Below, piece after piece: positions 1 through 64,000 of a stretch of 64,000 nucleotides of DNA (within the stretch, counting starts at the first letter, position 1; the number at the start of each line of letters is the position of its first letter). The DNA is from an uncultured Clostridia bacterium (lineage in GTDB: Bacteria; Bacillota; Clostridia; Christensenellales; UBA1242), in assembly GCA_930971385.1 (NCBI GenBank), contig CAKNGB010000001.1, positions 3,670 to 67,669 of the forward strand. The letters run 5' to 3'. A model generated the notes under the pieces. The model searched no databases and was not told the DNA's origin. It saw only the letters and a list, made by a program, of their open reading frames with translations. The position numbers and the translations under genes were made by a program.

Positions 1-2
1 AA

Positions 3-3000
3 AATGAAGATAGTTTTGTTTACTTTTCCGTTAATGATTTAAGTTATAAACTCGACACAACCGAAGTGGAAAATTTTGATTTCTCTTCGCTTTTGCCATA
101 TCTTCAATCAAATGTCGACACCGACGCACTTTTAGAATTTTTGTCACGCTACACAGGCGTTGATTTTGCCAACTTAGACTTAAATTCACTTATGACCGAA
201 CTTTCCATTAAGGAAAATAATGTGGAAGAAGGTCATCGTTTCACAATTTCCTTAGGCTCGCTTATTGTGACCATTGATTGTGATGAAAATTTTAACAACA
301 TTTCACTCACACTTCGCGAAATCAACTATGGCGGATATAACATCAAGGCAAGCGTTGACACAGTTGAACTAAACCGAGAAGATTTTGCTCTTAACTTAAC
401 GCCAACAGGCGAGGAAACGGATATCACATCTCTTCTTCAACTTGTGGAAAATGCCAAACTTAATGAAAACACCTATGCACTTTCTTTTGACCTTACCATT
501 AGTGTTGATGATATGGTTGTTAACGGCGATGTTATGGCAATGCTCGTTCAAAGTGGAAATGAACTTGTGCCATATGTTAGATTTAAAATGAACGAATTTG
601 AAGGCTTCAAGGGATATATCTATTTAATCGATAACACTGTATATTTAAACGCACAAAACCTTCTTTTAAAATTTGATATAAACGAATTGAATGAAGATAA
701 ACTTACCGAAATTGAAGGCGTTTTAAAAGACTTTGGCATTGATTTAGATGTAGTTGAAACCGTCAGCGTCATTCTTCCAACACTTGAAAACATTAAATTG
801 ACACTGCTTGAAAGCGGACTTCAAGTTGTGGTTGATGATGTGGTTATCGGCGATAAATTAAGTTTAAATAACATCAATTTAAGCGTAAATTTAACAAATG
901 CTGATGATGTTATCTTGCCTAGTTCCGCTGAGATTTTGGCAACCTTAACCGACCTTGAAAGCAAAGAAAACAAAGATGTTAAAATTCTTCTTGACAACAT
1001 AAAAATTGGCGCAAGCACACAGAACTTAGACGACATCACTTTTGAAGAAAACGAAATCTTCCTTCAAACGAATTTAGATAAGAAAGAATTAAACGAATTT
1101 GCTGATATTGCTCCTTTAACAAGCATAATAACAAACGCTCTTGGCACAAAAACCTTGCAAGGAGATGTTAATTTGCAAGTTTCAAAGGGCGAATTTAAAG
1201 TTGATTTAACAGGGTTTGTTAAATTTGACCTTGATTCTCTTTCTGTTTCTGCCGATTTAACCTTAAAATATGAAAATGTGAGTGTTGATGCTAAAGTTTA
1301 CGGCTTCAACTTAGATGAAAGTCACTTGGTTTACATCAGCCTTGGAGGCGAGGTTTTCGCTTTGGATGTTGATAATCTTGACTTTGAAAGATTGATGAAA
1401 GACTACGGAATTTCTCAGCCAGCTATTGATGCTGTGGATGTTATTAAAGATATTATCTCTGTTGACATCAATAATTTAGACCTTGTTAACCTATCAAACA
1501 GGCTTAATTTAAAAGAAATTGAAAATGGCTACGCATTGACATTCGACGAAAAAGAAATAAAGATTAACTATAACGAAACTTTCAATATTTTCAACTTTGA
1601 TGTTAGTGCAATTTCATATGAAGGTTATGTTGTTAAAGTGGGGTTAGATAATGTTGAAATCAATGCCTCTGATTTTGCAATAGACTTTGTGCCAACTGGC
1701 GAGGAAACAGAAATTTCTTCCATTTTGTTTATTGAAGAATATGCAAGGTTAAACGAAACAGAACAGGAAACAACTTATGCTCTTTCTTCCGATTTATCAG
1801 TTTCTGTTGACGATATGACTTTAACTGGCAATATTTTGGCAAGATTAGTTAAAAGCGAAAGTGGTTTAACGCCATATCTAAGAGTTAAAATAAATGAATT
1901 TAAAGGCTTTAAGGGATATATCTATTTAATTGATAACACTGTTTATTTAAACGCACAAAATCTTCTTTTGAAACTTGATATTGATGATTTAACTGAAGAA
2001 AAATTAAGCGAGATTGAAGAGATTTTAACTAACTTCGGCGTCAGCATGGAAGAGACAGAAAAATTCACACTTGTTCTTCCAACGCTTTCTGAAATCAGCA
2101 TCAACTGGCTTGAAAACGGCATCAATATTGCAACGAAAAACGGTCTTACGATTAATGAACAATACAACCTTTCCGATATAAGTTTAAGTTTAATCACTTC
2201 CAATGAAAACGATGTTATTTTGCCAGAAGAAGTTAAAGTTAGTGCAACTTTAAACAATTTAACAAACAGCGCACAAAATGAATTTAAATTGACACTCTCA
2301 TCTGTTAAACTTGGCAAGAATTCACTGCATCTTGAAGACATTGCTTTTGGTGAAAACAGCATTTCACTTCAAACCAACACTGGCATGACAACAACTGACA
2401 AATTTATGGATGCAATGAAAATTTTTGACCTTGCAAAAAATGTGCTTGAAACAAAAAATGTTCAAGGAAACATCAATTTAACCATTGAAAATGGTGAAAC
2501 CAAAATTGATGCAGAAGGCGTGGTGAAATTTGACCTTAACAATATGGCAGTTTCTGCTGACTTAACACTAAATTACAATGGCTTAAATGTCAGCCTTTCA
2601 GTTTATGGCTTTAATATTGATGTTAATCGCACGATTTATCTAACTTATGACGGACGCACATTCGCTCTTAATATTGACAATATTGACCTTTCGTCATTTA
2701 TGGAAACAAACGAAGAAGTTGATGTCACAGAAACTGTTGTAAATATTATTAAAGATGTTTTAGGAATTGACATTAATAATGTTGACATCGCAAACTTAAC
2801 TAACCAAATTTTCTTAAATGAAATTGAAAACGGCTATACAATCACATTTAACGATAAAACAATCACTTTAAACTATAACGAATTATTTAATATTTTCAGT
2901 GTAGATTTAAGCAAAATTTCATATAATGGTTTTTATGTAAAGGTAAATTTAAGTGATGTTGAAATCAATGCTTCAAACTTTGCGATTGACTACACTCCAA

Positions 3001-5456
3001 CTGGCGAGGAAACAGAAATTTCTTCCATGTTTAAACTTTTGGAAAACGCAAAACTCGATGAAAACACCTATGCGTTCTCGGGCGACTTAGCAGTTAGATA
3101 CAGCACAACATCTTTCTATGGCAACATTTTGGCTATGCTTGTGGAAAGCGAAAACGGTTTTGTGCCATATATAAGAATTTACACATCCTCTATGAATTTA
3201 AACACATATATCTATCTTCTTGATGAAACAATCTACCTTGACCTTCATGGGCTTAGGTTAACTTTCAATTTAAGTGAAAATTCGATTAATGAAATTCTAG
3301 CCTTTGTTCAAGAAAACTTTGGTGTTGAGGAGTTGAACGCAACAGTTGCGCTTTCGGTTATCTTGCCAAAACTCAGTGCAATAACTCATGGCTGGTCTGT
3401 TGATAATGGACTTCAAATCAACATTTCTGATAATCTATATTACACCGAAACATCTTATTTCAAAGATATCGTTCTTCAAGCATTTATGGCGGAAACTGAC
3501 ACTCAAATTCTGCCAACGGGCGTGGTGATTGGCGCAAACATTGTTGACCCTAACACAGAAATTTATGATGATTACAGCGATTATCTTTTAAACGGCGAAA
3601 ATCCAGTCACATCAAACAAGAATTTCGCAGTTTACATCGACAATATCTCGATTGGAAAGAGTGCCGACTATCAAAATTCTATCACTTTTGAAAATGGAAA
3701 GGTAGTTTCTGTTGTTGGCTTTAACGATGTTAGTTTTGATGTTGCAGAATTTGTGGATGTTCATGTTTTAATGGATATTGTGGAAAAGGCACTTAGCTAT
3801 ATTAATTCAAACACCTTCCAACTTCGTATTGACGCAACTCTTCAAAATGGAAAGAATGAAACAAGAATAGGTGGCGATGTTATCCTCTCAATCACAAAAG
3901 CCGTGAAAGAAAATGAGGCGGAAACTAAGGTTGGCTTCACATTGTTTGGTGGTAAGCGTCTTAAATTGCAAGCCGATTTGACAATTGAAAACTATGCTCC
4001 ACAATTAGTTGAAACAACCAATGAAGAAACTATGGTGAGAACTTCGGAACATCAAATTTCCATCTATTACGACTCTAATCAAGTGGATGAAAATGGCTAT
4101 GTTCAAAGCGACCTTGGCGGACTTTACATTTCTTACACTCACGACCAAAACATCGGCACAAACTATTTCCGTGGTCATATTCAAAACACCGATTTAAATG
4201 ATAAAAATCAAAAAGCGGATATGAGTGATTTGATTGCTTTAATTCTTAATTTTGCAAACATTGAAATTGGCGACGAGGCAATGGAAAGTTGGCAACTAAC
4301 TGAAAACACAACCGACTTTAGTTTCCTTCAAAAACTTCTTGGAATTGGTGGCAATGATTTAAGTGATGAAATCACCGAAACCGACCAAATTTTAGGCGAT
4401 GTTTCAAGCATTTTAGCAATGATAGAAAGCATTTCGTTTAACAAGAATGAACAGAATGTTTATGAACTTGCAGTGGGTGTTGATTTAGGCGATAATGTGG
4501 CTGAAATTTCTGTTATTTTCGATAAAAACAACAATTTAAGCATAATTAATGCTGGAAACATTTCCTTTGAAAATAACAACATCACAGCAAGCATAGAAGT
4601 GCAGGAATATGATGAAGCGAATTTTGATTATAATATAAATAATTCTCACTTCGACCTATCCAACATTCCAGAATTTTTGGATATTGCTGTGAACACCTTA
4701 AACACAAAATCGTTTAACTATCAAGGCACAATAAATCTTGAAATGACAAAACTTGCAACAATAGATATCAATGTCGATTTATTTGGAAAATTTGATGAAA
4801 ATAATGAACTTTCGCTTTATGTTGAACTTGGCATTGTTCCAAATGGTCTTAGTACATTAGCATTTGATTCATTATTCAAAAGTCGTACAACTCAAATAAC
4901 AATAGAACATGGCGTTATGTCTATCATAAGACACACAACTAAGATTATCGGTAGTGAAACCCATGAGGCAACTTATAAATTAAGTGAAATAAACACTGAT
5001 AACATGTTGACAGTTATTGATGATATCCTTGGATTTAGCAGTTTGGCAGAAAGCATTATCAAAACGGTTATTGAAAATATAACACTGCCAACTCCAACTA
5101 TTGAAGAAGCAATGAAAGAGTTTAGTGTGACCGATACGGGTTATAGACTAGGGCTTGACGGATATAATGTGACTGGCATGGATGGCATTCAAGATATTAT
5201 CTATGTTGACCTTGGTGTTAGCAAAGGATATGATGTTAATATTAATAATGAAGAACTTGGTCAGTATGAAAAAACACTCAAATTCATTGAGTCCATTTCC
5301 ACATCCTTGAATGTTGATGATATGTTAATTGTGGACTTAACCTTAAAAAGCGTCAACGGAACTTCTTATCAGACTTCTTTAGGTGAAACAATTTATACGA
5401 ATGAGTGGTATAGACAACAATACATTTCATCGATTGGAACATTAAAAGAAAATTAA
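3..5456 (+). CDS. giant acidic Asn/Asp/Glu-rich repeat protein, 5'-truncated by the window edge (1817 aa visible); function unknown
   Basis: Frame 3 is open from nt 3: NEDSFVYFSVNDLSYKLDTTEV precedes the GTG at 66 that the ORF track used as start. That upstream stretch aligns with the end of the internal repeat unit (..LVYISLGGEVFALDVDNLDFERL / ..TIYLTYDGRTFALNIDNIDLSSF), so the true start is upstream of the window. Stop TAA at 5454-5456 is followed by a hairpin terminator. No family recognised. Confidence 0.85.
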   Translation, partial: NEDSFVYFSVNDLSYKLDTTEVENFDFSSLLPYLQSNVDTDALLEFLSRYTGVDFANLDLNSLMTELSIKENNVEEGHRFTISLGSLIVTIDCDENFNNISLTLREINYGGYNIKASVDTVELNREDFALNLTPTGEETDITSLLQLVENAKLNENTYALSFDLTISVDDMVVNGDVMAMLVQSGNELVPYVRFKMNEFEGFKGYIYLIDNTVYLNAQNLLLKFDINELNEDKLTEIEGVLKDFGIDLDVVETVSVILPTLENIKLTLLESGLQVVVDDVVIGDKLSLNNINLSVNLTNADDVILPSSAEILATLTDLESKENKDVKILLDNIKIGASTQNLDDITFEENEIFLQTNLDKKELNEFADIAPLTSIITNALGTKTLQGDVNLQVSKGEFKVDLTGFVKFDLDSLSVSADLTLKYENVSVDAKVYGFNLDESHLVYISLGGEVFALDVDNLDFERLMKDYGISQPAIDAVDVIKDIISVDINNLDLVNLSNRLNLKEIENGYALTFDEKEIKINYNETFNIFNFDVSAISYEGYVVKVGLDNVEINASDFAIDFVPTGEETEISSILFIEEYARLNETEQETTYALSSDLSVSVDDMTLTGNILARLVKSESGLTPYLRVKINEFKGFKGYIYLIDNTVYLNAQNLLLKLDIDDLTEEKLSEIEEILTNFGVSMEETEKFTLVLPTLSEISINWLENGINIATKNGLTINEQYNLSDISLSLITSNENDVILPEEVKVSATLNNLTNSAQNEFKLTLSSVKLGKNSLHLEDIAFGENSISLQTNTGMTTTDKFMDAMKIFDLAKNVLETKNVQGNINLTIENGETKIDAEGVVKFDLNNMAVSADLTLNYNGLNVSLSVYGFNIDVNRTIYLTYDGRTFALNIDNIDLSSFMETNEEVDVTETVVNIIKDVLGIDINNVDIANLTNQIFLNEIENGYTITFNDKTITLNYNELFNIFSVDLSKISYNGFYVKVNLSDVEINASNFAIDYTPTGEETEISSMFKLLENAKLDENTYAFSGDLAVRYSTTSFYGNILAMLVESENGFVPYIRIYTSSMNLNTYIYLLDETIYLDLHGLRLTFNLSENSINEILAFVQENFGVEELNATVALSVILPKLSAITHGWSVDNGLQINISDNLYYTETSYFKDIVLQAFMAETDTQILPTGVVIGANIVDPNTEIYDDYSDYLLNGENPVTSNKNFAVYIDNISIGKSADYQNSITFENGKVVSVVGFNDVSFDVAEFVDVHVLMDIVEKALSYINSNTFQLRIDATLQNGKNETRIGGDVILSITKAVKENEAETKVGFTLFGGKRLKLQADLTIENYAPQLVETTNEETMVRTSEHQISIYYDSNQVDENGYVQSDLGGLYISYTHDQNIGTNYFRGHIQNTDLNDKNQKADMSDLIALILNFANIEIGDEAMESWQLTENTTDFSFLQKLLGIGGNDLSDEITETDQILGDVSSILAMIESISFNKNEQNVYELAVGVDLGDNVAEISVIFDKNNNLSIINAGNISFENNNITASIEVQEYDEANFDYNINNSHFDLSNIPEFLDIAVNTLNTKSFNYQGTINLEMTKLATIDINVDLFGKFDENNELSLYVELGIVPNGLSTLAFDSLFKSRTTQITIEHGVMSIIRHTTKIIGSETHEATYKLSEINTDNMLTVIDDILGFSSLAESIIKTVIENITLPTPTIEEAMKEFSVTDTGYRLGLDGYNVTGMDGIQDIIYVDLGVSKGYDVNINNEELGQYEKTLKFIESISTSLNVDDMLIVDLTLKSVNGTSYQTSLGETIYTNEWYRQQYISSIGTLKEN
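66..3990 (+). repeat. intragenic tandem repeat, three units of ~1.3 kb (~433 aa); the third is more diverged and a fourth probably lies upstream of the window
   Basis: The anchor motif P(T/V)GEET(D/E)I(T/S)S recurs at nt ~400, ~1692 and ~2998 (spacings 1292 and 1306 nt). Long collinear similarity between units, e.g. GFKGYIYLIDNTVYLNAQNLLLK is identical in units 1 and 2. Confidence 0.8.
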
Positions 5457-5483
5457 ACCTCCTAAAAAGAGGTTTAATTTTTT
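5455..5483 (+). terminator. rho-independent terminator of the giant repeat protein gene
   Basis: AAACCTC (5455-5461) / GAGGTTT (5469-5475) stem followed by AATTTTTT. Confidence 0.7.
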
Positions 5484-5548
5484 ATGTTTTAGGTTTTTGT
5501 TAATATGAGAGGATAAATTTTAATAAAATATTTTCGCTGTTTCGCGGG

Positions 5549-5664
5549 GCGGGCGCAATAAAAAAGATTTTGCCCAAATGGCAGGTTGTTTAAACCAGCA
5601 CAAACAAAGGCAAAATCTTTTTGCTTGCAGGGCAAGCCCATGCATTGCATGGAATTGCGCCCGC
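5549..5664 (-). repeat. GC-rich four-way-junction (cloverleaf-like) palindromic element, family C copy 1
   Basis: Outer stem GCGGGCGCAAT (5549-5559) / ATTGCGCCCGC (5654-5664). It encloses three abutting hairpins: 14 bp AAAAAGATTTTGCC/GGCAAAATCTTTTT with a 34-nt loop (5561-5622); GCTTGC/GCAAGC (5623-5637); CCATGC/GCATGG (5638-5652). All pairs are Watson-Crick. The element ends on the first base of the metG stop codon. Strand is assigned only by analogy with copy 2. Confidence 0.6.
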
Positions 5665-7364
5665 TATTTAATTTCCAATTCTTGTTTAAATTTTTCAATC
5701 ATTTCATCATCAATACGCATAAAAAGTGGTTTTGGAGAAGAAATCTTATGCGCTTTTGAAATATTAATTATGCTTGCTTCTTCCCACATATCTTCGCTGT
5801 CAGGCGAGCTGGTAAAACCAAGTTGCTCCCAAATTTCCTTTGTTTTAGACGGAATGATTGGGCTTGCCACAATGGCGAGCGCCTTTGCCATGTTAAGCGA
5901 AAGGAATAAAACTTTCTTAGCGCCATCTAAATCTCCATTTTTAATCATTGACCAAGGCGCAGTTTTTTCAAGATAGGTGTTTCCAATTGAAGCGAAGCGC
6001 ATAATTTCTTTGTAGGCGTTTCTAAATTCGGTTTGTGAAAACATTTCAGCAATTGTTTTAGGGCAAGACTTTATTGCTTCCACCATTTCTTTGTCAAACT
6101 CGTTTAAGTTGTTTTTAATGTCGTCAAAGGAGATGCCAAGTTCTCCACCAAAATTCTTATTAATCATGTTAAGCGTTCTGTTGAAGAAATTGCCATATTT
6201 TCCCACAAGTTCGGCGTTGGTGTTAAGTTTAAAGCCTTCATAAGAAAAATCGCTGTCCTTATTTTCTGGGAAAATGGAAACGAGATAGGCTCTAAGTGCG
6301 TCAATATCCACATCGCTATTAAGCAAACTTTCGCAGAATATTCCCACCTTTTGAGATTTTGAAAATTTCTTGCCTTCAAAATTTAAGAAGTTGAAGCCAA
6401 CAACATTTTGTGCCAAGTTATATTTTCCACTTCCAAGTTCAATGCATGGGAAGAACACTGCGTGAAAGTCGATGTTATCTTTGCCGATAAAGTTGTAGAT
6501 TTCACATTCATCATTTTGCCAGCGGTCCTTAACCATTTCATTTCCACCAAGTTCTTTTGTGATGGAAATGTAGCCAATAGGCGCGTCAAACCACACATAG
6601 AAAACCTTATCTTCAAAATTTTTAAGTGGCACTTTAATTCCCCAAGGAATATCGCGGGTGATACATCTCGGCTTCAAGCCCTCATTTATCCATTTGTATG
6701 CCATATTGTAAACATAAGGGCGGAAGACATCCTTTTTGGAGTCTATCCAATTTTTAAGTTTATCTTGAAGTTTATCAAGGCGAATGTAAAGATGTTTAGT
6801 GTTCTTGAAAACGGCTTCGCGGTTGCACCAAACACATTTAGGATTTTTAAGTTCCTCTAAGTCATAAGTTTTTCCGCAGTTGTCGCACTGGTCGCCATAG
6901 GCTTTATCATATCCGCAATATGGGCAAACACCATAAACAAAACGGTCAGCAAGGGCAATCTTATCGTGTTCGCAATAGCACATCTTGCTTTCTTTTTCTG
7001 AAATATAACCGTTTTTGTTTAAGTCATTAAAAATCTCACAGGTCACTTCTTCGTGTGTTTTTGTGTTTGTTCCGCTGAAAATATCAAAGTTGATGTTCAA
7101 TCTTTTTGCAATATCTTTCATTTTGCCATTCATCATTTTGATATATTCGTTGATTTCCATATTCATGTTTTTAGCACTTATGAAACTTGCAGTGCCATAG
7201 TCATCCGTTCCGCTGACATAGATGGTGTCGTTGCCATAGGTCCTATTAAAACGCGCAAACACATCGCCAGGAAGCCAACATCCAGCCACGTGACCAAGGT
7301 GTGGCAAGCCATTAATGTATAACAGTGCCGAAGTCACCAAAATTTTTTTTCTTTTTTTATCCAT
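5664..7364 (-). CDS. metG: methionyl-tRNA synthetase
   Basis: Class I HIGH-type motif (LPHLGHV), KMSKS-type motif (KFSKS) and MetRS-type zinc knuckles (CPYCGY..CDNCGK). A GAGG RBS lies 6 nt before the ATG at 7364. An alternative ATG at 7376 overlaps the hisS stop (ATGA). Confidence 0.9.
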   Translation of the reverse strand: MDKKRKKILVTSALLYINGLPHLGHVAGCWLPGDVFARFNRTYGNDTIYVSGTDDYGTASFISAKNMNMEINEYIKMMNGKMKDIAKRLNINFDIFSGTNTKTHEEVTCEIFNDLNKNGYISEKESKMCYCEHDKIALADRFVYGVCPYCGYDKAYGDQCDNCGKTYDLEELKNPKCVWCNREAVFKNTKHLYIRLDKLQDKLKNWIDSKKDVFRPYVYNMAYKWINEGLKPRCITRDIPWGIKVPLKNFEDKVFYVWFDAPIGYISITKELGGNEMVKDRWQNDECEIYNFIGKDNIDFHAVFFPCIELGSGKYNLAQNVVGFNFLNFEGKKFSKSQKVGIFCESLLNSDVDIDALRAYLVSIFPENKDSDFSYEGFKLNTNAELVGKYGNFFNRTLNMINKNFGGELGISFDDIKNNLNEFDKEMVEAIKSCPKTIAEMFSQTEFRNAYKEIMRFASIGNTYLEKTAPWSMIKNGDLDGAKKVLFLSLNMAKALAIVASPIIPSKTKEIWEQLGFTSSPDSEDMWEEASIINISKAHKISSPKPLFMRIDDEMIEKFKQELEIK

Positions 7365-7372
7365 AAAATACC

Positions 7373-8656
7373 TCATTTTAATTTTTTAACAATCTCATCA
7401 AAACTCAATTTTTCCTGCGCCGAGGAGCGCATATCTTTAATTGTGTAGCGTTTCTCTTTCATTTCATCTTCGCCAAGCACAATGATGTATGGAAGCTTTC
7501 GCCTATTTGCTTCCTTCATTTTTGCCTTAAAACTCTTTCCTTCACCAACAATATCTGCTCGAATTTTTGCATTTCGTAAATCTGTCATAAGCGAAAGAGC
7601 AAACAGCATAGTTTCGTCAAACGCAACAATGCCAACTTGTGTTACCAAGTTTTCGTCGGTTTTAAATTTATCTTTAATTTCATCAAAAAGCCTTGTGATG
7701 CCAATGCTCATGCCCACGCCTTGAAACTTTCTTTCCGTGAAGTTGCCACAAAGGTTGTCATATCTTCCACCGCCACCAATAGCAAGATTTGAGTTTTCGA
7801 TAAACGCTTCAAACACGGTGCCAGTGTAGTAGTTATGTCCACGCACTATGGATAGATCGAAAGAATAGTTCTTTTTATCCATTTTAAGATATTTAAGGCG
7901 TTCATTTAAAGCCTTTAAATCCGAGATTCCTTCAAGGAAGGTTGGGTTGTCGGATAACTTTTCAACTTTTGCAATAATTGCCTCTAAATCGCCATTTTGC
8001 TTGGCAAGCAAGAAGGTTTGGTCAACTTGTGCAACAGTCAAACCACTTGCAATAAACATATTGGCAATTTCTTCCTCAGAAAGTTTTGCCATTTTGTCGT
8101 AAATAATCATAAGGTCGGAGATGTTTTTCGCTCCAATTCCCTCAAAAAAGCCAGCAAGAATTTTTCGATTGGAAATTTTAACATAGCAATTTAAGTTTAA
8201 CGCGCCAAGCGTGTCCTCATAAAGTTTAATACATTCAGCGTCGGCGGTTATCGACAAGTTTTCGCCAACAATGTCAGCGTCGCATTGATAGAACTCGCGA
8301 AATCTTCCTTTTTGAGGGCGTTCACCGCGATACACCTTGCCAACTTGATAGCGCTTAAAAGGAAATTCCAAAACATTTTCGTTCATGGCAACAAACCTTG
8401 CAAGAGGCACAGTTAAATCATAGCGTAAGCATAGGTCATTGTTGCCTTTTTGAAAACGATAAATTTCCTTATCAACTTCGCCACCACTTTTAGCAAGCAG
8501 AATTTCAGAGTATTCTGCAACTGGCGTGTCGAGAGGCATAAAACAATTATTTTCAAAGACTTTTCTTATCTTTGAAAGCATATTTTCAAACACAATTTCC
8601 TCTTCTGGCATAAGTTCCCAAAAGCCCTGAGGTTTTCTTGGAGTTATAAGTTTCAT
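7373..8656 (-). CDS. hisS: histidyl-tRNA synthetase
   Basis: Class II HisRS motifs (RYDLTVPLAR, FREFYQCDADIVG, GGGGRYDNL) plus a C-terminal anticodon-binding domain. GGAG RBS. Stop is TGA. Confidence 0.9.
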   Translation of the reverse strand: MKLITPRKPQGFWELMPEEEIVFENMLSKIRKVFENNCFMPLDTPVAEYSEILLAKSGGEVDKEIYRFQKGNNDLCLRYDLTVPLARFVAMNENVLEFPFKRYQVGKVYRGERPQKGRFREFYQCDADIVGENLSITADAECIKLYEDTLGALNLNCYVKISNRKILAGFFEGIGAKNISDLMIIYDKMAKLSEEEIANMFIASGLTVAQVDQTFLLAKQNGDLEAIIAKVEKLSDNPTFLEGISDLKALNERLKYLKMDKKNYSFDLSIVRGHNYYTGTVFEAFIENSNLAIGGGGRYDNLCGNFTERKFQGVGMSIGITRLFDEIKDKFKTDENLVTQVGIVAFDETMLFALSLMTDLRNAKIRADIVGEGKSFKAKMKEANRRKLPYIIVLGEDEMKEKRYTIKDMRSSAQEKLSFDEIVKKLK

Positions 8657-8676
8657 TTGCTCTCCTTAATTTATCT

Positions 8677-8705
8677 AGTATAGCGATTTTTTCTTATTTT
8701 GTCAA
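8677..8705 (-). promoter_or_regulatory. sigma-A type promoter of hisS-metG
   Basis: On the minus strand: TTGACA (8705-8700), 17-nt spacer, TATACT (8682-8677). The 5' UTR is about 20 nt, leaving no room for a T-box leader. Confidence 0.6.
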
Positions 8706-8756
8706 TAAAAAAAGAGTGTATGAATGCAAAAAATGATAGGTCAAAGTGGTTTTGAC

Positions 8757-8858
8757 TTATCCACAAATTATATTTATACATATCCTTTTATGAATATTCA
8801 AACAGGGGAAAGCGGGTAAAATGTGGAGTAATCCACACGAGTTATCCACATTTCCACA
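8757..8858. promoter_or_regulatory. DnaA-box cluster (candidate oriC segment or DnaA-regulated site)
   Basis: Perfect TTATCCACA at 8757-8765 and 8842-8850. TAATCCACA (1 mismatch) at 8829-8837. Two-mismatch boxes at 8822-8830 (reverse), 8850-8858 and 8938-8946. AT-rich repeats TTTTGAAAAA(A/T)TT lie at 8864-8876 and 8975-8988. Confidence 0.5.
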
Positions 8859-9041
8859 TTGATTTTTGAAAAAATTGACATTTTTCGTGCTTTTAGGCGA
8901 TTTTCAATCAAAATAGTTGAGCCTTAGTATATGACTATTTATCCGCCTTTATGCATAAAGTTTCTTTCTTGGAGTTTTGAAAAATTTTAAATAAATAATT
9001 ATGCAAGTTTTTTTGTTTTTTTAGTGGCCAAATTTTAATTG

Positions 9042-11081
9042 TTATTTTTTCTTTGTCAAAAATCTACTTGGCTTTTTGTCGGCAACAAAGTATAGGTTGT
9101 GCAAGGCTCTTGTGGAAGCGACATAAAGAAGATTTCTGTCGAGTTCAGTTTTATAGTTCACATCATTTGCAAAAGGCACAATAACCATGTCAAATTCCAC
9201 GCCTTTGCTGTTGATGACGGTGGTTATTATGTTTTTCGCTTCACTCATCTCAGAATTTTCGTCAAGTTCCTCAAATTTAGCAATAATTTTGCTTTTTTCT
9301 TGTAAAAGTTCAATTTCTGCCTTACTCTTACATATTATGCACAAAATTCTATCTGGATATTTTTCCTCTTTTTCTTTTATTATCTCTTCAATTTTTTTAA
9401 TATAGTTTCTGCTTGTTAAAAACTTAACTTCCTCTCCATTTCGATTGACATTATTTGCCACGCGCTTACCTAAAATCTTTTGCGAGAAACGCGAAATTTG
9501 CAAGGTGCTTCGATAGGACTTAGTTAAATATTGCACTTTTGATTTGGTTTCTTTGGCAAGCATTTGAAGATATTCGTTAGATAATGTTTTGTCTATGCTT
9601 TGATGAATGTCGCCAAGATACATTTTTGGGCAGTGCCACAGTTTGTCGAAGAGGTAGAAGTGGCATGGGGTATAGTCTTGCATTTCGTCCACAATCACAT
9701 ATTTTGCGGTGTAGTTATGGTTGAAACCGAAAAGATTTTCCTTAATTAAAAGAATTTGCGCAATGTCATACGCTGTCACATTTTCAATTTCGTCAAGTTC
9801 CTGTGAGCGCAAAAAGATGTTGTAAATTCTTAAGGCGTCGGTGGTTATCATTTTGGAATATAAAATTTTCTTTGCGCGTTCAAAAAGTTCAGGATTTTTA
9901 CTTCTAGGAATGTTGAATAGGTCAACAATATGTTCCGCAATCGCTTCAATACGCTTATAAATTGGAAGTGTTTTTAATTTATTATAGTATATATCACGAA
10001 TTTCCTCTTCCGTTATCACAAGTGTGCCGAACACCAAGGTTTTTGGCACAAAAAGGTTGCAAATGTCGTTGTTCAAAAATTCCTTAAACGCTTCCAAAAA
10101 TTCAAAACTATATTTTATGGCGATGTTTTCAAAATCTTTTTGCTTGCCATTTGTTATAAGTTCATTTAAGGTTTCTTCTCTTGTTTTAAAGTCGAAGCCC
10201 AAAAGGCGTTTTGCAATATTTGAAAAAGTGGTGGTGTATGGTTTATCATCGCCAATCGACGGCAAAACCTCTTCAATATAATCAGCGAAAAGTTCGCTTG
10301 GCGAAAGCACCAAAATATCTTCGTTTTTCAAGGTGTTTCGGTATTTATAAAGTAGGTATGACACTCTGTGCATGGCAACCGATGTCTTTCCAGAGCCTGC
10401 CACACCTTGCACAATGGTGTTTTTAATTTCAGGGCTACGAATCAGCACATTTTGCTCTTTTTGAATGGTGGAAACAATGTCGTGCATTTTTGCGGTGGCG
10501 TTTTTGGAAAGTTCCTCCATTAAGATGTTATCGTCGATAACCAAATTGCTGTCGAGATAAAATTTCAAATCTCCATTTTCAATTTTAAACTGTCTTTTAA
10601 GCGAAAGGTTGCCTTTGATTTCTCCACTTGGGCTTTCATAGGAGCAAGGTCCTAAAACATCGTCGTAGTAAAGTGAGGAAATGTCGGCACGCCAGTCGAA
10701 CACAAGGTTATTGTTGTCCTTATCTTGCACATGACCAATGCCGATGTAATAGGAATTTTCTTTTTCCTCCTTATCCACTTTAAAATCAAATCTTCCAAAA
10801 TACGGATTTTTCTTTTGTTTCAAAAGGCGCAAAGAAAGTTTATTTAAGTTAACATTCAAAACTTCTAAGTTCTCAATTTGTAAGTTTACATTTGCTGCTT
10901 CATCACTGCCACTTTCTGGGTCATAAAGTGCATAAAAATCTTCAGCGAAATACTTTTTTAATTCTTCAATCTTATCTTTATTTTCTTCGATGGTGTTGTT
11001 TGTTTCTTTTTGTTTAACTTTAATTGTGTTTTGCACATTTTTTAGATATTTTTTCTCATTTTGGAAGACTTTTTTATCCAT
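9042..11081 (-). CDS. helD: UvrD/PcrA-superfamily helicase, HelD (helicase IV)-like
   Basis: Walker A VAGSGKTSVAMHR, DEMQD box, C-terminal VASTRALHNLY. A long N-terminal extension is typical of HelD. AGGAG RBS before the ATG at 11081. Confidence 0.75.
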   Translation of the reverse strand: MDKKVFQNEKKYLKNVQNTIKVKQKETNNTIEENKDKIEELKKYFAEDFYALYDPESGSDEAANVNLQIENLEVLNVNLNKLSLRLLKQKKNPYFGRFDFKVDKEEKENSYYIGIGHVQDKDNNNLVFDWRADISSLYYDDVLGPCSYESPSGEIKGNLSLKRQFKIENGDLKFYLDSNLVIDDNILMEELSKNATAKMHDIVSTIQKEQNVLIRSPEIKNTIVQGVAGSGKTSVAMHRVSYLLYKYRNTLKNEDILVLSPSELFADYIEEVLPSIGDDKPYTTTFSNIAKRLLGFDFKTREETLNELITNGKQKDFENIAIKYSFEFLEAFKEFLNNDICNLFVPKTLVFGTLVITEEEIRDIYYNKLKTLPIYKRIEAIAEHIVDLFNIPRSKNPELFERAKKILYSKMITTDALRIYNIFLRSQELDEIENVTAYDIAQILLIKENLFGFNHNYTAKYVIVDEMQDYTPCHFYLFDKLWHCPKMYLGDIHQSIDKTLSNEYLQMLAKETKSKVQYLTKSYRSTLQISRFSQKILGKRVANNVNRNGEEVKFLTSRNYIKKIEEIIKEKEEKYPDRILCIICKSKAEIELLQEKSKIIAKFEELDENSEMSEAKNIITTVINSKGVEFDMVIVPFANDVNYKTELDRNLLYVASTRALHNLYFVADKKPSRFLTKKK

Positions 11082-11175
11082 ATTTTCTCCTGCATACATT
11101 TTTGAAAGAAATGCGGGTCACAAAATTTCGTATTAAGTATATCACATATTGATAAAAAAATCTTAACGATTTCAC

Positions 11176-11211
11176 AAAAAAAATAAAAAAGCGTCAAAAT
11201 TTTTAACGCTT
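11176..11211 (-). terminator. terminator downstream of gyrA
   Basis: AGCGT...ACGCT hairpin (11190-11210) followed on the minus strand by a T-run. Confidence 0.55.
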
Positions 11212-11222
11212 TCTTAAAAATA

Positions 11223-13772
11223 TTATTCTTCGCTTGTTGGTTCGCCTGTTTCAGTGGTTGTTTCCACTTGTTCTTCTTGCTCGTTTAATGTTTCATCATC
11301 TGAAACCTCTTCCTCATCCTCGCGCTTAGTGAGTGCCACGCTGACAATTTTTGAATTGCCACGAAGTTTCATAATCTTCACACCTTGGCTGAGCCTTGAA
11401 TATGTGCTTATGTCATCAGTGTGTGTTCTTATGATAATGCCGTTGTCAGCAATCATAACAAGGTCACTGTCCTCCTCAATTTGTTTAAGAGCCACAAGTT
11501 TTCCCGTTTTTTCGTTGAATATGCCAGCCTTCACACCCATACCGCCACGCTGTTGAAGCCTAAATTCGTCTGCATCCGTCTGTTTGCCAAATCCGTTTTC
11601 GCTGATTGTGATTATCTTGCCATTTTCTCGAACGATTGCCATGTCAATAACAGCATCATTCTCGGAAAGTTTCATGCTCTTAACGCCTTGGCTATCTCTT
11701 CCCACTTGGCGAACATCCGTTTCGTTAAAGCGGATACATTTTCCTTCATGGGAGGCAATTAAAATGTCGTCACGGCCTGATGTGATGTCCACACCAATAA
11801 GTTCGTCACCGTCAAGAAGTTTAATGGCAATTTTTCCGCCTTTTCTTATGTTGTCATACTCTTTAAGCGGAGTTTTTTTGATAAGCCCATTCTTTGTTGC
11901 CATAATTAAATTTCCAGTGGCGTCTTTCTTAACTGGAATTATTGTTGCCACTTTTTCGCCAAGAGAAAGTTGCAAAAGGTTAATCATTGCTCTTCCTTTT
12001 GCTTGGCGCTGAGCCTCAGGAATTTCATAGGCTTTAAGGGAGTAAACTTTACCTAGGTTTGTGAAGAAGTATAGGTTATTGTGCGTGGAGGTTATGAAAA
12101 TCTTTTCCACAAAGTCCTCATCTTTGGTCTTATGTGCAGAAATGCCCACTCCACCGCGATGTTGCGCCTTATATTCATCCATTGCCATACGCTTGATGTA
12201 GCCAAGGTGTGTCATGGAGATGATAACATCTTCTTCGGCAATCAAATCTTCAATGTCAATTCCACCCATTTCCAAACTTATTTCCGTCTTTCTTTCGTCG
12301 CCATAGGTGTTTTTGATTTCTTCAAGGTTATCTCTGATAATTTTAAGAACACGCGCTGGTGTTTCCAAAATGTTTTTAAGGTCGGCAATCGTTCTTTCAA
12401 GTTCAGCAAGTTCCTCTTTCAGTTTTTCCACTTCCAAACTTGTCAGTTTTGAAAGTTTCATTTCCAAAATGGCATTTGCTTGAATTTCGTCAAGTTCAAA
12501 TTTTGTGGTTAAGTTGACCATAGCGTCTTGCTTATCTTTCGACGATTTAATCACTTGGATAACTTCGTCGATTGAGGCGAGTGCGATAACCAAACCTTTA
12601 ACAATATGTTCTCTTTCTTGTGCGCGTTTAAGGTCGAACTTGGTTTTTCTTATTAAAACTTCCTTTTGGTGTTCAAGATAGTAGTAAAGCATTTCTTTAA
12701 GGTTTAAAACTCTTGGCACGCCGTTAACCAAGGCAAGCATGATAATTCCGCTTGATTGTTGAAGCATGGTGTGTTTATAAAGCGAGTTTAAAACGACCTG
12801 TGCATTTGCGTCCTTCTTAACATCCACAACAACGCGAAGCCCTTCTCTGTCGCTTTCTTCCTTGATGTCGCTTATTCCGTCAATCTTTTTGTTCTTCACC
12901 ATATCTGCCATTTGAGTGATGAAGCGTGCTTTGTTCACTTGATATGGAAGTTCTGTGATAACAATTCTTTGCCTGCCAGACGAGGTCTCTTCAATTTCAG
13001 CACGACCTCTAACCAAAATTCCGCCACGGCCCGTTTTGTAGGCGTGTTTAATTGCCGTTCTTCCCATGATGATACCGCCAGTTGGATAGTCAGGCGCAGG
13101 GATGATTTTGATAAGTTCGTCGATGTCGATGTCTGGGTTGTCGATAAGCGCTTGCACGCCACTTATAACCTCTTTCAAGTTGTGAGGAGGAATGTTTGTT
13201 GCCATACCAACTGCAATGCCGTCCGCGCCGTTCACAAGAAGATTTGGGAATTTTGCAGGAAGCACAGTTGGTTGCATAAGGGTGTCGTCGAAGTTAGGAT
13301 AAAAGTCCACTGTTTCTTTGTCGATGTCCTCAAGCATAAGTGAGGCGATTTTGCTGAGTCTTGCCTCAGTGTAACGCTGTGCAGCAGGTGGGTCGCCGTC
13401 CACAGAGCCGAAGTTTCCATGCCCATCCACAAGAGGATAGCGAATGGAGAAATCTTGCGCTAAGCGGACAAGAGCGTCGTAGATGGAACTGTCGCCATGA
13501 GGGTGGTATTTACCCATAACTTCGCCGACAATTCTTGCACTTTTCTTGTGAGGTTTATCATAGAAGTTGTTAAGTTCGCCCATAGAGAAAAGTATTCTTC
13601 TATGCACTGGTTTAAGTCCGTCGCGAACATCTGGAATGGCACGGCTGACATTGACTGCCATGGCGTAAGAGATGAAAGACTTTTTAAGTTCTCCCACAAC
13701 TTCCACATTTTCCACTTTTTCGTTGGCAAGCAGGTCTTTTAAATTTTTCTTTTCTTCTTCTTTCTTGTTCAT
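11223..13772 (-). CDS. gyrA: DNA gyrase subunit A
   Basis: N-terminus [25 protein letters not shown], GyrA-box-type C-terminal beta-pinwheel repeats, and an acidic tail. Confidence 0.97.
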
Positions 13773-13790
13773 AACAGTTTCCTTTTATAT

Positions 13791-14165
13791 CTATTTACTT
13801 TTTCCAAAGATATTTAAAAATCGTTTTTTTGGATGTAAATCTTCATACGCTTCAATAGTTGAAGCAAAATTAGTTTCGTCACCAATTTGCAAATCGATGA
13901 AAGTCAATTTTTTATATGGATACCGCTCTATAAGTTTATAATAATCCTTAAATTTCTTTTTAAGTTCACCCAAAAATTCATTTTCCGTAATATCATGGTT
14001 CAAAAACAAATATCTTTGCATCACCTTTATTCTTTCCATATCCTCGTTTGTGATGTGATCATAAAACTTTTTATTATCTAGCATGGAAAACATAGAGGTC
14101 TTGCATGGCGTTCTATCCTTTTTGATTTTAATTTTTTTCTCTTTCAAAAATTCCTCAAAAGTCAT
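13791..14165 (-). CDS. hypothetical protein (124 aa) between gyrB and gyrA
   Basis: GGAGG RBS 4 nt upstream of the ATG. Co-oriented with, and tightly packed between, the MazG-like gene and gyrA. No motif recognised. Confidence 0.7.
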   Translation of the reverse strand: MTFEEFLKEKKIKIKKDRTPCKTSMFSMLDNKKFYDHITNEDMERIKVMQRYLFLNHDITENEFLGELKKKFKDYYKLIERYPYKKLTFIDLQIGDETNFASTIEAYEDLHPKKRFLNIFGKSK

Positions 14166-14234
14166 CGTTCCTCCGTCTTTTCAACATCTTTATTCATAAC
14201 AAATTTTAATTTTTCGTCCTAATCACTTAAAAGG

Positions 14235-14549
14235 TTATTCCTCTTCCAAATTTTTCTTTTCGGCACGCTTTAAGGCGCGTTCAAGTTTATATTTTTTTAT
14301 CTCCTCAACTTCCTTTTCACCGAACATATATGAAAGTTCTTCCATATTAATGGAAACATCGGCAATTTCTTCGCGCAAGTTTTCAAGAGCAATTTTCAGT
14401 TTTTCTTTATCACCGCTTTCTTGTGCGCGCTTATATTTACATATTGCTTGAATTAATTCGCCCATTTCTTCCACGGCGCATCTAAATTGAACATCTTCGC
14501 CAAAAGCGTCGAGAAGGACTTTATAAGGATTTTTTCTCACTTTAATCAT
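14235..14549 (-). CDS. small MazG-like all-alpha NTP pyrophosphohydrolase family protein
   Basis: Paired acidic helix motifs AVEEMGELIQAI and LREEIADV (EExxE ... ExxD pattern). The AGGAG RBS overlaps the gyrB stop codon. Confidence 0.6.
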   Translation of the reverse strand: MIKVRKNPYKVLLDAFGEDVQFRCAVEEMGELIQAICKYKRAQESGDKEKLKIALENLREEIADVSINMEELSYMFGEKEVEEIKKYKLERALKRAEKKNLEEE

Positions 14550-14557
14550 ACTTTCTC

Positions 14558-16546
14558 CTAAACATCAAGGTCTTTAACAAGGGTGGCGTTTTCTTCAATA
14601 AATTCACGCCTAAGTTCTGGGTCTTCGCCCATAAGTTGATTAAAAAGTTTATCCGCTTCAATCGCGTCGTCCATAGTGATTTTAAGAAGAATTCTGTGTT
14701 CTGGGTTCATCGTTGTTTCCCAAAGTTGTTCTGGGTTCATTTCGCCAAGACCTTTATATCTTTGAAGCGTGGTGCCTTTTCTTCCATTCTCTTCAAACCA
14801 CTTGTTTAACTCGTCGTCAGAATAGAAGTAATATTCCTCTTTTCCACGAGCAACTTTATATAGTGGTGGCTGTGCGGCGTAAACATGGCCGTTTTCAATG
14901 AGTGGGCGCATAAAGCGGAAGAAGAAGGTGAGAAGAAGTATTCTGATATGTGAGCCGTCAACATCGGCATCGGACATACAGATGATTTTGTTATAGCGAA
15001 GTTTCGATTCGTCAAAGTCATTTCCAGTGCCAGCACCAAAAGCGGTTATCATGGCGCGAATTTCGGCGTTTTCAAGAATTCTATTAAGCCTTGCTTTCTC
15101 CACGTTCAAAATCTTACCGCGAAGTGGCAAAATGGCTTGGAAACGCCTATCTCTGCCTTGTTTTGCACTTCCGCCAGCGGAATCTCCTTCCACGATGTAA
15201 ATTTCGCACACACTGCTGTCTTTTTCCGTGCAGTCGGCAAGTTTACCTGGAAGGGTGGTGTTTTCCAAAACGCTCTTACGCCTTGTCAGTTCTCTGGCAT
15301 TTCTTGCGGCATCTCTTGCGCGCTGAGCGGTGACACTTTTCATGATAAGTTCGCGTGCTTCGCTTGGGTGTTCTTCTAAGTAATCGCCAAAACTTTCTTG
15401 CATCGCTTTATAAACGATGTTTCGCATTTCGCTGTTGCCAAGTTTTGTTTTTGTTTGCCCTTCAAATTGAGGTTCGCGAAGTTTAACGGAAATAACGGCG
15501 GTGATACCTTCTCGGCAGTCTTCGCCAGATAGTTTTTCATTTTCTTTTATAAGTTTGTTTTTAACAGCATAGTCATTTATAACTTTTGTTAAGGCATTTT
15601 TGAAACCTTCAAGATGCGTTCCACCTTCCTCGGTGTTGATGTTGTTGGCGTAGGAGTTGATGATTTCGTTATATGAGTCGTTATATTGAAAACAAACCTC
15701 AATTTCGTTAACAACTTCACCTTTTTCGTTATGGTTAAACTTGTTGAAATAAACAGGGCAGGAGAGAAGTGTTTGTTTATTTGTGTTCAAATATTCCACA
15801 AACTCAATAATTCCACCTTTAAATTCAAAACGGTCGCTTTTTTCTCTGTCTTCGCGCCTATCTTCCAAAGTGATAACAAGCCCTTTGTTTAAAAAGGCAA
15901 TTTCACGGAAGCGGTTTTTGAGGGTGTCATAGTTAAATTCCACAGTTTCAAAAATTTCTGGGTCTGGCCAAAAGGTGATGGTTGTTCCGCGCTTATCTGT
16001 GGAGCCAATAACTTTGAGTGGTGCAACGGCTTTTCCGCGACTAAATTCAATGAAGTGATGTTTGCCATTTTGATAGACATCAGCAGTGAGTTTTGTGGAA
16101 AGAGCGTTAACGCAGGAAACACCAACGCCGTGAAGCCCGCCAGAGATTTTGTATCCCTGACCGCCAAATTTACCACCAGCGTGAAGTTTGGTTAAAACAA
16201 CCTCAACGGCACTTCTTCCCTCTTTTTCAATTATTCCAGTTGGAATGCCACGACCATTGTCAACAACGGTCAAAGAGCCGTCGGCGTTGATGATAACATT
16301 AATCTCGGTGCAGTAGCCAGCAAGAGCCTCGTCAATAGAGTTATCCACCACTTCTGTGACAAGGTGATGAAGCCCGTGCGCGTCGGTTGAGCCGATATAC
16401 ATTCCAGGGCGCTTTCTAACTGGGTCCAGCCCTTCAAGCACTTGAATTTCGCTTGCGTCATATTTTGTGCTTTGAGAAAGTTCCTTGCTTTCGTCAAGTT
16501 CGCTTCTAAGAGTAATTTCCTCATTTAATTCATTTTCATTTTCCAT
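14558..16546 (-). CDS. gyrB: DNA gyrase subunit B
   Basis: GHKL ATPase motifs ([22 protein letters not shown]), Toprim ([20 protein letters not shown]) and a GyrB C-terminal domain. Confidence 0.97.
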
Positions 16547-16690
16547 AACAGTTTCCTTATATTATATAAATATACTATATTATAACATATAATAGGAAAT
16601 TTCACAAGTCTTTTAAGGAAATTTCTTGTTGACTTATGTAGGTTTTTGTGTTAAACTAAATCTAAATTATTTGTTTTAAGAGGATATGAA

Positions 16691-17938
16691 ATGGAAAATG
16701 TTAAAAGACAAGTGCGCATAAAAAACAAGCCAGAATTTGTTTATAAACTTGGCAGACTTGCAGAGAATTTTGATTGTCACAGTGTGGATAGTAAACTTTT
16801 AAACCGATTGTCAAAAAAAGAGGTGTTTGTGCGTATTGGAAAAGGCAAAAAGGGTGCACCTCTATCCAATTTCTATGCTTTCGACAGAGTGAACACTAAA
16901 GAGTTAAATCGTAAACTTTCAATCATTTCCGATGTGGAAAGCCAGATGAAAAATGATGGTCATCTCATCGACGGGCTTAAAAGTTATAACAGAAATTTGT
17001 GGCTGGATTTTTCCAGAGAAAGCAATGCCATTGAAGGAGTTATGACAGACCTTCCAATCGATTTACTGGATTTCAGGGTGGAACTTCGCGAAAAGATTGC
17101 TTGCGACCCAAAACCTATAAACAAAAACCACAAAGAAATTTTCGATAAGTATGAATATTATAAATATCTTTTAAATCGCATTAAAGAAATTCAAGATAAC
17201 AATGAGGTTATCACAATTCAAGGCAACAATTTTTCGCATAAACTAAGCAAGAGCATGATAAGGCAATACATTGCTTTCAAATATGCCTATAAATCTGCCA
17301 AAATGGACAGACTTCTTCATCGTATGTCAGACAAGGAGAGAAACAAAATTTTGGGCGTGGAGGAGGTTGCCAAAAACCTTCCAAAACAAGAGAAAAAGAA
17401 GAAGGAAGAAGAGTTATACAGGCAGGATATTGAAAGAAGAAAAAACGAGTTTATTGACTTAATTATGTATGTCAATTCGCTAATCTCTGGCAACACCACA
17501 ACTGGTTTCAGAAGAACGCCAATCTATGTGAAAGGTGCAAACTGGGTTCCGCCTGACGAAAATGTGGTGTTTGAGCAGATGAATAACCTTGCCGAATTTA
17601 TTGTTGACGACAGAAAAAGCGGAAATTTAAGCCCGATTGAAAGGGCGGCAATCTTTCATGCCGAATTTATAAGAATTCATCCTTTTATGGACGGAAACGG
17701 GCGTACTGGCAGGATAATTTCCAACGCAATTTTAATTGAAAGTGAAATGCCAACGGTTTCGATTAGGTATAAAAACACCGAAAAATATTTCGACGCCATA
17801 AACACTGCAGTTGAAGAGCATGACGCCACAAAAATATGCACACTTTTTGAAAAAGGCGTGGAACAAAGCACAAATAAGATAATTGAATGTATGCAATTTT
17901 TAAGAAAAAAGCATAAAAATGAGGGGAAAACCCTTTAA
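16691..17938 (+). CDS. Fic family protein (class II, with intramolecular inhibitory helix motif)
   Basis: Fic active-site motif HPFMDGNGRTGR (nt 17678-17713). N-terminal SNAIEG (nt 17021-17038) matches the inhibitory (S/T)xxxE(G/N) motif. GAGGA RBS. Confidence 0.85.
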   Translation: MENVKRQVRIKNKPEFVYKLGRLAENFDCHSVDSKLLNRLSKKEVFVRIGKGKKGAPLSNFYAFDRVNTKELNRKLSIISDVESQMKNDGHLIDGLKSYNRNLWLDFSRESNAIEGVMTDLPIDLLDFRVELREKIACDPKPINKNHKEIFDKYEYYKYLLNRIKEIQDNNEVITIQGNNFSHKLSKSMIRQYIAFKYAYKSAKMDRLLHRMSDKERNKILGVEEVAKNLPKQEKKKKEEELYRQDIERRKNEFIDLIMYVNSLISGNTTTGFRRTPIYVKGANWVPPDENVVFEQMNNLAEFIVDDRKSGNLSPIERAAIFHAEFIRIHPFMDGNGRTGRIISNAILIESEMPTVSIRYKNTEKYFDAINTAVEEHDATKICTLFEKGVEQSTNKIIECMQFLRKKHKNEGKTL

Positions 17939-17984
17939 ATAAGACAATTTTCGCACCAATTTTGCAAATTTTTTCTCATAACTC

Positions 17985-18014
17985 TTGACAAGCAAGCATG
18001 AATTATAGTAGAAT
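17985..18014 (+). promoter_or_regulatory. promoter of tRNA-fMet
   Basis: TTGACA (17985-17990), 18-nt spacer, TAGAAT (18009-18014), about 30 nt upstream of the tRNA. Confidence 0.5.
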
Positions 18015-18043
18015 ACTATTGTTGCAAAACAAGGTGCAAATGA

Positions 18044-18120
<77 letters not shown>

Positions 18121-18165
18121 AAATAGTTAAGGGTTGGTATTCAACTCTTTTTTTGTTAACTATTC

Positions 18166-18286
18166 CTAAGGATTTGAACCTACGGTTCACCCGTTCCGGC
18201 GGAGTGTTGCAGGGGCAACACTCGTTCGAGCGGTAAACAAGCGCACGGGCTTGTTTACTAAATCGCTCTCCCTACCCTCGCAACCG
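18166..18286 (-). pseudogene. tRNA-fMet-derived inverted, degenerate copy carrying two inserted hairpins (family B copy 1)
   Basis: 18169-18184 is the exact reverse complement of the tRNA T-arm (18092-18107, 16 nt). 18271-18285 equals the tRNA 3' end (18105-18119, 15 nt). On the minus strand GCGAGGGTAGGGAGAGCG resembles the tRNA 5' end GCGAGGTAGAGCAGC. The 3' acceptor strand is missing, so it cannot fold as a tRNA. Internal hairpins are 9 bp (18202-18223) and 10 bp (18233-18258). Confidence 0.5.
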
Positions 18287-18318
18287 GTAAAAAAACTGCA
18301 CTCTTTGCTCGTTTTTGA

Positions 18319-18354
18319 CAAGTCAAAAAGCATCGCCTTTCAGTTTGTTTTTTT
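18319..18354 (+). terminator. terminator after the tRNA-fMet region, sharing a core with the terminator at 23632-23670
   Basis: Imperfect hairpin CAAGTCAAAAAGC atc GCCTTTCAGTTTG followed by T7. The 15-nt core AAAAGCATCGCCTTT is identical to 23643-23657. Confidence 0.55.
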
Positions 18355-18507
18355 ACTTTTTCACCAAAATACAATATATTTTGGTGATTATATGATTTTA
18401 GAAGGTTTGGTGAGAAGAAGTAGCGATTTTTTTTAAATATAATTGCAAATTTTCAAATTTGACATCACTTTTAATTAAAAAATAATTGGGTAGTTAATAT
18501 TTTCCAT

Positions 18508-18535
18508 TAAAAAAGCATATCGGTTGATATGCTTA
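18508..18535 (-). terminator. terminator of the membrane protein gene
   Basis: AAGCATATC / GATATGCTT hairpin followed by a T-run on the minus strand. Confidence 0.6.
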
Positions 18536-18544
18536 AACTAAATT

Positions 18545-19333
18545 TTAAAACATTAAAATGGCAATGGCGAACATTATATAGGAAAAGTATAGGATGATGT
18601 TTATGCGTCTTTCTTTTGTGTACCAGCAAGTAAGGATGTATGAGGCAAGGCAAAGCGAGCCAATCGCATAGAAAAGGGTGGCAAGTGTGAAGCCATAGAT
18701 GAGTGCAGAGATAATTTGCCCAACCAGCATACCAACAGAAAGGTAGGTGAAAGCGCAAGAGACAACGTCTAAAATATTTGCCTCTCTGTCGCCAAGATAG
18801 ATGATGCAAATGCCAATTATGCACATAGGAATGCCAAGAAGCATACCGAATGGTGAGGTTTTGCCAACATAAAGCCCGCTGAAAGCCACCAAAAATGAGG
18901 TCAAAAGGAAGGCGGTGGTTTCAAAAATTCTTCCGTTACTTAAGTTAAAAAGTTCGTATAAAGATTTTCTCTGTTTAATTTTTCTAACTTTTGTTTCGCG
19001 TTTAATAACTTCCTTATTCTCTTCTTTTTCCTCTTCTTTAACTTCTTCTTGCGCCTCTTCTGTTGTTTCATTTTCTTCTTCAAGGGTGTCTTTAATTTTA
19101 TAGCCAAACAAAATTAAGAATAGTGGCGCGATAGACACAATCAAAATTATGCTGAAACCATTAAAGCCGTTTTCATAGTTTGCTGAAAGCACATTCACAA
19201 CGATAAGAAGTGCCAGTGTCAAGGCGGAGGAAAGATAAAAGAAAATTCCTTTTTTCTTTGCAAAACAGGTGGCAACCATAAGTGCACCACAAGCCACAAA
19301 CATAATGATAAGCGATGCTAATAACATATCCAT
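18545..19333 (-). CDS. polytopic membrane protein with a central Glu/Lys-rich loop, function unknown
   Basis: Several hydrophobic helices flank an EEENETTEEAQEEVKEEEKEENKE linker. The ORF-track start at 19375 is TTG; the first ATG is at 19333. No clear RBS. Confidence 0.65.
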   Translation of the reverse strand: MDMLLASLIIMFVACGALMVATCFAKKKGIFFYLSSALTLALLIVVNVLSANYENGFNGFSIILIVSIAPLFLILFGYKIKDTLEEENETTEEAQEEVKEEEKEENKEVIKRETKVRKIKQRKSLYELFNLSNGRIFETTAFLLTSFLVAFSGLYVGKTSPFGMLLGIPMCIIGICIIYLGDREANILDVVSCAFTYLSVGMLVGQIISALIYGFTLATLFYAIGSLCLASYILTCWYTKERRINIILYFSYIMFAIAILMF

Positions 19334-19402
19334 ATTATAAACAAAAAAAATAAAATTGCCAAACAATTTACGCAATTTTATTTTTATTAAATTAATATAT
19401 CA

Positions 19403-21073
19403 TTATTTAACCTTAAACGAGTCTTTAAGCGAAATGGTGGAGTTAAAGATTAAGTTGTCTTTTGTGCTGTCTTTGTCAAGGCAATAGTAGCCTTTACGCA
19501 TAAATTGGAATTTATCTTCCACTTTTGCCGTTTTCAAAAAGTTTTCAGCAAATGCCACACTTTCTGTCATGGAATTTGGCGTTAAAAGTTCTTTAAGTGA
19601 AACTCCTTCTTCCAAGGCTTTCATAGGGTCAACATATTCCTCTTTAATAAGGTTTTTGAAATCACGAATGGTCACTTTAAAGCAATTTTTGGCAGAAACA
19701 AAGTGAATTGTTCCCTTGCATTTAATTCCAGAATTATCTTGTCCGCTTTTTGTGTTTGGAAGATACTCACATTCAAGGTGGTCAATCTCGCCATTGTCTT
19801 TTAAAACAGCCTTGTTGCATTTAATGATATACGCGCCTTTAAGCCTAACAATTCCGCCTTCCACAAGCCTGTTGTATTTTGGAGGTGGGTTCAAACTGAA
19901 ATCTTCCTTTTCAATGTAGATTTCTTTGCTAAATAGTGCCTTGTGAGAGCCAGCATTTTCGTCGTTAGGATTATTTTCAATTTCAATTTCCTCGCTGTCT
20001 TTATCATAGTTTGTGATGATAACTTTAAGTGGGTCCAAAACCACCATAGCGCGAGTGGCAATGTTGTTTAAGTCGTTTCTAATGTGATAGTAAAGCGCGG
20101 AAAGAGGGATAACGCTGTCGGCTTTCGTGACGCCAGCACTTTTTAAAAAGTCTTTTATTCCTTGCGCTGTGTAGCCACGCCTTTTCATGCCAACAATAGT
20201 TAAAAATCTTGGATCGTCCCAACCTAAAACAAGGTTCGAGTCCACAAGTCTTCTTAAATAGCGCTTGCCCAAAAGCACATTTTCAAGGTTGAGTTTTGCA
20301 AATTCAATTTGGCGTGGAGGATATGGCTTTTTCCAGCCTTTTTCAAGAACCCAGTTATACAGCGGGCGGTGGTCCTCAAAGCTCATGTCGCACAAACTGA
20401 AAGTGACACCTTCCAAGGCATCTTCAAGAGGGTGCGCAAAATCATACATAGGATAAATGCACCACTTATTTCCAGTGCGATAATGGCTCATGTGTTGAAC
20501 GCGGTAGATAACTGGGTCACGCATATTCATATTAGGGTGTGCCATGTCAATTTTTGCGCGTAAAACCACTTTCCCTTCTGGATATTTTCCTGCTTTCATG
20601 TCGCGAAAGATTTTCAAACTTTCCTCAATTGGTCTATTTCTATATGGGCTTTCCTTACCAGGAGTTGTCAGTGTTCCGCGAGATTTAGAAAGTTCCTCGG
20701 CACTTTGCTCGTCGATGTAAGCATCGCCACTTTTAATTAAGTTTTCTGCGATTTCATAAATTCCGTCAAAGTATGCTTCGCTGGCATAGACGAGTTTTTT
20801 TGGAGTGTAGCCCAGCCACTTAAGGTCGGCAAGATAACTGTCTGCAAAGTCGCCATCCTCTTTAGAAGGGTTTGTGTCGTCCATTCTAAGATAGGTGTAG
20901 CCACCATACTTTTTGGCGGTTTCAAAGTCAATCATAATCGCTTTGCAGTGCCCAATATGCCAATAGCCACTTGGTTCTGGTGGAAAGCGTGTGATGACCT
21001 CTTTTGCCTTTCCGCTTTCAAGGTCTTTGTTTATTTCTTCTTCAATAAAATTTGTCGGTTCAATAAGTTTCAT
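19403..21073 (-). CDS. glnS: glutaminyl-tRNA synthetase
   Basis: RFPPEPSGYWHIGH (GlnRS-type HIGH region). The 556-aa length and C-terminal beta-barrel anticodon-binding region are typical of GlnRS rather than GluRS. Confidence 0.85.
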   Translation of the reverse strand: MKLIEPTNFIEEEINKDLESGKAKEVITRFPPEPSGYWHIGHCKAIMIDFETAKKYGGYTYLRMDDTNPSKEDGDFADSYLADLKWLGYTPKKLVYASEAYFDGIYEIAENLIKSGDAYIDEQSAEELSKSRGTLTTPGKESPYRNRPIEESLKIFRDMKAGKYPEGKVVLRAKIDMAHPNMNMRDPVIYRVQHMSHYRTGNKWCIYPMYDFAHPLEDALEGVTFSLCDMSFEDHRPLYNWVLEKGWKKPYPPRQIEFAKLNLENVLLGKRYLRRLVDSNLVLGWDDPRFLTIVGMKRRGYTAQGIKDFLKSAGVTKADSVIPLSALYYHIRNDLNNIATRAMVVLDPLKVIITNYDKDSEEIEIENNPNDENAGSHKALFSKEIYIEKEDFSLNPPPKYNRLVEGGIVRLKGAYIIKCNKAVLKDNGEIDHLECEYLPNTKSGQDNSGIKCKGTIHFVSAKNCFKVTIRDFKNLIKEEYVDPMKALEEGVSLKELLTPNSMTESVAFAENFLKTAKVEDKFQFMRKGYYCLDKDSTKDNLIFNSTISLKDSFKVK

Positions 21074-21118
21074 ATTTTTCTCCTAAATTTAGTTTTTTCT
21101 TTTTAAGACAAATAAAAG

Positions 21119-21715
21119 TCACTGGACACCAAGTTTAAGGTTTTTAAGTTTACTTTTAATGCGTGTTAAACTGTTGTCTATGCTCTTTCCGCTGATTTTA
21201 AGAATTTCGGCTATCTCTTTGTAGGAATATCCTTGAAGATAATATCTTAAAACCTCAAACTCCTTTTTAGAAAGTGCTTTTTTGATTGTTAACACAAGGT
21301 TTTGATAGTTTTCTTTTTCCACCACGCGTTCGTCTGGCGACACTTGCATGATAAGGTTAACTGGCAAGAACTGCTCGTCGTCGGAATTATCAGAAAAACT
21401 TTGCAAGGAAACGGAATTTGAAAGGGGTGCGTTTTTCTTGGTGTTTGCTTTTTTAATTGCCGACTGAATTTGATGTTTGATGCAGGTGACAGCAAAGGTT
21501 TTAAAAGTGCTTTTGTTTTCTGAAAAATTTTTAATCGCCTTGTAAAGCCCAATCATGCCCTCTTGCACAATATCTTCAAGTTCTCCGCCGATGATAAAAT
21601 AACTTCTTGAAATTTTAACCACCAAATCTTTATATCTTTCAAGCAATGTGTTCTCAGCGTTTTCATCACCTTTTTTGGCAAGTTTAACAAGTTCTTCATC
21701 TGTCATTTTTTTCAT
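21119..21715 (-). CDS. sigH: RNA polymerase sigma factor, SigH (Spo0H)-like
   Basis: RSYFIIGGELEDIVQEGMIGLYKAIKNF and the C-terminal region 4 (SYKEIAEILKISGKSIDNSLTRIK) closely resemble my recollection of B. subtilis SigH. Start is uncertain (21715 or 21733). Confidence 0.8.
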   Translation of the reverse strand: MKKMTDEELVKLAKKGDENAENTLLERYKDLVVKISRSYFIIGGELEDIVQEGMIGLYKAIKNFSENKSTFKTFAVTCIKHQIQSAIKKANTKKNAPLSNSVSLQSFSDNSDDEQFLPVNLIMQVSPDERVVEKENYQNLVLTIKKALSKKEFEVLRYYLQGYSYKEIAEILKISGKSIDNSLTRIKSKLKNLKLGVQ

Positions 21716-21787
21716 GCTTATAATATAACACATTTAAAGTGAAATGTGTCCAATTTTTTTTAAATTTTTCGTAATTTTTATAAGATA

Positions 21788-21814
21788 TAAAAAAATCAAG
21801 CATTTTCGCTTGAT
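21788..21814 (-). terminator. terminator between the ankyrin gene and sigH
   Basis: ATCAAGC gaaaat GCTTGAT followed by T7 on the minus strand. Confidence 0.65.
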
Positions 21815-21824
21815 AATTTATCTT

Positions 21825-22499
21825 TTAATGAATATATGCCACTTCGTTTGGTTTGAAAATTTGCATTAAGCTTTCCTTTAAAACGGAAAATCTACAGATG
21901 TCGCAAGGCGTTTTGTTTTGTTTGTTTTTAACAAGCGTCGCACCATTAGAGTAAAAGAGGTCAGAAAAGTTGCAGGCGTCTTGAAGAGTGGTGTTTTGCA
22001 TAGCGTAATGCCAAGGTGTGTCACCAAATTTATTCTGCACATCAATCGCTCGTTTTTCCTTTTCCACAAACATTTCGCTTATAGCATAATTTCCAGCAAA
22101 TGAGGAAATGTGAAGAGGTGTGTCGCCGTTATTATTCTTTTCTAAAATAAGCCTTGGGTTTTTTCTTGATAAGTAATTTGCAATTTCAAATTGGTTCAAA
22201 AATGAAGCCACATGAAGCGGAGTGTTTCCTTTATTATTTTTTACCTTTAAATTTGCACCTTTTTCCACCAAAAATTTTACCATTTCAAAATTCCTGTCGT
22301 AAATTGCATAGTGCAAGGCGGTGTTTCCAAATTTATCCTTCTCGTCCATGTTAAAAGTGGCTTGTTTAAGGTTATTAATAAATCCTCTATCATTTTCAAA
22401 AACTGCAAAGTGAAAAGCGCCTTGGTCAAATGGTCTAAAATAATTTGTCATCATGCCGTCAACTTTATAGATTGTTTTTTTCGCTTTTTTATAGTTCAT
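21825..22499 (-). CDS. ankyrin-repeat protein
   Basis: At least four ANK repeats (GNTALHYAI..MVKFLVEKGANL; KGNTPLHVAS; NGDTPLHISS; FGDTPWHYA). GGAGG RBS. No signal peptide. Confidence 0.85.
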   Translation of the reverse strand: MNYKKAKKTIYKVDGMMTNYFRPFDQGAFHFAVFENDRGFINNLKQATFNMDEKDKFGNTALHYAIYDRNFEMVKFLVEKGANLKVKNNKGNTPLHVASFLNQFEIANYLSRKNPRLILEKNNNGDTPLHISSFAGNYAISEMFVEKEKRAIDVQNKFGDTPWHYAMQNTTLQDACNFSDLFYSNGATLVKNKQNKTPCDICRFSVLKESLMQIFKPNEVAYIH

Positions 22500-22690
22500 A
22501 CATCCTCCATAGACTAAGTTTACACCATGAAAAAAGCAAAGTCAATATGTTATGAAAATTTAATTTGTATTTTTGAAAAATTCGCCAGAAATTATATATT
22601 TTATCAAAAGTAAGTGTGTTTTTAATGTTTTTTTAACTTTTTATTCAATTATTACATAATATTTTTAATAATTTTAAGCAAAATAATGGC

Positions 22691-23179
22691 ATGAAAAAGA
22701 AATTTTTGTGCTTACTTTTAATTTTTTCCATGCTCGTATTGGGTGGTTGTTTTGCTAAAAATATTAGTTCAGCAAACATTGTGCGTGATGAGGCGAAGGT
22801 GGGAGGAAGTTTAAGTTTTGTTTATAACCATAATGATAGGTGCGCTTATATTGGTGGCGAGGGCGAATTTATGGAGTTCTACAAAGGTGATTTGTCGCTT
22901 TCGGCGGGCAATCGTGTGGGGCTTAAAGTGATTGCACCAAGTGAGGTTAAGGACTATGGCAAAGTGACGCTTGAAATGGGCGGACAAAGTTATTCCGACT
23001 TATTCCAAGTGGTTTCAGGGCAAAAACAAAACTACTTTTACATCTATCCTGCGTTCAGTGAGGAAAATCGCGAGGTAAGCATAAAAATTAATTGGGCGGA
23101 TGATATTGAAAGCCAAGAATATAAGGTCTACATTGTCAGTGGCACAAAGTTTTTAAATGAAAACGGCGAGGTTGTTTAA
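22691..23179 (+). CDS. lipoprotein, function unknown
   Basis: Signal peptide with lipobox MLVLGGC. Confidence 0.7.
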   Translation: MKKKFLCLLLIFSMLVLGGCFAKNISSANIVRDEAKVGGSLSFVYNHNDRCAYIGGEGEFMEFYKGDLSLSAGNRVGLKVIAPSEVKDYGKVTLEMGGQSYSDLFQVVSGQKQNYFYIYPAFSEENREVSIKINWADDIESQEYKVYIVSGTKFLNENGEVV

Positions 23180-23308
23180 TGTTGAATTGTGAGCTAATTT
23201 CTGGTTTAAAATTAAGTGAAATCCTATCAAATAATTTATTTAGCCTAAAATATTAGTTGAATTATAGGTCAGCAATAAAAAAATATTAAAAAATATCTTG
23301 AAAAACAC

Positions 23309-23338
23309 TTGACAAAACCTTTTTTCATAGGCTATAAT
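23309..23338 (+). promoter_or_regulatory. consensus promoter of tRNA-Glu and the downstream structured RNA
   Basis: TTGACA (23309-23314), 18-nt spacer, TATAAT (23333-23338). Confidence 0.65.
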
Positions 23339-23357
23339 GACTTAGCGTAAGAAATTT

Positions 23358-23432
23358 GGTCTCGTGGTCAAGAGGTTAAGACACCGCCCCTTCACGGCGG
23401 TATCAGGGGTTCGATTCCCCTCGAGATCACCA
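23358..23432 (+). tRNA. tRNA-Glu (anticodon TTC)
   Basis: Hand-folded cloverleaf GGTCTCG/CGAGATC, anticodon stem CCGCC/GGCGG, T-arm AGGGG-TTCGATT-CCCCT, encoded CCA. The anticodon loop reads CCTTCAC, i.e. C rather than the near-universal U at position 33. Confidence 0.85.
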
Positions 23433-23440
23433 AAAAATTA

Positions 23441-23589
23441 GGACAGACACCAACATCGTTTAACGCGGGCACGGAAAACAAGTTTCCTAACCGCTACTAT
23501 GTTGGTTTCTCCGCCTAGTCCTCTTCCGCGTAGGTGATTTTCAATTTATGCTTGTCGGGCAAAGCCCTTCTTCAAGCAAAATTGAAAAT
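23441..23589 (+). ncRNA. unclassified structured RNA, family A copy 1
   Basis: Begins 8 nt after tRNA-Glu and ends before the terminator at 23632-23670. Module 1 is an extended hairpin: P1 23449-56/23499-506, P2 GCGG/CCGC 23465-68/23491-94, P3 GGAAA/TTTCC 23473-77/23483-87. Module 2 is the hairpin 23537-23589. It is homologous to 25935-26191 (minus strand) with compensatory changes. Confidence 0.6.
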
Positions 23590-23631
23590 TAATTAAGATA
23601 CATTTTTAATTACCAATATAATTATATAAGT

Positions 23632-23670
23632 AAACAAGTTCGAAAAGCATCGCCTTTTGCTTGTTTTTTT
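23632..23670 (+). terminator. rho-independent terminator of the tRNA-Glu / family A RNA transcript
   Basis: AAACAAG...CTTGTTT stem with inner AAAAGC atc GC(C)TTTT, followed by T7. Confidence 0.65.
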
Positions 23671-23674
23671 GTTT

Positions 23675-23845
23675 CACGACCAAACGCAACTCGCAAACGC
23701 TTTCGAGTTGGTCGTGACTTACGAGGTTTTGATTATAGTAAAGTTATGTAGGAATCGAACGGGCGGTAAAGAAAAGTTGCCGGTGTGCAAGTTTTCTCCG
23801 CCCCGGCGTGAAAGCGGAATAACTTAGTTGGACGGGTTACTAATG
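23675..23845 (-). ncRNA. GC-rich structured element immediately downstream of comFC (family B copy 2); candidate ncRNA
   Basis: Hairpin 23675-23716 (CACGACCAA..CAACTCG / CGAGTTGGTCGTG). Hairpin 23761-23803 (GGGCGG-AGAAAAgTTGC / GCAAgTTTTCT-CCGCCC). T-loop-like GTTCGATTCC on the minus strand (23751-23760). Collinear similarity to 18166-18263. Strand is tentative. Confidence 0.4.
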
Positions 23846-24649
23846 TTAAAGTTCAACATTTTCGTTTTCTTCCTTTTTTAATGCGTTTCTGGCAAGAGCG
23901 CACACAAAGATATTGTTTGCGTGTTTTGAAAGTATTTTCGCGCAGGTATTTAAGGTGGCACAGGTGGTTATGATGTCATCCACAATCAAAACATTTTTGT
24001 TTTTCACAAGCTCTTTATCTTTCAAATTAAAAACGCTTAAAAGGTTCTTTTGCCTTTCAAGATAATTTAAAGTTTTTTGTGATTTTGTTTCAGAAACTTT
24101 TTCCAAGGTTTCAAGGCACGGCAAGTTTAAAATTTTGGCAAGATTTTTAGCAAGGAGTTTCGATTGATTGAAACTTCTTTCTTTTTCTTTTCTTTTCGTC
24201 ATTGGCACATAGGTTATAAGGTCAATTTTCCAGCCCTTTATTTCTTTGGCAATAATTATTGCATAGCCTTTGGCAAGATACCGCTTATTGTCAGATTTAT
24301 ATGAAAGCAAACTTTTCCTTACTAAATCTTTATATAAAAAGGGTGCTCTTGCCTTTTTAAAATATCGCTTATTTTTTTGGCAGTGGTCGCAAATAACCGC
24401 TTCATTCCCTATCGGCTCGTCGCAAATTAAACATCTTTTTCCATCGTTTTTAGGCAATAATTTTTCACAATTAGAGCAATAAGGTTTCTCATAAAAGGAG
24501 GGGATGTCGCGCCCACAAAAAACACATTTAATATCATCAGGGAAAATTAATTTATTAAAAAAAATTGATATTTTCTTAAAAATATCATATTTTTTACGTT
24601 TTTTTTGAGTTTTTTCCTTATTTTTTAATGATTTTTTCATATTTTTCAT
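23846..24649 (-). CDS. comFC: ComF family protein (phosphoribosyltransferase domain, N-terminal CxxC zinc finger), paralog 1
   Basis: CVFCGR..CSNC..CLIC..CDHC zinc-finger cysteines and the PRTase motif VLIVDDIITTCAT. Confidence 0.85.
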   Translation of the reverse strand: MKNMKKSLKNKEKTQKKRKKYDIFKKISIFFNKLIFPDDIKCVFCGRDIPSFYEKPYCSNCEKLLPKNDGKRCLICDEPIGNEAVICDHCQKNKRYFKKARAPFLYKDLVRKSLLSYKSDNKRYLAKGYAIIIAKEIKGWKIDLITYVPMTKRKEKERSFNQSKLLAKNLAKILNLPCLETLEKVSETKSQKTLNYLERQKNLLSVFNLKDKELVKNKNVLIVDDIITTCATLNTCAKILSKHANNIFVCALARNALKKEENENVEL

Positions 24650-24651
24650 TT

Positions 24652-25383
24652 TTATTTATTTTTCATAAGTCTTTGGCGGACAATTTCATAGACCACAATT
24701 CCAGCCGAAACACTGGCGTTAAGTGAGTTTACTTTGCCAAAAAGTGGAAGAGAGATAACGTCGTCACAATATGCCTTTATGCTTTGTTTTGTGCCTTTGC
24801 CTTCAGAGCCGATAACAATGCCAATTTTTCCTGTGAGGTCGGTTTTGTAGATATCCTTTCCGCCAATTTCAGCGGAGTATATCCAAAGTCCGTTTTCTTT
24901 CAGCGCGTCAATCGCTTCTTTCAAATTTGTGACGCGAGCAATTCTCATGTTGCTGACAGCACCAGCACTTGTTCTTATCACAGTTTCATTCACTTGGCAA
25001 GCGCGCATTTTTGGAAGTATTATTCCATGCACGCCAGCACACTCGCAGGAGCGGATGATTGCGCCAAGGTTATGCGGGTCCTCAATTCCGTCGAGAAGCA
25101 CAACAAAAGCGTCTTCATTTTTCTCTTTGGCATAGTTTAGAATGTCGTCAACATCACAGTAAGAAAAATCCACAGTTTCAGCAATATATCCTTGATGATG
25201 TGAGGTGACTGAAATTTTGTCTAAAACATTTTTTGGCACAAACTCACACTTAATTTTCATGCTTTTTGCTTCTCGGATGATTTCATCTTTACGAGAGGCA
25301 TAGTTTTTGTCGATATAGATTTTGTTTATCGTTTTTTCGCTTTTAAGAGCCTCTAAAACCTGATTTCTTCCTTCAATATTCAT
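24652..25383 (-). CDS. rlmB: TrmH/SpoU-family 23S rRNA 2'-O-methyltransferase, RlmB-like
   Basis: N-terminal EGRNQVLEAL substrate-binding domain and SpoU methylase motifs (DGIEDPHNLGAIIRS, IGSEGKG, LNASVSAGI). Overlaps mrnC by 4 nt. Confidence 0.85.
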   Translation of the reverse strand: MNIEGRNQVLEALKSEKTINKIYIDKNYASRKDEIIREAKSMKIKCEFVPKNVLDKISVTSHHQGYIAETVDFSYCDVDDILNYAKEKNEDAFVVLLDGIEDPHNLGAIIRSCECAGVHGIILPKMRACQVNETVIRTSAGAVSNMRIARVTNLKEAIDALKENGLWIYSAEIGGKDIYKTDLTGKIGIVIGSEGKGTKQSIKAYCDDVISLPLFGKVNSLNASVSAGIVVYEIVRQRLMKNK

Positions 25384-25757
25384 ACTTCCTCGCTAACTGA
25401 AATTTTTAAGATTTCTTTCAATCTTTCCTTTTGCTCTGTCAGATACAAGAACCCAACAAGCGCTTCAAAAGCGGTGGCTTTTTTATACTCTTCTTCATTA
25501 AAGTTTTTTGCTTTGTGTTTAGACTTAGCATTTCTTGCACGCCTCACAATTTCGCTTTCTTCAAAAGATAGCATTGGCAAAAGTTTTTCAAGCACTTCCT
25601 TTTGATGTTTGGCGTTGCAGAACTTTTTTGCTTTTTGATGATAGTAATTTAAATTTGAAATGCCACCTTTAACAACAAATTCACGGACAAACAATGTGTG
25701 CACGCCGTCGCCAATAAACGCTAAGGCGAGAGGGGAGAGGTTGTCAATTTTTTCCAT
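25380..25757 (-). CDS. mrnC: mini-ribonuclease III
   Basis: LAFIGDGVHTLFVRE and ATAFEALVGFLYL RNase III signature residues. 125 aa with no dsRBD. Confidence 0.85.
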   Translation of the reverse strand: MEKIDNLSPLALAFIGDGVHTLFVREFVVKGGISNLNYYHQKAKKFCNAKHQKEVLEKLLPMLSFEESEIVRRARNAKSKHKAKNFNEEEYKKATAFEALVGFLYLTEQKERLKEILKISVSEEV

Positions 25758-25934
25758 GTTTTTCCTTTTATATAAACTTTATTGTTTTTCATGTTTTGTG
25801 TAAAGACATAATCTTTTAATTTTTAGCAAACCGCATTCTTTAAGCAATGAGTGAAGGATTGAAGAAGATTTTTGAAAACAATATAAATATAATTAAACCA
25901 TTTTGCCAGCAACTACCACTTACATACTCTAAAC

Positions 25935-26191
25935 AATTTTTGATTTTGCGAGGGGAAGGGCTTTGCCCGTCGAGCATAAATCAAAAATTAAATGGGGACA
26001 CCGAAAATGTTTATCATTTTTGGGGATAAGGAGTAAACAAACGAAATGGTAAGTGTTTTGAATACTTTCAAAGCACGAAATGAAGTGCTGTTTGCGACGC
26101 GGATGAGGATTGGGATGGGAAACCAACGTAGTAGCCGTTAGGGAAGCCACTCCTTCCCGTGTCGGCGTTAAGCGAAGTTGGTGTCCGCACC
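25935..26191 (-). ncRNA. unclassified structured RNA, family A copy 2 (with a 104-nt insertion)
   Basis: Starts 3 nt after the ychF stop codon and lies in the 437-nt gap upstream of mrnC. Module 1 is 26094-26191 (P2 GCCG/CGGC, P3 GGGAAG/CTTCCC). Module 2 is 25935-25989 (12-bp outer stem AATTTTTGATTT/AAATCAAAAATT, apical GGGC-aaa-GCCC). The insertion is 25990-26093. Confidence 0.6.
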
Positions 26192-26194
26192 AAT

Positions 26195-27289
26195 CTAGTT
26201 GTTAAATCTAAAAAGCACAACATCGCCGTCTTGCATCACATAGTCTTTGCCTTCCATTCTCACTTTGCCTTTTTCTTTTGCGCGTAAAAACGAGCCTGCT
26301 TCCACAAGGTCGTCATAGGAAACAATTTCCGCTTTGATGAAACCTTTTTCAAAATCGGAGTGAATTTTTCCAGCAGCCTGAGGTGCTTTTGTGCCTTTGT
26401 GAATGGTCCACGCGCGCACTTCTTTTTCGCCAGCAGTGATATAACTCATAAGCCCAAGAAGGTCATAACTTGCCACAACAAGTTTTTCTAGTCCTGACGA
26501 TTTAATGCCAAGTTCGTCTTTAAACATCTGCCTTTCGTCTTTGTCGAGTTTAGCAATTTCCTCTTCAATTTTGGTGCAGAGGGCGACCACTTTGGCGTTT
26601 TCTTTTTCCGCCACTTTTTTCACTTCCTCCACAAACTTATTTGTTTCTTTTGCCAAATCTTCTTCGCCGATATTGGCAACATAGATAACTGGTTTCATGG
26701 TTAAAAGTGAGAAGTTCTTTAAGATTTTTTCTTCGTCCTCTGAATATTGCAAACTTCTTGCACGACCGCCTTTTTCAAGCACCTCTTTAATTCTTTTCAT
26801 AACTTCAACCGTTGTCAGCAAGGTTTTGTCGCCAGTTTGCTTTGAAAGTTTTGCATTTTTTTCAATCACCTTTTCCACTTGCTCTAGGTCGGAAAGCGCC
26901 AGTTCCATTTCAATGGTTTCAATGTCGCGCACAGGATTAATCGAGCCTGAAACGTGGATGATTTTGTCGTTTTCAAAACATCTAACAACGTGCACAATGG
27001 CGTCAACTTCGCGGATATGGCTTAAAAATTTGTTGCCAAGCCCTTCGCCATGACTGGCACCAGCCACAAGCCCTGCAATATCCACAAACTCAATGCTTGC
27101 AGGCGTAATCTTTTGCGTGTTATACATTTTTCCCAAAACATTCAGCCTTTCATCTGGCACATCCACCACGCCGATGTTTGGCTCGATTGTGCAGAAAGGA
27201 TAGTTCGCACTTTCTGCACCAGCGTCAGTTATTGCATTAAACAAGGAACTTTTTCCCACATTAGGAAGCCCCACAACTCCAATTTTCAT
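26195..27289 (-). CDS. ychF: redox-regulated ATPase YchF
   Basis: [14 protein letters not shown]-loop, a TGS-like C-terminal domain, 364 aa. GGAG RBS before the ATG at 27289; the track start at 27295 is GTG. Confidence 0.92.
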
Positions 27290-27479
27290 AAACACTCCAT
27301 GATGTTATATTAATAATTTTTTGATTATCTTTGATATTATAGCAAATTTGAAAAGTTTTTTCAATTAAAGTGGTGTAAAAAATATGATATTTTCTTTTGT
27401 CAACCGATATTTTTAATAAAATTATGCTGTTTTCCTTTAAAATTAAAGTGAAAAAGAAAAGGGAACGGTTTTCCGCTTC

Positions 27480-30400
27480 CTATTTTCTTAAATCGGTTTC
27501 TTTGGTATTGCCTTGCTTTTCTTTATCATTAACAATTCCGCGAAGGTCTTTAAAAGCCTTTTTATTCGCTGAAGTGTCATAAGCATCTCCCATGCTTTCT
27601 TTAACTTCCTCTTCTTTTTTGTTGACATCGTCATTAATTTTGTTAAAAGCCTCTTCTTTCTTTTGCTTATCCTCTTCTTTTTTTGCTTTGTCAGCGCGAT
27701 TTATGATGTCATCTGCAAAGGTTTTAAGGTTAAGTTTTTCAGCAATTTCTTTTGTTTCTTCTTGCATTTCATATTCATGTCTTTCGCTTTCCAAACGATT
27801 TTGTTTCATAGCTTTTTCCGTAGGTCCAGTGTTTTTCCACCTGTCGTCGAATGCGGAATTTTTAATTGCGTCTTCCGGTCTTAAGCCATATTCCATTTGA
27901 TCGGAAATTTTAACCGCTTTTTGCAAGGTTTCTTTTCTCTTCTTTAATGCGTCAATATGTTTTTCCACATTGGCAATTGCTTCTGCACGATTAAATTCAG
28001 AAATAGGGTTTCTTGCGAGGTTGTCTATTGTAAGTTCAGATTGAATTTTTGCCTTTTCGTCTTTAAGAGTGGTGATTTTTGTTTCGTGTTTTTTAATTAT
28101 TTTTTCTATCATAGTTGATTTTTCATAAAATACTTTTGCTTTTTTTTCAACTTCTTTTGCGTTGTTTAAGTTGCTTTCAATATCTCTAATTATGCCACGG
28201 CGATTTTCTTGCACAGATTGTAAGACTCGCTTATCAAAATCGGTTTTGTATGCAAAAGCATCTAATGCTTTTTTTGCCTTTTCTGTGTTTTCTGAGAAAA
28301 TGTCATTAAATGCTTTTTTATATTTTGCTTGAATCGCATTTAATGTTTCTTGCTTTAATTTTTCAATTTCTTCTTCCGAAAGATTTTTATCATTCAATAT
28401 GGAATTGACATTTTTTTGTAAATTTGCTAATTCTTCTTCTTGATTATGATAGTTTGTGAGTTCATTTTTAGATTTTTCAAGCATTTCACTATAATTAAGA
28501 ACAAGTTTATTTGCTTTGATATATTCATCTTCATATTCAATCATGGTATTTCTAAATCCAGAAATTTCCTCTTCTTCGCTTTTAATTTGATCGTCAATTT
28601 GAGCTATTTTTTGTTGTTTTTCTTGGCGCTCATTTTCTGGCATAGCCTTATTTTTGCCACCATTTTTCAAAAAATCAAGTTCTTGCTCTAGTTGTGGCAA
28701 AATGCCGTCAATGCTTTCAATTTCTTGTTGATATCTTGCTTTATCGCCCTCAATTCTTTCAAGTTTTGCTTGTCTTGTGATTTGCCTATCTTCTCTTTCA
28801 AGTTCCTTTCTTCTTGCTCGAGCGTCAAGTGCTTGATTCAAATACCCGCCAGTTCCCCAATTCCAAGGCTTTGTTGCAAGAAGTGCAGAAGTTGCAAATC
28901 CTGCAATTGCAAAAGGTGCAAGAAATGGAATGAAAACGCTGAGTGCTGTTAAAAAGGCGGAAACTCCCAAAAAACTAGCCCAAATTTTTTCTTCATTAAC
29001 TTCTTCATTAACTGGTTTTGGTGCAGTTGCCGCACCACCGCCAGCACTTCCTCCGCCAGAGCCACCTCTACTTTTTGGTGTTTGCTGAGCACTTGGTGCT
29101 CCATTTCCACTTGGCGCTTCTTGGCGAGGGGTAGGTGTTTCATTTTGAGGCTCAGGAGTTTCATTAGATGGTTCTGGTGTTTCTTGTGGTGGGGTTGGAG
29201 GTGGAGGTGTTAAATCTTGTTCTTCATGAGAAGGTTCGTTATCTCCTTGAGCGTCATCATCACTAGGTTTTTCTTCGTTTTGGCTAGGTGGTGTTTGTTC
29301 AAAAGTTCTTCCTGGAAGAGATTTTTGAGCGTCATCCTCCAAATCATTTTGAGGAGGTTCATGAGTTGGTTCATTTGGCACTAAGCCACTTTGATTATCT
29401 TCTCCAAGTTCGGTGCGAGGTTTACCATCAACAACATGAACATTTTGTTTTCTTCCGTCTTCATACTCCACAGTGTATTCATCAATAATTTGACCGCCAG
29501 CAAAATATGCGTCATTACGAGTGGTTTCAGCGTCAAAGTTTTCTTTCTTTGGTTGTGTGTATAAATTGTTATCTTGTTTTGGTTCAAGTTGGTTATTTTC
29601 ATGTTCATCTTCTTGAATTTCATGAAGAGGAGGTTCTTGACTTTCTAAATCAGTGGTTTGTTTTGGTGAATTTTGATAGAAAACGGTGTCATTTTCAATT
29701 ATGGCATTTGGCGATTGAGTTGACGCGTTATATCTTTCATCTTCAACAATGATGCTTTCAGGTGTTCTAAGTTCATTTTTTTCGTCGCTTTGGTTGGCAA
29801 GTCCAGTTTCCTTTTCATTTTGCACAACAAGCCCATGCTCTTCATTACTTTTTCCTTTTACCTTATGTGGTGGAACAAGAACAAAGTCTTTTTCTTCACT
29901 AGGCACAAGAATAAAGCCATGCTCATCCTCTTCAACCACTTCTGGCTCCTTTTCTTCCACAAGTTCGTTGCCTTTTTCTGTGCGTTTAACAACGGCAATA
30001 TCGGCGTAGGAATATATGTTTGCTTCGTCATAGCGGTCGATGTAAGTGCCTTCAAACTTCTTAAATTCTTCAGCATATTCCTTTTCCTTGCTGTCAAGAA
30101 ATTTTTGCACAGTTTTGCCAGTGCCTTTAAGGTCCATATTCAAATTGCAAGTCATGTTTCCTGCATGAAGTTTAAGTGAAAGGTTGTTGTTTTCAAAATT
30201 CATACCTCTCACTTCATAGTATTTTCCAACTTGTTTTCTTCCGTTCACTTCCAAATTGAAATAACCATAAAGTTTGCCGTCTTTTTCGGCAAGATTCAGC
30301 CATTCCGTGCCAACTTTTTCACCCTTTGGCACACGAATAGGAAGTGAGGTGATTGCAAGCGCGCCATAATTTTTTGTGATTGGTTGCACGCGTTTGATGT

Positions 30401-31067
30401 TGTCTAAGATGTTGTTTGTTTTAATTTCTTGGTTTGTTCTCATGCGGGCGTTTTGCGTGGAGGCGATGAGAAGTGCTTGCATTGTGGCACTTTCAAATTT
30501 CATATCTTCACCTAAATTGCAAGTGTTGTCATTTCCCATGGCTTTTTCTAAGAACCTGTCGGAAACGGCGATGTCGAAAGGATAGTCAGTGTTTCTGAAA
30601 ACGCTGTTTCCGTTTTTCGTGTCAACAATCTGCGCGCCAAAGGCAGAGAAGAGACAGGAAAAATCTTTGCCGTTTGTGCTTTTCACTTGCACATCAAGTT
30701 TCTTATCCAAAACAAGTTCGTTTAACTCCACATCTTGCCCGCGAAAATCTGCGTATTTATTATTTGTGTCGATAGATTTAAAAAATTCATCGCCAAAGTG
30801 GAGATAGGTCTTTCCGCCTTTGTCATAAAAATTTGCCACCAATTTGCCATTTTTATGAATTTTTAAAAGGTATTTATTAGAGTCGCTGGAATAAAGATGT
30901 TGTTCTCCTCTTTCCGAGAATTTGACATTGGCACTTTCAAGTTTAATATTTTGAGAAACCTTAATAACTCTATCTTCACCTTTAACATTTTTCGCGTCTT
31001 TTTTAAGAGTTTGCGAGTCGTTTCTAACGCGAGAAATAGGGCTGTCAAGATTAGATTTTTTTGCCAT
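27480..31067 (-). CDS. 1195-aa protein of unknown function: N-terminal globular region, acidic Pro/Glu/Gln-rich linker, Gly-rich stretch, two adjacent TM helices, ~460-aa coiled coil
   Basis: GGAGG RBS 5 nt before the ATG at 31067 (MAKKSNL). Hydrophobic hairpin IWASFLGVSAFLTALSVFIPFLAPFAIAGFATSALLA. The C-terminal half is heptad-like and Glu/Lys-rich. No N-terminal signal peptide. Confidence 0.75.
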   Translation of the reverse strand: MAKKSNLDSPISRVRNDSQTLKKDAKNVKGEDRVIKVSQNIKLESANVKFSERGEQHLYSSDSNKYLLKIHKNGKLVANFYDKGGKTYLHFGDEFFKSIDTNNKYADFRGQDVELNELVLDKKLDVQVKSTNGKDFSCLFSAFGAQIVDTKNGNSVFRNTDYPFDIAVSDRFLEKAMGNDNTCNLGEDMKFESATMQALLIASTQNARMRTNQEIKTNNILDNIKRVQPITKNYGALAITSLPIRVPKGEKVGTEWLNLAEKDGKLYGYFNLEVNGRKQVGKYYEVRGMNFENNNLSLKLHAGNMTCNLNMDLKGTGKTVQKFLDSKEKEYAEEFKKFEGTYIDRYDEANIYSYADIAVVKRTEKGNELVEEKEPEVVEEDEHGFILVPSEEKDFVLVPPHKVKGKSNEEHGLVVQNEKETGLANQSDEKNELRTPESIIVEDERYNASTQSPNAIIENDTVFYQNSPKQTTDLESQEPPLHEIQEDEHENNQLEPKQDNNLYTQPKKENFDAETTRNDAYFAGGQIIDEYTVEYEDGRKQNVHVVDGKPRTELGEDNQSGLVPNEPTHEPPQNDLEDDAQKSLPGRTFEQTPPSQNEEKPSDDDAQGDNEPSHEEQDLTPPPPTPPQETPEPSNETPEPQNETPTPRQEAPSGNGAPSAQQTPKSRGGSGGGSAGGGAATAPKPVNEEVNEEKIWASFLGVSAFLTALSVFIPFLAPFAIAGFATSALLATKPWNWGTGGYLNQALDARARRKELEREDRQITRQAKLERIEGDKARYQQEIESIDGILPQLEQELDFLKNGGKNKAMPENERQEKQQKIAQIDDQIKSEEEEISGFRNTMIEYEDEYIKANKLVLNYSEMLEKSKNELTNYHNQEEELANLQKNVNSILNDKNLSEEEIEKLKQETLNAIQAKYKKAFNDIFSENTEKAKKALDAFAYKTDFDKRVLQSVQENRRGIIRDIESNLNNAKEVEKKAKVFYEKSTMIEKIIKKHETKITTLKDEKAKIQSELTIDNLARNPISEFNRAEAIANVEKHIDALKKRKETLQKAVKISDQMEYGLRPEDAIKNSAFDDRWKNTGPTEKAMKQNRLESERHEYEMQEETKEIAEKLNLKTFADDIINRADKAKKEEDKQKKEEAFNKINDDVNKKEEEVKESMGDAYDTSANKKAFKDLRGIVNDKEKQGNTKETDLRK

Positions 31068-31261
31068 AAAATCCTCCATATAAAAAATTATAACATTTTT
31101 AAGATATTTTGTCAATTATTGTCTAAATTTAATTAAACTTGAACTAATATTTTTAAGTATGTGTAAAATGTGGATAAAATTAAGTTAAACAGTTGAAATT
31201 TTTTTTAATTTTTGGTAAAATACCATAGATAAATTGTAGAATAAGAATAATTGGAGTTAAT

Positions 31262-33964
31262 ATGGGACTTTTTGGAAACGAAAATAAATCGCAAGTTAAG
31301 AAACTTAAAAAAATTGCCGATAAGGTTGTGGCGCTTGAAGATAAATATCGCGCGTATTCTGACGATGAACTTAAAAATTGCACCGAGGATTTTAAAATGA
31401 GATATAAAAATGGCGAAAGCTTGATGGACCTTCTTCCAGAGGCTTACGCGGTTATGCGTGAGGCGTCGGACAGAGTTTTGAAGATGCGTCACTTCTATGT
31501 GCAAATTTTGGGCGGAATCGCTCTTCATCAAGGGCGTATTGCAGAAATGGCAACTGGTGAAGGTAAAACTCTTGTGGCAACACTTCCTGCATATTTAAAC
31601 GCCATAACTGGCAAAGGTGTTCATGTTGTGACTGTGAATGAATACCTAACTAAGCGTGACGCTGAATGGATGGGCAAGGTTTATCGCTTTCTTGGCTTAA
31701 CCGTTGGGGTGGCAGTTTCAGGTATGCCAGAAGCCGAAAAGCGCAAGGCATATGCGTGTGACATAACCTATTGCACAAACAACGAACTTGGGTTCGACTA
31801 TCTTCGCGACAACATGGCAGTAAACAAAAATCAGCGCGTTCAACGCGGGCATAATTTTGCCATTGTCGATGAAGTGGACTCTATTTTGATTGATGAAGCA
31901 AGAACGCCTCTCATTATTTCTGGACGCGGAATGAAATCCAGCGAACAATATATTTCCGCACAAAAATTTGTTAAAACCTTAAAGAGCGACGACTATGAAC
32001 TTGACGAAAAAACCAAACAACTAAACTTGACCGAAAGCGGAATTGATAAGGCAGAAAGATACTTTAAACTTGATAACCTTTCCGATGTTGACAACTTGGA
32101 ATTAAACCACCACATAAACAATGCCATGAAGGCAAACTTCACTATGCATCGCGATGAAAACTATATTGTTAAAGACGGCGAAGTTATCATTGTCGACGAG
32201 TTTACTGGGCGTTTGATGCAGGGAAGAAGATACTCAGACGGCTTGCACCAAGCGATTGAAGCCAAGGAAGGCGTTAATATTAAAGATGAAAACAAAACCC
32301 TTGCAACAATCACTTTCCAAAACTATTTCCGCCTATACGACAAACTTTCTGGCATGACAGGAACGGCAAAAACTGAAGAGGGCGAATTTAGAGCAATCTA
32401 TAAACTTGATGTTGTCACCATTCCACCAAACTTACCAAACATAAGGCAGGACGAGCCAGACATCATCTTCTCCACCGAGCGCGGAAAAATTAGGGCAATT
32501 GTGGAAGAGATTAAACGCCATCATGCAACTGGTCAACCAATTTTGGTTGGTACTGTGACCATTGACAAAAGTGAACTTATTTCAAAAGCGCTTAAAGAGG
32601 CAAAGATTAAGCATAATGTTTTGAACGCTAAAAATCATGAAATGGAAAGTCAGATTGTGGCTCAGGCTGGGCGAAAAGGCGCTGTGACCATTGCCACCAA
32701 CATGGCAGGACGCGGAACGGATATTTTGCTGGGCGGAAACCCTGAATTTATGGCAAAAAAGAAGATGCGTGAAGAGAATTTCACAGAAGAGCAAATTTCC
32801 TATGCTAACTCTTTCAACACTGTGGACGATGAGGAACTTAAAAAAGCAAGAGAAAGATATAACACGCTTTATAGCGAGTTCAAAAAGATAACCGACACGG
32901 AAAAAGAGGAAGTTAAAAGCGTGGGCGGACTTCACATCATCGGCACAGAAAGGCATGAGTCGAGAAGAATTGACAACCAACTTCGTGGGCGTGCTTCTCG
33001 TCAAGGTGACCCAGGTTCTTCGGTTTTCTTCATATCTTTTGAGGATGATTTAATCAGGCGTTTTGCTGGCGAAAAATTCAAGAAACTTGCCACATTTTTT
33101 AGGTTGGAAGAAGATACGCCAATTCAACTTAAAATTATGTCAAGGCAGATTGAGTCAGCGCAAAAGAAAATTGAAATGCAAAACTTTGCCATAAGAAAAA
33201 CCGTTTTGCAATTCGACGATGTTTTGAATGCGCAAAGAGGAATTATTTACGACCAACGCAACAGCGTTTTAGACGGCAAAAGCGTGCATGACCAAATTAT
33301 GAATATGCTTCCACACCTTGTGAACATCTATGTTAACCGTTGCGTTGACCCAGAAAAACCATATTTTGATTGGGACTATGAAAAAATCAATAAAGAACTT
33401 GAAAATGGGCTTTTGGAAAAAGGAAAAAACATAATCACAGAAGATCTTTGCGAAGGTTTTGACATCGACGATTTCAGCGAAAAGGTTTTGGAACTTGTGA
33501 AATCTAGATATGAAAATCGTATGCAAGAGGCTGGCAAACTTGGCGTTATTTTTGAAGAGATTGAAAAATTTGTGCTTTTAAGAGTTGTTGACTCCAACTG
33601 GATGAACCATATCGACGATATGCAAATCATGAAAAACGAGATTTTTGCGCGTGGATTTGGAAATCAGGACCCAATTTTAGCGTATAAAAAAGATGGCTTT
33701 GAAATGTTCGACAAGATGATTGACAGGATTAAAGAAACCACTTGCTTACTTCTTCTTAACATGAACATTGAGGTTAGGCGTCCAGTTCAACCAAAAGAAA
33801 CAAATCTCAAAAACACCGAAGCCAAAAAGTATGAACCTAGCGAAAGGCCAGAAGAGAGAAAAATTCAAAAAACTGTTGTTAACACCACTAAAAAGGTGGG
33901 CAGAAACGACCCATGTCCTTGTGGAAGTGGAAAAAAGTATAAAAATTGTTGCGGAAGAGTGTGA
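31262..33964 (+). CDS. secA: preprotein translocase ATPase SecA
   Basis: MATGEGKTLVA Walker A, DEVDSILIDEARTPLIISG, C-terminal zinc motif CPCGSGKKYKNCCG. Confidence 0.97.
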   Translation: MGLFGNENKSQVKKLKKIADKVVALEDKYRAYSDDELKNCTEDFKMRYKNGESLMDLLPEAYAVMREASDRVLKMRHFYVQILGGIALHQGRIAEMATGEGKTLVATLPAYLNAITGKGVHVVTVNEYLTKRDAEWMGKVYRFLGLTVGVAVSGMPEAEKRKAYACDITYCTNNELGFDYLRDNMAVNKNQRVQRGHNFAIVDEVDSILIDEARTPLIISGRGMKSSEQYISAQKFVKTLKSDDYELDEKTKQLNLTESGIDKAERYFKLDNLSDVDNLELNHHINNAMKANFTMHRDENYIVKDGEVIIVDEFTGRLMQGRRYSDGLHQAIEAKEGVNIKDENKTLATITFQNYFRLYDKLSGMTGTAKTEEGEFRAIYKLDVVTIPPNLPNIRQDEPDIIFSTERGKIRAIVEEIKRHHATGQPILVGTVTIDKSELISKALKEAKIKHNVLNAKNHEMESQIVAQAGRKGAVTIATNMAGRGTDILLGGNPEFMAKKKMREENFTEEQISYANSFNTVDDEELKKARERYNTLYSEFKKITDTEKEEVKSVGGLHIIGTERHESRRIDNQLRGRASRQGDPGSSVFFISFEDDLIRRFAGEKFKKLATFFRLEEDTPIQLKIMSRQIESAQKKIEMQNFAIRKTVLQFDDVLNAQRGIIYDQRNSVLDGKSVHDQIMNMLPHLVNIYVNRCVDPEKPYFDWDYEKINKELENGLLEKGKNIITEDLCEGFDIDDFSEKVLELVKSRYENRMQEAGKLGVIFEEIEKFVLLRVVDSNWMNHIDDMQIMKNEIFARGFGNQDPILAYKKDGFEMFDKMIDRIKETTCLLLLNMNIEVRRPVQPKETNLKNTEAKKYEPSERPEERKIQKTVVNTTKKVGRNDPCPCGSGKKYKNCCGRV

Positions 33965-34036
33965 TTTTCACATTCTTCTTTTTTCACTATTGACAAGGTG
34001 ATATATTCGTGTTAAAATCTATGAAAGTGAGGAAAA

Positions 34037-34501
34037 ATGAATACGGTTGATTTTGCAGTTGATTGGTGGATAAAGTATTTATCTGGCGAAGAGCATGACG
34101 ACGAAATGCAAGAGTTTGTTGATAAGAATTTTTATGATGATAAAAGAGCGTTTGGCGCTTTAAAGATTTTGGCAGAATTTTTGGATAATGCCTATGAATA
34201 CGCCAGGCTTCAAAACAGGCTTAAACCATGGCAAAAGGAAAAGTTTGCAGGTTTTTTAAAGGTGGGCATAAAAAACGAAATCACAAAAAACGGCTATTGC
34301 TATCTTTACACCGATGAAAACGGTTCTGCGCGCGGGCTTCTAGGTCTTGTTTCCTATTATGCTTACATTGAGCATGACGAGGCGAGTGCTTTTCCAAATC
34401 ATTTTGAAATGTTCATAGACCGTGACAAAGTGGAAATAAGACGGCGAGAGGATGAAAAGTATGAAATTCTCTTTCAAAAGCCAAAAGAAAGAGAAAGATA
34501 A
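34037..34501 (+). CDS. hypothetical protein (154 aa)
   Basis: GAGGA RBS. Followed by a terminator. No motif recognised. Confidence 0.65.
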   Translation: MNTVDFAVDWWIKYLSGEEHDDEMQEFVDKNFYDDKRAFGALKILAEFLDNAYEYARLQNRLKPWQKEKFAGFLKVGIKNEITKNGYCYLYTDENGSARGLLGLVSYYAYIEHDEASAFPNHFEMFIDRDKVEIRRREDEKYEILFQKPKERER

Positions 34502-34504
34502 AAA

Positions 34505-34533
34505 AATATGCACAACGAAGTGCATATTTTTTA
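34505..34533 (+). terminator. rho-independent terminator
   Basis: ATATGCAC aacgaa GTGCATAT followed by TTTTTT. Confidence 0.7.
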
Positions 34534-34663
34534 TGAAAAGATTTTTAATTTATTAATGAAAAGATTTATAGATTATTTTTATTAATTTTTTTTTAAAGTT
34601 CAAATTTCTTGCCAAAGTGTTTTGAAACATTAAAGCAAGGAAGTTTTAATTATTTTTTAATAA

Positions 34664-34867
34664 TTAAACGTTATATTTTTTCTTGAATTTTTCAACATTA
34701 CCACTTGAGTCAACAATTTTCTTCTTGCCAGTGTAAAATGGGTGGCACTTATTGCAAATATCAATTTTCAAAGTGTCGCCTTTCACACAAGAGCCTGTTT
34801 TGAAAGTGTTTCCACACGCGCACACAACGGTCACTTCATGGTAATCTGGATGTATTTTTTCTTTCAT
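34664..34867 (-). CDS. rpmE: 50S ribosomal protein L31 (zinc-binding type A)
   Basis: [28 protein letters not shown]. Confidence 0.93.
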
Positions 34868-34879
34868 ATTCCTCTCCTT

Positions 34880-35137
34880 TTAGTCACCAATGTATGGAAG
34901 TAATGCCATGTTTCTTGCTCTTTTAATAGCGTTTGCAAGTTCTCTTTGATGATAAGAGCAAACACCAGTTTGGCGTCTTGGCAAAATTTTACCTTTTTCT
35001 GTGACATATTTTCTTATTTTTGCAATATCTTTATAGTCGATTGTCTTTTCGCCAGCCACACAGAAAGCGCAAACTTTTTTCTTAGAAGGCTTGCGATATT
35101 TTTTAACAACCTTTTCTTCGGTTTTAACTTCGCTCAT
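34880..35137 (-). CDS. rpsR: 30S ribosomal protein S18
   Basis: IDYKD...[34 protein letters not shown] pattern. Confidence 0.93.
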
Positions 35138-35156
35138 AATCTCTCCTTTTTAATTT

Positions 35157-35576
35157 TTAAAATGGCAAACTGTCATCTTCAATTTCTTCAAGTTCAGCGG
35201 TCTGTTTTGGCTGAGGCTGTGCTTTTGGTGCGTCAACATCATCTTGAGTGTCGCCACCGCGTGCAGAGTTAATAAATTCCACTTCTTCTGCCACGATGTC
35301 GGTTGTGTAGCGCTTTTGACCATCAGCAGTTTCATAGGTTGAGGTTTGAAGCCTTCCAACAACAGCACACTTAGAACCTTTCTTCAAAAATTTATGGCAA
35401 TTTTCTGCCTGATTTCTCCAAACAACAATGTTAAAAAAGTCTGCTCCTCTTTCGCCGTCGGCATTAGCAAATCTTCTTGAAACGGCAATGGAAAATCTGC
35501 AAATTGAAACACCGCTGTTGGTTTGGGTTAATTCTGGATCTCTTGTTAAGTTTCCAAGTAAAATCACTTTGTTCAT
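35157..35576 (-). CDS. ssb: single-stranded DNA-binding protein
   Basis: MNKVILLGNLTRDPEL OB-fold N-terminus and an acidic C-terminal tip DDSLPF. Confidence 0.93.
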   Translation of the reverse strand: MNKVILLGNLTRDPELTQTNSGVSICRFSIAVSRRFANADGERGADFFNIVVWRNQAENCHKFLKKGSKCAVVGRLQTSTYETADGQKRYTTDIVAEEVEFINSARGGDTQDDVDAPKAQPQPKQTAELEEIEDDSLPF

Positions 35577-35585
35577 AATTTTCTC

Positions 35586-35867
35586 CTATTTTCTAACAAA
35601 CATTTGACGAACGATGCCATCAGTGATGTTCATAAGTTTGTTCATTACGTCAACTTCTTCTGGTGCCATGGTGATGTTAAAAATCACATAGAAACCTTCG
35701 TTTTTGAAGTTGATTGGATAAGCAAACTTTTTCATACCAATTTTCTCAACGCCTTCAATGGTGCCTTTGTGAGCTTCAACATACGCTTTAAATCTTGCGA
35801 TAAGTTCTTCTCTCTTTTCTTCGCTGACATCAGAAGCGATGATAAACATAAGTTCATACTTATTCAT
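35586..35867 (-). CDS. rpsF: 30S ribosomal protein S6
   Basis: MNKYELMFII...G.KKFAYPI pattern. First gene of the conserved rpsF-ssb-rpsR operon. Confidence 0.93.
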   Translation of the reverse strand: MNKYELMFIIASDVSEEKREELIARFKAYVEAHKGTIEGVEKIGMKKFAYPINFKNEGFYVIFNITMAPEEVDVMNKLMNITDGIVRQMFVRK

Positions 35868-35941
35868 CTTAATACCTCCTTTTGGACTAATGGTTTTTGC
35901 TTTTTCGCAAAAACAAGGACAGCATTTCTACTGCTTTTGGC

Positions 35942-35970
35942 ATTTTAGCACATATTGGCACATTTGTCAA
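35942..35970 (-). promoter_or_regulatory. promoter of the rpsF-ssb-rpsR operon
   Basis: On the minus strand: TTGACA (35970-35965), 17-nt spacer, TAAAAT (35947-35942). The ~70-nt leader contains the hairpin GTTTTTGC gaaaaa GCAAAAAC. Confidence 0.6.
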
Positions 35971-36038
35971 GTGTTTAAAAACAATTTATTTATTTTAATA
36001 TTTAGGTTTATAGATAAAAGCATAAAGAATTTAAAATC

Positions 36039-37760
36039 ATGAAGTTGTGCATAAAAATTATAAATAAACGAAAGTTTGGCAATAATTTTAGCATGAAAAT
36101 GACCTATTTTCCGGTTTCAAACGGGGTTATGTGTAAAAATGAGGTGAGAGAAGCACTTGCGGTTATCAGTGAGGACGGCACGCGAAGTTTATGGAGCGAG
36201 GAAAGTAAACTTAAACTAATTTACTGGCATTTCCCTTTTGCTCGCGGACTTCAGTGTTTTTTCATGGGCATAATCGCTCTTTTCAAAGCGCAGTTCTGGG
36301 CGGATAAAATTAAGAAAAAGAAAAAAGATTTTACCATTCTTTTTTCTCTTCTTTCCGCGGTTTTAGGTGTGATTTTTGCTGGGCTTGTTTTGGGATATTT
36401 ACCGGGCAAACTTGGCTATTTTCTCATCGGTGCGGACAGCTCCACGTTATTGCGCAATTTCATCATTGCCTTTTTTAAGGTTGTTCTTTTTGCCGTATTT
36501 TTAATTGCACTTAAAGCGTTCCCAGTTATGAGGGAGTTTTTCCGCTTCAACAGGGCAAGTGACCTTGTTTCCATTTACGGCGAAAATTGCCGAGGAAAAT
36601 ATAAAAATGGGATGTGTGAACCGCTAAATTTCTTAAATTTCCTTGTTTTTACTTTCTTTTTAGATATTTTTGTGATAACATTTATTGGAATAAGTTTAGG
36701 TTTTGTGCTTAACTTCTTGGTAAATTTGGCAATTTTTTTGCTTATGCCAATGGTGGCTTATGAAATTTTGTGGCTTATTGACAAAAGCGGTTGGAGTTAT
36801 TTGAAATCGCTGTGCTTTGTGACCTCGTTTTTTGTGACAATGAGGCCGTCTTTAACTCATGTTGAAACCGTTTTAACCGCGCAAACCGAGATGAATTTTT
36901 TGCTCTCACAAAAGGAAAGAGGATATATGAAAGATGATGGCAGAAAGCCTTTTTCGGTGGTGTATGCCGAAGTGAAAAATAAATTAAATAAAGTGGCAGA
37001 TAAGAGCGATGTTGATTGGATAATCGCCACCGTTTTAGGCAAAAATCGCGCTGAAGTTAAACTTGTGGAAAGCGTTTCTGAAAAGGAATATAAGGATATT
37101 ATGCGGGCGACAAACAGGCGGGCAAATGGCGAAAGTGTGGACAATATTTTTGGCTACACCGAATTTTTCGGGCTTCGTTTTGATGTCAACAAAAAAGTGC
37201 TAACACCGCGTATGGAAACGGAAATTTTGGTGGAACAGGTTTTAAGATTTGCAGGCAAAAAAACAAAAATTTTGGATGTTGGCACAGGCAGTGGTGCGAT
37301 TGCAGTTAGCATTGCAAAAAACAGCGAAGCAGTGGTTTCTGCGCTTGATATAAGCAAAAGCGCCTTGCAAACAGCACAATCAAACGCCAAGAAAAATGGT
37401 GTTAAAGTGGAATTTATTGAGTCAAATCTCTTCAATAACTTGAAAAGAAGAAAAAAATATGATATTATAGTTTCTAATCCGCCATACATTCCAACCAAAG
37501 ATTTACCTAAACTTGATGTCAATGTGCGTGAATGTGACCCGAAAATTGCTCTTGACGGAGGCGAAGATGGGCTTTTGTTTTACCGAGAAATAACCGCGGG
37601 CGCTGTTAAGCACTTAAAAAGTGGAGGTATGCTTTTTTACGAGGTTGGAAAAGGGCAAATAGGCCATGTTAAAAAAATTATGAAAGAAAATGGCTTTAAA
37701 GATATTAAAATAGTTAAAGACTATAACAAAATTGAAAGGGTAATTTATGGAAAACTATAA
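36039..37760 (+). CDS. prmC: fusion protein: N-terminal DUF1385 (YqhQ-like) membrane domain + C-terminal release-factor glutamine N5-methyltransferase PrmC (HemK)
   Basis: The N-terminal ~290 aa resemble my recollection of B. subtilis YqhQ (..NGVM.., FPFARG, multiple TM helices, VAYEILWL). The C-terminal part has the SAM-binding VGTGSGAI and catalytic NPPY (VSNPPYIP). Start is uncertain (36039 or 36093). Confidence 0.75.
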   Translation: MKLCIKIINKRKFGNNFSMKMTYFPVSNGVMCKNEVREALAVISEDGTRSLWSEESKLKLIYWHFPFARGLQCFFMGIIALFKAQFWADKIKKKKKDFTILFSLLSAVLGVIFAGLVLGYLPGKLGYFLIGADSSTLLRNFIIAFFKVVLFAVFLIALKAFPVMREFFRFNRASDLVSIYGENCRGKYKNGMCEPLNFLNFLVFTFFLDIFVITFIGISLGFVLNFLVNLAIFLLMPMVAYEILWLIDKSGWSYLKSLCFVTSFFVTMRPSLTHVETVLTAQTEMNFLLSQKERGYMKDDGRKPFSVVYAEVKNKLNKVADKSDVDWIIATVLGKNRAEVKLVESVSEKEYKDIMRATNRRANGESVDNIFGYTEFFGLRFDVNKKVLTPRMETEILVEQVLRFAGKKTKILDVGTGSGAIAVSIAKNSEAVVSALDISKSALQTAQSNAKKNGVKVEFIESNLFNNLKRRKKYDIIVSNPPYIPTKDLPKLDVNVRECDPKIALDGGEDGLLFYREITAGAVKHLKSGGMLFYEVGKGQIGHVKKIMKENGFKDIKIVKDYNKIERVIYGKL

Positions 37761-38829
37761 AGATTTTTTGGAAAAAACGGCAAAGTCGAAAGAAAGATAC
37801 GACGAGTTAACCACTCTTGTTATGGATCCAAATGTGATTGCCGACAACAAGGCATGGAAAAAGTTGGTGAAAGAAAGAAGTGCGATTGAAGATTTAGCAA
37901 ATGCCTATGTCACACTTAAAAATTTAACGGAAAATTTATCTAAATGCGAAAGCGATGTGAAGTCTGAAACGGATGCTGAAATGAAAAAGCTCTATGAAGC
38001 GGAAATTGACGACTTAAAAAATAAGATTGACGAAGAGGTTGAAAACATCAAAATCTTACTTCTTCCTAAGGACGAAAACGACGAAAGCAATGCAATCTTG
38101 GAAATTCGCGCGGCGGCAGGTGGAGAAGAAAGCGCACTTTTTGGCATGGAACTACTTCGAATGTATTCTCACTATGCCGACAAAAATAGGTGGAAAACGG
38201 AAATACTTGACATCAACGAAACCGAACTTGGTGGCGTGAAAGAATGCACAGTGCTTTTCCGCGGAAAAGGCGCATACTCGAAACTTAAATACGAAAGTGG
38301 AGTTCACAGGGTGCAACGCGTGCCAGAAACTGAAAGCGGTGGAAGAATTCACACCTCAACTGCCACGGTTGCGGTTCTTCCAGAAGTTGAGGATATTGAT
38401 TTTGAAATTAAAGAGTCTGACCTTAAAATTGATACATACCGAAGCGGTGGCGCAGGCGGACAACATGTCAACAAAACAGAGTCAGCAATCAGAATCACAC
38501 ACCTTCCAACAGGCATGGTTGTCACTTGTCAGGACGAAAGGTCGCAACTAAAGAACAAAGAAAAAGCCATTAACATTTTGAAAAGTAAACTTTATGATTA
38601 CTATCGCGAACAGCGTGACAGCGAATATGACGAAAACCGCAAAAGTCAGGTGGGCAGAGGCAACCGAAATGAGAGGATAAGAACATATAACTATCCTCAA
38701 GGCAGAGTGACTGACCACCGCACAAACCTTTCTTCTTATGATTTGGAGGGTGTTTTAAACGGCGATATCGACCAATTTATTGAAGCAATGGTAATTAAAG
38801 AAAGAGAAGAAATGTTGGCAAAACTTTAA
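37747..38829 (+). CDS. prfA: peptide chain release factor 1
   Basis: GGQ motif (SGGAGGQHVNKTESAIRITH) and RF1-type PET tripeptide (RVPETES). Overlaps the upstream gene by 14 nt. Confidence 0.95.
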   Translation: MENYKDFLEKTAKSKERYDELTTLVMDPNVIADNKAWKKLVKERSAIEDLANAYVTLKNLTENLSKCESDVKSETDAEMKKLYEAEIDDLKNKIDEEVENIKILLLPKDENDESNAILEIRAAAGGEESALFGMELLRMYSHYADKNRWKTEILDINETELGGVKECTVLFRGKGAYSKLKYESGVHRVQRVPETESGGRIHTSTATVAVLPEVEDIDFEIKESDLKIDTYRSGGAGGQHVNKTESAIRITHLPTGMVVTCQDERSQLKNKEKAINILKSKLYDYYREQRDSEYDENRKSQVGRGNRNERIRTYNYPQGRVTDHRTNLSSYDLEGVLNGDIDQFIEAMVIKEREEMLAKL

Positions 38830-38871
38830 TCAAATTCAAAAAATAATTAAAACATCAAATTTTAGACAATA

Positions 38872-38900
38872 AAAAAATCTTGGAATTTCCAAGATTTTTT
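38872..38900. terminator. bidirectional terminator between prfA and the convergent membrane protein gene
   Basis: AAAATCTTGGAA / TTCCAAGATTTT perfect hairpin flanked by an A-run and a T-run. Confidence 0.75.
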
Positions 38901-38910
38901 GAATTTAATA

Positions 38911-39300
38911 TTATTTTCCAATAAGAGTTCTTGCTGTGCGAATGATTGTGTTAACTGCTTGGTGACCAGTGTTTCCTTCAAATGATTCAAATACGCCCAT
39001 TGAAGAAAGAATAGCAGGTAAAATTAAGTTAAAGAACAAGATTAATGCAATTGTCACAACGATTGCCACGATAACGTTAATCAATCTTTTCTTTGCCTCT
39101 TCGCGTTGCTCAGATGAATCTGCTCTTGCCATTTTAACACCAATATAAATGGCGTAAACAGCACCACAAGCACCAACCAAAACAAGCGAAACCCACAAAA
39201 TCCAGTTAAGAGCGGTAAGTAAATCGGAAATCCAGCCTAGATTTGCGCCATAAGTGTCAACAACTGCTTGCCAAGACCAAAGAACTTGATTATCTTCCAT
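38911..39300 (-). CDS. small two-TM membrane protein (129 aa), function unknown
   Basis: GGAG RBS before the ATG at 39300. Two hydrophobic helices are separated by the charged loop KMARADSSEQREEAKKR. Confidence 0.7.
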   Translation of the reverse strand: MEDNQVLWSWQAVVDTYGANLGWISDLLTALNWILWVSLVLVGACGAVYAIYIGVKMARADSSEQREEAKKRLINVIVAIVVTIALILFFNLILPAILSSMGVFESFEGNTGHQAVNTIIRTARTLIGK

Positions 39301-39463
39301 ACTTTTTCTCCTTTTAATTAATATCATTCTCAAAACAAGAAAATTTATTCTTAATTTTTGATTACATGCATATAATAACATATAAAAAAATAATTTCCAA
39401 ACGATTTTAATAAAAAATTAAAAATATTTTAAAATATTTTTTTTAATTATTTATTTTTTTAAT

Positions 39464-39497
39464 AAAAAAGAGTTTTGTTTTCGCAAAACTCATAATT
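39464..39497 (-). terminator. terminator of the small-peptide gene
   Basis: GAGTTTTG (39470-39477) / CAAAACTC (39484-39491) hairpin with flanking A/T runs. Confidence 0.65.
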
Positions 39498-39520
39498 TTT
39501 TATATTTTTAGAGGAAATTT

Positions 39521-39712
39521 TTAAATAAATTGCCTGAAAGTGTTATTTCCACAGCAACATCCACCCCAGTTATTGTTCCAACCATTATTAAAGTTATTGT
39601 TGTTTAAACCAAGAAGCAGTAGTAAAAGTATGTTTGTGTTGGTGGCAAGGTTAACATCGTTTGCACTACTTAAAGTGGAAAGTAAAAACACCCATAAAAT
39701 ATCTTGTGACAT
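39521..39712 (-). CDS. 63-aa Asn/Gly/Trp/Cys-rich small protein with a hydrophobic N-terminal half
   Basis: Near-perfect RBS AAGGAGG 7 nt before the ATG. It has its own terminator. Sequence: MSQDILWVFLLSTLSSANDVNLATNTNILLLLLLGLNNNNFNNGWNNNWGGCCCGNNTFRQFI. Confidence 0.7.
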   Translation of the reverse strand: MSQDILWVFLLSTLSSANDVNLATNTNILLLLLLGLNNNNFNNGWNNNWGGCCCGNNTFRQFI

Positions 39713-39854
39713 AATTTCCTCCTTTTCAACAAGAATTTCTTATATTAGTCAAATTTCTCTTTTGACCTTTCCTCTTTTGTTTGGCAAAATATTGTTATCA
39801 GTATGCTATTTTATATGTCATAATTTTTTAACTTGACACAAAAAAGGAGTTATC

Positions 39855-40193
39855 ATGGAAAAATTTTTGAGGCTTAATGAAAGAAATAGATATGAAATTT
39901 TATCTGTTTTGCCAGATGATAAGGTGATAAACAAACTTGCTCTTTACTTTCAAAACTTTTCCGACCAAACGCGGATAAAGATTTTATCTTTGCTTTCCAT
40001 TCGTGATATGTGCGTCAATGATATGTCGAATGTTTTGAAAATTAACCAGACCACCATTTCTCATCAACTTAAAACGCTGAAAGACCAAGATATTGTGGAG
40101 TATAAACGCGAGGGAAAGGTGCTTATCTATCGGCTGAAAGCGCCAGAGGTGTCGGAAATGATGATGTATGCTGTGAAAGTGACAGAAGGGTAA
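39855..40193 (+). CDS. ArsR/SmtB-family transcriptional regulator
   Basis: Winged-helix pattern FSDQTRIKILSLL...MCVNDMSNVL..NQTTISHQLKTLKDQDIV. AGGAG RBS. Divergent from the small-peptide gene. Confidence 0.85.
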   Translation: MEKFLRLNERNRYEILSVLPDDKVINKLALYFQNFSDQTRIKILSLLSIRDMCVNDMSNVLKINQTTISHQLKTLKDQDIVEYKREGKVLIYRLKAPEVSEMMMYAVKVTEG

Positions 40194-40283
40194 TAAGATA
40201 TATGGTCGAACCAAACACAATTTTAGTTATATTTGGGCAAAATAAATGTTAATACTTTTTTGCGTTGTGTTTGTATATATGGT

Positions 40284-40399
40284 GGGGCGAAGTTTTGCGG
40301 GCGTCAGCCCGCAGGCGTCCGCAAGGACGCCTCCTTTCTCGCACAAAAAAAGGTGGCTGTTTTTCTTTATAGAAAAGCGAGAAAGGAAAACTTCGCCCC
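40284..40399 (+). repeat. GC-rich four-way-junction (cloverleaf-like) palindromic element, family C copy 2
   Basis: Outer stem GGGGCGAAGTTTT (40284-40296) / AAAACTTCGCCCC (40387-40399). Three hairpins abut with no unpaired junction nucleotides: GCGGGC gtca GCCCGC (40297-40312); AGGCGTCC gcaa GGACGCCT (40313-40332); CCTTTCTCGC / GCGAGAAAGG with a 34-nt loop (40333-40386). All pairs are Watson-Crick. Confidence 0.6.
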
Positions 40400-40405
40400 A
40401 ATTCC

Positions 40406-40435
40406 TTGCAAAACACATATATAATATGTTATAAT
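40406..40435 (+). promoter_or_regulatory. queH promoter, probably giving a leaderless mRNA
   Basis: TTGCAA (40406-40411), 18-nt spacer ending in TGT (extended -10), TATAAT (40430-40435). The queH ATG follows exactly 7 nt later at 40443, with no RBS. Confidence 0.5.
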
Positions 40436-40442
40436 ATTTTCC

Positions 40443-40979
40443 ATGAGGCAAAAGATACTTCTTCATTCCTGCTGTGGTCCATGTTCCACGGTGTGCATAG
40501 AAAGGTTAAAAGATGACTACGATGTCACAGTTTTTTATTATAACCCAAACATCTATCCGCGTGAGGAATATGAAAAACGCAAAGCCGAGCAAAAGAAAGT
40601 TTGCGAGTTTTTTAACATTCCTGTGATTGATGGCGACTATGACGAAGAAAGTTGGCTTACTTATATAAAAGGTATGGAAACTGAGAAAGAGGGCGGAGCG
40701 CGCTGTGAAAAATGTTTTTATTACCGCTTATATAAAACCGCACTTGTTGCCAAAGAAAACAATTTTGACCTATTTGGCACAACCTTAACAGTAAGTCCAC
40801 ACAAAAGCACGCCGATAATAAACAAAGTTGGCAAAGAAATTGAAAAAGAGGTTAAAATTCCATATTTAGAGGAAAGTTTTAAGAAAAAAGACGGCTATTT
40901 AAGAAGCATAAACCTATCTAAAGAACTGTCATTATATAGGCAAAACTATTGTGGTTGCCGATTTTCAATAAGGGGATAA
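40443..40979 (+). CDS. queH: epoxyqueuosine reductase QueH (DUF208)
   Basis: LLHSCCGPCS N-terminal motif and the C-terminal YCGCRFS. Confidence 0.88.
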   Translation: MRQKILLHSCCGPCSTVCIERLKDDYDVTVFYYNPNIYPREEYEKRKAEQKKVCEFFNIPVIDGDYDEESWLTYIKGMETEKEGGARCEKCFYYRLYKTALVAKENNFDLFGTTLTVSPHKSTPIINKVGKEIEKEVKIPYLEESFKKKDGYLRSINLSKELSLYRQNYCGCRFSIRG

Positions 40980-41834
40980 ATGTTTAATAAAGAAGAGTTT
41001 ATTCAAGATATAGATAAAAAGAAAAAAGAGGAAACGAAGTCGATAGCGCTATATTTAACAACTCACATAACCTTATATATAGTGCTAATCTTTTTCCTTA
41101 TCTTTTTTGTTTGGTACACTGTCTTTTCAGTCACGCATAGATATTACATCGTGGAAGGCGCGTCCATGCAACCATATCTTAACAACGGAATTCCTGCAAC
41201 TGATCAAAGTTCTTCTAAAGACGCAGTGTATGTCAACCTAAATGGTAAGATTGATGTTTATGATGTTGTGGTGATTGAAGGCGTTTCAAAAACCTCTCCA
41301 AGCATAATTAAGCGCGTTGTTGCAGAAGAGGGCGACTTTGTTTCGATTGCAAAAAGCGGAAATAGTTTCTTTTTATTTAGAATAGACGCAGAAGATATAA
41401 CGCTTAACGAAAATAACGAATACACCACACTGGTTTCAGATGAAAACGCCCTCGTTTTTGAAAATGAACGAAACACTGGTTATGAAATAAGGTATGAAGA
41501 TTGGAACAGTGTGGATGAAAGAATTTACAACGGCGTTTATTATGACTCAGGTTTTTTCTCTCAATTTGTTCAAGGTTATATAAATGGAAATGACACTTTT
41601 TCCTATTATGTTTCCAGCGACGATTTAATCTATGTTCAAGTGCCAGAAAACTCCACTTTTTGTTTAGGCGACAATCGTGCTCATTCCAGCGACTCGCGCA
41701 CTTATGGTTTTATCTCATATGACAACATCGTTGGCGATGTGGAAATCACAGCCTATAACTATTCCTTTGTCAATCGCGTTTTTGAGGTTATAAAGTATTA
41801 TTACTATCAAGTGGAAGAATTTTTTGCAAGATAG
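40980..41834 (+). CDS. lepB: signal peptidase I
   Basis: N-terminal TM anchor. Catalytic Ser box EGASMQP, Lys box IKRVVAEEGD, and GDNRAHSSDSR. Confidence 0.88.
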   Translation: MFNKEEFIQDIDKKKKEETKSIALYLTTHITLYIVLIFFLIFFVWYTVFSVTHRYYIVEGASMQPYLNNGIPATDQSSSKDAVYVNLNGKIDVYDVVVIEGVSKTSPSIIKRVVAEEGDFVSIAKSGNSFFLFRIDAEDITLNENNEYTTLVSDENALVFENERNTGYEIRYEDWNSVDERIYNGVYYDSGFFSQFVQGYINGNDTFSYYVSSDDLIYVQVPENSTFCLGDNRAHSSDSRTYGFISYDNIVGDVEITAYNYSFVNRVFEVIKYYYYQVEEFFAR

Positions 41835-41919
41835 TGAAATTTGTTTGGAAATTTAAAACTTTTGTGATATTATAATACCAAGCAAATATTGCTAAACAAA
41901 TCACAAAAAGGAGAAGAAT

Positions 41920-42195
41920 ATGAATAAAGGTGATTTCATTAAAGCAGTTGCTGAAAAAGCAAATTGCACACAAAAAGACGCAGGAATTGTTTTCGATTCA
42001 ATGGTAGACACAATTATCAGCGTTCTTAAAGGCGGGGATAAAATTGTTATTCCTGGATTTGGTTCTTTTGAACTTGTTAAAAAGGCTGCAACAACAAAAA
42101 TGAACCCACTCACAAAGAAAACAGTTAAGGTTGCTGCTTGCAAGGTTCCAAAATTCAAATTTGGCAAAAGTTTTAAGGCAATTTTTAATGCATAA
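41920..42195 (+). CDS. hup: DNA-binding protein HU
   Basis: MNKGDFIKAVAEK...V.IPGFGSFE...A.TKMNP.T....V.A.KVPKFK.GK.FK. Confidence 0.93.
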   Translation: MNKGDFIKAVAEKANCTQKDAGIVFDSMVDTIISVLKGGDKIVIPGFGSFELVKKAATTKMNPLTKKTVKVAACKVPKFKFGKSFKAIFNA

Positions 42196-42198
42196 ATA

Positions 42199-42226
42199 AA
42201 AAAAGCACCACATCGGTGCTTTTTTG
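42199..42226. terminator. bidirectional terminator between hup and rubrerythrin
   Basis: AGCACC acatc GGTGCT hairpin with a flanking A-run and T-run. Confidence 0.7.
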
Positions 42227-42270
42227 TTTAGGAATGCAAGAATAACACAAATGAAATGAGTGTTTTCTTT

Positions 42271-42867
42271 TTATTGGTTATCCGTGTCTTCCATATTTAT
42301 GATAACATAGCCTTGACTTAGCGCGCAAAGTGGGCAAATTTTATAACTTTCCTTTGCTTCTGCCACATATCCGCAGTTAGAGCATTTCCATTTTGTGACA
42401 TGGTCACGCTTATACATCGAGTGGCTTTTATATAGATTTCCTAAATACTGAAGCATTTTGTGGTGGGTTTCTTCCACTCTTGCCACCATTTCAAAACTTT
42501 TGCCAATGTCATTAAAACCTTCGTCATAGGCAATTTTAGCAAAGGAAGGGTAGATGTTTTTTGCTTCCGAAAGCTCTATTAACGCCTCACCAAGAAGAGA
42601 AGTTTTAAGTTCTGGCGACTCAAACGGATAGCCTGCCTCGATTGCGATGTTTTTTGCCCCACCATTCGATTTTTCAATGATGTAGTCATAAAAAACCTTG
42701 GCGTGCGCCATTTCATTTTTAGCAAGCGTTTTCATGGTGTCGGATAAGAATTTTTGGTTGTCGCTAAGTGCCATTTTGCTCATAAATTGATAGCGCGCAC
42801 CTGCTTGACACTCGGCAGAGAAACTTCTTGCCAAGTTTATTTTTGTCACACTTTCATTAAAATCCAT
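42271..42867 (-). CDS. rbr: rubrerythrin
   Basis: Ferritin-like di-iron domain (E..AGARY, EMAHA, EETHH) plus a C-terminal rubredoxin-like CSNCGY...CPLC. AGGAG RBS before the ATG at 42867. Confidence 0.88.
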   Translation of the reverse strand: MDFNESVTKINLARSFSAECQAGARYQFMSKMALSDNQKFLSDTMKTLAKNEMAHAKVFYDYIIEKSNGGAKNIAIEAGYPFESPELKTSLLGEALIELSEAKNIYPSFAKIAYDEGFNDIGKSFEMVARVEETHHKMLQYLGNLYKSHSMYKRDHVTKWKCSNCGYVAEAKESYKICPLCALSQGYVIINMEDTDNQ

Positions 42868-42974
42868 ATTTTTATCTCCTTTTTTAACCTCAAAAGGAAT
42901 ATTGCCTAAAATTTGCCATTTATTCATTTGCTTTTTTTATTTTTTTTGTTTACAATATAAGAAAAGGAGAAGAT

Positions 42975-43769
42975 ATGTTTCTTGGAGATAAAGGAAAACC
43001 AACCAAATATCCAACGATAAGGAAGAATTTTTATCTTATCATCGACGATGAAAGAATGACGGTTCGAAAACTTATCACTAAACTTGGCTTTTGGACGGTA
43101 ATTCCAGACGGAAAAATGAATGAAAGAGAAATTGTTTACGACACCGATAAAAAACTTCTCACAGGAGTGGGATTAATTTTGCGTAAGAAGATAACGCCAA
43201 ACCGCTCGTATTTTTCACTTGTCAGGGTGAATAATTTGAACACCTCACTTCAACTTCGCGAAAAGAAGTCTTTTCTTGGCGAGTGTGAGGCGAACGACCA
43301 ACCGTCCGACTTTCCAACGCAAATTGCCAATGAAATCAACAACATTTTCAATAACCTTTTCACCATAAATTTGGTGGATATTGTGAAACACTCTTCGCCA
43401 TATATCAACATCGAAATTCGCGGAAATCGCTATAAAATTGTCAGCGGAACCGGCTATGAAGTGACCGCGTCGTTTGAAGATTTAAGAATTAAAGATGAAC
43501 GCACGGGAAGAAAAGGTAAAAAGCGTATTTTCTCAATTAAAATGGAAGATGACCCAAATTACGAAATGGAACGCGAGCATTTGGAAGGTATAATTTCAAG
43601 ATATTGCAAGGAACTTGCACCAGTCGTCAAAAACCGCTTTGAAATTGCCGAAACGGTGGTTAAAACCGAAGAAGTTGACCAAGCAGAACTTAAACGCAAA
43701 AAAAAGGAAGAAAAGGCGAAGAAAAAGCAGGAGGAAGAAAGACGACGCCGAGAAGAAGAGGAATATTAA
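42975..43769 (+). CDS. hypothetical protein, possibly CYTH-like domain, with a Lys/Glu-rich C-terminal tail
   Basis: AGGAG RBS. IVYDTDKKLLTGVGLILRKK resembles the YxDTxxxxLxxxGxxLRxR strand pair of CYTH domains. The assignment is weak. Confidence 0.6.
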   Translation: MFLGDKGKPTKYPTIRKNFYLIIDDERMTVRKLITKLGFWTVIPDGKMNEREIVYDTDKKLLTGVGLILRKKITPNRSYFSLVRVNNLNTSLQLREKKSFLGECEANDQPSDFPTQIANEINNIFNNLFTINLVDIVKHSSPYINIEIRGNRYKIVSGTGYEVTASFEDLRIKDERTGRKGKKRIFSIKMEDDPNYEMEREHLEGIISRYCKELAPVVKNRFEIAETVVKTEEVDQAELKRKKKEEKAKKKQEEERRRREEEEY

Positions 43770-43795
43770 AAAGTGGAGCTGTCCACTTTTTTATT
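43768..43795 (+). terminator. rho-independent terminator
   Basis: AAGTGGA gctg TCCACTT followed by a T-run. Confidence 0.7.
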
Positions 43796-43878
43796 TTTAT
43801 TTTTTAAATAAATTTTAATTGAAATTTGGAAACTTAAATTCAAATTCTTAAAAACAAAGTTTTCACATATATTAGTGT

Positions 43879-45387
43879 GTGGAGAAAAAGAAATTAGGTC
43901 TATTAACTAAAATATGCTACGGCGTTGGAAATTTGGGGTATGGCAGTATGGGACAAACTGTCAACAGTTTTATCATGTTTTTTGCCACAAGTGTTATGGG
44001 TTTGCCAGGGGCACTTGTTGGCGCGACCATTGCTGTCACTTCGCTTTGGGACGGGCTCTCCGACCCAATAATCGGCTATTTTTCCGACCGCACAAAAAAC
44101 AAATTTTTTGGCAGGCGACTTCTTCATATGCTGATTGCCTCTTTTCTTCTTGCCATTTGCAACATTCTTCTTTGGACTTGCCCAATAGAAAAAGGCTCTA
44201 TTTGGGCGATTGTTTGGCTTATGGGATTTTTACTTTTGCAGGAAACCTTCAACACCTTTTTCGCCACGCCATACTCTGCGCTTTGCATCGACATTGCACC
44301 TGACTATAACGACCAAACAAAAATGCAAAGTTTCAAGTCGATTTTCTATATTTTAGGCATGATAACGCCAAGCATTTTGATGTATATCTTCATGCCGTCG
44401 GCAAGCATTGGCGTGCAAACACAGTTTAATAAGGATGGCTATATCGGCATTGCCATTGTAAATTCCATTCTTGTGATTGTGTGCGGACTTATTTCCGTTT
44501 TTGGCACAAGAAAAAGGGTTATTTCCATGCCAAATTATGATAAAAGTGCGGTGGAAGAGGAAAATCGGGCGGGCGAGAAAAAAGGTTTTTGGAAGATTAT
44601 TGGAGGCTACATTGAAACCTTGAAGAAAAAGGAATTTAGAACGGTTATGCTTGGCTATTCCGTTTCGCTTATTGCTTCCATTTTCATAACAAGCGTTGGG
44701 ATGCACCTATTTACCTTTTGCTATCATTTTAGTTCCGCTCAAATTTCCATAATCATGATTTGCCTTTTTGGCGGAGCAATTCTTTCGCAACTAATTTGGG
44801 TGAACATGGTTAAGAAATACGACAAAAAACAAACGCTCATCTTCGCGCTTTGCCTTCTTCTTGTTGGCATTGCATTAACTTCTGTCACTTTCCTATTTCG
44901 CACATACACCACAAGCGACACCATGTTTTTCTTTGTGCTTCCGTGTGTGTTCATCTGCGGGCTTGGCTCTGGAGCACTTTACTCTCTTCCTCACTCGATG
45001 TATGCGGATGTTGTTACAATGGAACAATTTAAAACTAAGGAAAATAACGCAGGCAGATTCACTGGCTACTACACTTTTACCTACAATTTCACAAACTCCA
45101 TAACGCTTCTTGTGATTGGCGTTTTGTTGGACTTAATTAAGTTCGACTCCTCTCAGCCACTTCAAGCCATGTCCGTTCAAACGGGCTTAGGAAAGGTGGT
45201 TTTCTTTGGAAGCGCGATTGCAATTTCTGTTGCCATACTCATTTTTTCCACCTATAAAATTAAGCGCTCCGACATTTTGAAAGTGCAGATAAAGGAAATT
45301 GAAAGTAAAGAAAAAGAGGAAAATAAATTAAAAAATAAGGTAAAAAACAGTCAAAAAATAATTGAGGAAAAATCGAAAATAAAATAG
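43879..45387 (+). CDS. MFS transporter, glycoside-pentoside-hexuronide (GPH) symporter family
   Basis: N-terminus KICYGVGNLGY......F..FF.T.V.GL and the DGLSDPIIGYFSDRT motif typical of the MelB/GPH family. About 12 TM helices. GTG start. Confidence 0.8.
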   Translation: MEKKKLGLLTKICYGVGNLGYGSMGQTVNSFIMFFATSVMGLPGALVGATIAVTSLWDGLSDPIIGYFSDRTKNKFFGRRLLHMLIASFLLAICNILLWTCPIEKGSIWAIVWLMGFLLLQETFNTFFATPYSALCIDIAPDYNDQTKMQSFKSIFYILGMITPSILMYIFMPSASIGVQTQFNKDGYIGIAIVNSILVIVCGLISVFGTRKRVISMPNYDKSAVEEENRAGEKKGFWKIIGGYIETLKKKEFRTVMLGYSVSLIASIFITSVGMHLFTFCYHFSSAQISIIMICLFGGAILSQLIWVNMVKKYDKKQTLIFALCLLLVGIALTSVTFLFRTYTTSDTMFFFVLPCVFICGLGSGALYSLPHSMYADVVTMEQFKTKENNAGRFTGYYTFTYNFTNSITLLVIGVLLDLIKFDSSQPLQAMSVQTGLGKVVFFGSAIAISVAILIFSTYKIKRSDILKVQIKEIESKEKEENKLKNKVKNSQKIIEEKSKIK

Positions 45388-45437
45388 TAAAAATATATAA
45401 AAAAGAAAAATTGCAAAAAAATGCTGAAAAATCAATA

Positions 45438-45464
45438 AAAAAACGCAAAAAAATGCGTTTTTTC
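45438..45464 (+). terminator. rho-independent terminator
   Basis: AACGCA aaaaaa TGCGTT followed by TTTTT. Confidence 0.65.
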
Positions 45465-45526
45465 TTATTTTTTTATTAATTTTAATTTATTTTTTATTTT
45501 CTAATTTATTTAATAAATTAATAATT

Positions 45527-46132
45527 TTATTTTATAACTTTCTTTTGCCAAGATTTTTTCTGACATTTAGGGCATTTCATATATCTTGTTCTTCCGCGGT
45601 GCATGGAAAACATCACTTGCTTGTAGGTTGGAATGTATTTATTGTGACAGTGTTGACATTCATAATAGCCAGCGTCTTTTTCAATGGTCAAACAAAAGTG
45701 AATGCCGACGACAATGTGAATAAAGCCAATAACAATTAAAACAATTCTAACCCAGGTTGGAAGGTTAGCGTAGGAGGCAACAAAAACAAGAATAATGAAA
45801 GTGACAGACGACATAAATCCAAGCACACTTTCCAGCGTTAACAAAAATTTGTGGCTTTGCTCTTGTTGTGACTTTAAAGTTATTAAATTGTTTTCCGCTT
45901 GCTTTTGATATTCCTCACTTGTTAACCTTTTCCCAGATAAAAGTTCGTTTGCTGAAATGTCAAGTTCTTTGCAAAGTGGAAGCATTAATGATGTGTCTGG
46001 AAAACCATTTCCACATTCCCATTTTGAAATTGTTTTTTCGCTGACCAAAAGTTTTTCAGCAAGTTCAACTTGTGTTAAGCCTTTTGCTTTTCTTTGCTGT
46101 TTAATAAATTCTCCGATAACTTTTAAATCCAT
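45527..46132 (-). CDS. XRE-family helix-turn-helix protein with two TM helices and a C-terminal zinc ribbon
   Basis: HTH QRKAKGLTQVELAEKLLVSEKTISKWECG, a hydrophobic central segment, and CQHC...CPKC. AGGAG RBS. Confidence 0.8.
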   Translation of the reverse strand: MDLKVIGEFIKQQRKAKGLTQVELAEKLLVSEKTISKWECGNGFPDTSLMLPLCKELDISANELLSGKRLTSEEYQKQAENNLITLKSQQEQSHKFLLTLESVLGFMSSVTFIILVFVASYANLPTWVRIVLIVIGFIHIVVGIHFCLTIEKDAGYYECQHCHNKYIPTYKQVMFSMHRGRTRYMKCPKCQKKSWQKKVIK

Positions 46133-46238
46133 AATTTTCTCCTTTTTCGTTATAATTTTATCATGAGAAAATTTAAAATAACTCCCACAATCCGTAGAGT
46201 TTTAAAGTTTTTATGGGAAAATTAAAGAAAAAACACCT

Positions 46239-47027
46239 TTAATCATCTTTGTTTTCATCTTTTAAGATGTTTCTGGCAACGCCTGCAACGCTGACACTTT
46301 TTGCATATTTTGCAATAAGTTTACTGCAAGTGTCCATAGTGGCGCAAGTGGTTATTATGTCGTCAACAAGTAGAACACGCATATCATCAATTTCCTTTTC
46401 GTTCACAATTCTAAAACAGTTTGAAAGATTTTTCTTTCTTTCGTTAAAATTGAGTTTTTTCTGCTCTTTGGTTTCAGAAATTTTAATTAAACACTTGCAA
46501 ATTTTAAGATTGGAAATTTTTGCAAGTTCTTCTGCAAGAAGTTTTGATTGATTAAACGAGCGTTCTTTTTCCTTTTTCTTGGTCATAGGCACAAAGGTTA
46601 TAACATCAAAATTTTTGAAATCTTCGCCGATATAGTTATAGATAAACTTGGCATAACTTTTTGCCAAATATCTTCGATTGTTCATCTTATAGGAAAGTAA
46701 ACTTTGGCGCACAATTCCTTCATAAATAAACGGGCAGTATGCACGCTTAAAACTTCGCTTTTGTTTTTGGCAACGGTCGCAGATAATTGCTTCGTTTCCA
46801 ATTTTTTCATCGCAAATTCTGCACCTATTTCCATCATTTTTAACAAGTTTTTTGGCGCACTTTTCGCAGTAGGGTTGTTCTTCAAAATTATTTATATCTC
46901 TTCCGCAAAATATGCACTTGATGTTGTCAGGGAAAAGCATGGCATCGAAAAAATTAACAAATTTTGCCCAAAAATTTGTTAATTTTTGATATTTTTTTGT
47001 GTTTTTTGCAGTTTTAGCCATTTTCAT
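46239..47027 (-). CDS. comFC: ComF family protein (PRTase domain + zinc finger), paralog 2
   Basis: Collinear with the 23846-24649 product (FPDNIKCIFCGRDI.., LLVDDIITTCATMDTC). Overlaps the recD2 stop by 14 nt. Confidence 0.85.
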   Translation of the reverse strand: MKMAKTAKNTKKYQKLTNFWAKFVNFFDAMLFPDNIKCIFCGRDINNFEEQPYCEKCAKKLVKNDGNRCRICDEKIGNEAIICDRCQKQKRSFKRAYCPFIYEGIVRQSLLSYKMNNRRYLAKSYAKFIYNYIGEDFKNFDVITFVPMTKKKEKERSFNQSKLLAEELAKISNLKICKCLIKISETKEQKKLNFNERKKNLSNCFRIVNEKEIDDMRVLLVDDIITTCATMDTCSKLIAKYAKSVSVAGVARNILKDENKDD

Positions 47028-49254
47028 CGAAAAGTTTTAGCATTTTTTCTTCCGCTGTTACCAAAAGTTTTTTAAGAAGTGTGAAGCGGGTTGCTGTGTA
47101 TTTATTAGACACCATTCGCTTTAGATATTGTTTTTCGCCAACGATAACCACCATTTTTTTAGCACGCGTCACAGCGGTGTAAATTAAATTTCGCGTGAGT
47201 ATTATGCTTGGACCAGCAATCGCAGGAATGATTATCGTGTCAAACTCTGAGCCCTGACTTTTGTGAATGGTTATGGCATAGGAAAGAGATAAATCAAGCA
47301 GGTCTGGGCGAGTGTAAAGGCAGGTTCTGCCGTCTTCAAACTCCACAACAACTTCACTGGTTTGAGTGTCGATTAAAATGATATAGCCAATGTCGCCATT
47401 AAAAACGCCTTGCCCAGTTTCCGTGCCATACTGCATCTGTCTTCGCCATTCAAGGTCGTAGTTATTTGTGATTTGCATAACCTTGTCGCCAAGCCTAAAA
47501 ATTGTTTGCCCAACTTCAAGTTGAGGCTTACTAACGGAAGGTGGATTAATTCTTTCCTGCAACTGTTTATTTAAGTTTTCAATTCCGCACACGCCTTGTT
47601 TTAATGGCGCAAGCACTTGAATATCCTTTGGTTCAACATTCAAAAATTTTGGCAGGCGATAGGTGACAAGGTTTATTATGGTGTCTTTAATGCTTTCAGG
47701 GTCGCCTTTGCTTTCAAAGAAAAAGTCCATGCTGGAGTTGTCGATAAGTGGCATTTTTCCTTCATTTATTAAGTGAGCGTTTGTGATAATCAAACTCTTT
47801 TCGCCCTGCCTAAATATCTTTGTCAGCATACAAAATGGAATAACTCCACTTCCCAAAATGTCGGCAAGCACATTTCCTGGGCCCACACTTGGAAGTTGGT
47901 CTTTATCTCCCACAAGCACAAGTTTGCAATCGCGTGGCAGAGCCTTTAAAAGATTGCACATAAGCGCGCAGTCCACCATGGAAACCTCATCCACAATCAC
48001 AACATCCACATTAAGAGGGTTTGTTTCGTTGTGCAAGAAATAACTTTCGCTGGACTTTATCACATTGACTTCCAAAAGTCTATGAATGGTTTTTGCTTCG
48101 TGTTTTGTGGAGTCGCTCATTCTTTTTGAGGCGCGCCCAGTTGGTGCAACAAGCGCCACTTTCTTTTGCATATTCTCAAAAATTTCCAATATACACTTAA
48201 TTATGGTGGTCTTTCCAGTTCCAGGACCTCCAGTAATCACAAACACGCCATTATTAACAGCTCCTTTAATCGCATTTATCTGCTCTTCATGAAGTTTAAT
48301 TTTATTTCTAAGCTGAAAGGCGTCAATGTCTTCGTCAATATCAAATTTTTCACTTTTGCTGGCATTTTTCAGCCAAGTGAGTTTCTGCGCTATGGAGTTT
48401 TCATAGTAGTAATACTTTGAAAGCATAACAATTTCCACATTATCTTGCCAAAGCGTCACGCAGGTTTTGTCGAGGCAAAGGGTGTCGAAAGTTCGGTCGA
48501 AAAGTTCCTTATTATCCTCTGCAATAAGCCCAAGCGCTTTGGATGCCTCGCCATAGAGGGCGTTTTTAGGTAGATATGTGTTGCCATTTTTCTCGCATGA
48601 AACCTTTAAAACATGAACAAGCCCAGCGCGCACGCGAAACTCGCTGTCCTCTGGTATGCCAACATTTTTTGCAATCTTATCGGCAGTTGTGAAGCCTATG
48701 CCGTCAACATCCTCAATCAGTTTATATGGGTTGTTTTTCACAATATCTGTCGTTTTTTCGCGGTAGATGTTGTAAATTTTCAGTGCCATGTTTGTGGAAA
48801 TGTTATAGGACTGCAAAAACATAATCGTGTTTTGCACCTCTTTGTGTTCGCGATAGGAAAAGCCAATTTCCACCGCCTTTTTCTCACTAATTCCCTTGAT
48901 TTCGGAAAGACGCTCGGGAGTGTATTCCAAAACTTCCAAGGTGTCCTTGCCAAAATGCTCCACAATTCGCTTTGCCGTGATTGGTCCAACGCCACGAATA
49001 AGCCCACTTCCAAGATACTTCTCCATGCCCGCAATCGTCTTTGGCTGGGTCAGTTCGTATGAGGTAAAGGCATATTGCACGCCGAACTTCGATTTTTCAA
49101 ATTTACCCTCCAGCGTCACATTTGCGCCAATTTGCACGTCAATAAATTTCCCCACAACTGTGACAAGCGAACCGTCTTTCTCAAGTTTTGCCACCGTGTA
49201 GCCATTTTCTTCATTTCTATAAACAATATCGTCGATAACACCAATTAAAGCCAT
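47014..49254 (-). CDS. recD2: ATP-dependent RecD-like DNA helicase (RecD2)
   Basis: N-terminal HhH region, Walker A ITGGPGTGKTT, VIVDEVSMV, SH3-like insertion, C-terminal YTAVTRAKK. Confidence 0.9.
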   Translation of the reverse strand: MALIGVIDDIVYRNEENGYTVAKLEKDGSLVTVVGKFIDVQIGANVTLEGKFEKSKFGVQYAFTSYELTQPKTIAGMEKYLGSGLIRGVGPITAKRIVEHFGKDTLEVLEYTPERLSEIKGISEKKAVEIGFSYREHKEVQNTIMFLQSYNISTNMALKIYNIYREKTTDIVKNNPYKLIEDVDGIGFTTADKIAKNVGIPEDSEFRVRAGLVHVLKVSCEKNGNTYLPKNALYGEASKALGLIAEDNKELFDRTFDTLCLDKTCVTLWQDNVEIVMLSKYYYYENSIAQKLTWLKNASKSEKFDIDEDIDAFQLRNKIKLHEEQINAIKGAVNNGVFVITGGPGTGKTTIIKCILEIFENMQKKVALVAPTGRASKRMSDSTKHEAKTIHRLLEVNVIKSSESYFLHNETNPLNVDVVIVDEVSMVDCALMCNLLKALPRDCKLVLVGDKDQLPSVGPGNVLADILGSGVIPFCMLTKIFRQGEKSLIITNAHLINEGKMPLIDNSSMDFFFESKGDPESIKDTIINLVTYRLPKFLNVEPKDIQVLAPLKQGVCGIENLNKQLQERINPPSVSKPQLEVGQTIFRLGDKVMQITNNYDLEWRRQMQYGTETGQGVFNGDIGYIILIDTQTSEVVVEFEDGRTCLYTRPDLLDLSLSYAITIHKSQGSEFDTIIIPAIAGPSIILTRNLIYTAVTRAKKMVVIVGEKQYLKRMVSNKYTATRFTLLKKLLVTAEEKMLKLFDENG

Positions 49255-49329
49255 ATTTTTATTTTAATGAATTTTTCCTTAAAAAGCAAGTAAAATAGTT
49301 GCAAAAAATAATTTAGTCATATATAATTA

Positions 49330-49719
49330 ATGTGTATGAAAAACGTAGAGAAGATATTGGAGATCGAGGCATTAACCGAAAACATCACAAAGCACTTTGC
49401 AGAAAACAATCTTTTGAGAATAAAGATTTTGTATTTCATCTCACAATATCAAAATTTGTCGGTGGGCATGATCATTGATAAACTCGGCATAAAAAAATCT
49501 AACTTTGCGCTCATGACACGCGAACTTGAAAAAGAAGGGTTAATTTATTCTAAGCAAGGCGAAATCGACAAACGCTGTCGTATGTTATTTTTAACCGAAA
49601 AAGGCAAAGAAGAACTAGGCAAATACATTAAAAATCTTGAAAATTTCTTTCATGAGGATGAAAAAGAGGTTTCTTCCGCGCTCAATCAGTTAATTATCTA
49701 TTTAAACAGGAAAATTTAG
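49330..49719 (+). CDS. MarR-family transcriptional regulator
   Basis: Winged-helix pattern (LSVGMIIDKLGIKKSNFALMTRELEKEGLIYSKQGEIDKR). Start is 49330 or 49336. Confidence 0.75.
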   Translation: MCMKNVEKILEIEALTENITKHFAENNLLRIKILYFISQYQNLSVGMIIDKLGIKKSNFALMTRELEKEGLIYSKQGEIDKRCRMLFLTEKGKEELGKYIKNLENFFHEDEKEVSSALNQLIIYLNRKI

Positions 49720-49733
49720 GAGCATATTTATAT

Positions 49734-51098
49734 ATGAAAAAAGTTGTTAAATTCTATAACTCTCTCACACGAAAAAAAGAGGAAATTTATCCATCCAACA
49801 ATAAAACAATCAAAATGTATAGTTGCGGACCAACCGTCTATTCCTATCCACATATCGGCAATTTCAGGGCATATCTATTTATGGATAACATCAGACGCAC
49901 ATTGAAATATTGTGGATATTCTCTTGACGGCGCCATGAACATCACAGATGTTGGGCATTTAACAAGCGACGCAGACGAGGGTGAAGATAAAATGCTTGTG
50001 GCAAGTGAAAGAGAGCATAAATCGCCTTGGGAAATTGCCAAGTTTTACACCGAAGTTTTCATGCGCGACGCAAAAAGGCTTAACATCAATTTGCCAGAAC
50101 ACATCGTTCCAGCAACAAGCGTGATACCTGAAATTATCAAGTTTGTTCAAGGGCTTATGGAGAAGGGATATGCCTATGAAACCAGCAAGGGAATTTATTT
50201 TGAGATTGCAAAATTTAAAGATTATGGCAAACTTAGTGGCATGAACATAGAGGAAAAACTTGCAGGCGCAAGAATTGCTGTTGACGACAAAAAGCGTTCG
50301 CCATACGACTTTGTGCTTTGGGTGAAAGCGCCAAAGGAGCATATCATGCAGTGGGATTCGCCTTGGGGAAAGGGGTATCCAGGCTGGCACATCGAGTGCT
50401 CAGTTATTGGCGATAAGTTTTTTGGCGACAGCATCGACATTCACACTGGCGGAGTGGACCATAAACCTGTGCATCACGAAAACGAAATTGCGCAAAGCAA
50501 TGCTTTTTATGGCAAACAGGTGGTAAAACACTGGATGCATCTTGAATTTTTGCAGATAGACAGTGGGAAAATGGGCAAAAGCCTTGGCAATACCTACACT
50601 TTAGACGACCTTGAAAAACAGGGTTTTAAACCAGAAGTTTTTAGGTATTTCTACTTTATGGCACACTACTCCAAACAGCAAAATTTCACTCGCGAGGCAA
50701 TGGAGGGCGCAAAAAACAGCCTTAAAAACATGAAAAACTTGGTGAAAGAGCATAAAGTTGGCACAAACAAAGTTGACACCTCTTCCTATCAAAAAGAATT
50801 TATTGACGCGATTGCCGACGACCTCAACATGCCAAACGCACTTGCAGTTGTCATCAAAATGCTGAAAGAGGAAAGAAGCAAGGATGTTTATGAAGCATTT
50901 TTGAAGTTTAATGAAGTTTTGGGCTTTTCGCTCGAAGAAGAGGAAATTCCAAGTGACATTTTGGATTTGGCAGAAAAAAGGTGGCAAGCAAAAAAAGCAA
51001 AAGATTTTACTCTAGCAGACAATCTTCGTGAGGAGTTATCAAAAAAAGGCTTCACCATTAAAGACACTCGCGACGGCTACGAAATTACGAAAAATTAA
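49734..51098 (+). CDS. cysS: cysteinyl-tRNA synthetase
   Basis: CGPTVYSYPHIGN (HIGH), WHIECS zinc site, KMGKSLGN (KMSKS). Confidence 0.93.
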   Translation: MKKVVKFYNSLTRKKEEIYPSNNKTIKMYSCGPTVYSYPHIGNFRAYLFMDNIRRTLKYCGYSLDGAMNITDVGHLTSDADEGEDKMLVASEREHKSPWEIAKFYTEVFMRDAKRLNINLPEHIVPATSVIPEIIKFVQGLMEKGYAYETSKGIYFEIAKFKDYGKLSGMNIEEKLAGARIAVDDKKRSPYDFVLWVKAPKEHIMQWDSPWGKGYPGWHIECSVIGDKFFGDSIDIHTGGVDHKPVHHENEIAQSNAFYGKQVVKHWMHLEFLQIDSGKMGKSLGNTYTLDDLEKQGFKPEVFRYFYFMAHYSKQQNFTREAMEGAKNSLKNMKNLVKEHKVGTNKVDTSSYQKEFIDAIADDLNMPNALAVVIKMLKEERSKDVYEAFLKFNEVLGFSLEEEEIPSDILDLAEKRWQAKKAKDFTLADNLREELSKKGFTIKDTRDGYEITKN

Positions 51099-51110
51099 AT
51101 ATAATAATTA

Positions 51111-51139
51111 AAAAAAGAATATCAAACGATATTCTTTTT
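51111..51139. terminator. bidirectional terminator between cysS and the P-type ATPase
   Basis: AAAAGAATATC aaac GATATTCTTTT hairpin, which overlaps the ATPase stop codon. Confidence 0.7.
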
Positions 51140-53744
51140 ATTTTGCTTTATTTAAGCGTTTGGCAAATTCGTTGTTTTCGTATTCGTCAAAATGTGCTTT
51201 ACCGCTTGCCTTCAAGTTTTCCAAAAGTTCTTCGGTTTCTTCTTTATCAAATTCCACAAAATCTTTTTTCTTTTTCTTGTTGAATTTGCTTAAAAGTTTG
51301 TTAAAGCGTTTATCAAATTCGGTTTCAGTGGTGTTGGAATAGGAAACAGTGCCATATTTCTTTTTAAAATACCACTCTTTAATGTAAAACGCAAGCACAA
51401 TGAGGAGTATTGTGGAAAGAAGAAGTGCGGAAAGAGTGATGATAACTGGAAGCGAGAATGTGGTTATTGAGAAGAACCTTCCCATACCCCAAATGCAACC
51501 GACGATAAGCACAAACGAAAGCGTTATGCAAATCCAGCGCAGTAAGTTTAACGGCCAACACGTCCACACCAAGTTGATAAAGCCTGTGAAAATAACAAGT
51601 AGGGTGGAAAGTGTGGTAAATTCGTCAGGCGTAAGCACGGTGGAGTTGGCATTCAAAAGAACAACAATTAAAACATTAATGAAAAGTAATAGTGCACTTG
51701 GTATTGATTTTTTAAGAACCTGCGGGATGAAGTTCCCTCGAATTATGTCGCTGTTCGGCTGGAAGGTAAGGATGAACGAAGGAAGCCCAATCACGAACAT
51801 TTCAAGAAGAAGGAGTTGTTTTGGTGTGAAAGGATAGGAAATTCTAAGAATTAGCGTTGTGACGCACAGCATGATTGTGAAAAGCGTTTTCATAAGGTAA
51901 AGAACGGAAGATTTCTGCACGTTGTTAACAATTTGCCTGCCTTCTTTAACTACGCTTGGAAGAGCGGAGAAGTTGCTTTCTAAAAGCACGAGATGAGAGA
52001 TGTTTCTTGCCACTTCGCTTCCGTCTGCCATGGCAATGGAGCAGTCTGCTTCTTTAAGTGCAAGTGTGTCGTTCACGCCGTCGCCAGTCATGGCAACCAC
52101 ATTTCCTTGCGTTTTTAAGGTTTTAACCAAAACATGCTTTTGTTCTGGCGTCACTCTGCCAAAAACTGTGAACTTGTTGGCGAGCTGAGCGACTTCTTGC
52201 AAACTGACATTTTCAAGAGAAACATATCTGTCATAGCCTTCAACGCCAACACGCATGGCGATTTTTGAAACCGTGATAGCGTCGTCGCCAGAGATGATTT
52301 TGATTTTGACATTATTTTTTTTGAACCAGTCGATTGTTTCCACGGCGTCTTTACGAATGTGGTCCTCTAAAACGAAAAAGGCGATAAGTTTTCCATTTTT
52401 GCCTGCTTTTTTCTCGTCATATGCCTCATGTGTTTCAGCAAGTGCAATAACACGATAGCCTTTTTCCATGTTTTCGGTCATAATCTTTTTTTGTTCGCTG
52501 GTTATTGGGCATTTAATGAACGACGGAGCACCCATAAAATAGGTTTTTCCATTTTTTAAAGTTGTTGCAGAGTATTTTCGTTGAGAAGCAAACTCGATAA
52601 CTTCCTTAACTTCGCTTTCAGTGTCCCTTCCAAAATGATTTAAAAGGGCTAAACTTGTGGCGTTCATCGTTTTTTGGTGGTGCAAAATGGTTTTCATCAC
52701 GCTTTCAATTTTAGATTTATGTGTGTTATTAAGCGGAATGACATCCACAACATTCATGGTGCCGTCGGTTATCGTTCCAGTTTTATCAAGGCACAAAATG
52801 TTTGCACGCGCCAGCATTTCAATGGAGTATAGGTTTTTCACCAAAGTTTTCTTCTTGGCAAGTTTAATAACGCCAACCGACAAGCCAACCGTAATTAAAA
52901 GATACATTCCCGCTGGGATCATGCCAGTGAGCGCACCACTCGTGCTTGTTATGGCGTCGGTTATGCTGGAGTCTAACAAAACGCTTTCTTTAAAGAAGGT
53001 TAAAACGCCAACTGGAATTAAAATGAGGATGATAACTTTAATTAAGTTGTTCAAATCTTTAAAAAGGTTGGAGGTTTGTGGTTTAAAGTCTTTCGTGCGT
53101 TCGGCAACTGTTTGGATGTAGTTATTTTTTCCCACTTTATCCACACGGGCGTAGCATTGCCCAGAAACTAGGAATGAGCCAGCAAGAAGAACATCGCCGA
53201 TATTTTTTTTGATATAATTACTTTCGCCAGTAAGCAGACTTTCGTTTGCTTCCACATTGCCTTCCACAATAATGCAATCGGCAGGAATTTGGTTGCCGTT
53301 TTCAAGAAGCATAATGTCGTCTAAAAGAAGGTCCTCGCTTCGAATTTCGTATTGCAAACCCATTCTTATCACTTTGATTTTTGGCGCGGTCACCATGGAA
53401 AGTTTTTCCACAGTTTTTTTCGATTTAATCTCTTGGAAAATGGAGATTGCAGTGTTGGCGATGACCACGAACAAGAAAAGCATATCTCTCCACGCACCGA
53501 CGCACATAAGGGCGATGGCAATCACAAGCCAAATGCAGTTAAAGAAAGTGAAAACATTTTTACAAATTATGGAAAGATAGGAATTAGAGGTTTTGATTTT
53601 GGTGTCGTTAACAAGTTTATGTTCCTTTCTCTCATTGATTTGTTCCTCAGAAAGACCATGTTCTCTATCCGTTTGATAGCGAACAATTGGCACTTCTTCT
53701 TTTTGTTGTTTTTTCTTTCTGCTAAAAAATTTTTTATTTCCCAT
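51138..53744 (-). CDS. cation-transporting P-type ATPase (P2-like, substrate not assignable)
   Basis: Phosphorylation motif CLDKTGTIT, TGES actuator motif (LLTGES), hinge MTGDGVNDTLAL, 8-10 TM helices, and a C-terminal soluble extension. Confidence 0.88.
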   Translation of the reverse strand: MGNKKFFSRKKKQQKEEVPIVRYQTDREHGLSEEQINERKEHKLVNDTKIKTSNSYLSIICKNVFTFFNCIWLVIAIALMCVGAWRDMLFLFVVIANTAISIFQEIKSKKTVEKLSMVTAPKIKVIRMGLQYEIRSEDLLLDDIMLLENGNQIPADCIIVEGNVEANESLLTGESNYIKKNIGDVLLAGSFLVSGQCYARVDKVGKNNYIQTVAERTKDFKPQTSNLFKDLNNLIKVIILILIPVGVLTFFKESVLLDSSITDAITSTSGALTGMIPAGMYLLITVGLSVGVIKLAKKKTLVKNLYSIEMLARANILCLDKTGTITDGTMNVVDVIPLNNTHKSKIESVMKTILHHQKTMNATSLALLNHFGRDTESEVKEVIEFASQRKYSATTLKNGKTYFMGAPSFIKCPITSEQKKIMTENMEKGYRVIALAETHEAYDEKKAGKNGKLIAFFVLEDHIRKDAVETIDWFKKNNVKIKIISGDDAITVSKIAMRVGVEGYDRYVSLENVSLQEVAQLANKFTVFGRVTPEQKHVLVKTLKTQGNVVAMTGDGVNDTLALKEADCSIAMADGSEVARNISHLVLLESNFSALPSVVKEGRQIVNNVQKSSVLYLMKTLFTIMLCVTTLILRISYPFTPKQLLLLEMFVIGLPSFILTFQPNSDIIRGNFIPQVLKKSIPSALLLFINVLIVVLLNANSTVLTPDEFTTLSTLLVIFTGFINLVWTCWPLNLLRWICITLSFVLIVGCIWGMGRFFSITTFSLPVIITLSALLLSTILLIVLAFYIKEWYFKKKYGTVSYSNTTETEFDKRFNKLLSKFNKKKKKDFVEFDKEETEELLENLKASGKAHFDEYENNEFAKRLNKAK

Positions 53745-53881
53745 ATTTCACTTTTAAGTTTATAAATTTTTGACAAAAAAGTCAAACATTAAAGCAATTT
53801 TCTTGACTTTTTTATTAAATTTGTTTTTAATATATATATCTTATTGTTTCCACATTTATAAAAATGCACGTTGGAGGAGAA

Positions 53882-55114
53882 ATGTTTATTCCTGTTTCAG
53901 AAAATTTAATCAAACTTTCCAAGTTTTTTCCAGAGAATTTGTTCATAGTGGGCGGATATGTCAGAAATGCCATTATGGGAATTAAGAGTGGCGACATAGA
54001 CCTTGCAAGCAATGTCGATATAGATGAAATTAGCAAAATTTTGAAGGAAAATGGCTATAAAATCAAAGTTAAAAATTCAAAATACAATTCAATCACAATT
54101 CAAAAAGATGGCGAAAGTTATGAATTTACCTCGTTTAGAAAAGATTTTTATGAGGATAACGGAAAACATTGTCCAATCAAAGTGGAACGAACGGAGGATA
54201 TTAAAGAGGACGCTTCAAGGCGTGATTTCACAATAAACGCGATTTATTACAACATCAATAAGGATGAAATTGTCGATTTCTATCACGGAGTTGTTGACGC
54301 AAAGCAAAAAATTTTAAGATGCATAGGTTCGCCAGAAGAGGTTTTGAAAAACGACGGCGAACGCATTTTGAGAATGGTCAGAATTGTCGGCGAACTTGGG
54401 CTTAAAATTGAAAAACGCACGCTTGAAAGTGCTTTTCAAATGGCAAAAAATATTCAAGATTTGTCGCCAGCAAGAAAATATATGGAACTGGAAAAAATTC
54501 TATATTGCGATAAGCGTTATAAAGATGTTAAATCCAATTTCAAGAAAATTTTGAAACTTTTAAATAAACTTTGCGTTTGGCAATATTTTGGTTTGCCTGT
54601 TAAAGCGATTAAATATAACATGGTAAACAAAGTGGAAGATAGATTTTTGGGGATTCTTATCGACATTGTTGACACTTTAAATCCAGAGTGCCTTCAAACC
54701 TTTTTAGAGAACTTTTTAAAGGAAGAATTTGCTTTTAACAGCAAACAAATTCAAAAGGTTTTCACGTATATTTCTGGCTACTATAACGCACTTAATGGCA
54801 TGAAAAATAAGGACTATTTCTTTAAATATTTCGAGGATGTTTCGGTCATCTTTCCACTTCTTGCGAAAAAAAGTAAGCACATAACAAACAAGTATATGTT
54901 TTTCTATGAATACATCATTCGTCATGGGCTTGTGATTAAAACTTCCGATTTGCTAGTTAACGAAGAGGATATAAAAAACAATTTTCCAAAGATAGACGAA
55001 AGAAGTTATGGAAGAATTTTGGAATATCTTTTAAGCGAAGTTTTCGATGGAAAAATAAAAAACACAAAAGAAGATTTGCTTCAAGAAATTGACAAAACTT
55101 TTCAAACTTTTTAA
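53882..55114 (+). CDS. cca: CCA-adding enzyme / tRNA nucleotidyltransferase family protein
   Basis: Pol-beta head motif GGYVRNAIMG..SGDIDLA and RDFTINA. GGAGG RBS before the ATG at 53882. Confidence 0.8.
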   Translation: MFIPVSENLIKLSKFFPENLFIVGGYVRNAIMGIKSGDIDLASNVDIDEISKILKENGYKIKVKNSKYNSITIQKDGESYEFTSFRKDFYEDNGKHCPIKVERTEDIKEDASRRDFTINAIYYNINKDEIVDFYHGVVDAKQKILRCIGSPEEVLKNDGERILRMVRIVGELGLKIEKRTLESAFQMAKNIQDLSPARKYMELEKILYCDKRYKDVKSNFKKILKLLNKLCVWQYFGLPVKAIKYNMVNKVEDRFLGILIDIVDTLNPECLQTFLENFLKEEFAFNSKQIQKVFTYISGYYNALNGMKNKDYFFKYFEDVSVIFPLLAKKSKHITNKYMFFYEYIIRHGLVIKTSDLLVNEEDIKNNFPKIDERSYGRILEYLLSEVFDGKIKNTKEDLLQEIDKTFQTF

Positions 55115-55135
55115 AACTTTGAAACCAGCAAAAAA

Positions 55136-55172
55136 AATAGTGACAACAATTTTTGCCACTATTTTTTTAGTT
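55136..55172. terminator. terminator between cca and the LRR gene
   Basis: ATAGTGaCAA / TTGcCACTAT hairpin flanked by an A-run and a T-run. Confidence 0.6.
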
Positions 55173-55210
55173 TAAATAAATTACTAATTTTTAATTCTTT
55201 TCTTTATCAT

Positions 55211-57412
55211 TTATATTTTTTCAGTTGTATTTTTCGCTCTGCCTAAAAGTTCATTTTTAAGTTCGCTAAACTTTGGTGGCAATTCAAGTTTTGTTAATGA
55301 GTTGTTATTTGTTAATAAATCATCACCAATTTGTTGAACATTAGGCAATTCAAGTTCTGTTAATGATCTGTTATTATTTAAGAAATTACGACCAATTTGT
55401 TGAATATTAGGAAGATTAAGTTCTGTTAATGATTTGTTATTTAATAAGAAAAAAGCACCAATTTTTTGAACATTAGGAAGATTTAGTTCTGTTAATGATT
55501 CGTTAAAATGTAAGAAACTATTACCAATTTTTTGAACATTAGGAAGATTTAGTTCTGTTAATGATCTGTTATAGAATAAGAAGTCACCACCAATTTGTTG
55601 AACATTAGGCAATTCAAGGCTTTTTAATGATTTGTTATTATATAAGAAATCATCACCAATTTGTTGAACGTTAGGAAGATTAAGTTCTTTTAATGAGTTG
55701 TTACCTAATAAGAAATCATTACCAATTTTTTGAACATTAGGAAGATAAAGTTCTGTTAATGATTCGTTATAACGTAAGAAATTAACACCAATTTGTTGAA
55801 CATTAGGCAATTCAAGTTTTGTTAATGAGTTGTTGTTATATAAGAAATTATCACCAATTTGTTGAACATTAGGAAGATTTAGTTCTGTTAATGATCCGTT
55901 ATAGAATAAGAAATTATCACCAATTTGTTGAACATTAGGAAGATTAAGTTCTGTTAATGATTCGTTATAACGTAAGAAATAATCACCAATTTCTCTAACA
56001 TTAGGAAGATTAAGTTCTGTTAATGATTCGTTATAACGTAAGAAACAATCACCAATTTGTCGAACATTAGGCAATTCAAGTTTTGTTAATGAGTTGTTAG
56101 ATTCTAAGAACCACCTAGCAATATATTGAACATTAGGAAGATTAAGTTCTGTTAATGATTTGTTATTTAATAAGAAGCCACCATCAATTTGTTGAACATT
56201 AGGCAATTCAAGTTTTGTTAATGATTTGTTATAACGTAAGAAACTATCACCAATTTGTTGAACATTAGGAAGATAAAGTTCTGTTAATGATCTGTTAACA
56301 AGTAAGAAGTTATCATAAATTTTAATTATATTTGGATTTGAGTATCCAACAATTTGGTTATGATTATCAAGTTTAATTTCAACAAGTTCTCCCTCTTCTG
56401 GTGTGATTTGAATGGTCAGTCCGTCCTTACTTGGAATGCGTTTAATATTTTTAATTTTGTCAACACTTTTTGGAAACGAGTCTGCAAATTCATCAACTGA
56501 ACTTGAATGGTATTGTTTTAATTTTTTGTTCTCAATATCTAAAATAAAATTCTCAAGAACAATAAATTTATCTTTGTTAAATTGTTTAACTTCTCCATTG
56601 TCAATAATGATGTTATTTGGGCAATAATAAACATTGTCAATTTCAAAGTTATATTTATAAAACTTTCCATCACCTGCTTGCACATAGTCTGGAATTTCCA
56701 GTGGATTTATTTTTTTGTTTGATAGCTTAATGTTATATTTATCCGTAAATGCCTGTGTCAATCCTTCAATTATGTTGTCTAGGTTATTGCTAAATGTGGC
56801 ATCTGGGTTAACATCGTGAATGGTGTGGTTATATCTATTTTTTATGGAAAGAGTGCTTGGTTTTGTTTTTGTGAATTGAATGCTGATAACGCTTGTGCCA
56901 TAGTCATCTTCTCTTCTTGGGTTTTTAAAGTCTTCTCGTTTTATCTTATCCACATCTTTTCTAACAGCAAACCACACTCGGCAAGTATTAAGCCTTCCAC
57001 CATTAAAAGTGCAAAGTTCTTCGCCTTCACGGTAAGCTGGTGTGCCACCAGTATATTTTGGTGTTGGCTCGCCACGATAATAATAATGCCTAAAACTTTG
57101 AATATCTTTTTCAGTTTGACATTCTGGATAAAGTATGTAGCCAGCTCTATCCATAAGTTCTTCAGGAGATAAGTTAGTTTTTTTACCATATTTGTTTTCA
57201 AAATTAGCTTGGCTATAAACATAGTTCTTAAACTCGGCTGTTAAATCTCTGCTAGTTATATCATCATAAAGTTCTCGGCTTGGCAAAAAAGAGTTTTCAA
57301 GTATTTTTGGCAACAAGCCTTCTGTGTCAAGAATGGTTGGAAAGAGTTCTCGACATAAATGCGAAAATTTTTCGCCATAGTGTTTTTTAATCCATTTTAA
57401 ATCTTTTTCCAT
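55211..57412 (-). CDS. leucine-rich-repeat protein (BspA/TpLRR-like 22-aa repeats) with an unrecognised ~360-aa N-terminal domain
   Basis: About 16 consecutive repeats with consensus LTELNLPNVQQIGDNFLxxNxS. No signal peptide or TM segment. The ATG lies 2 nt after the stop of the upstream 97-aa ORF. Confidence 0.85.
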   Translation of the reverse strand: MEKDLKWIKKHYGEKFSHLCRELFPTILDTEGLLPKILENSFLPSRELYDDITSRDLTAEFKNYVYSQANFENKYGKKTNLSPEELMDRAGYILYPECQTEKDIQSFRHYYYRGEPTPKYTGGTPAYREGEELCTFNGGRLNTCRVWFAVRKDVDKIKREDFKNPRREDDYGTSVISIQFTKTKPSTLSIKNRYNHTIHDVNPDATFSNNLDNIIEGLTQAFTDKYNIKLSNKKINPLEIPDYVQAGDGKFYKYNFEIDNVYYCPNNIIIDNGEVKQFNKDKFIVLENFILDIENKKLKQYHSSSVDEFADSFPKSVDKIKNIKRIPSKDGLTIQITPEEGELVEIKLDNHNQIVGYSNPNIIKIYDNFLLVNRSLTELYLPNVQQIGDSFLRYNKSLTKLELPNVQQIDGGFLLNNKSLTELNLPNVQYIARWFLESNNSLTKLELPNVRQIGDCFLRYNESLTELNLPNVREIGDYFLRYNESLTELNLPNVQQIGDNFLFYNGSLTELNLPNVQQIGDNFLYNNNSLTKLELPNVQQIGVNFLRYNESLTELYLPNVQKIGNDFLLGNNSLKELNLPNVQQIGDDFLYNNKSLKSLELPNVQQIGGDFLFYNRSLTELNLPNVQKIGNSFLHFNESLTELNLPNVQKIGAFFLLNNKSLTELNLPNIQQIGRNFLNNNRSLTELELPNVQQIGDDLLTNNNSLTKLELPPKFSELKNELLGRAKNTTEKI
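55270..56330 (-). repeat. 66-nt tandem coding repeat array (about 16 units) inside the LRR gene
   Basis: Near-identical DNA units such as TTGTTGAACATTAGGAAGATTAAGTTCTGTTAATGA recur every 66 nt. Confidence 0.85.
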
Positions 57413-57414
57413 AA

Positions 57415-57708
57415 TTAGCCATAAATCCTTTTTAAAACATATTTTTTATCTTTTGTGACAAGCCCTGCCATGTCGCTTTCATTTAAATCTAAATCATCGT
57501 TTTCCAATGGTTCAAAGGCGTATGGCTGAGAATACCACTTGCTTTTTGGGTTCACAAGATTGGCGTTTAAAAGTAAAACATCATTTACCTTTGGCGTTTT
57601 CATGCCATAAAATTCTAAAACAAGGTTATATTCTTTTTTAGACTTATTGTCTAACAATATGTATTCATTAAACTTGTTTATCTTTTTAATTTTTAAACTT
57701 AAATCCAT
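57415..57708 (-). CDS. hypothetical protein (97 aa), translationally coupled to the LRR gene
   Basis: Co-oriented with the LRR gene. Its stop TAA is followed by TT and then the LRR ATG. No motif recognised. Confidence 0.6.
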   Translation of the reverse strand: MDLSLKIKKINKFNEYILLDNKSKKEYNLVLEFYGMKTPKVNDVLLLNANLVNPKSKWYSQPYAFEPLENDDLDLNESDMAGLVTKDKKYVLKRIYG

Positions 57709-57832
57709 TATTTTCTCCTTTTTTTATTATAAATAAAAATAAGACAAAAATCAATAAGAAGAGAAAAATTCATCATGAAGTTTTATATTTTTCTTTTGTA
57801 ATAAATATTGAAAATTGAGTCATAATAAGCGC

Positions 57833-59419
57833 ATGGAAAAGAAGAAAAATATTAAAGAAGAGAAAAAACAAGAAAAAACCACTAAAAAACAGCAAAAAAA
57901 TGCAAAAAAAGTGGAAAAAAGTGAAGAAAAGAACAAAAATAAGCATAGTTTTGTTTGGTTTATCTCAATTTCGGCGCTGGCAGTTGTTTGCCTTCTTGTT
58001 TGTCAATTCTTTTTCGAAAACGGACTGACCACAAATTCGAGGTTCTATGATAACACCAAAATCAATGGCATTGATGTTTCCAACATGACCATGGCAGAAG
58101 CGGAAAATGTGGTGTTAACGGATATGCTGTCGAACAGAAAAGATGTGGAAATTAATCTCACATCTGGTGATAAAAAGTGGACTTTGAAAGGCACAGATTT
58201 TGAAGTGACAAACAAAATTCAGCCATACATAAAAGAGATTGCATCATACGGCAAAACGGGGAATTTTTTTGATAACTATAAAAAATCAAAAGACATCAAA
58301 GAAAACGGAAAAAACTTTCAAATTTCCTATAAAGCAGTGCTTGGAAATTTGGAGGAAAAGATAGACGAGATTATTGAAGAGGTGGAAAGACCGCAAGAAG
58401 TTGCTAGCCTTGTTTTTTCGCCAAATGAAGAGAAAGTTTTTCATGTGGATAAAGGTAAAAGCAGTGTGACGGTTTTAAGGAATGAACTTTTCTCACAAAT
58501 CGATGAGCAACTCTCTTTGGGTAAAACTGCGAATGTGGAAATTCCTATTGTGGAAATTGAGCCAGAATTTGACGAAGAGGACTTGTTAAACAGTGTTGTT
58601 AAGCGAAGTGAGTTTTCCACTTCTTATTCCACTTCAGGTGCAGACCGCAAAAACAACGTGAAAAAGGCGCTTGAAAGTTTTAACGGACTTATTGTGGAAA
58701 GCGGGCAAACAATATCTTTTAATGAAACAACAGGTCCAAGAACGGAAGAAAATGGCTATAAAAATGCCCACATAATTTTTGACGGAGTTTATGTTGACGG
58801 TGTGGGCGGTGGAGTTTGTCAGGCTTCAACAACTTTATATAATGCTCTTCTTCTTGCTGACATTCAAATCGACCAAGTGTATCATCACTCGCTTCCTGCT
58901 TCCTATGTTCCACTTTCTTTTGACGCCATGGTGTCGGGGAACTATTCTGACCTTGTTTTCACAAACAATTTGGATAAACCAATTTACATCTTAACAAAAT
59001 CCGATGAAAACGAAGTGACGGTGGAAATTTATGGGCCAAGTTTAAATGGAGTCGAAATTAAAAGGCGTTCGGAACTTGTTAAAATTCTTCCACATAATGG
59101 CGACAAAATTGTGAAAGACACAAAAGGCGCATATTCCAATAAAATTCTTTACCAAGGAGAATTTTACCGAGTGAAATGGCCAAAAGAGGGATATGAAAGC
59201 AAGGGATATTTGCAATACTATAAAGACGGCGAACTTTTGGAAGAAAAAGAAATTCGCCATGACTACTATAAGGCGCAAGACGGGATTGTTATGGAAGGCG
59301 TGGAAGAACTTGGCGTGGGTATGAGTTTGCCAGCAAGTGAGGTTCAAATTTGCAGTCCGCAAAAAGTGACAAAACAGCATGAAGAAAATGCTAGGCAAAG
59401 ATTGGAAAAACAATTCTAA
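57833..59419 (+). CDS. VanW-family protein with an N-terminal membrane anchor
   Basis: VanW domain signature GVYVDGVGGGVCQASTTLYNALLLAD. Lys-rich N-terminus followed by a TM helix. The track start at 57815 is TTG; the first ATG is at 57833. Confidence 0.8.
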   Translation: MEKKKNIKEEKKQEKTTKKQQKNAKKVEKSEEKNKNKHSFVWFISISALAVVCLLVCQFFFENGLTTNSRFYDNTKINGIDVSNMTMAEAENVVLTDMLSNRKDVEINLTSGDKKWTLKGTDFEVTNKIQPYIKEIASYGKTGNFFDNYKKSKDIKENGKNFQISYKAVLGNLEEKIDEIIEEVERPQEVASLVFSPNEEKVFHVDKGKSSVTVLRNELFSQIDEQLSLGKTANVEIPIVEIEPEFDEEDLLNSVVKRSEFSTSYSTSGADRKNNVKKALESFNGLIVESGQTISFNETTGPRTEENGYKNAHIIFDGVYVDGVGGGVCQASTTLYNALLLADIQIDQVYHHSLPASYVPLSFDAMVSGNYSDLVFTNNLDKPIYILTKSDENEVTVEIYGPSLNGVEIKRRSELVKILPHNGDKIVKDTKGAYSNKILYQGEFYRVKWPKEGYESKGYLQYYKDGELLEEKEIRHDYYKAQDGIVMEGVEELGVGMSLPASEVQICSPQKVTKQHEENARQRLEKQF

Positions 59420-59462
59420 ATTATTTTGAAACTTTTAATTATTTTTGCTATAATATATATGT

Positions 59463-60479
59463 ATGGAAGAAAAAGATAATAAAGTTGCTAAAAATGAGAA
59501 AAAAGACCTTTCCGATGATAAGGAAAATTTAACTGCGTCTAAGAAAACTAAGAGCGATGATAAAACGGAAAAGAAAGAGAAAAAAGACTTGTCGTTAAAG
59601 GCAAAAATTATAAGAACGGTCATCGTCATTGCCGTGATTGCAGGGCTTATCGTTTTAGGCTATTACATTTTGAACTGGACTGGTGTTTGGGAGCATATCA
59701 ACACCGCAGAAAAACTTCGTGATGTCATTCTTTCATGGGGAATTTGGGGAAGACTTGGCTTTATTTTTATTCAGTTTGCTCAGGTGACCTTTTTGCCACT
59801 TCCTTCCACTGTCACGGTTATTGCTGGTTCTCTTGTTTATGGTCCACTTCAAGGTGGACTTTTGTCGACTGCGGGAATTTTGCTTGGAAGCATTTTTGCC
59901 TTTTTCTTAGGAAGAGTTTTTGGAAAAAAACTTGTTGTTTTCATGGTGGGAGAAAAAACTTGCGACAAATGGACGCACTTTTTGTCTAATGCTAAATATT
60001 CCTTTGTCATCATGATGCTTCTTCCAATTTTTCCTGACGATGTTTTGTGCCTTGTGGCAGGCTTAACAAACATGAGTTGGACATTTTTCACTGTCACAAA
60101 TTTGATTTCAAGACCTATTGGTGTTTTGTCGGTAAGCTACGTTAACTCACTCATTCCATATCACGGCTGGGGGCTTGCGGTTTGGGCGGTTATCATTGTT
60201 GCTATTGTTGTTGTGATTATTTTGGCATATAAATATCAAAAACAAATTGAAAACTTCATATTGAAAATTTTTGGCAATAAAAAAACGAAGATTGAGGGCT
60301 ATAAAAAAGGCGAGAAAAACGAACTTTCCGAGCGACTTGGTAAACCTAGTAAACGCGAAGAAAAAGAAATCACTAACGAACTTCTTGCAAGAAAAATATG
60401 CATACAAAAAGAAGAAAAAAATTTAAATAAAGAAAAATCGCAAAAATTAAGCGATAAAAACACGAAAAAAACTGAATAA
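59463..60479 (+). CDS. TVP38/TMEM64 (DedA-related, VTT domain) family membrane protein
   Basis: FIFIQFAQVTFLPLPSTVTVIAGSLVYGP and LLPIFPDDVLCLVAGLT motifs. Lys/Glu-rich termini. Confidence 0.75.
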   Translation: MEEKDNKVAKNEKKDLSDDKENLTASKKTKSDDKTEKKEKKDLSLKAKIIRTVIVIAVIAGLIVLGYYILNWTGVWEHINTAEKLRDVILSWGIWGRLGFIFIQFAQVTFLPLPSTVTVIAGSLVYGPLQGGLLSTAGILLGSIFAFFLGRVFGKKLVVFMVGEKTCDKWTHFLSNAKYSFVIMMLLPIFPDDVLCLVAGLTNMSWTFFTVTNLISRPIGVLSVSYVNSLIPYHGWGLAVWAVIIVAIVVVIILAYKYQKQIENFILKIFGNKKTKIEGYKKGEKNELSERLGKPSKREEKEITNELLARKICIQKEEKNLNKEKSQKLSDKNTKKTE

Positions 60480-60501
60480 AATTGAATTTTTATTCTTTTT
60501 T

Positions 60502-60669
60502 TTAATTTTTATTAATTTTAATTAAAATTCCTTCTCTAACTTGTTTTGGCGAAAGATTGTTGTCAAGAAGAATTTTTGTGCTGTCAACACCAAATTTTTC
60601 TGCCACGATTTTCAAATTCTCTCCTTCTTTCACTCGGTAATATGGGAAGGATATTTTTTTCATACTCAT
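60502..60669 (-). CDS. 55-aa LysM-domain protein (below the ORF-track length cutoff)
   Basis: Hand translation: MSMKKISFPYYRVKEGENLKIVAEKFGVDSTKILLDNNLSPKQVREGILIKINKN. It fits the LysM pattern Y.V..G..L..IA..F.V....L...N.L.......G..L.I. AAGGA RBS upstream. Stop is TAA. Confidence 0.65.
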   Translation of the reverse strand: MSMKKISFPYYRVKEGENLKIVAEKFGVDSTKILLDNNLSPKQVREGILIKINKN

Positions 60670-60731
60670 ATCGTTTTCCTTTTAAATATTTATATGCATA
60701 AAAAAATGAAAACTTTTATAAATATTTATGT

Positions 60732-62261
60732 ATGAAGTCGATATTCAAAAATGTGGCAATAATCACCGTTTTTTCAGTCTTAACAAGGCTTTTTGGCTTT
60801 CTTTTAAGAATTTTTCTTTCAAGAACAATAGGCGCGGAAGCACTTGGAATTTATCAAGTGGCGCTTTCTGTTTTCATGGTGCTTTTAACGGTGGTTTCAA
60901 GCGGGCTGACGCTTATCATCTCGCGTATGACGGCATCCTATCGCGTGTCGAATAAGAAAAAGGAAATTTCTTCTCTTGTTAGTTCCAGTCTGTTAATTGC
61001 ACTTGTTGTCAGCATAATTTTGTGTTTAATAATTTTAATATTTAAAAACCTCTTTTCTCAACTATTCACTGATGAAAATTGCATAAACATTTTGATAATT
61101 CTTCTTCCTTCCCTCATCTTTTCCGCTGTCTATTCCGTTTTTCGCGGGGCGATGTGGGGTTATGACAACTATTTCGCACTTTGCGTCACAGAACTTTTTG
61201 AGCAAGTTGTTAAAATCGCGCTCTGTGTCCTTCTGCTTGGCGCTGGCATGAGTGCGCTTCAAAGTGCCATGACGGTGGCTTGGTCGTTCACGCTTTCGTG
61301 CCTGCTATCTGCAGTTTTTGTGGTTTTACTTTTCTTTTTCTATGGCGGAAAAATAGGCAAGCCAACAAAAGTGTATAAATCTGTGCTTCGTCAGTCGACA
61401 CCGATAACTGGTGTTAGGGTGGTTGGAAGTTTGGTGCAACCACTGATTGCTCTCATACTTCCAGCGCAACTTGTGCTTGCAGGCTTCACACAAGAGCAGG
61501 CGATGAGCATATACGGCATAGCGCTTGGCATGACCTTTCCCCTTCTCTTTCTTCCAACCACGCTCATCGGTTCGCTTTCCACAGCCCTTGTGCCAGACAT
61601 TTCCATGGCGCTTGTGCAAAACGATAACGCACACATTCAAAAACGAGTTTCTTCGTCCATAACTTTCACGCTTTTTATCACATTTTTGATTGTGCCAATT
61701 TTCATGGCGATAGGAGATAGGATAGGCAACTTTTTGTATGGCGAAGTGCTTAGTGGAACCCTTCTTCAAATGTCGGCGTGGATAATGATTCCAATGGGCA
61801 TAACAAACATAACGTCCTCAATTTTAAACTCGGTGGGCATGGAAGTGAAGTCGTTTATAAACTATGTTATCGGTGGCGTTTTCACATTCATTTCGGTTAT
61901 GTGTTTCACAAAGACCATGGGAGTTTTATCCTTGCCTTTTGGCATGGGTGTTTCCACAGCAATAACCGCCATTTTAAACATCATCATGCTTAAGCGAAAA
62001 CTGAAAATTGAAGTTAAAATTTTTAAACAACTTTTCCTTATGATACTTCTTTCTCTGCCGTCGCTTGCCATAACCAGTTTTTTAAGTTCGCTTTTGTCGT
62101 ATGTCTTGCCAGATCTATTCAACATCATAATTTCTGCGGGTTTTGGTTGTGCAATTTTTCTTCTTCTTTGCATAATGTTCAATGTGGTAAGCGTGCAAAG
62201 TTATTTTGTTAAAATCAAAGAAAAATTTAAAAAACCGCAAAAAAAAGCGAAAAAAACATGA
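60732..62261 (+). CDS. MOP-superfamily flippase (MurJ / SpoVB / polysaccharide biosynthesis protein-like)
   Basis: About 14 TM helices. The N-terminus VLTRLFGFLLRIFLSRTIGAEALGIYQVA is typical of SpoVB/YtgP-type flippases. Confidence 0.75.
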   Translation: MKSIFKNVAIITVFSVLTRLFGFLLRIFLSRTIGAEALGIYQVALSVFMVLLTVVSSGLTLIISRMTASYRVSNKKKEISSLVSSSLLIALVVSIILCLIILIFKNLFSQLFTDENCINILIILLPSLIFSAVYSVFRGAMWGYDNYFALCVTELFEQVVKIALCVLLLGAGMSALQSAMTVAWSFTLSCLLSAVFVVLLFFFYGGKIGKPTKVYKSVLRQSTPITGVRVVGSLVQPLIALILPAQLVLAGFTQEQAMSIYGIALGMTFPLLFLPTTLIGSLSTALVPDISMALVQNDNAHIQKRVSSSITFTLFITFLIVPIFMAIGDRIGNFLYGEVLSGTLLQMSAWIMIPMGITNITSSILNSVGMEVKSFINYVIGGVFTFISVMCFTKTMGVLSLPFGMGVSTAITAILNIIMLKRKLKIEVKIFKQLFLMILLSLPSLAITSFLSSLLSYVLPDLFNIIISAGFGCAIFLLLCIMFNVVSVQSYFVKIKEKFKKPQKKAKKT

Positions 62262-62320
62262 ATTTTTGAACTTTTTTCCACTTTTTGATTAATTTTTTGA
62301 TTATTATTTATACTAAGCAT

Positions 62321-63040
62321 ATGTTAACGATTGTGCTTAGAGCGGTTATAATCTACATTATTGTGCTTTTTCTCTATCGCCTTATGGGGAAAAGACAACT
62401 TGGACAAATGCAACCTTTTGAACTTGTCCTAACTTTAATTATTGCCGACCTTGCCACCATTCCCATGGCGGAAATTTCCGTTCCCGTTTTGCATGGCGTT
62501 GTTCCGCTTTTAACACTTGTTGTTTTGCATTTTCTTTTAACTGTGCTTTGTAAACTTTCCACAAAATTCAGCCGTTTTGTGAGCGGTAAACCTGTGATTG
62601 TGATAAATCCAAATGGCATAGACTATAAAGCGCTTAAAACTTTAAACCTTTCCATTGACGACATCATGGAGGCGATGCGCGGAGAGGGATATTTTAAACT
62701 TGAACAAGTGCAATACGCCATTATGGAAACAAATGGAAAAATGAGCGTTTTGCCAAAGAGTGAATTTGCTCCTGCGACCTGTGGAGATTTAAATCTTTCT
62801 GTGGAGGCGAGTGCGCTTCCAATCAACATTATAACCGAAGGCAAAATTCAAACTTCCAACCTTGAAATTGCAAAGATAAGGAAAGAAGATATAGGTAAAA
62901 TTTTGGAAAAGGCAGAGATTAAAAAGGTTAAAGATTGCCTTGTGCTTTCCATTGATAAAGGAGGAGCGGTTTTTGCGCAGGCGTTTGGCAAAAAATATGT
63001 GACGTTCAACATCGCTCCGCTTGGACAGGTGAGCGAATGA
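62321..63040 (+). CDS. DUF421 (YetF-like) membrane protein
   Basis: RLMGKRQLGQMQPFELVLTLIIADLA N-terminal signature. The first ATG is at 62321; the track start at 62285 is TTG. Confidence 0.75.
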   Translation: MLTIVLRAVIIYIIVLFLYRLMGKRQLGQMQPFELVLTLIIADLATIPMAEISVPVLHGVVPLLTLVVLHFLLTVLCKLSTKFSRFVSGKPVIVINPNGIDYKALKTLNLSIDDIMEAMRGEGYFKLEQVQYAIMETNGKMSVLPKSEFAPATCGDLNLSVEASALPINIITEGKIQTSNLEIAKIRKEDIGKILEKAEIKKVKDCLVLSIDKGGAVFAQAFGKKYVTFNIAPLGQVSE

Positions 63041-63441
63041 CAAAATTTATGTGGTTTCAACTTGTTTCAATTTTAATTCTTCTTGCAGTTTTAATCGCTG
63101 TTTGTGTGGTGGAAGATGACCTTGTTTCGTCCTCTCTTTCGCTTGTTGATGACTATTGCTATGAAATTGAGGTTGCCATTGAAGAGAATGATGGCATAAA
63201 AAACAGTGATGTTTGCACGCTTGTGGATAATTTGGAATATTCTTGGTTTGCAAACGAATGGAAACTTTGCTATGTGGTTAATCATAAATCTATTCAAGAA
63301 ATCGGTGTGGAAATTTCTCGCTTAAAATCATATATAGAAGAAGGGGATGAAAAAGAATTTCGCGCTTCTCTTGAGTTAATTAAACTCTATCGCGAGCAAT
63401 ACGAACACTTTATGGGTGCAAGTTTACACAACATTCTTTAA
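63037..63441 (+). CDS. small membrane-anchored protein, DUF4363-like (name tentative)
   Basis: 4-nt overlap with the DUF421 gene. N-terminal TM helix followed by an acidic helical domain. As I recall, this pairing with DUF421 genes is common in Clostridia. Confidence 0.65.
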   Translation: MTKFMWFQLVSILILLAVLIAVCVVEDDLVSSSLSLVDDYCYEIEVAIEENDGIKNSDVCTLVDNLEYSWFANEWKLCYVVNHKSIQEIGVEISRLKSYIEEGDEKEFRASLELIKLYREQYEHFMGASLHNIL

Positions 63442-63519
63442 CTAATTAAATTGGAAGAAATTTAAATTATTGAAATCGGAAAATTATTTATCTTGAAATA
63501 AAAAAATTAAAGATGTGTT

Positions 63520-64000
63520 TTACCACATCTTTTCTTGTTTCTTTAAAATGATAATCAAAATTATGGAAGCAATGATAACTAAAAGGAGTATGATTAACAA
63601 AATGATAAGCCATAAATATGAAATGGTTTCAACTTTCACAGTGGAAACACTTATTTCATGAAAAGTGATAAGTTCATCGTTGCTGTTATAGATTGAACAC
63701 CTTATATTAAAATTCCCTTCCACGCCATTGCTGTCGAAATGGAATGTGTTGCCATATCTAAATTCATCCTCAATTCCCTCTGGAAGATTTGGCCATAGAT
63801 ATGCATAACCTTCAAATTCGCCAACCGCATCGCTTTCTGTTAAAACATAAAGGGTGTTGTTGATGTCAACTCCTTTCACCGTCCACACAATATGCACAGG
63901 GTTAACATATTTAAAGGTGTCTTCATTTATGCTTATGGTGTAGGCGTTTAAGAAAGTGTCGGAACTTGTTACCACAGAGGATAGAGTTATGTTGCTGGTT
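63520..64000 (-). CDS. C-terminally TM-anchored protein, 5'-truncated by the window edge
   Basis: The reading frame stays open from the GTG at 63975 to nt 64000 (TSNITLSS upstream). The C-terminus YLWLIILLIILLLVIIASIILIIILKKQEKMW is a TM anchor. Confidence 0.6.
   Translation of the reverse strand, partial: TSNITLSSVVTSSDTFLNAYTISINEDTFKYVNPVHIVWTVKGVDINNTLYVLTESDAVGEFEGYAYLWPNLPEGIEDEFRYGNTFHFDSNGVEGNFNIRCSIYNSNDELITFHEISVSTVKVETISYLWLIILLIILLLVIIASIILIIILKKQEKMW

Follow-up and report, generated by a model that had tools for sequence, protein, structure and literature searches.

Four-way-junction repeats behind metG and in other intergenic regions of an uncultured Clostridia bacterium: ancestral insertions with conserved stems

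The window analysed in this work is the whole stretch of 64,000 nucleotides, which belongs to a genome of 1.05 Mb (G000, 97% complete). It contains the hisS-metG gene pair. The metG product was identified as a methionyl-tRNA synthetase (MetRS) by profile matches of the ORF at 5664-7376 on the minus strand to PF09334 (E 1.5e-134) and PF19303. Its convergent neighbour on the plus strand is an ORF of more than 1,800 amino acids that ends at 5456. The features of this locus that concern the present analysis are the following:

5447-5483, bidirectional: terminator-like hairpin common to both convergent genes
5549-5664, minus strand: metG copy of the four-way-junction repeat (the forward orientation of the family corresponds here to the minus strand, which is the metG strand)
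5549-5559: first arm of the closing stem, which pairs with 5654-5664
5561-5622: long hairpin hp3, with a 14-bp stem (5561-5574 with 5609-5622) and a 34-nt loop (5575-5608)
5623-5637: short hairpin hp2, with a 6-bp stem (5623-5628 with 5632-5637), GCTTGC-AGG-GCAAGC on the plus strand
5638-5652: short hairpin hp1, with a 6-bp stem (5638-5643 with 5647-5652), CCATGC-ATT-GCATGG
5654-5664: second arm of the closing stem, with base 5664 doubling as the last base of the metG TAG stop codon
5664-7376, minus strand: metG (methionyl-tRNA synthetase), last gene of the hisS-metG pair
7376-8656: hisS, upstream partner of metG

The original prediction had drawn the segment 5549-5664 as a four-way junction of 116 nt with an 11-bp closing stem, hairpins of 14, 6 and 6 bp and exclusively Watson-Crick pairs. 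Minimum free energy folding confirmed this observation, since the segment refolded identically. An inverted-repeat search found the two 11-nt arms to be 100% complementary, all of the pairs (37/37) were Watson-Crick, and a single base was left unpaired on each side of the junction (A5560 and A5653). The predicted RNA folding energies were -59.1 kcal/mol for the plus strand (z -7.2) and -60.6 kcal/mol for the minus strand (z -7.6), and none of 200 shuffled sequences was as stable. With DNA parameters the corresponding values were -40.9 and -41.2 (z -7.5 and -8.0, respectively), and the fold was retained within a 261-nt context. The metG stop codon (5664-5666) has one base in common with the element, and the only terminator-like site that was predicted for metG is located 65 nt past the element. 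Consequently, the metG transcript should cross the element, which would thus belong to the metG 3' UTR, past the stop codon and ahead of the predicted terminator. As to position, therefore, the earlier suggestion of a 3'-UTR RNA structure agreed with these data.

BLAST comparison of the window copies with the genome returned self-matches only. The repeat family surfaced through a scan in which 9-bp closing stems were ranked by folding energy, which yielded ten further elements with a clear consensus: GGCGGGCGAAAG-T-CCATGC-nnn-GCATGG-GCRYGC-nnn(n)-GCRYGC-T-GnCTTTTTGC-[loop]-GCAAAAAGnC-A-CTTTCGCCCGCC. A covariance model (R1) was trained on those ten copies only, leaving out both copies of the window. 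R1 assigned 57.7 bits to the metG copy (E 5.4e-11, minus strand) and, with filters off, 50.0 bits (E 3.3e-9, plus strand) to a second element of the window:

40283-40400, plus strand: diverged family member between an arsR-family gene and queH, recognised with R1, with the broader model R2 and by its fold

This element has a 14-bp closing stem, hairpins of 6, 8 and 10 bp and a 34-nt loop, in the helix order of the metG copy but on the plus strand. An element of the same architecture had been pointed out before at 40284-40399, with the remark that its primary sequence differed almost completely from that of the metG copy. Its score of 50 bits (E 3e-9) with a model blind to it identified it as a homologue, and the remark on its sequence was therefore overstated. 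R2, a broader covariance model than R1, recovered all 13 genome copies, including the metG copy (78.6 bits), the copy at 40283-40400 (71 bits) and a diverged thirteenth copy at G000:C6:72460-72607 (45.3 bits). The genome-wide search for further copies by covariance model and descriptor, which had been put forward as a check, thus revealed at least 13 copies in place of two loci only. Directly past the copy at 40283-40400, inspection by eye showed a good promoter-like site for queH (40406-40435; TTGCAA, an 18-nt spacer and TGTTATAAT), so that this copy sits between the stop codon of the arsR-family gene and the queH promoter.

A permissive descriptor scan detected 49 four-way junctions in the genome versus 3 in a block-shuffled genome, more than expected by chance, and the clean GC-rich junctions among them were those of this family. 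The possibility that the element behind metG was a chance or terminator-like palindrome was discarded on these numbers and because neither strand has a T-run after the closing stem. An intrinsic terminator formed by the element itself was rejected for the latter reason, the terminator-like site being located at 5447-5483. Members of the family are 112-148 nt long and contain four helices and perfect terminal inverted repeats of 11-14 bp. Viewed as duplex DNA, they have a variable centre bordered by terminal inverted repeats of 22-23 bp; two short GC hairpins interrupt the left arm, so that either strand folds into a closed four-way junction. A genome search found the 23-mer arm inside copies only. 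All 12 dispersed copies are intergenic, and a stop codon precedes five of 11 copies by 0-10 nt. As judged by eye from translations, the neighbours of the other copies include spoIVA-like, rplS, murG, murI, glmM-like and yebC-like genes and a sigma factor gene; no functional theme was found among the flanking genes, which are unrelated housekeeping genes. A weak motif, GCGTG..GAAA..TTTGCTTGTGCG, was noticed by eye 5' of the repeat in three to five copies, and BLAST gave no support to a 5' extension of the repeat through it. A second family of four-way junctions was also observed, which is AT-rich, 84 nt long and closed by the stem ACTATGTGATG...CATCACATAGT. Its copies lie outside the window:

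G000:C5:73055-73138, C1:218843-218926 and C7:34861-34944: copies of the AT-rich four-way-junction family

A member of the GC-rich family lies at a distance of about 220 nt from one of these copies, and the two kinds of repeat thus nest in the same spacers.

Comparison of the window with Rfam at gathering score matched only two real tRNAs located elsewhere in it, and a permissive search at both window elements gave nothing better than E 0.15. Accordingly, a tRNA, a tRNA-like structure, a T-box or any other Rfam family was rejected as the identity of these elements. A tRNA-like outline directly behind an aminoacyl-tRNA synthetase gene had been considered intriguing; there was no Rfam match, the neighbours of the other copies are unrelated, and 23 orthologues of metG have no such element, and this link was abandoned. 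For annotation, this means that the element is not a tRNA mimic, a riboswitch or a regulator of MetRS, and that similar GC-rich islands in these genomes are best interpreted as repeats.

A search with R1 of 36 genomes of the same genus and 24 genomes of the same order gave no match. When 150 genomes of the same genus were searched with this model, one species was matched (MAG BRZ_NS__bin95, CALVWC01), and a pattern scan of GTDB species representatives singled out the same species. In this sister species all of the assembled copies (11/11) have flanks orthologous to those of the G000 copies, and the arsR-queH site falls in a contig break. A third strain, which belongs to the species of the window and was found in metagenome assembly ERZ1643247, contains nine copies, which occupy these same positions. 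Insertions specific to one lineage were found neither in the two species nor in the third strain. By comparison with relatives, 23 other members of the genus have an AT-rich spacer after metG that lacks a four-way junction and mostly contains a plain hairpin followed by a T-run; the fold is therefore not conserved in the orthologous metG 3' regions of these members. Similarly, the spacer between the gpr-like gene and murI is about 35 nt long in relatives versus about 200 nt in G000. Since all copies are orthologous and relatives are free of the element, the insertions are older than the split of the two species. These results showed that the element behind metG is an old insertion, made in the common ancestor of the two sister species, which belong to a small-genome genus of uncultured gut Clostridia, and that it has not moved since. 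An earlier suggestion, that of a young MITE/REP-like repeat, was thus correct in regarding the element as a dispersed structured repeat (at least 13 copies), but the repeat is not young, as it predates a split at 23% four-fold divergence.

The same data bear on whether the family is a non-autonomous transposon with current or recent mobility, that is, a MITE or a REPIN moved by a Y1/HUH or another transposase. Perfect terminal inverted repeats of 11-12 bp, the insertion relative to relatives and the presence of a Y1_Tnp (IS200-like) relic in both element-bearing species would agree with it. However, apart from the lack of lineage-specific insertions, neither target-site duplications, which had been proposed as something to look for, nor a common target motif was found in the flanks of 12 copies, and there is no longer element with these ends. 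The only Y1_Tnp match of the genome is an N-terminally truncated ORF of 108 amino acids that covers profile positions 42-121, and therefore lacks the first 40 or so, and its flanks are unrelated to the element; Y1 genes are also present in 15 genus members devoid of the subfamily. No match to the whole element was found in the phage and plasmid collections searched, and no mobilising enzyme was identified for the copies. Consequently, we consider mobility of this kind improbable. Two specific identities were rejected: a RAYT-type REPIN, for which there is only the truncated Y1 relic with flanks unlike the element, and a classical (DDE-type) MITE, for which the terminal inverted repeats are present and both the target-site duplication and a parent element with the same ends are absent. 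The Y1 ORF itself (L090:1450-1860, corresponding to G000:C4:80160-80570) has its last 82 nt or so tandemly duplicated, and the same relic occurs in the sister species.

Conservation of the fold was evaluated in a model-guided alignment of 22 copies and 34 pairs (748 cells). Of these cells 97.2% were paired, and 13 of the 34 pairs had changed on both sides; none of 500 shuffles reached the observed pairing, and register shifts did not come close either. As a neutral yardstick, four-fold degenerate sites of 42 flanking genes were compared between the species of the window and the sister species: 974 of 4,253 sites differed (22.9%), the difference over all aligned gene sequence being 9.7%. Within the orthologous stems only 10 of 704 sites differed (1.4%; binomial P about 1e-63), so that change in the stems is about 16-fold slower than at synonymous sites, which means that the elements matter to the cell. 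Divergence between the species reached 15.5% in the junction bases and small loops and 35.5% in the hp3 loops. Four of 11 hp3 loops had been replaced outright, and the other seven diverge by about 11%, roughly the neutral rate. The metG copy follows this pattern, its differences from the sister species (three changes) being confined to the hp3 loop. Variants of the stems that are specific to one copy are common to its orthologues; concerted evolution is therefore not the reason for the conservation, and purifying selection on the stems is. These results showed that purifying selection allows the stems hardly any change, whereas the hp3 loops drift and have now and then been exchanged between copies or lineages. 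Selection of this type shows that a function or a cost exists and does not specify which one. Over so short a time, selection on pairing alone would yield the observed stem pattern. The hp1 stem is identical in 23 of 24 aligned copies (the other has one G-U variant), and different hp1 sequences are present in the copy at 40283-40400 and in the 5S-linked copies described below. The near-invariance of hp1 (CCATGC/GCATGG) hints at sequence-specific recognition by some factor, in addition to pairing.

The strand on which selection acts was addressed through mismatches and orientation. Mismatches on the forward strand comprised 6 G-U versus 5 A-C, indicating that there is no RNA-type asymmetry. Relative to the neighbouring genes, seven copies are in sense orientation, three are antisense and two lie between convergent genes, and relative to GC skew seven are on the leading and five on the lagging strand. 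Hence, no orientation bias by transcription or replication was detected among 12 copies. Strict pairing on both strands, mixed orientation and the equally good fold as DNA indicate that the selected feature is strand-symmetric. Hp2 loops of four nucleotides are all G-N-N-A on the forward strand, which is a weak sign of a strand preference, or else of shared ancestry. Cumulative GC skew along contig C1 is lowest near 30 kb and highest near 395 kb, and the replication origin is probably located inside the window (at about 20000-35000), between its two copies.

These observations were confronted with two explanations of what the fold does. According to the first, the element would be a cis-acting RNA structure of host transcripts, in 3' UTRs or between cistrons, protecting mRNA against 3' exonucleases, providing an RNase III-type processing site (through stacking of the closing stem and the hp3 stem to about 22-25 bp) or slowing termination at abutting stop codons. 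In Escherichia coli, mRNA stability and translation are reported to be influenced by REP elements located near stop codons. The frequent start of copies just after stop codons, the position of the metG copy before a terminator-like site and the G-N-N-A tetraloops of hp2 fit such a role. However, at least two copies would be transcribed in the opposite polarity: the antisense copies C7:25830, right after a stop codon, and C2:81487, in an operon spacer, are judged from their positions to be certainly transcribed. Moreover, some other copies lie beyond terminators, and G-U pairs are not favoured over A-C. For these reasons a role confined to RNA in cis is regarded as rather unlikely.

According to the second explanation, the four-way junction would form in DNA that is supercoiled or single-stranded (at replication forks, in the wake of RNA polymerase or in DNA taken up by transformation) and would be recognised by a structure-specific host protein; HU-like and RuvA-like proteins, topoisomerase, and primosome or recombination factors were considered as candidates. 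REP/BIME elements are known to bind gyrase and IHF. Strictly Watson-Crick pairing whichever strand is considered, G-U being as rare as A-C, and an orientation that is independent of transcription and replication argue for this explanation, and the option of a DNA-level cruciform or recombination substrate, already contemplated in the original prediction, is somewhat favoured by strand symmetry. On the other hand, long loops kinetically disfavour the extrusion of cruciforms from duplex DNA, and with loops of 34-70 nt and a span of 90-120 nt extrusion would be unfavourable here; no candidate protein was found, and several copies, being next to stop codons (within 10 nt) or in an operon spacer, are certainly transcribed. 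We therefore treat a DNA-level role as a tentative possibility, to which the following two sets of results are relevant.

Firstly, some elements coincide with the limits of exchanged DNA. The hp3 loops are either 30-37 nt or 62-70 nt long and have no motif in common, and inspection by eye revealed no convincing promoter inside them. At the C2:267 site, the loop present in the sister species is of the type seen in the paralogue C1:155369. In the third strain, 17 consecutive informative sites of the element at C1:155369-155514 are of the sister-species type, and both flanks are of the G000 type; this patch of 82-215 nt is confined to the element. At the locus under study, metG (window 5547-7376) is 99.2% identical to that of the sister species, with differences at 3 of 181 four-fold sites versus 20-30% of such sites in the neighbouring genes, and the similarity stops at the outer edge of the element. 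Taken at face value, this comparison points to metG being a recent inter-species recombination tract whose left end lies at the outer edge of the element. The coincidence of short recombination patches with elements, as well as the abrupt change from 99%-identical metG to unrelated sequence at the edge of the element, would agree with an action at the DNA level. In practical terms, elements that mark such patches are a helpful tool for studying the population genetics of these uncultured gut bacteria at strain level.

A further possibility considered was that of an RNA gene, retron-like or otherwise encoding a guide or structured RNA. The topology resembles that of msr-msd and a variable hp3 loop could resemble a payload; this resemblance is one of topology only. 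Against it, no reverse transcriptase (RVT_1) is encoded in the 97%-complete genome, which effectively refutes retrons, there is no Rfam match, and copies occur in both orientations relative to neighbouring genes. Furthermore, the hp3 loops showed no significant match to the rest of the genome except for one paralogue loop, and captured "spacers" or guides were rejected on this basis. A TnpB/omega-RNA system was likewise discarded, as no TnpB is present in the genome. An RNA gene of this class is thus very improbable.

Secondly, related junctions were found next to 5S rRNA and tRNA genes. R2 detected compact four-way junctions of 85-90 nt in genus members G064, G063 and G030, and a descriptor scan of 246 kb of G030 revealed one clean junction of 77 nt. 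These results indicated that the architecture is genus-wide and that the sequences are lineage-specific. In the diverged copy at G000:C6:72460-72607, the final bases of the 5S rRNA gene recur in reverse complement as the right arm, which is contiguous (GCAGTGTTCTATTTTCCCGGGCC), and the terminator-like hairpin of the rRNA operon is located inside the hp3 loop. This arrangement was found in three species of the genus:

L137:3461-3608 (G000:C6:72460-72607), L141:1501-1648 (G003) and L142:1501-1649 (G004): 5S-linked junction

In G004, a C-to-T change in the 5S gene is matched by a G-to-A change in the inverted copy. Similarly, the tRNA-Asn gene (L137:313-458, corresponding to G000:C6:69312-69457) is followed by a terminator-like site and then by an inverted copy of its anticodon-arm segment (CGGCTGTTAAC and CGCAAGGTC), which is split by two hairpins; the resulting junction comprises 146 nt (z -9.2) and holds the terminator-like site in its loop. 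A perfect inverted copy (10-16 nt) of an internal segment of the gene itself was found within 100 nt downstream in five of 35 tRNA genes, and upstream in one tRNA gene only. Genes with such copies include:

window 18044-18120 with about 18169-18184, G000:C1:159346-159431 and C1:325457-325532: tRNA genes, among them those for fMet, Leu-caa and Phe

Since the terminator lies between the two halves, pairing in the 5S and tRNA junctions is hard to explain at the RNA level. One transcript would rarely span both halves of the outer stem in these relatives, and the outer arms nonetheless covary with 5S between species, which again would agree with a DNA-level role. A wider interpretation is that four-way junctions are a genus-wide device at gene 3' ends, in which a two-hairpin module and an inverted copy of about 22 nt of the adjacent sequence bracket the terminator, the metG family being a dispersed offshoot of it; we regard this as doubtful. 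Its clearest examples would be the 5S rRNA and tRNA-Asn junctions, whose outer arms consist of sequence of the stable RNA itself. If it were true, a mechanism at the level of DNA or of antisense RNA would recognise or generate the junctions, through a structure-specific protein or templated copying. The diverged member built around the 5S 3' end is the most intriguing lead obtained, and the link to 5S rRNA and tRNA 3' ends provides a concrete, testable entry to function.

Considering these results together, the family is probably a small set of nested-palindrome repeats that go back to ancestral insertions, whose stems are under selection and which have a strand-symmetric role based on structure, similar in kind to those of REP/BIME or BOX elements. 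The target of selection would be pairing within a strand as such, in whichever of the two is single-stranded, and not an RNA of a given polarity. The metG copy would be a passive passenger of the 3' UTR, lying after the stop codon and before the terminator shared with the convergent gene. There, its fold of about -60 kcal/mol would most plausibly constitute a 3'-end barrier or insulator that impedes 3' exonucleases, it would sit in the path of the terminating ribosome, and it would have no functional tie to MetRS or tRNA. We infer transcription through the element and any effect on metG, and selection may just as well act primarily at the DNA level. Among the competing explanations, a DNA-level role is given a real but minor share of our belief and an RNA role in cis a smaller one, while continuing mobility carries little weight and a retron-like or guide RNA next to none; most of the remainder goes to a role of structure only, in DNA or in RNA.

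Several known repeats offer points of comparison. The REP/BIME/REPIN elements of Proteobacteria are also GC-rich intergenic palindromes, often located just after stop codons and in either orientation, whose structure is kept by compensatory change, which occur in 3' UTRs and which possibly act both as DNA and as RNA. However, REPs are single imperfect hairpins of 20-40 nt, present in hundreds of copies and with a cognate RAYT, whereas the element described here is a perfectly paired four-way junction of 110-150 nt in 13 copies, and it differs from REPIN-RAYT systems in having no intact Y1 gene. The pneumococcal repeats BOX (boxA-boxB(n)-boxC), RUP and SPRITE resemble it in being modular, with paired terminal modules around a middle of variable length, and BOX is likewise a repeat of low-to-moderate copy number of a low-GC Firmicute, located at gene ends and co-transcribed with its neighbours. 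BOX forms one long stem-loop with a repeated boxB middle and shares no sequence similarity with the element; in the latter, the middle is non-repeated, effectively neutral and of two size classes, and two extra hairpins turn the structure into a four-way junction. Correia elements of Neisseria and the ERIC/RU MITEs have terminal inverted repeats, a length of 100-150 bp, intergenic insertion relative to relatives and foldability in transcripts in common with it, but the element lacks the target-site duplication, the parent IS with the same ends and the presence/absence polymorphism of MITEs. Retron msr-msd regions share an a1/a2-like terminal stem, short hairpins and one long hairpin; they differ in that the element is multi-copy, in both orientations, without a conserved branching-G context and without a reverse transcriptase in the genome. 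There is also a likeness within the genus, to the compact relatives of 77-90 nt, which also have a closing stem and three abutting hairpins; the subfamily described here stands apart by the long, variable loop of one arm (about 35 or 65 nt), by its very few copies and by being fixed at orthologous sites in two species. No description of such closed four-way-junction repeats was found by full-text literature searches or in Rfam, and repeats folding in this way are apparently an undescribed class of bacterial repeats. By analogy, the element works like REP/BIME or BOX in kind and is a member of neither family.

Follow-up and report, generated by a model that had tools for sequence, protein, structure and literature searches.

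REP units, GC-rich palindromes of ~35 nt, number in the hundreds and are associated with RAYT transposases. In the REP/BIME sequences of enterobacteria and in REPINs, palindromic units combine into mosaics that occupy 3' UTRs and intergenic DNA, frequently no more than ~15 nt from a stop codon; these sequences influence the 3' stability of mRNA, attenuation and the ribosomes that terminate there (Higgins 1988; Liang, Rudd and Deutscher 2015; Bertels and Rainey 2011). BOX elements are built of fixed end modules around boxB, an optional internal module with a fold of its own (Croucher et al., PMC3049150). SPRITE repeats combine a long duplex with a U-rich tract, are enriched at the 3' ends of coding sequences (CDS) and have perhaps been co-opted as terminators; pneumococcal repeats follow the coding bias in their orientation and lie in clusters with one another (PMC3049150).

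Two segments of the window (the whole 64-kb stretch of DNA that was analysed), one 3' of a tRNA-Glu gene and one between ychF and mrnC, were assigned to a repeat family here called family A, which is previously undescribed and of the same kind as BOX, SPRITE, REP/BIME and bcr1. We consider it likely that both segments are copies of a lineage-specific, modular, hairpin-forming interspersed repeat family that probably works in 3' trailers, either as a terminator or by protecting 3' ends, in a way that depends on orientation. Dispersal, exchangeable modules, clustering with other repeats, turnover between strains, lineage restriction, sense placement at 3' ends and compensated hairpins together argue for an interspersed mosaic repeat. 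An earlier note on this DNA had instead read the first segment as a functional structured RNA, linked to tRNA-Glu and with one paralogue, from its conserved loops and covarying stems. Structured mobile repeats show the same combination, so it is no proof of a dedicated functional RNA. The fold was borne out as real and selected (double-sided changes in 16/39 pairs); the discrete, tRNA-Glu-linked RNA gene with a single paralogue was not, as the element was found in at least 10 unrelated contexts, varied in presence between strains, included antisense copies and was absent from distant relatives.

The two copies in the window

Features of the two loci are given below in window coordinates.

23309..23338, + strand: sigma-70-type promoter of tRNA-Glu, TTGACA-18-TATAAT (12/12 matches)
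23358..23432, + strand: tRNA-Glu(UUC) with encoded CCA, the upstream transcription unit of copy 1 (ARAGORN; Rfam tRNA 60.3 bits)
23435..23610, + strand: family-A repeat copy 1, short form of module 1, linker and module 2 (CM R1 184 bits, E=1e-44; alignment A6)
23439..23517, + strand: module 1 of copy 1, a rod-like hairpin (P0a/P0b/P1/P2/P3) that has a YUAAC bulge and an ACAC/UAA internal loop
23518..23535, + strand: copy 1 CU-rich single-stranded linker UCCUCUUCCGCGUAGGU, the insertion point of the optional central module in long forms
23536..23590, + strand: module 2 of copy 1, a 14-bp stem rich in AU and topped by a covarying GC apex of 4 bp, then a U/A-rich tail (-23.7 kcal/mol, z = -4.7)
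23632..23745, + strand: 'T module', a separate repeat module with a weak terminator hairpin and U7, a second hairpin CACGACCAA..TTGGTCGTG and the end GGTTTTGATTATAG
25380..25757, - strand: mrnC (Mini-RNase III), first gene downstream of copy 2
25758..25914, - strand: rest of the inserted intergenic DNA, from module 2 to the mrnC start, with degenerate downstream modules
25915..26196, - strand: family-A repeat copy 2, long form, directly 3' of the ychF stop codon (CM R1 178 bits, E=4e-43)
25935..25989, - strand: module 2 of copy 2, an AU-rich hairpin topped by GGGC/GCCC
25990..26096, - strand: copy 2 optional central module, ~105 nt
26111..26192, - strand: copy 2 module 1, rod hairpin (from the alignment)
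26195..27295, - strand: ychF, upstream gene of copy 2

The consensus promoter and the collinear second copy claimed in the earlier note were both recovered. Copy 1 started 3-7 nt 3' of tRNA-Glu and was collinear by pairwise alignment with the minus strand of 25915-26196, and the two copies are homologous; two conserved blocks of 23-24 nt each occurred exactly twice in the 64-kb window (0 occurrences in 100 shuffles). Copy 2 carried ~105 nt more than copy 1 between the hairpin modules. The copy 1 fold had a predicted energy of -51.9 kcal/mol (z = -4.8). Searching the 64-kb window with CM R1 returned no family-A copies beyond these two. The ychF-mrnC spacer measured 437 nt, most of it occupied by copy 2, and was followed by mrnC-rlmB-comF. 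Copy 1 was convergent with this operon, so that copies 1 and 2 form an inverted pair flanking mrnC-rlmB-comF. The window is core chromosome (gyrA/B, several aminoacyl-tRNA synthetases, secA, RF1, SSB); Pfam scans of 30 ORFs in it identified housekeeping genes only and neither a transposase nor an integrase, and no autonomous parent element was found among them.

The rho-independent terminator that had been placed at 23632-23670 was confirmed as a hairpin with a U7 tail, but an AU-rich and weak one (-9.9 kcal/mol, z = -1.2) that the terminator scan did not flag. In strains L005 and L007 this segment lies directly 3' of tRNA-Glu, and it is therefore plausibly the native terminator of the tRNA. 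The sole promoter-like call in the downstream modules of the window was a weak one at 25909-25880 (9/12 matches), and none was called in the related locus L026; a promoter carried by the downstream modules as a general feature was rejected.

Neither copy matched a family in Rfam 15, at gathering thresholds or at E<=10, in agreement with the earlier by-eye comparison; hits in the window were to tRNA only, and three related loci gave a 16S fragment only. A known RNA family was rejected on these results. A phage or plasmid origin was likewise rejected (no blastn match in phage and plasmid collections; 0 matches in a pattern scan of viral contigs). Terminal inverted repeats, a feature of classical MITEs, were absent: AYTGGKRCRGACACC at the 5' end and ..AAAAATTGTTTT or ..GGTTTTGATTATAG at the 3' end are not inverted copies of each other. 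A direct 'ATTG/ATTA' repeat at the ends, considered as a duplication, was instead accounted for by P0 and the stem of module 2.

Fold, covariation and modular build

Further homologues, which the earlier note had asked for, were found. Alignment A6 was built from 14 distinct copies from related metagenomic genomes, and a consensus was computed with RNAalifold. The consensus fold comprised two domains with 39 pairs in six helices, and double-sided changes were present in 16 of the 39 pairs across the 14 copies. Standard pairs made up 97.7% of cells (88.5% in column shuffles) and the covariation score was 0.296 (0.132 in column shuffles); neither value was reached in 500 shuffles (0/500 each). 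When the 3' partners were slid by 1-3 columns as a control, 3-4 double-sided pairs were obtained versus the 16 observed. Both hairpins are maintained by compensatory changes, and the fold is real and selected. The compensatory changes described earlier for P2 and P3 were correct and recurred in the 14-sequence alignment. In the outer stem of module 2 the reported C-G to G-C flip between copies 1 and 2 proved to be a pair of neighbouring swaps, C-G to U-A and A-U to G-C; one pair of inner P1 was broken in copy 2 (A-U to U.C).

Conservation of the internal loops was upheld in part. The module 1 rod retained its YUAAC bulge and ACAC/UAA loop, but one subfamily (L013_b, L025 and L031) has uninterrupted pairing in place of the loop TCGyTTAAC opposite TACTA. 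The apical GGGC-aaa-GCCC of module 2, which had been taken as conserved in sequence, covaried across the family (GAAC/GUUC, GGAC/GUCC and GAGC/GCUC besides GGGC/GCCC). Module 2 otherwise consisted of the 14-bp AU-rich stem, this 4-bp apex and a U-rich tail (4-7 U within the 8 nt after the stem), and was not called by the terminator scan. P3 loop lengths differed between copies by 1, 2, 4 and 10 nt, and P1 contained AAC/GTT in all copies. Because the 3' half of module 1, including UCCUC, was specified in the metagenome search pattern, its invariance is partly an artefact. G.U cells outnumbered A.C cells on the sense strand (21 vs 4), with 12 of the 21 G.U cells contributed by one column, and the antisense strand folded at least as stably as the sense strand, so that strand counts and MFE do not settle which strand is folded. 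The tail after module 2 was UUGUUUUA-like in sense and CACAAACAGGG, with no U tract, in antisense.

The order of parts was a rod hairpin of ~80 nt (module 1), the CU-rich linker, the optional central module of ~105 nt and the AU-rich module 2, and long, short and module-1-only forms were found. The central module was present in copy 2, in both L005 copies and in L007, and was missing from short forms. Several copies had further common modules downstream of module 2, and a separate repeat family of GTGAAGG plus variable hairpin units was found nearby. L013_a and L007_a occupy the same locus, yet their central module and P0 3' strand differ, as in copies of mixed origin. Copies within one genome were ~75-85% identical and, from this identity, are old. 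These properties are those of mosaic repeats of the BOX/BIME type, namely dispersed copies, exchangeable modules with repeat clustering, and presence or absence at strain level.

Relatives, genomic contexts and orientation

All related sequences came from metagenome contigs. A strict pattern (P1 and loop sequence required) applied to one genome per species matched a single MAG, L001, and was too strict; a looser pattern scan of metagenome contigs gave 11 loci, and syntenic contigs (L002-L021) were collected through MrnC homologues. L001 is an uncultured Clostridia bacterium whose DNA is ~87% identical to the window. Module 1 was kept at both of its sites and module 2 was missing at both, and its first copy had no intact tRNA upstream. 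Module 1 of copy 1 and its L001 counterpart were 100% identical over 89 nt, with flanks 86% identical. Orthologous copies more conserved than their flanks, together with the age of within-genome copies, fit purifying selection on each copy, and with it a host function, better than recent selfish spread.

The ychF-mrnC gap was 10 nt in relatives L010-L012 and L016-L021, and in relatives with MrnC 66-68% identical the element was absent and the genes, with this 10-nt gap, formed a compact ychF-mrnC-rlmB-sigH-glnS block; the copy after ychF is therefore an insertion confined to one clade. The tRNA-Glu site varied among closer relatives, as follows.

L002 (95% MrnC identity): tRNA-Glu followed by other sequence, element absent
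L005: long-form copy, with two T modules between tRNA-Glu and the copy
L007: element absent after tRNA-Glu
L013: short-form copy after tRNA-Glu

In L005 and L007 a T module stood directly 3' of tRNA-Glu. Duplicated tRNA 3' fragments were seen in the tRNA-Glu region. Between spoIIIAE and spoIIIAF the element was present in L035 and L036, and other repeats took its place in L033 and L034, with SpoIIIAF 99% identical. At both the tRNA-Glu and the spoIIIAE-AF sites, filled and empty alleles differed by replacement of the flanking DNA and not by clean insertion, which left no clean junction at which a target-site duplication could be defined, and none was definable at either site.

Four contigs of sample ERZ1643251, all at 70-76x, contained at least 5 copies (L024, L025, L027, L028 and L032, the last being the same as L007); from the shared coverage the four contigs would derive from one genome. 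With all loci counted, 10 distinct genomic contexts were distinguished, 8 sense and 2 antisense. In 7 of the 8 sense contexts the element lay 0-8 nt from the upstream stop codon or tRNA end, the upstream genes being tRNA-Glu, ychF, a class A PBP, a List_Bact-repeat protein, SpoIVB, TauE and TypA; in the eighth the copy followed a T module. The SpoIVB ORF extended 27 nt into the element and used the element's TAA as its stop codon. One antisense copy was situated between spoIIIAE and spoIIIAF, within the spoIIIA operon, where the promoter scan found no promoter of its own (L026). The other (L030) abutted the 5' end of a 16S rRNA gene with a TTGACA-18-TAAAAT promoter further upstream, so that the 16S gene would be read through the antisense element. 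Sense copies at the ends of units and antisense copies inside read-through units fit an orientation-dependent polar effect, in a comparison of only 8 versus 2 contexts. A tyrosine recombinase gene was located 170 nt downstream of the L027 copy, and a recombinase was adjacent in 1 of the 10 contexts.

Structured blocks of this kind (~180-280 nt), found in Candidatus Caccovivens-like MAGs of uncultured Clostridia from the gut, should be entered in annotations as members of a repeat family and not as novel RNA genes or riboswitches; their covariation signal would otherwise mislead RNA-discovery pipelines. Family A also marks rearrangement hot spots, both in the tRNA-Glu region and where the ancestral ychF-mrnC-rlmB-sigH-glnS block was broken up, and its elements probably reshape transcription-unit boundaries.

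Interpretation and comparison with known systems

As an interspersed repeat, family A would be transcribed together with tRNA-Glu and with ychF as a 3' trailer. The hairpins of this RNA would then act as an orientation-dependent transcription attenuator or terminator and would block 3' exonucleases, and the tight stop-codon spacing may also influence terminating ribosomes. The same hairpins may be needed as DNA for spread, through a putative recombinase or transposase or through recombination between copies. Against the repeat reading stand terminal inverted repeats and a target duplication that could not be defined, the lack of a mobilising enzyme among the 30 ORFs scanned in the window, the low copy number (2 in 64 kb) and the weak terminator features of module 2.

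A multi-copy family of structured non-coding RNAs, sRNA-like or part of an RNP and released from tRNA and mRNA 3' ends, was judged rather unlikely. The conserved YUAAC and ACAC/UAA loops of module 1 would serve as a protein-binding site, with the linker UCCUCUUCC (anti-Shine-Dalgarno-like) as the seed and module 2 as the terminator. Strong covariation in both domains, conserved loop sequences, the identity of orthologous copies over 89 nt, survival of module 1 at both L001 sites despite loss of module 2, and the sense bias of contexts (8/10) and of G.U cells all point this way. The two antisense contexts, however, lie inside other transcripts, with no promoter of its own for the L026 copy; presence differs among near-identical strains; sister lineages lack the element; the UCCUC invariance was imposed by the search pattern; the G.U excess comes largely from one column; the antisense fold is at least as stable; and mosaic association with other repeat modules is typical of repeats. 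Action at the DNA level was considered quite unlikely. On this account the hairpins are folded ssDNA substrates of a recombinase (attC-like with a tyrosine recombinase, or REPIN/IS200-like with Y1) and RNA folding is incidental, as would suit hairpins with conserved bulges and covarying stems, AAC/GTT always in P1, placement right after or overlapping stop codons as at attC sites, the duplicated tRNA 3' fragments (typical of integrase activity), the recombinase near L027 and an antisense strand that folds as well as the sense strand. But P1 (CACCAAC/GTTGGTT) matched only 5/7 and 6/7 positions of the attC consensus R'' (RYYYAAC)/R' (GTTRRRY); no integron integrase was present in the window and no cassette arrays were found, the upstream genes (ychF, typA, PBP, spoIVB) being core housekeeping genes; a recombinase was adjacent in one context only; no Y1 transposase was seen; the boundaries had no defined cleavage or target motif; and both REP and attC sites are far smaller than the element. 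The family-A unit of 176-282 nt with 34-45% GC, in a window with no Y1 transposase, also departs from REP/REPIN sequences.

Two further readings were considered. A cis-regulatory leader of mrnC-rlmB-comF (riboswitch- or attenuator-like), with copy 1 as its duplicate, would account for the position of a structured copy 2 upstream of mrnC on the same strand, but is very improbable: the 10-nt ychF-mrnC spacer of relatives holds no leader, neither a riboswitch nor a T-box hit was obtained, L001 has no module 2 at the mrnC site, and the occurrence of the same element after many unrelated genes and a tRNA effectively refutes it. Autoregulation by Mini-III or mimicry of the 23S 5' end at mrnC, suggested only by a resemblance, was rejected on the same grounds, namely relatives that lack the spacer and an element that follows unrelated genes. 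A protein-coding remnant is hardly credible. The frame ..TPTSFNAGTENKFPNRYYVGF.. was open in four copies (copies 1 and 2 and both L001 copies), the indel between the window copies was of 3 nt, several differences were synonymous, and the broken P1 pair coincided with two synonymous changes; but this reading is refuted, since L013_b has an in-frame TAA, the P3 loop length differences include non-triplet ones, differences at paired positions are compensatory, and no start codon follows the tRNA in copy 1. The repeat reading is preferred over all of these. Because the copies are old and more conserved than their flanks, module 1 survived in L001 and no hallmarks of mobility could be found, the RNA-module and folded-DNA readings nonetheless retain some probability. 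It is unlikely, in our estimate, that family A is a mobile RNA module with an independent function (a portable cassette released from tRNA and mRNA 3' ends, with a rod bound by a specific host protein and a linker seed acting in trans) or a folded-ssDNA site through which a tyrosine recombinase of Clostridia, outside integrons, inserts next to tRNA genes and stop codons; constraint stronger on copies than on flanks would follow from each of the two. If the copies were such selected RNA modules or recombination sites, they would offer a tractable, portable 3'-end element with a fold captured by CM R1.

Family A resembles integron attC sites in its imperfect hairpins conserved in structure, its position at or overlapping the upstream stop codon, its fixed orientation and the AAC/GTT core of its basal stem, and differs in the core genes upstream, the extra modules and the lack of an integron integrase, cassette arrays and the full R''/R'. 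The bcr1 repeats of the Bacillus cereus group, ERIC/IRU and Correia are transcribed repeats of 100-200 nt from Firmicutes and Proteobacteria that form long hairpins and cause orientation-dependent change in the processing or stability of neighbouring mRNAs (partly background of PMC3049150). Terminal inverted repeats and/or target-site duplications (for example TTTAT for bcr1, TA for Correia) characterise these families, whereas neither is demonstrable for family A. Compared with REP/BIME sequences, family A is longer (80-280 nt), AT-rich and low in copy number, and no RAYT was found in the window; stop-codon proximity and mosaics in 3' UTRs and between genes are common to both. The terminator-like hairpin that corresponds to SPRITE is only one module of family A, beside a separate and strongly covarying rod hairpin. 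Module 2 with its tail shares with SPRITE (PMC3049150) the long duplex, a moderately U-rich tract, the placement near CDS 3' termini and the coding orientation, 8 of 10 family-A contexts being sense. Terminal inverted repeats, believed to match ISSpn2, occur in BOX but were not seen in family A, and family A has a far lower copy number and a tighter placement (0-8 nt after stop codons or the tRNA end). The two are likened by architecture; homology to boxA, boxB or boxC is not expected, since the host belongs to a distant Clostridia lineage. Like BOX of Streptococcus pneumoniae (boxA-boxB(n)-boxC), family A is a composite of fixed ends and an optional, self-folding internal module, with predicted stable RNA stem-loops, and is intergenic, co-transcribed by prediction, clustered with other repeats and variable between strains (PMC3049150).

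Interruption of the ychF-mrnC block

Three more distant relatives (L010, L016 and L019) carry a compact ychF-mrnC-rlmB-sigH-glnS block, which was compared with window positions 19403-27295. In the window's clade this block is broken by the family A hairpin repeat together with a block of about 3.6 kb containing comF, the T and X modules, tRNA-Glu, a 162-aa ORF and an ankyrin-repeat gene. Subclades carry the tRNA-Glu segment in opposite orientations: the window and two related contigs (L002 and L005) have it convergent with the operon, and two others (L007 and L013) have it co-directional. Two comF-like paralogues, each encoding a double zinc ribbon and a phosphoribosyltransferase and sharing about 67% DNA identity, were located in the window:

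23846-24649, minus strand, comF-like gene
46239-47027, minus strand, comF-like gene

The comF-like gene adjoining rlmB is missing in relatives with the compact rlmB-sigH arrangement, and therefore belongs to the inserted, rearranged block.

The T module and tRNA-Glu

The T module is a repeated unit separate from family A, in which a tRNA trailer is joined to a weak AU-rich terminator, a hairpin (CACGACCAA..TTGGTCGTG) and GGTTTTGATTATAG. It was found at the following positions:

Window 23632-23745, T module
Window 18289-18354, T module
L001 (nearest species-level MAG) 1-365, T module
L002 8060-8330, T module
L005 8425-8800, T module

One copy is degenerate: it lies 170 nt 3' of tRNA-Met and has a stub that looks like the 3' end of a tRNA. 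Relatives carry the module duplicated along with a tRNA-Glu 3' fragment, a pattern suggestive of integrase-type rearrangements at this tRNA gene. A GC-rich, apparently structured stretch at window 23741-23839 (GGAATCGAACGGGCGG...CCGCCCCGGCGTGAAAGCGGAA) is kept in L001, L002 and L005; it holds a reverse-complement motif similar to a tRNA T-arm, and no match to it was obtained with ARAGORN or Rfam.

Family A at spoIVB and 16S rRNA

One related contig (L027) carries the following genes:

L027 4344-5576, minus strand, SpoIVB ORF
L027 2979-4022, minus strand, tyrosine recombinase gene, 170 nt downstream of the family A repeat

The SpoIVB ORF reads 27 nt of the family A repeat and stops at the TAA of the repeat's GCTTAAC motif; the native C-terminus and stop codon are thus replaced by the element. 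The leader of a 16S rRNA gene in another contig (L030, 1-420) holds the repeat in antisense orientation, where it touches the mature 5' end; a TTGACA-18-TAAAAT promoter is present about 330 nt upstream.

Other repeats

Within a 733-aa ORF (55211-57412, minus strand) lies a tandem repeat whose period is 66 nt (window 55212-56435; 15 overlapping 300-nt copies, 65-85% identical); the ORF product is probably a repetitive surface or structural protein. A second repeat family has the unit GTGAAGG, a variable 5-6-bp GC hairpin and CA. In L037 (about 1960-2300) the spoIIIAE/spoIIIAF gap holds about nine of these units in tandem, and single units adjoin family A copies:

L026 1540-1600, single GTGAAGG unit
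L007 about 5850-5910, single GTGAAGG unit
L033 2245-2500, single GTGAAGG unit

Numerous AAGGA motifs separate the hairpins of this family, and look like a putative CsrA-sponge design.

Follow-up and report, generated by a model that had tools for sequence, protein, structure and literature searches.

The 437-nt non-coding gap between ychF and mrnC contains one of two copies of a real, modular structured RNA element. In the window (the whole 64,000-nt stretch of DNA that was analysed) this copy, copy 2, lies at 25934-26194 on the minus strand, while copy 1 of the same element lies at 23437-23591 on the plus strand. A preliminary description of this DNA had given the length of the gap, which is confirmed (25758-26194), and had proposed a homology between an element in the gap and copy 1 under the name family A, which alignment of the minus strand of the gap with the plus strand at copy 1 bears out.

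Architecture, structure and strand of the element

In order, the element comprises the long hairpin M1, a linker with the conserved sequence CCUCUUCC and another hairpin, M2; copy 2 has a further module, Mid. M1, found at 26109-26194 (minus strand) in copy 2 and at 23437-23519 (plus strand) in copy 1, is a long irregular hairpin with stems P1 to P5 and conserved internal loops, CG(U/C)UUAAC / UACU and (G/A)CAC / UAA. The C/U-rich linker reads CCUCAUCCGCGU in copy 2 (26097-26108, minus strand), where it is single-stranded in the predicted folds, and CCUCUUCCGCGUAGG in copy 1 (23520-23534, plus strand); its family consensus (G/A)UCCUCUUCC is kept in all nine aligned instances. M2 (25934-25990, minus strand, in copy 2; 23535-23591, plus strand, in copy 1) is a hairpin of about 23 bp whose base is rich in A/U and whose tip is rich in G/C; in copy 2 UUGUUU comes after it. 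Its folding z-scores are -4.8 in copy 2 and -5.8 in copy 1. Mid (25991-26096, minus strand) is absent from copy 1 in the alignment of the two copies. This agrees with the earlier division of copy 2 into two blocks, 26094-26191 and 25935-25989, separated by 104 nt that copy 1 lacks, and both hairpins named at that time, AGCAC..GUGCU and UUUGAA-agua-UUCAAA, are found in the sequence.

The covariance model R1, built for M1, scores copies 1 and 2 at 119.4 and 114.5 bits (E about 1e-32 and 1e-31), the next-best match in the 64-kb window reaching only 14.9 bits with filters off. The corresponding model for M2, R2, gives 95.7 and 91.8 bits, and all other matches in the window stay at or below 23.7 bits. 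A 22-base loop pattern matches these two sites alone, with 0 matches expected from 100 shuffles. In the M1 alignment 93.5 % of the cells are paired compared to 84 % in shuffles (0 of 500 shuffles as good), ten pairs are changed on both sides, and RNAalifold, run unguided, independently yields the same fold. The M2 alignment has 94.9 % of its cells paired and five pairs changed on both sides. M1 and M2 of copy 1 taken together (165 nt) fold with a z-score of -5.2, M1 and the linker alone with -2.3. Taken together, the covariance models and the covariation support the original proposal of a genuine structured non-coding family.

The strand on which the element had been read is also the most likely one, since G-U far exceeds A-C among the M1 and M2 pairs. 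On this strand the M1 copies of the window lineage have 7 G-U cells versus 2 A-C cells, and M2 has 5 G-U cells at inner stem positions, or 13 including basal pairs, and no A-C cell as read from the alignment. Copy 2 of the relative L004 (relatives are referred to by L numbers) differs from copy 2 of the window by two single changes, and pairing survives both on this strand only. As a strand test, minimum free energy is uninformative: both strands fold about equally well.

Between the window and L015, identity is 74 % in M1, 90 % in Mid and 79 % in M2, compared to 27-51 % at fourfold-degenerate sites of the flanking genes. Over 89 nt, the window and L004 have the same M1 in copy 1 (100 % identity), compared to a coding DNA background of 87-90 %. 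Across species groups, every tRNA-linked copy has G-C at the P4 pair and every ychF-linked copy has C-G; on such sequence evidence the tRNA-linked and ychF-linked copies are two old paralogue types. We rejected a coding element: ORFs of 60-73 aa cross it, but 1-nt indels between species break their frames.

Rfam 15 at gathering thresholds finds two tRNAs only in the whole window, and at E<=10 the regions 25700-26300 and 23300-23900 yield noise (best 22 bits versus a threshold of 63). A known RNA family was rejected, with no Rfam match on either strand. No RNase P match is found at the element on either strand at E<=10, and a hidden rnpB on the plus strand of the 437-nt gap was rejected, as neither the conserved RNase P regions (CR-I to CR-V) nor an Rfam hit are found there. 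A phage or plasmid origin was rejected as well, with no blastn match in phages or plasmids and no pattern hit in IMG/VR. In a comparison by eye, none of an attC site, a K-turn, the 11-nt tetraloop receptor and the ACCU preference of Mini-III fits the conserved loops. The element, which has no match in the libraries searched (Rfam 15, phages, plasmids and IMG/VR), is previously undescribed.

Gene context and the mrnC leader question

Copy 2 directly abuts ychF, which encodes a YchF-type GTPase/ATPase (26195-27295, minus strand; ORF list, Pfam YchF-GTPase_C and MMR_HSR1). The first stem of M1 starts at 26194, the base right after the TAG stop (26195-26197, minus strand), and the junction is without a terminator, as first described. 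On the other side of the gap lies the mini-RNase III gene mrnC (25380-25757, minus strand; Pfam Ribonuclease_3), the first gene of mrnC-rlmB-comFC, with SpoU/rlmB at 24652-25383 and a comFC-like gene at 23846-24649, both on the minus strand and identified with Pfam. The relatives of the MrnC protein bear the names Candidatus Caccovivens or Clostridia bacterium, and the host belongs to a poorly studied, uncultured, low-GC gut Clostridia lineage.

Copy 1 follows tRNA-Glu(UUC) with an encoded CCA (23358-23432, plus strand; ARAGORN, Rfam tRNA 60.3 bits); comFC converges on it and no gene lies downstream of it on the same strand. The tRNA-Glu/copy 1 transcription unit is closed 40 nt beyond copy 1 by a canonical intrinsic terminator, AAACAAG...CUUGUUU followed by a U run (23632-23671, plus strand), that we read directly from the sequence. 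This terminator module is kept in L004, L006, L007 and L015 and, being preceded by an A run, is also able to halt antisense transcripts that read through from comFC. Downstream of tRNA-Glu, small modules are shuffled into a mosaic that includes a 20-nt duplicate of the tRNA 3' end; the neighbouring T, H, P and G modules do not form a dispersed family, none being found elsewhere in the window.

M1 starts 0-3 nt past the ychF stop in the window, L015 and L018, and 4-6 nt past the tRNA-Glu CCA in the window and L018 (about 4-5 nt for copy 1 of the window). The tRNA-proximal anchoring holds although the window and L018 lineages have the tRNA block in opposite orientations with respect to the operon, and anchoring to the upstream 3' end is seen in two species groups. 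The element had been considered consistently placed next to genes for stable RNA or its maturation. For the window this loses force because the two copies, 2.3 kb apart, flank one operon and are effectively a single locus, while an independent data point, the M1 in RNase P RNA described below, points the same way in inverted orientation.

The annotation of copy 2 as a leader of the mini-RNase III operon is tempting. Such a cis-regulatory 5' leader of mrnC-rlmB-comFC would act as a riboswitch or attenuator, or as a double-stranded substrate for Mini-III autoregulation, and RNase III autoregulation via a leader hairpin is an established precedent. The element is upstream of mrnC on the same strand, our promoter and terminator scan found no strong terminator at M2 of copy 2, and M1 and M2 are long double-stranded RNAs that are potential targets of RNase III-type enzymes. 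However, it is the 3' end of the upstream gene, not mrnC, to which the element is anchored, and copy 1 has no downstream gene on its strand that it could lead. M2 ends 176 nt before the mrnC start codon, and the promoter scan places a promoter-like site by consensus match at 25909-25880 (minus strand), downstream of M2. Its GGTTT.ATTATA motif is also present in L015 and L018, and the spacer is 65 % identical overall between the window and L015, with the last ~90 nt much better conserved. With a promoter-like site and a conserved block past M2, the element would fall outside the mrnC 5' UTR; the spacer itself (25758-25933, minus strand) is probably the true mrnC promoter and 5' UTR.

Further against a leader, the same operon occurs without the element in L012-14, L016 and L020-22, no Rfam riboswitch or leader matches even at E<=10, and no conserved alternative pairing with the mrnC ribosome-binding site is seen. 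The sole alternative pairing in the minimum free energy fold of copy 2, GGACACC/GGUGUCC, is by inspection not conserved in L015 or L006. We consider a leader role quite improbable and correct the annotation here. For the further suggestion of an rRNA or tRNA substrate mimic, no evidence was found.

Presence and absence among relatives

The ychF site is filled in L015 and L018 and empty in L022, which is without the element though about 90 % identical to L015 at the nucleotide level in ychF and mrnC. The order ychF-mrnC-rlmB without the element is found with gaps of 9-11 nt in L012-14 and L020/21 and with AT-rich gaps in L016 and L022. Synteny with this locus, which the preliminary description had put forward as a check, is seen in L015 and L018 and fails in L012-14, L016 and L020-22. 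The tRNA-linked copy is missing from L007 and L015, and M2 is lost from both copies of L004, where M1 stays intact. Judging from these comparisons, the element is gained or lost between close relatives and can be dispensed with over short times. In L006 and L004, a promoter-like -10 element precedes M1 by 5-8 nt, an arrangement that would fit a small-RNA unit of its own. The M2 hairpins of L018 are followed by U5-U7, compared to a weak U tract after both M2 copies of the window.

An exact-pattern scan of 185,579 species genomes, with a strict pattern that diverged copies could escape, matched solely L005 and the homologous locus of L004. Recombination inside the flanking genes might have carried the cassette recently between species groups A and B. 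We rejected this: third positions show no elevated identity at the mrnC 5' end, and at the ychF 3' end their identity rises no more than it does at the ychF 5' end.

Mid (104-106 nt) comprises three hairpins together with the C/U-rich runs CUCCUUAUCCCC and UCCCC. Two of the hairpins retain pairing via compensatory changes, and the reading frames are not kept between species, so that Mid is not coding. The 104-nt block had been described as an insertion present in copy 2; it is indeed separable but not private to that copy, as it also occurs tRNA-linked in L006 and L010. It sits on the ychF-linked copy in both species groups, that of L015 among them, and on the tRNA-linked copy only in some strains (the same L006 and L010). 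In L018 it stands alone and inverted at 8464-8574, hence both orientations occur. Gene conversion between copies best explains filled and empty Mid at both sites.

L005, a Christensenella MAG, carries M1 inverted inside helix P12 of its class-A RNase P RNA. This P12 has an expansion of about 145 nt that includes M1 as its reverse complement, and M1 is about 74 % identical (its core higher) to the distal P12 hairpin in antisense orientation. The sister rnpB of L023 has a 20-nt P12 and is otherwise about 95 % identical to that of L005. Synteny with the neighbour gene of L005 yields this one further rnpB (L023/L024), on the Christensenella side, and no rnpB at the syntenic position in L025 and L026. 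M2 and Mid have no counterpart in L005; a whole M1-M2 unit in its P12 was rejected, the second hairpin being unrecognised by the M2 model and local alignments staying at noise level. Though inverted, the M1 core of L005 closely resembles the tRNA-linked type from a different lineage. An inverted M1 in P12 cannot share an RNA-level function with the window copies, which points to DNA-level transfer. Such an inverted module, missing from the sister gene, is unusual and may help to study the exchange of structured modules between RNA genes.

The antisense likeness to P12 could also mean that the element derives from RNase P RNA, be it as a dead remnant of rnpB P12 or as an antisense RNA to the organism's own P12. 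Against this, the plain 20-nt P12 of L023 indicates that M1 is no general rnpB feature, the window has nothing else from rnpB, and M2 and Mid lack a counterpart in L005. As both partners are stable hairpins, they would make a poor antisense pair, and we regard this origin as extremely unlikely.

It is conceivable, though unlikely, that M1, with or without its companions, represents a novel type of RNA-structure cassette, small, protein-less and transferable, that colonises stable-RNA-related transcript ends and peripheral helices. The sites in question are the tRNA-Glu trailer, the ychF/23S-maturation junction and RNase P P12. We hold it to be just as speculative that such a cassette moves between distant gut Clostridia and is then structurally selected in the host RNA, in the manner of an intervening sequence (IVS) beyond rRNA.

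Possible function and comparison with known systems

Our preferred reading, which we put forward tentatively and with less than even confidence, is that the element is accessory and gives rise to a stable small RNA from the 3' trailer of the gene upstream, ychF for copy 2 and tRNA-Glu for copy 1. The primary transcript would continue into M1 beyond the stop codon of ychF or the 3' end of the tRNA. Endonucleolytic mRNA cleavage or tRNA 3' processing would then release an RNA of about 160 nt (M1-linker-M2), or of about 270 nt with Mid, in which the M1 hairpin would guard the 5' end and the M2 hairpin would close the 3' end, with the canonical terminator at 23632-23671 as a back-up to M2 in copy 1. 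The working parts may be the single-stranded C/U-rich tracts, CCUCUUCC after M1 and CUCCUUAUCCCC plus UCCCC in Mid. They look like an anti-Shine-Dalgarno sequence, and either base pairing to ribosome-binding sites or binding of a protein could be their role; an anti-Shine-Dalgarno-like seed fits almost any ribosome-binding site, so no specific target is nameable. The mrnC gene would be expressed from its own promoter downstream of M2. Transcription, processing, termination at M2 and a trans-acting role are all steps that we infer. In favour of this reading count the covarying folds, the strand bias, the anchoring to upstream 3' ends, the constraint on the modules, the two old paralogue types, the U5-U7 runs of L018, the -10 element of L006 and L004 and the broken reading frames; against it count the loss of the element between close relatives, the weak U tracts of the window copies, the equal folding of both strands and the inverted M1 in P12.

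The main rival, possible but somewhat doubtful in our view, is a selfish or near-neutral structured DNA cassette, small, protein-less and mobile or spread by recombination. It would persist where it is tolerated, for example at the 3' ends of genes, in tRNA trailers and at the tip of RNase P P12, and would incidentally supply hairpins, terminators and promoters. Varying presence between close relatives at the ychF site, the tRNA site, Mid and rnpB P12 favours it, as do the modular composition with Mid in both orientations, the mosaic downstream of tRNA-Glu and the L005 core that resembles, inverted, the tRNA-linked type of another lineage. Precedents are the Correia repeat-enclosed elements of Neisseria, which provide hairpins, promoters and RNase III sites (PMC2649163), and the IVS in helices 25 and 45 of 23S rRNA, for instance in Coxiella, which are sporadic and selfish (PMC4990558). 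However, the copies are few and local, two in 64 kb at one locus, to which the strict scan adds the L004 locus and L005 only; phages, plasmids and IMG/VR give no matches; and no terminal inverted repeats or target-site duplications are visible at the filled and empty junctions (L015 versus L022, L005 versus L023, the window versus L006). Old, site-specific paralogues and stems kept by compensatory changes with a bias to one strand are easier explained by selection on RNA.

Alternatively, the element may act purely in cis at the 3' end, M1 and M2 stabilising or terminating the ychF and tRNA-Glu transcripts and insulating mrnC with no trans-acting RNA, which we judge rather unlikely. Its position directly after the upstream gene and the strength of the M2 hairpin (z -4.8 to -5.8, with U runs in L018) are consistent with such a role. 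In element-free relatives ychF and mrnC are 9-11 nt apart and presumably form one operon; a terminator inserted there would require a new promoter-like block, such as the one past M2. Yet a tRNA needs no structured trailer of 160 nt, and copy 1 has its canonical terminator 40 nt on. The conserved single-stranded linker and the M1 internal loops would be superfluous for termination, and L004 retains M1 while M2 is gone.

The element adds a covariation-supported RNA family from a poorly studied, uncultured gut Clostridia lineage. Its existence settles no long-standing question, and its function is one that we infer; if the trailer-derived small RNA reading is true, Clostridia would have in it an example of an sRNA from a tRNA trailer.

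Among known systems, pneumococcal BOX elements have a boxA-boxB(n)-boxC build. Like these and the Correia elements, the element is modular with one optional module, forms strong transcript hairpins, adjoins gene ends, has promoter- and terminator-like sequences nearby and is polymorphic for presence among close relatives. Unlike them, it has two copies at one locus instead of tens to hundreds dispersed, its compensatory evolution is biased to one strand, and its paralogues are old and site-specific.

The likeness to the IVS of 23S rRNA holds for L005 only, where the tip of a peripheral helix in an essential stable RNA has given way to an extended stem-loop of sporadic occurrence; the window copies are not inside any stable RNA. 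The host RNA also differs, being RNase P RNA at P12 and not 23S rRNA. With class-A RNase P RNA (RF00010), M1 shares homology as the reverse complement of the distal expanded P12 of L005, whereas the window element has none of CR-I to CR-V and the opposite orientation, and the sister rnpB is without M1.

Small RNAs from tRNA trailers and 3' UTRs, such as the 3' external transcribed spacer of the E. coli glyW-cysT-leuZ operon that acts as an sRNA sponge (reviewed in PMC8383071; see also PMC6191717), offer the comparison closest to our preferred reading. The element differs from them in having no sequence or structure homology, in its much larger, modular build (160-270 nt) and in its Clostridia host, the known examples needing Hfq and RNase E. 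It is like them in lying directly downstream of a tRNA or an ORF on the same strand, and as a small RNA it would likewise be released by processing, end in a hairpin and keep a conserved single-stranded tract between hairpins.

Two structured copies beside ychF and tRNA-Glu

The preliminary description had recognized two related copies of a non-coding element, and alignment bears this out: 26194-25934 (-), within the 437-nt gap between ychF and mrnC (copy 2), aligns with 23437-23591 (+) (copy 1), which starts 4-5 nt past the end of tRNA-Glu(UUC) (23358-23432, +). The copies have two blocks in common, M1 and M2, and copy 2 carries an additional 104-106 nt between them; both hairpins quoted earlier are found in copy 2. 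The match is far above chance. A 22-base pattern derived from the loops matches just these two copies within the window, with 0 expected, and covariance models run with filters off give 119 and 114 bits for M1 and 96 and 92 bits for M2, all else in the 64 kb staying at or below 15 and 24 bits respectively.

M1 spans about 85 nt and folds into a single long irregular hairpin of five stems with conserved internal loops, CG(U/C)UUAAC facing UACU and (G/A)CAC facing UAA. A conserved tract, (G/A)UCCUCUUCC, forms the single-stranded linker, and the 57-nt M2 folds into a hairpin of ~23 bp, rich in A/U at its base and in G/C at its tip. Among nine distinct M1 sequences, 93.5 % of the alignment cells are paired and 10 pairs are altered on both sides; this pairing was matched by 0 of 500 shuffles, drops to 29-52 % in shifted registers and is recovered by unguided RNAalifold. 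Five pairs of M2 are altered on both sides, and two of the three hairpins of the optional module Mid maintain pairing via compensatory changes. ORFs spanning the element lose their reading frame between species, and the element is therefore non-coding. No match to it was found in Rfam (both strands, down to E <= 10), in phage and plasmid collections by blastn, or in an IMG/VR pattern scan. It is a new structured, low-copy, accessory element that adjoins ychF and tRNA-Glu at their 3' ends, and belongs in kind with structured 3'-trailer or intergenic RNA elements.

The neighbouring genes had also been assigned correctly: ORFs and Pfam confirm ychF (26195-27295), mini-RNase III (mrnC, 25380-25757), a SpoU/RlmB methyltransferase (rlmB, 24652-25383) and a ComFC-like protein (comFC, 23846-24649), all on the - strand. 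The window derives from an uncultured low-GC Clostridia lineage known from gut metagenomes, and relatives of its MrnC protein carry the names Candidatus Caccovivens or Clostridia bacterium. Relatives conserve the order secA - large ORF - ychF - mrnC - rlmB; the large ORF, 1211 aa in the window (27480-31115, -) and without a Pfam domain, keeps its position at highly variable length (about 1070-1480 aa). Elsewhere in the window, at least 15 tandem copies of a 66-nt unit at 55212-56435 (65-85 % identity over a 300-nt reference stretch) are probably a 22-residue repeat within a coding region, and three tandem paralogous segments at 363-3180, spaced about 1300 nt apart (67-75 % identity), probably form a small tandem gene family.

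Distribution, constraint and exchange

Among sequences from related genomes (L numbers), some have the element at the ychF site and others lack it there. The ychF-linked element is found in the window's species group (MrnC identity 93-100 %; L001, L002, L006-L010), in the sister species L004 (87-90 % nucleotide identity) and in a second group, L015/L018 (MrnC identity 70-71 %). L012-14 and L020/21, with 9-11 nt separating ychF from mrnC, do not have it, nor do L016 and L022, in which plain AT-rich sequence fills the gap; L022 lacks it despite about 90 % nucleotide identity to L015 in ychF and mrnC. The tRNA-Glu-linked copy is found in the window, L001/2, L006, L010, L004 and L018, and is absent from L007 and L015.

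Compared with L015, the window is 27-51 % identical at fourfold-degenerate sites of the flanking genes and 74 %, 90 % and 79 % identical in M1, Mid and M2. The window and L004 have the same 89 nt in M1 of copy 1, with coding DNA at 87-90 % identity. Such conservation requires purifying selection or recent exchange; no raised identity marking recombination tracts was found in the adjoining coding ends.

The 104-nt insertion described in copy 2, here called Mid, is indeed separable and missing from the window's copy 1. Copy 2 is not alone in having it, as the tRNA-linked copy of L006/L010 has Mid too. The ychF-linked copy contains Mid in the window and L015 and lacks it in L018, where a solitary inverted Mid lies about 60 nt past the tRNA-linked copy. 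Gene conversion between the two copies is the simplest explanation of these filled and empty states, because the copies of L006 are 96 % identical in Mid versus 74 % in M1, L006 M2 joins a 5' arm of ychF type to a 3' arm of tRNA type, and the ychF copy of L018 has a junction of tRNA type. Two old paralogue types persist beneath this exchange; across species groups the P4 pair is G-C in all tRNA-linked and C-G in all ychF-linked M1.

Trailer position and probable transcribed strand

In both species groups M1 starts 0-3 nt past the ychF stop or 4-6 nt past the tRNA-Glu CCA, and its linkage to the tRNA is kept even though the tRNA block has been inverted with respect to the operon (tRNA and mrnC on opposite strands in the window, on the same strand in L018). 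Copy 1 points at the comFC 3' end and so has nothing to lead. From M2 to the mrnC start there are 176 nt with a promoter-like site; this spacer has a GGTTT.ATTATA motif that L015/L018 also have and a well conserved block immediately 5' of mrnC. The anchoring at upstream 3' ends, a copy 1 that leads nothing and the promoter-like, conserved spacer argue that the element is a trailer of the upstream gene and not a leader of mrnC. We therefore regard the mrnC-rlmB-comFC leader of the preliminary description, or autoregulation by Mini-III, as very unlikely; its observations (copies, hairpins, genes) stand, and its interpretation stands in part.

The ~90 nt before the mrnC start (25758-25850, -; GCGGTTTGCTAAAAATTAAAAGATTATGTC...AATAAAGTTTATATAAAAGGAAAAAC) are conserved between species groups far above synonymous sites, and the whole block is missing from L022 and L016. 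It could be a genuine mrnC promoter and leader.

Folding energy, compared on both strands, gives no strand discrimination. On the strand originally read (- at copy 2, + at copy 1), window-lineage M1 copies have 7 G-U cells versus 2 A-C, and reading the M2 alignment gives 5 G-U cells at inner stem positions (13 with basal pairs) and no A-C. Two transitions separate copy 2 of L004 from that of the window, each giving G-U on this strand. It is likely the transcribed strand, since wobble-pair bias discriminates where folding energy does not. The sequence at 23632-23671 reads as a canonical, A-tract-flanked terminator, which would also protect copy 1 against comFC antisense read-through. That the element itself is purely a cis-acting terminator or insulator seems to us improbable.

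Small conserved modules form a mosaic 3' of tRNA-Glu, and strains with 93-100 % MrnC identity differ in how many there are and in what order (compared: window 23632-23850 (+), L004 1-365, L006 820-1460, L007 7900-8330, L015 8240-8560). On the + strand of the window, T is the terminator at 23632-23671, H a hairpin at 23675-23716 (CACGACCAA...TTGGTCGTG), P a promoter-like module at 23714-23739 (GTGACTTACGAGGTTTTGATTATAGT) and G a structured, GC-rich block at about 23745-23850; a search across the 64 kb found no second occurrence of any. Block G starts with GGAATCGAAC (23750-23760), the exact reverse complement of the adjoining tRNA-Glu T-arm. In L015 the block starts with GGGACTCGAAC (~8430-8442), which fits the variant T-arm of that species; block start and T-arm thus co-vary. 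After G, L007 (8165-8275) and L004 (120-240) have a second copy of the tRNA-Glu 3' end, 20 nt long (GATTCCCCTCGAGATCACCA). Site-specific recombination at the tRNA may have left these features as its footprint, or they may represent a tRNA-derived small RNA.

M1 in RNase P RNA and comparison with known elements

Scanning 185,579 species genomes with the loop pattern gave matches in just L004 and L005, a Christensenella MAG. In L005 a class-A RNase P RNA of full length (261 bits) contains the match in an expanded helix P12; the match (83 bits with the M1 model, core near the tRNA-linked type) runs opposite to the orientation originally read. A sister rnpB (L023/L024) is about 95 % identical elsewhere and has an ordinary 20-nt P12, so the M1-containing expansion is sporadic. 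L005 340-821 (-) against L023 2660-3015 (+) gives an expansion of roughly 145 nt, with two tandem hairpins in place of one of 20 nt. The second L005 hairpin was considered as M2 and rejected; the common part is M1 and linker only. An M1 in inverted orientation cannot retain a function at the RNA level. For the element as a whole, an RNase P-derived or antisense role appears highly improbable.

The main rival, a structured cassette that is selfish or nearly neutral, would resemble BOX elements or Correia elements (PMC2649163). Gain and loss at strain level, modular construction and the M1 copy in rnpB speak for it; however, copy number is low, terminal repeats are absent and compensatory evolution is biased to one strand, and we consider it somewhat unlikely. 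We tentatively prefer a trailer-derived small RNA, from ychF or tRNA-Glu, for which tRNA-spacer and 3'-UTR sRNAs are a precedent (PMC8383071). Such a trailer RNA would be set free by tRNA or mRNA 3' processing, with M1 capping it, M2 closing its end and the anti-SD-like C/U tracts serving as its functional surface.

What stands out is the unusually plastic, modular locus and the inverted M1 copy within RNase P RNA. The latter looks like a hairpin-forming module transferred at the DNA level into a helix that tolerates it, the two rnpB sequences compared fitting insertion or deletion alike. Its analogue would be the intervening sequences of rRNA (PMC4990558).

Follow-up and report, generated by a model that had tools for sequence, protein, structure and literature searches.

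The 116 bases between arsR and queH at positions 40284-40399 of the window – the whole 64,000-nucleotide stretch of DNA analysed here, from an uncultured Clostridia bacterium – are, as judged from sequence comparison, a fixed member of a family of nested, GC-rich palindromes that is specific to its lineage. With a rough probability of 0.5, we read this family as a REP-like structural repeat of gene ends that caps, insulates or terminates transcripts. For the copy described here, the most plausible function is to act where the arsR transcript ends.

A perfectly paired four-way junction between arsR and queH

The element lies on the forward strand between a gene for an ArsR-family regulator (39855-40193), whose stop codon is 90 nt away, and queH (40443-40979), which encodes epoxyqueuosine reductase; both genes are on the same strand as the element, and their identities, like that of metG elsewhere in the window, are confirmed by Pfam matches. 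A 13-bp closing stem, formed by GGGGCGAAGTTTT (40284-40296) and AAAACTTCGCCCC (40387-40399), encloses three hairpins. Hairpin 1 (40297-40312, GCGGGC-GTCA-GCCCGC) has a 6-bp GC stem and a GTCA tetraloop, hairpin 2 (40313-40332, AGGCGTCC-GCAA-GGACGCCT) has an 8-bp stem closed by the GNRA loop GCAA, and hairpin 3 (40333-40386) pairs CCTTTCTCGC with GCGAGAAAGG in a 10-bp stem that carries a 34-nt AT-rich loop. The four helices contain no G-U pair and the junction contains no unpaired nucleotide, so that the stems and loops of the original prediction are borne out base for base. The hairpin-3 loop itself contains a sub-hairpin (TTTTCT-TTAT-AGAAAA), the C-G pair of which is T-A in contig L300.

We folded the element with ViennaRNA and compared it with 200 dinucleotide-preserving shuffles. 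The four-armed junction was the minimum-energy fold in all three settings: as RNA on the forward strand (-70.1 kcal/mol, z -9.5, with 0/200 shuffles as good), as RNA on the reverse strand (-67.5 kcal/mol, z -10.6) and with DNA parameters (-45.4 kcal/mol, z -9.5). A shuffling control of this kind had been named alongside the original prediction, and no shuffle matched the fold. The one point in favour of a chance fold is that GC-rich sequence folds well; with z at about -9.5 to -10.6 against shuffled controls, and with 12 paralogs, syntenic orthologs and a genus-wide superfamily (described below), the idea that a GC-rich patch folds this way by chance is already refuted.

A promoter-like site for queH (TTGCAA-18-TATAAT with a TG, 40406-40435, forward strand) starts 6 nt past the element. 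This is the distance claimed originally, and it would place the element outside the queH transcript, provided that the predicted promoter is in use. A terminator scan found no terminator-like site in 40100-40500, an interval that covers the arsR-queH gap, and no U-run or T-run after any hairpin of the element. We therefore rejected this particular copy as an intrinsic terminator for its lack of a T-run, a feature that is present in canonical paralogs and in the sub-family of one congener (G088).

A dispersed family within one small genome

A BLAST search of the element against its own genome matched only the element itself. The paralog sequences are too diverged for BLAST, and detecting them took a palindrome scan and a covariance model. 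Scanning the whole assembly (1.05 Mb) for perfect inverted repeats recovered the family, whose members are among the most stable folds per nucleotide in that scan. The genome (1.05 Mb, 36% GC) holds 12 copies, all 12 of them intergenic. Their consensus has closing-stem arms GCGGGCGAAAGT (5′) and CTTTCGCCCGC (3′), a first hairpin CCATGC-nnn-GCATGG, a second hairpin GCGCGC-nnnn-GCGCGC and a third hairpin in which TGTCTTTTTGC and GCAAAAAGACA enclose a variable loop.

We built a covariance model, R1, from the 10 canonical copies, leaving out both copies in the window. With filters off, R1 scored 40283-40400 on the forward strand at 51.2 bits (E 8e-12) and the second window copy, which abuts the metG stop codon (5549-5664, reverse strand), at 61.8 bits; no other full-length match above 26 bits was found elsewhere in the window. 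The choice of method matters here: the fast cmsearch filters miss the 40284-40399 copy, which is detected only with filters off, and MAFFT misaligned the two divergent window copies. Consistent with the original view that the two window elements form one family with a common architecture and divergent sequences, the helices of 5549-5664 follow one another on the minus strand in the order seen at 40284-40399. Because further members exist and orthologs are conserved (see below), that view stands. Two of its details do not: the weak similarity noted between the long loops of the two copies (GTGGCTGTTT and GTGCTGGTTT) corresponds to no motif common to the family loops, and a special status of the 34-nt loop length is not supported, the loops forming two length classes of 31-38 and 59-69 nt. 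The hairpin-3 loops are AT-rich (15-42% GC), and a search of them found no shared motif or promoter.

The copies neighbour unrelated housekeeping genes, including metG (Pfam). From their translations, we take other neighbours to be spoIVA, murG, murI, a yebC-type gene, a sigma factor gene, an ftsQ-like gene and genes for surface proteins. Orientation relative to the genes is mixed, with ~8 of the 12 copies in sense and ~4 in antisense. We also observed a flank module of ~45 nt (containing TTTGCTTGTGCG) beside five copies; the module was not found apart from the elements and holds no promoter.

Orthologs and sub-families across the genus

The sister MAG, ‘uncultured Clostridia bacterium BRZ_NS__bin95’ (G041 = G108), carries 11 copies at syntenic sites. 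Its arsR-queH region is unassembled, and the ortholog of the 40284-40399 copy was recovered from metagenome contigs. All 10 contigs that encode an identical ArsR contain the element: two are identical to the window, and eight are 89-91% identical over 3.4 kb, two of the latter being 97% identical to the end of the sister MAG’s contig. Across these lineages, the 116 nt of the element show 1-9 differences. Its presence in contigs that are only 89-91% identical implies that it is conserved across several species-level lineages, and no presence/absence polymorphism was found among 20 related contigs.

Distant congeners (~70% nucleotide identity) often retain arsR and queH as neighbours, with a spacer that is often 50-130 nt long. 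The four-armed fold was absent from all eight such spacers that we fetched, and in congeners without the element a queH promoter (TTGACA/TAAAAT) sits at the equivalent place. These fold-free spacers imply that the element is an insertion in one sub-lineage rather than a conserved regulator of arsR or queH.

To cover the genus, we searched 154 genomes for GGGCGMA followed after 85-115 nt by TKCGCCC, a pattern whose reversed control gave 0-1 matches per genome. Palindromic matches were found in G088 (HGM11351), G077, G078 (Candidatus Caccovivens faecavium ChiW6-1002, a member of the same genus), G063, G102 and G106; single matches resembling chance in coding sequence (G083, G097, G136, G144, G154 and G102:C3) were left out. 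A stem with exactly three branches formed in all 32 elements folded (the 12 copies of this genome and 20 others that we fetched); the median number of nucleotides in the junction was 1, and the junction helices had 1146 Watson-Crick versus 30 G-U pairs. In the same 32 elements, the closing stem of 9-13 bp forms perfect terminal inverted repeats. The ends of this stem are common to the sub-families of at least five further congeners, and the hairpins of one sub-family bear no sequence relation to those of another; elements of the G088 sub-family have their long hairpin in the middle and not last. The only primary-sequence motif common to the genus-wide superfamily is GGGCGAA at the start of the closing stem.

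R1 detects nine members from five other congeners at 23-51 bits. An R1 search of 40 relatives gave no match, probably owing to filtering, and the closing-stem pattern later detected members. Beyond the genus, a 16-mer scan of 185,579 species returned mostly chance matches, and viral contigs contained no true match to the element. The arm motif GCGGGCGAAAG does occur in Luteibacter and other GC-rich genomes, within ordinary long-hairpin REPIN-like elements; given their different architecture, we judged the similarity coincidental. Full-text searches of the literature found no description of elements like those reported here.

A conserved scaffold with replaceable hairpins

The helical scaffold agrees at 757/776 positions (97.6%) when the two sister species are compared, against 90.1% in the 200-nt flanks (which contain 356 gap columns) and 89.5% across the surrounding 3-kb loci. 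Hairpin variants are locus-specific and common to both species, and paralog homogenisation (concerted evolution) is therefore not the explanation for this conservation. On these alignments, constraint on the paired scaffold is real.

The hairpins themselves turn over. At four loci the hairpin-3 loop has been resized or replaced between orthologs; in the arsR-queH copy it is nearly constant across related lineages. The hairpin 1 loop is GAAA, GGAA or GTTA in related lineages, with G..A kept, and hairpin 2 has two alleles among the ArsR-identical contigs – 8 bp with a GCAA loop and 7 bp with a GAAA loop – that differ by the loss of one base per arm. Single uncompensated mismatches also segregate among related contigs. 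Orthologs L234 and L237 differ wholly in hairpin 2 and are near-identical in the remainder, and orthologs L235 and L238 carry reverse-complemented loops (ATGT versus ACAT) on (near-)identical stems, as do some paralogs (TTC versus GAA, TTT versus AAA). The two species also differ at the rpsI-sigma factor locus, where the entire core has opposite orientations between flanks that are colinear, and the loop of the sister MAG’s copy matches another locus. Hairpins can arise and be maintained through template switching (Monttinen and Loytynoja 2022, PMC8794818). The flipped hairpins and the changes affecting both arms at once point to template switching at the DNA level in this family.

These observations qualify the original argument that a structure conserved while its sequence is not implies selection on the fold. 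The scaffold is indeed constrained (97.6% against ~90%), which upholds that part of the argument. Conserved structure is not by itself proof of selection on an RNA fold, because almost all pairs are Watson-Crick, the two strands fold equally, hairpins and cores have been flipped, and the arms change together. The acting form may be RNA or DNA.

Elements concentrate behind stop codons

Of 31 elements, 19 have a stop codon no more than 10 nt away, versus 7.4 expected under uniform placement within the same spacers; none of 200,000 simulations reached 19. The stop codon may face either end of the element, and between convergent stop codons the elements L222 and L228 fill the whole gap. In canonical copies, hairpin 2 is followed by TGTCTTTTTG, which the terminator scan flags. 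Among copies of the G088 sub-family, six of nine have a core made up of an A-run, a hairpin and a T-run when read by eye, and the scan confirms L228. We note that this core resembles a bidirectional terminator.

Three copies (C1:412150, 155370 and 218480) lie downstream of what appears by eye to be an ordinary terminator-like hairpin and are equally conserved. This equal conservation behind terminators fits an RNA role in the 3′ UTR poorly and leaves room for a role at the DNA level. Two measures of strand preference do not tell the two levels apart. Of 18 co-directional cases, 14 have the better fold on the sense strand, against a background in which this is already so for 64% of ordinary post-stop spacers. 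Inspection of the folds by eye gives ~5 single wobble mismatches of the scaffold on the canonical strand versus ~4 on the other. GNRA, GNNA and GAA loops are frequent among the hairpins; loops of these types stabilise RNA hairpins and DNA hairpins alike.

Search for a mobility mechanism

We saw no sign that the elements move at present. None of the 12 copies has a direct repeat at its edges. The TATATA-type flanks originally suggested as target-site duplications (40275-40281 and 40417-40423) lie 2 nt and 17 nt off the element, and no copy is flanked by a duplication. Searches for Y1 transposases (PF01797) found only a truncated IS200-type remnant in the same genome (C4:80211-80447, not flanked by elements), only broken remnants in G108, and no Y1 gene in G088, G077, G078 or G063 – G088 having at least nine copies of the element. 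A search for reverse transcriptases (RVT_1) gave no match anywhere in the genome, and an integrase search found four tyrosine recombinases, none linked to the elements as a partner enzyme. Finally, the genome palindrome scan revealed no larger unit that ends in these arms; the arm motif, a 7-mer, occurs so often in coding DNA that it says little on this point.

Comparison with known systems

At the gathering threshold, Rfam recognised two tRNAs in the window and nothing at the element, tRNA and tmRNA-like cloverleafs included, and a permissive search gave far-sub-threshold chance matches. Treated as acquired spacers or guides, the hairpin-3 loops had no significant match in 50,697 phage records or elsewhere in the genome, and we rejected a CRISPR-like or guide element on this basis. 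Integron attC sites, which are single bulged hairpins with R''/L''-L'/R' boxes (GTTRRRY core) that form arrays beside intI, were rejected in view of the element ends (GGGGCGAA.../...TTCGCCCC, without GTTRRRY) and of the dispersal of single copies among housekeeping genes, and a retron msr-msd was rejected for lack of an RVT_1 match. The elements have the terminal inverted repeats of a MITE but no target-site duplication at the 12 copies. The PF01797 search described above found no cognate RAYT for them, and their units of 105-146 nt, their four helices and their ~12 copies per genome do not correspond to REP/REPIN-RAYT systems. Since REP-RAYT, classical MITEs, attC, retrons and Rfam all failed to accommodate them, we place the elements among extragenic palindromes, outside any named family.

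The closest likeness is to REP, BIME and REPIN sequences, which are GC-rich, palindromic, intergenic, multi-copy repeats that occur in both orientations, are conserved by the host and lack target-site duplications. They often lie in 3′ UTRs near stop codons, where a partial terminator or mRNA-stabilising effect has been proposed or shown; REP325 of E. coli partially terminates transcription and also stabilises mRNA (bioRxiv 10.64898/2026.03.23.713779). REPs differ in being single imperfect hairpins of 20-40 nt, often arranged as inverted doublets, with hundreds of copies, a conserved 5′ tetranucleotide and a single-copy RAYT, a Y1 HUH transposase gene that the repeats typically flank. The present unit, in contrast, is 105-146 nt long and has a closing stem and exactly three hairpins, which are replaced wholesale between sub-families. 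Intrinsic terminators, including bidirectional ones, are likewise GC-rich hairpins found after stop codons and between convergent genes. Here, however, the terminator-like hairpin sits inside a four-way junction, together with two further hairpins and a closing stem of 9-13 bp; the elements are homologous members of a dispersed repeat family, and some copies stand behind an ordinary terminator.

Bacterial MITEs and structured repeats (Correia/NEMIS, ERIC, RUP, BOX, bcr1) resemble the elements in their size of ~100-150 bp, terminal inverted repeats and intergenic location, and also in being co-transcribed with neighbours, predicted to fold and species-restricted (PMC3184786, PMC2229807). Unlike the present elements, they have target-site duplications and/or a related IS, and they form one long hairpin or loose multi-hairpins; our elements show no duplication, no partner IS in the palindrome scan and Y1 searches, no sequence similarity and a strict four-way junction. 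Yeast mitochondrial GC clusters (PMC4478555) are also GC-rich, hairpin-forming palindromic inserts in AT-rich spacers that belong to lineage-specific families. These clusters differ in residing in a eukaryotic organelle, in being shorter single hairpins with target duplications in some classes, and in having no such gene-end bias. A further analogy, structural only, is with the T-shaped terminal repeats of parvoviruses, in which an outer palindrome encloses smaller ones and the interior exists in two inverted orientations (flip/flop). Nested palindromes with an invertible interior are common to both. The parvovirus repeats are three-way junctions that serve hairpin-primed replication at the ends of linear viral genomes, whereas the present elements are chromosomal, internal and four-way, with no indication of a role in replication.

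Proposed function and alternatives

Under our preferred reading of a REP-like gene-end repeat, the family would at one time have reached unrelated intergenic positions, most of them immediately after stop codons, and would now be fixed, kept by the host and under purifying constraint. Polymerase reading through from arsR would produce a transcript that folds into a very stable four-way junction; this structure would define or protect the arsR 3′ end and would keep the queH promoter, 6 nt further on, insulated. Template switching together with palindrome flipping would account for both the flawless pairing and the turnover of hairpins, with purifying selection keeping the paired scaffold.

The distribution of the copies is also what would be expected of purely selfish or neutral miniature mobile DNA (a MITE, a REPIN or a GC-cluster-like insert), in which the fold is a by-product of inverted repeats and internal palindromes. 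Copies are many, dispersed, lineage-specific and present in both orientations, the orthologous spacer is empty in congeners, pairing is symmetric between the strands, and one locus has a replaced, inverted copy with a loop matching another locus. We nevertheless consider this explanation unlikely. Orthologs have diverged about four times less than their flanks, which is unexpected of decaying selfish DNA; the 20 related contigs show no presence/absence polymorphism; neither a target-site duplication (12 copies) nor a partner transposase (a Y1 search yielding only the truncated IS200-type remnant in the own genome) was found; and the bias towards stop codons is strong. That same bias, together with the embedded terminator-like motifs, points to transcription and so tells against a second alternative, namely that the extruded or single-stranded junction, or its conserved GGGCGAAAG arms, form a DNA recognition site bound or processed by a protein such as a junction-binding or resolving enzyme, a recombinase or a replication factor, with transcription irrelevant. 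Several features would suit such a site: both strands fold equally well, also as DNA; the junction is perfect in that it leaves only 0-1 nucleotides unpaired, much as an immobile Holliday junction would; the closing-stem ends are kept across sub-families while all else changes; hairpins and cores have been flipped; and copies behind ordinary terminators are conserved like the remainder. Given that no candidate protein is linked to the elements, that there are only ~12 sites per genome, and that arrays or an integron-like context are absent, we regard a pure DNA site as rather improbable.

A strand-specific structured non-coding RNA – a trans-acting small or guide RNA acting through the hairpin-3 loop, or a riboswitch-like queH leader – was already unlikely on the comparisons above, and we give it very little weight. 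It would explain a conserved scaffold with a hypervariable loop, the GNRA-type tetraloops on the canonical strand and the compensatory changes that are present. Against it, Rfam gave no match, neither a promoter nor a terminator brackets the copies, the element lies upstream of the queH promoter, and copies occur in both orientations relative to genes. No match to the loops was found in phages or elsewhere in the genome, single wobble mismatches favour neither strand (roughly 5 versus 4), congeners with adjacent arsR and queH lack the element, and helix order differs between sub-families.

A broader version of the gene-end reading is that shape, and not sequence, is selected. We put it forward tentatively: the elements may represent a distinct, host-maintained gene-end device across unrelated gut lineages, with hairpins that are continually rebuilt by template switching during replication. 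Within this shape-selected reading, it is possible, though again doubtful, that the device is a novel type of factor-independent, orientation-tolerant terminator or RNA-end cap, or else a Holliday-junction-like DNA site with a dedicated protein that reads it.

The uncultured, small-genome gut Clostridia that carry these elements are known only from metagenomes, and how their transcripts are ended and insulated is almost unknown. The family adds a class of element in which a rigid stem with exactly three hairpins hugs stop codons and tolerates complete hairpin replacement. Such elements interrupt assemblies and can be mistaken for RNA genes, and recognising the family helps annotation. If they act as terminators or stabilisers, they would provide a compact, orientation-tolerant insulator part and would be a natural test case for the building and upkeep of structured nucleic acids by template switching; if they are read as DNA, they would point to a novel junction-recognising activity.

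Structured repeats and a Y1 transposase remnant in the genome

We observed a module of ~45 nt (..GTGTGAAAG..TTTAAAyTTTGCTTGTGCG..) beside five copies of the element family in its own genome (G000), at C1:155370, C1:218480, C7:25831, C2:267 and, in inverted orientation, C1:152547. The sister MAG, BRZ_NS__bin95, retains this flank at two of the five copies, and the module may be a piece of a longer ancestral unit. The sole remnant of a Y1 (IS200-type) transposase gene in the genome is a truncated ORF (C4:80160-80560, corresponding to 1450-1860 of fetched region L199) that keeps the HUH motif and tyrosine but has lost its N-terminus – with an 84-nt direct duplication at its 3' end.

A different structured repeat family is found after tRNA-Glu and comFC (window 23430-23860). 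Its lack of the GGGCGAA closing stem means that the small genome holds two or more structured repeat families that are unrelated to one another. A further palindromic repeat, ..GAAGTGAACCC / GGGGTTCACTTC.., lies outside the window and is interrupted by the contig break that separates rpsI from the sigma-factor gene (the end of C7, about 59290-59410, and C2:1-70). This repeat has inserted into the loop of the hairpin that forms the rpsI terminator; the terminator at the same place in the sister MAG is plain, with no inserted repeat. Also outside the window, identical hairpin-forming segments of 65 and 75 nt are present at both C1:178468-179502 and C1:189322-190356. Because both segments recur at one shared offset of 10,854 nt, this pattern indicates a large direct duplication – possibly of rRNA operons or of an island.

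Comparison with a Luteibacter repeat

Luteibacter rhizovicinus LP_13_YM (NZ_SMCS01; L242-L289) carries at least 35 copies of a REPIN-like long hairpin of ~140 nt (TGTAGGAGCCCGCTT-GCGGGCGAAAGCCAACG...). Although this repeat has the arm motif GCGGGCGAAAG in common with the Clostridia elements, it differs from them in being a simple imperfect hairpin.

Turnover of the arsR-queH spacer

Between the arsR stop codon and the element, the window has 90 nt (40194-40283) where related lineages (L293-L301) have a 46-nt version. Only the last ~28 nt (TTTTTGCGTTGTGTTTGTATATATGGT) are common to both versions, so sequence upstream of the element is replaced at a much higher rate than the element itself or the side facing the promoter. 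In a congener (G063), the arsR-queH spacer is 560 nt long (L196; C4:45430-46070) and contains other repeats, namely a hairpin with perfect pairing (CCCCGAAAGTGACTTTCACTTTTGGGG) and a unit, ..AAAAGTTGTGGATGA.., that occurs three times – suggesting that different repeat families have colonised the same spacer in different species.
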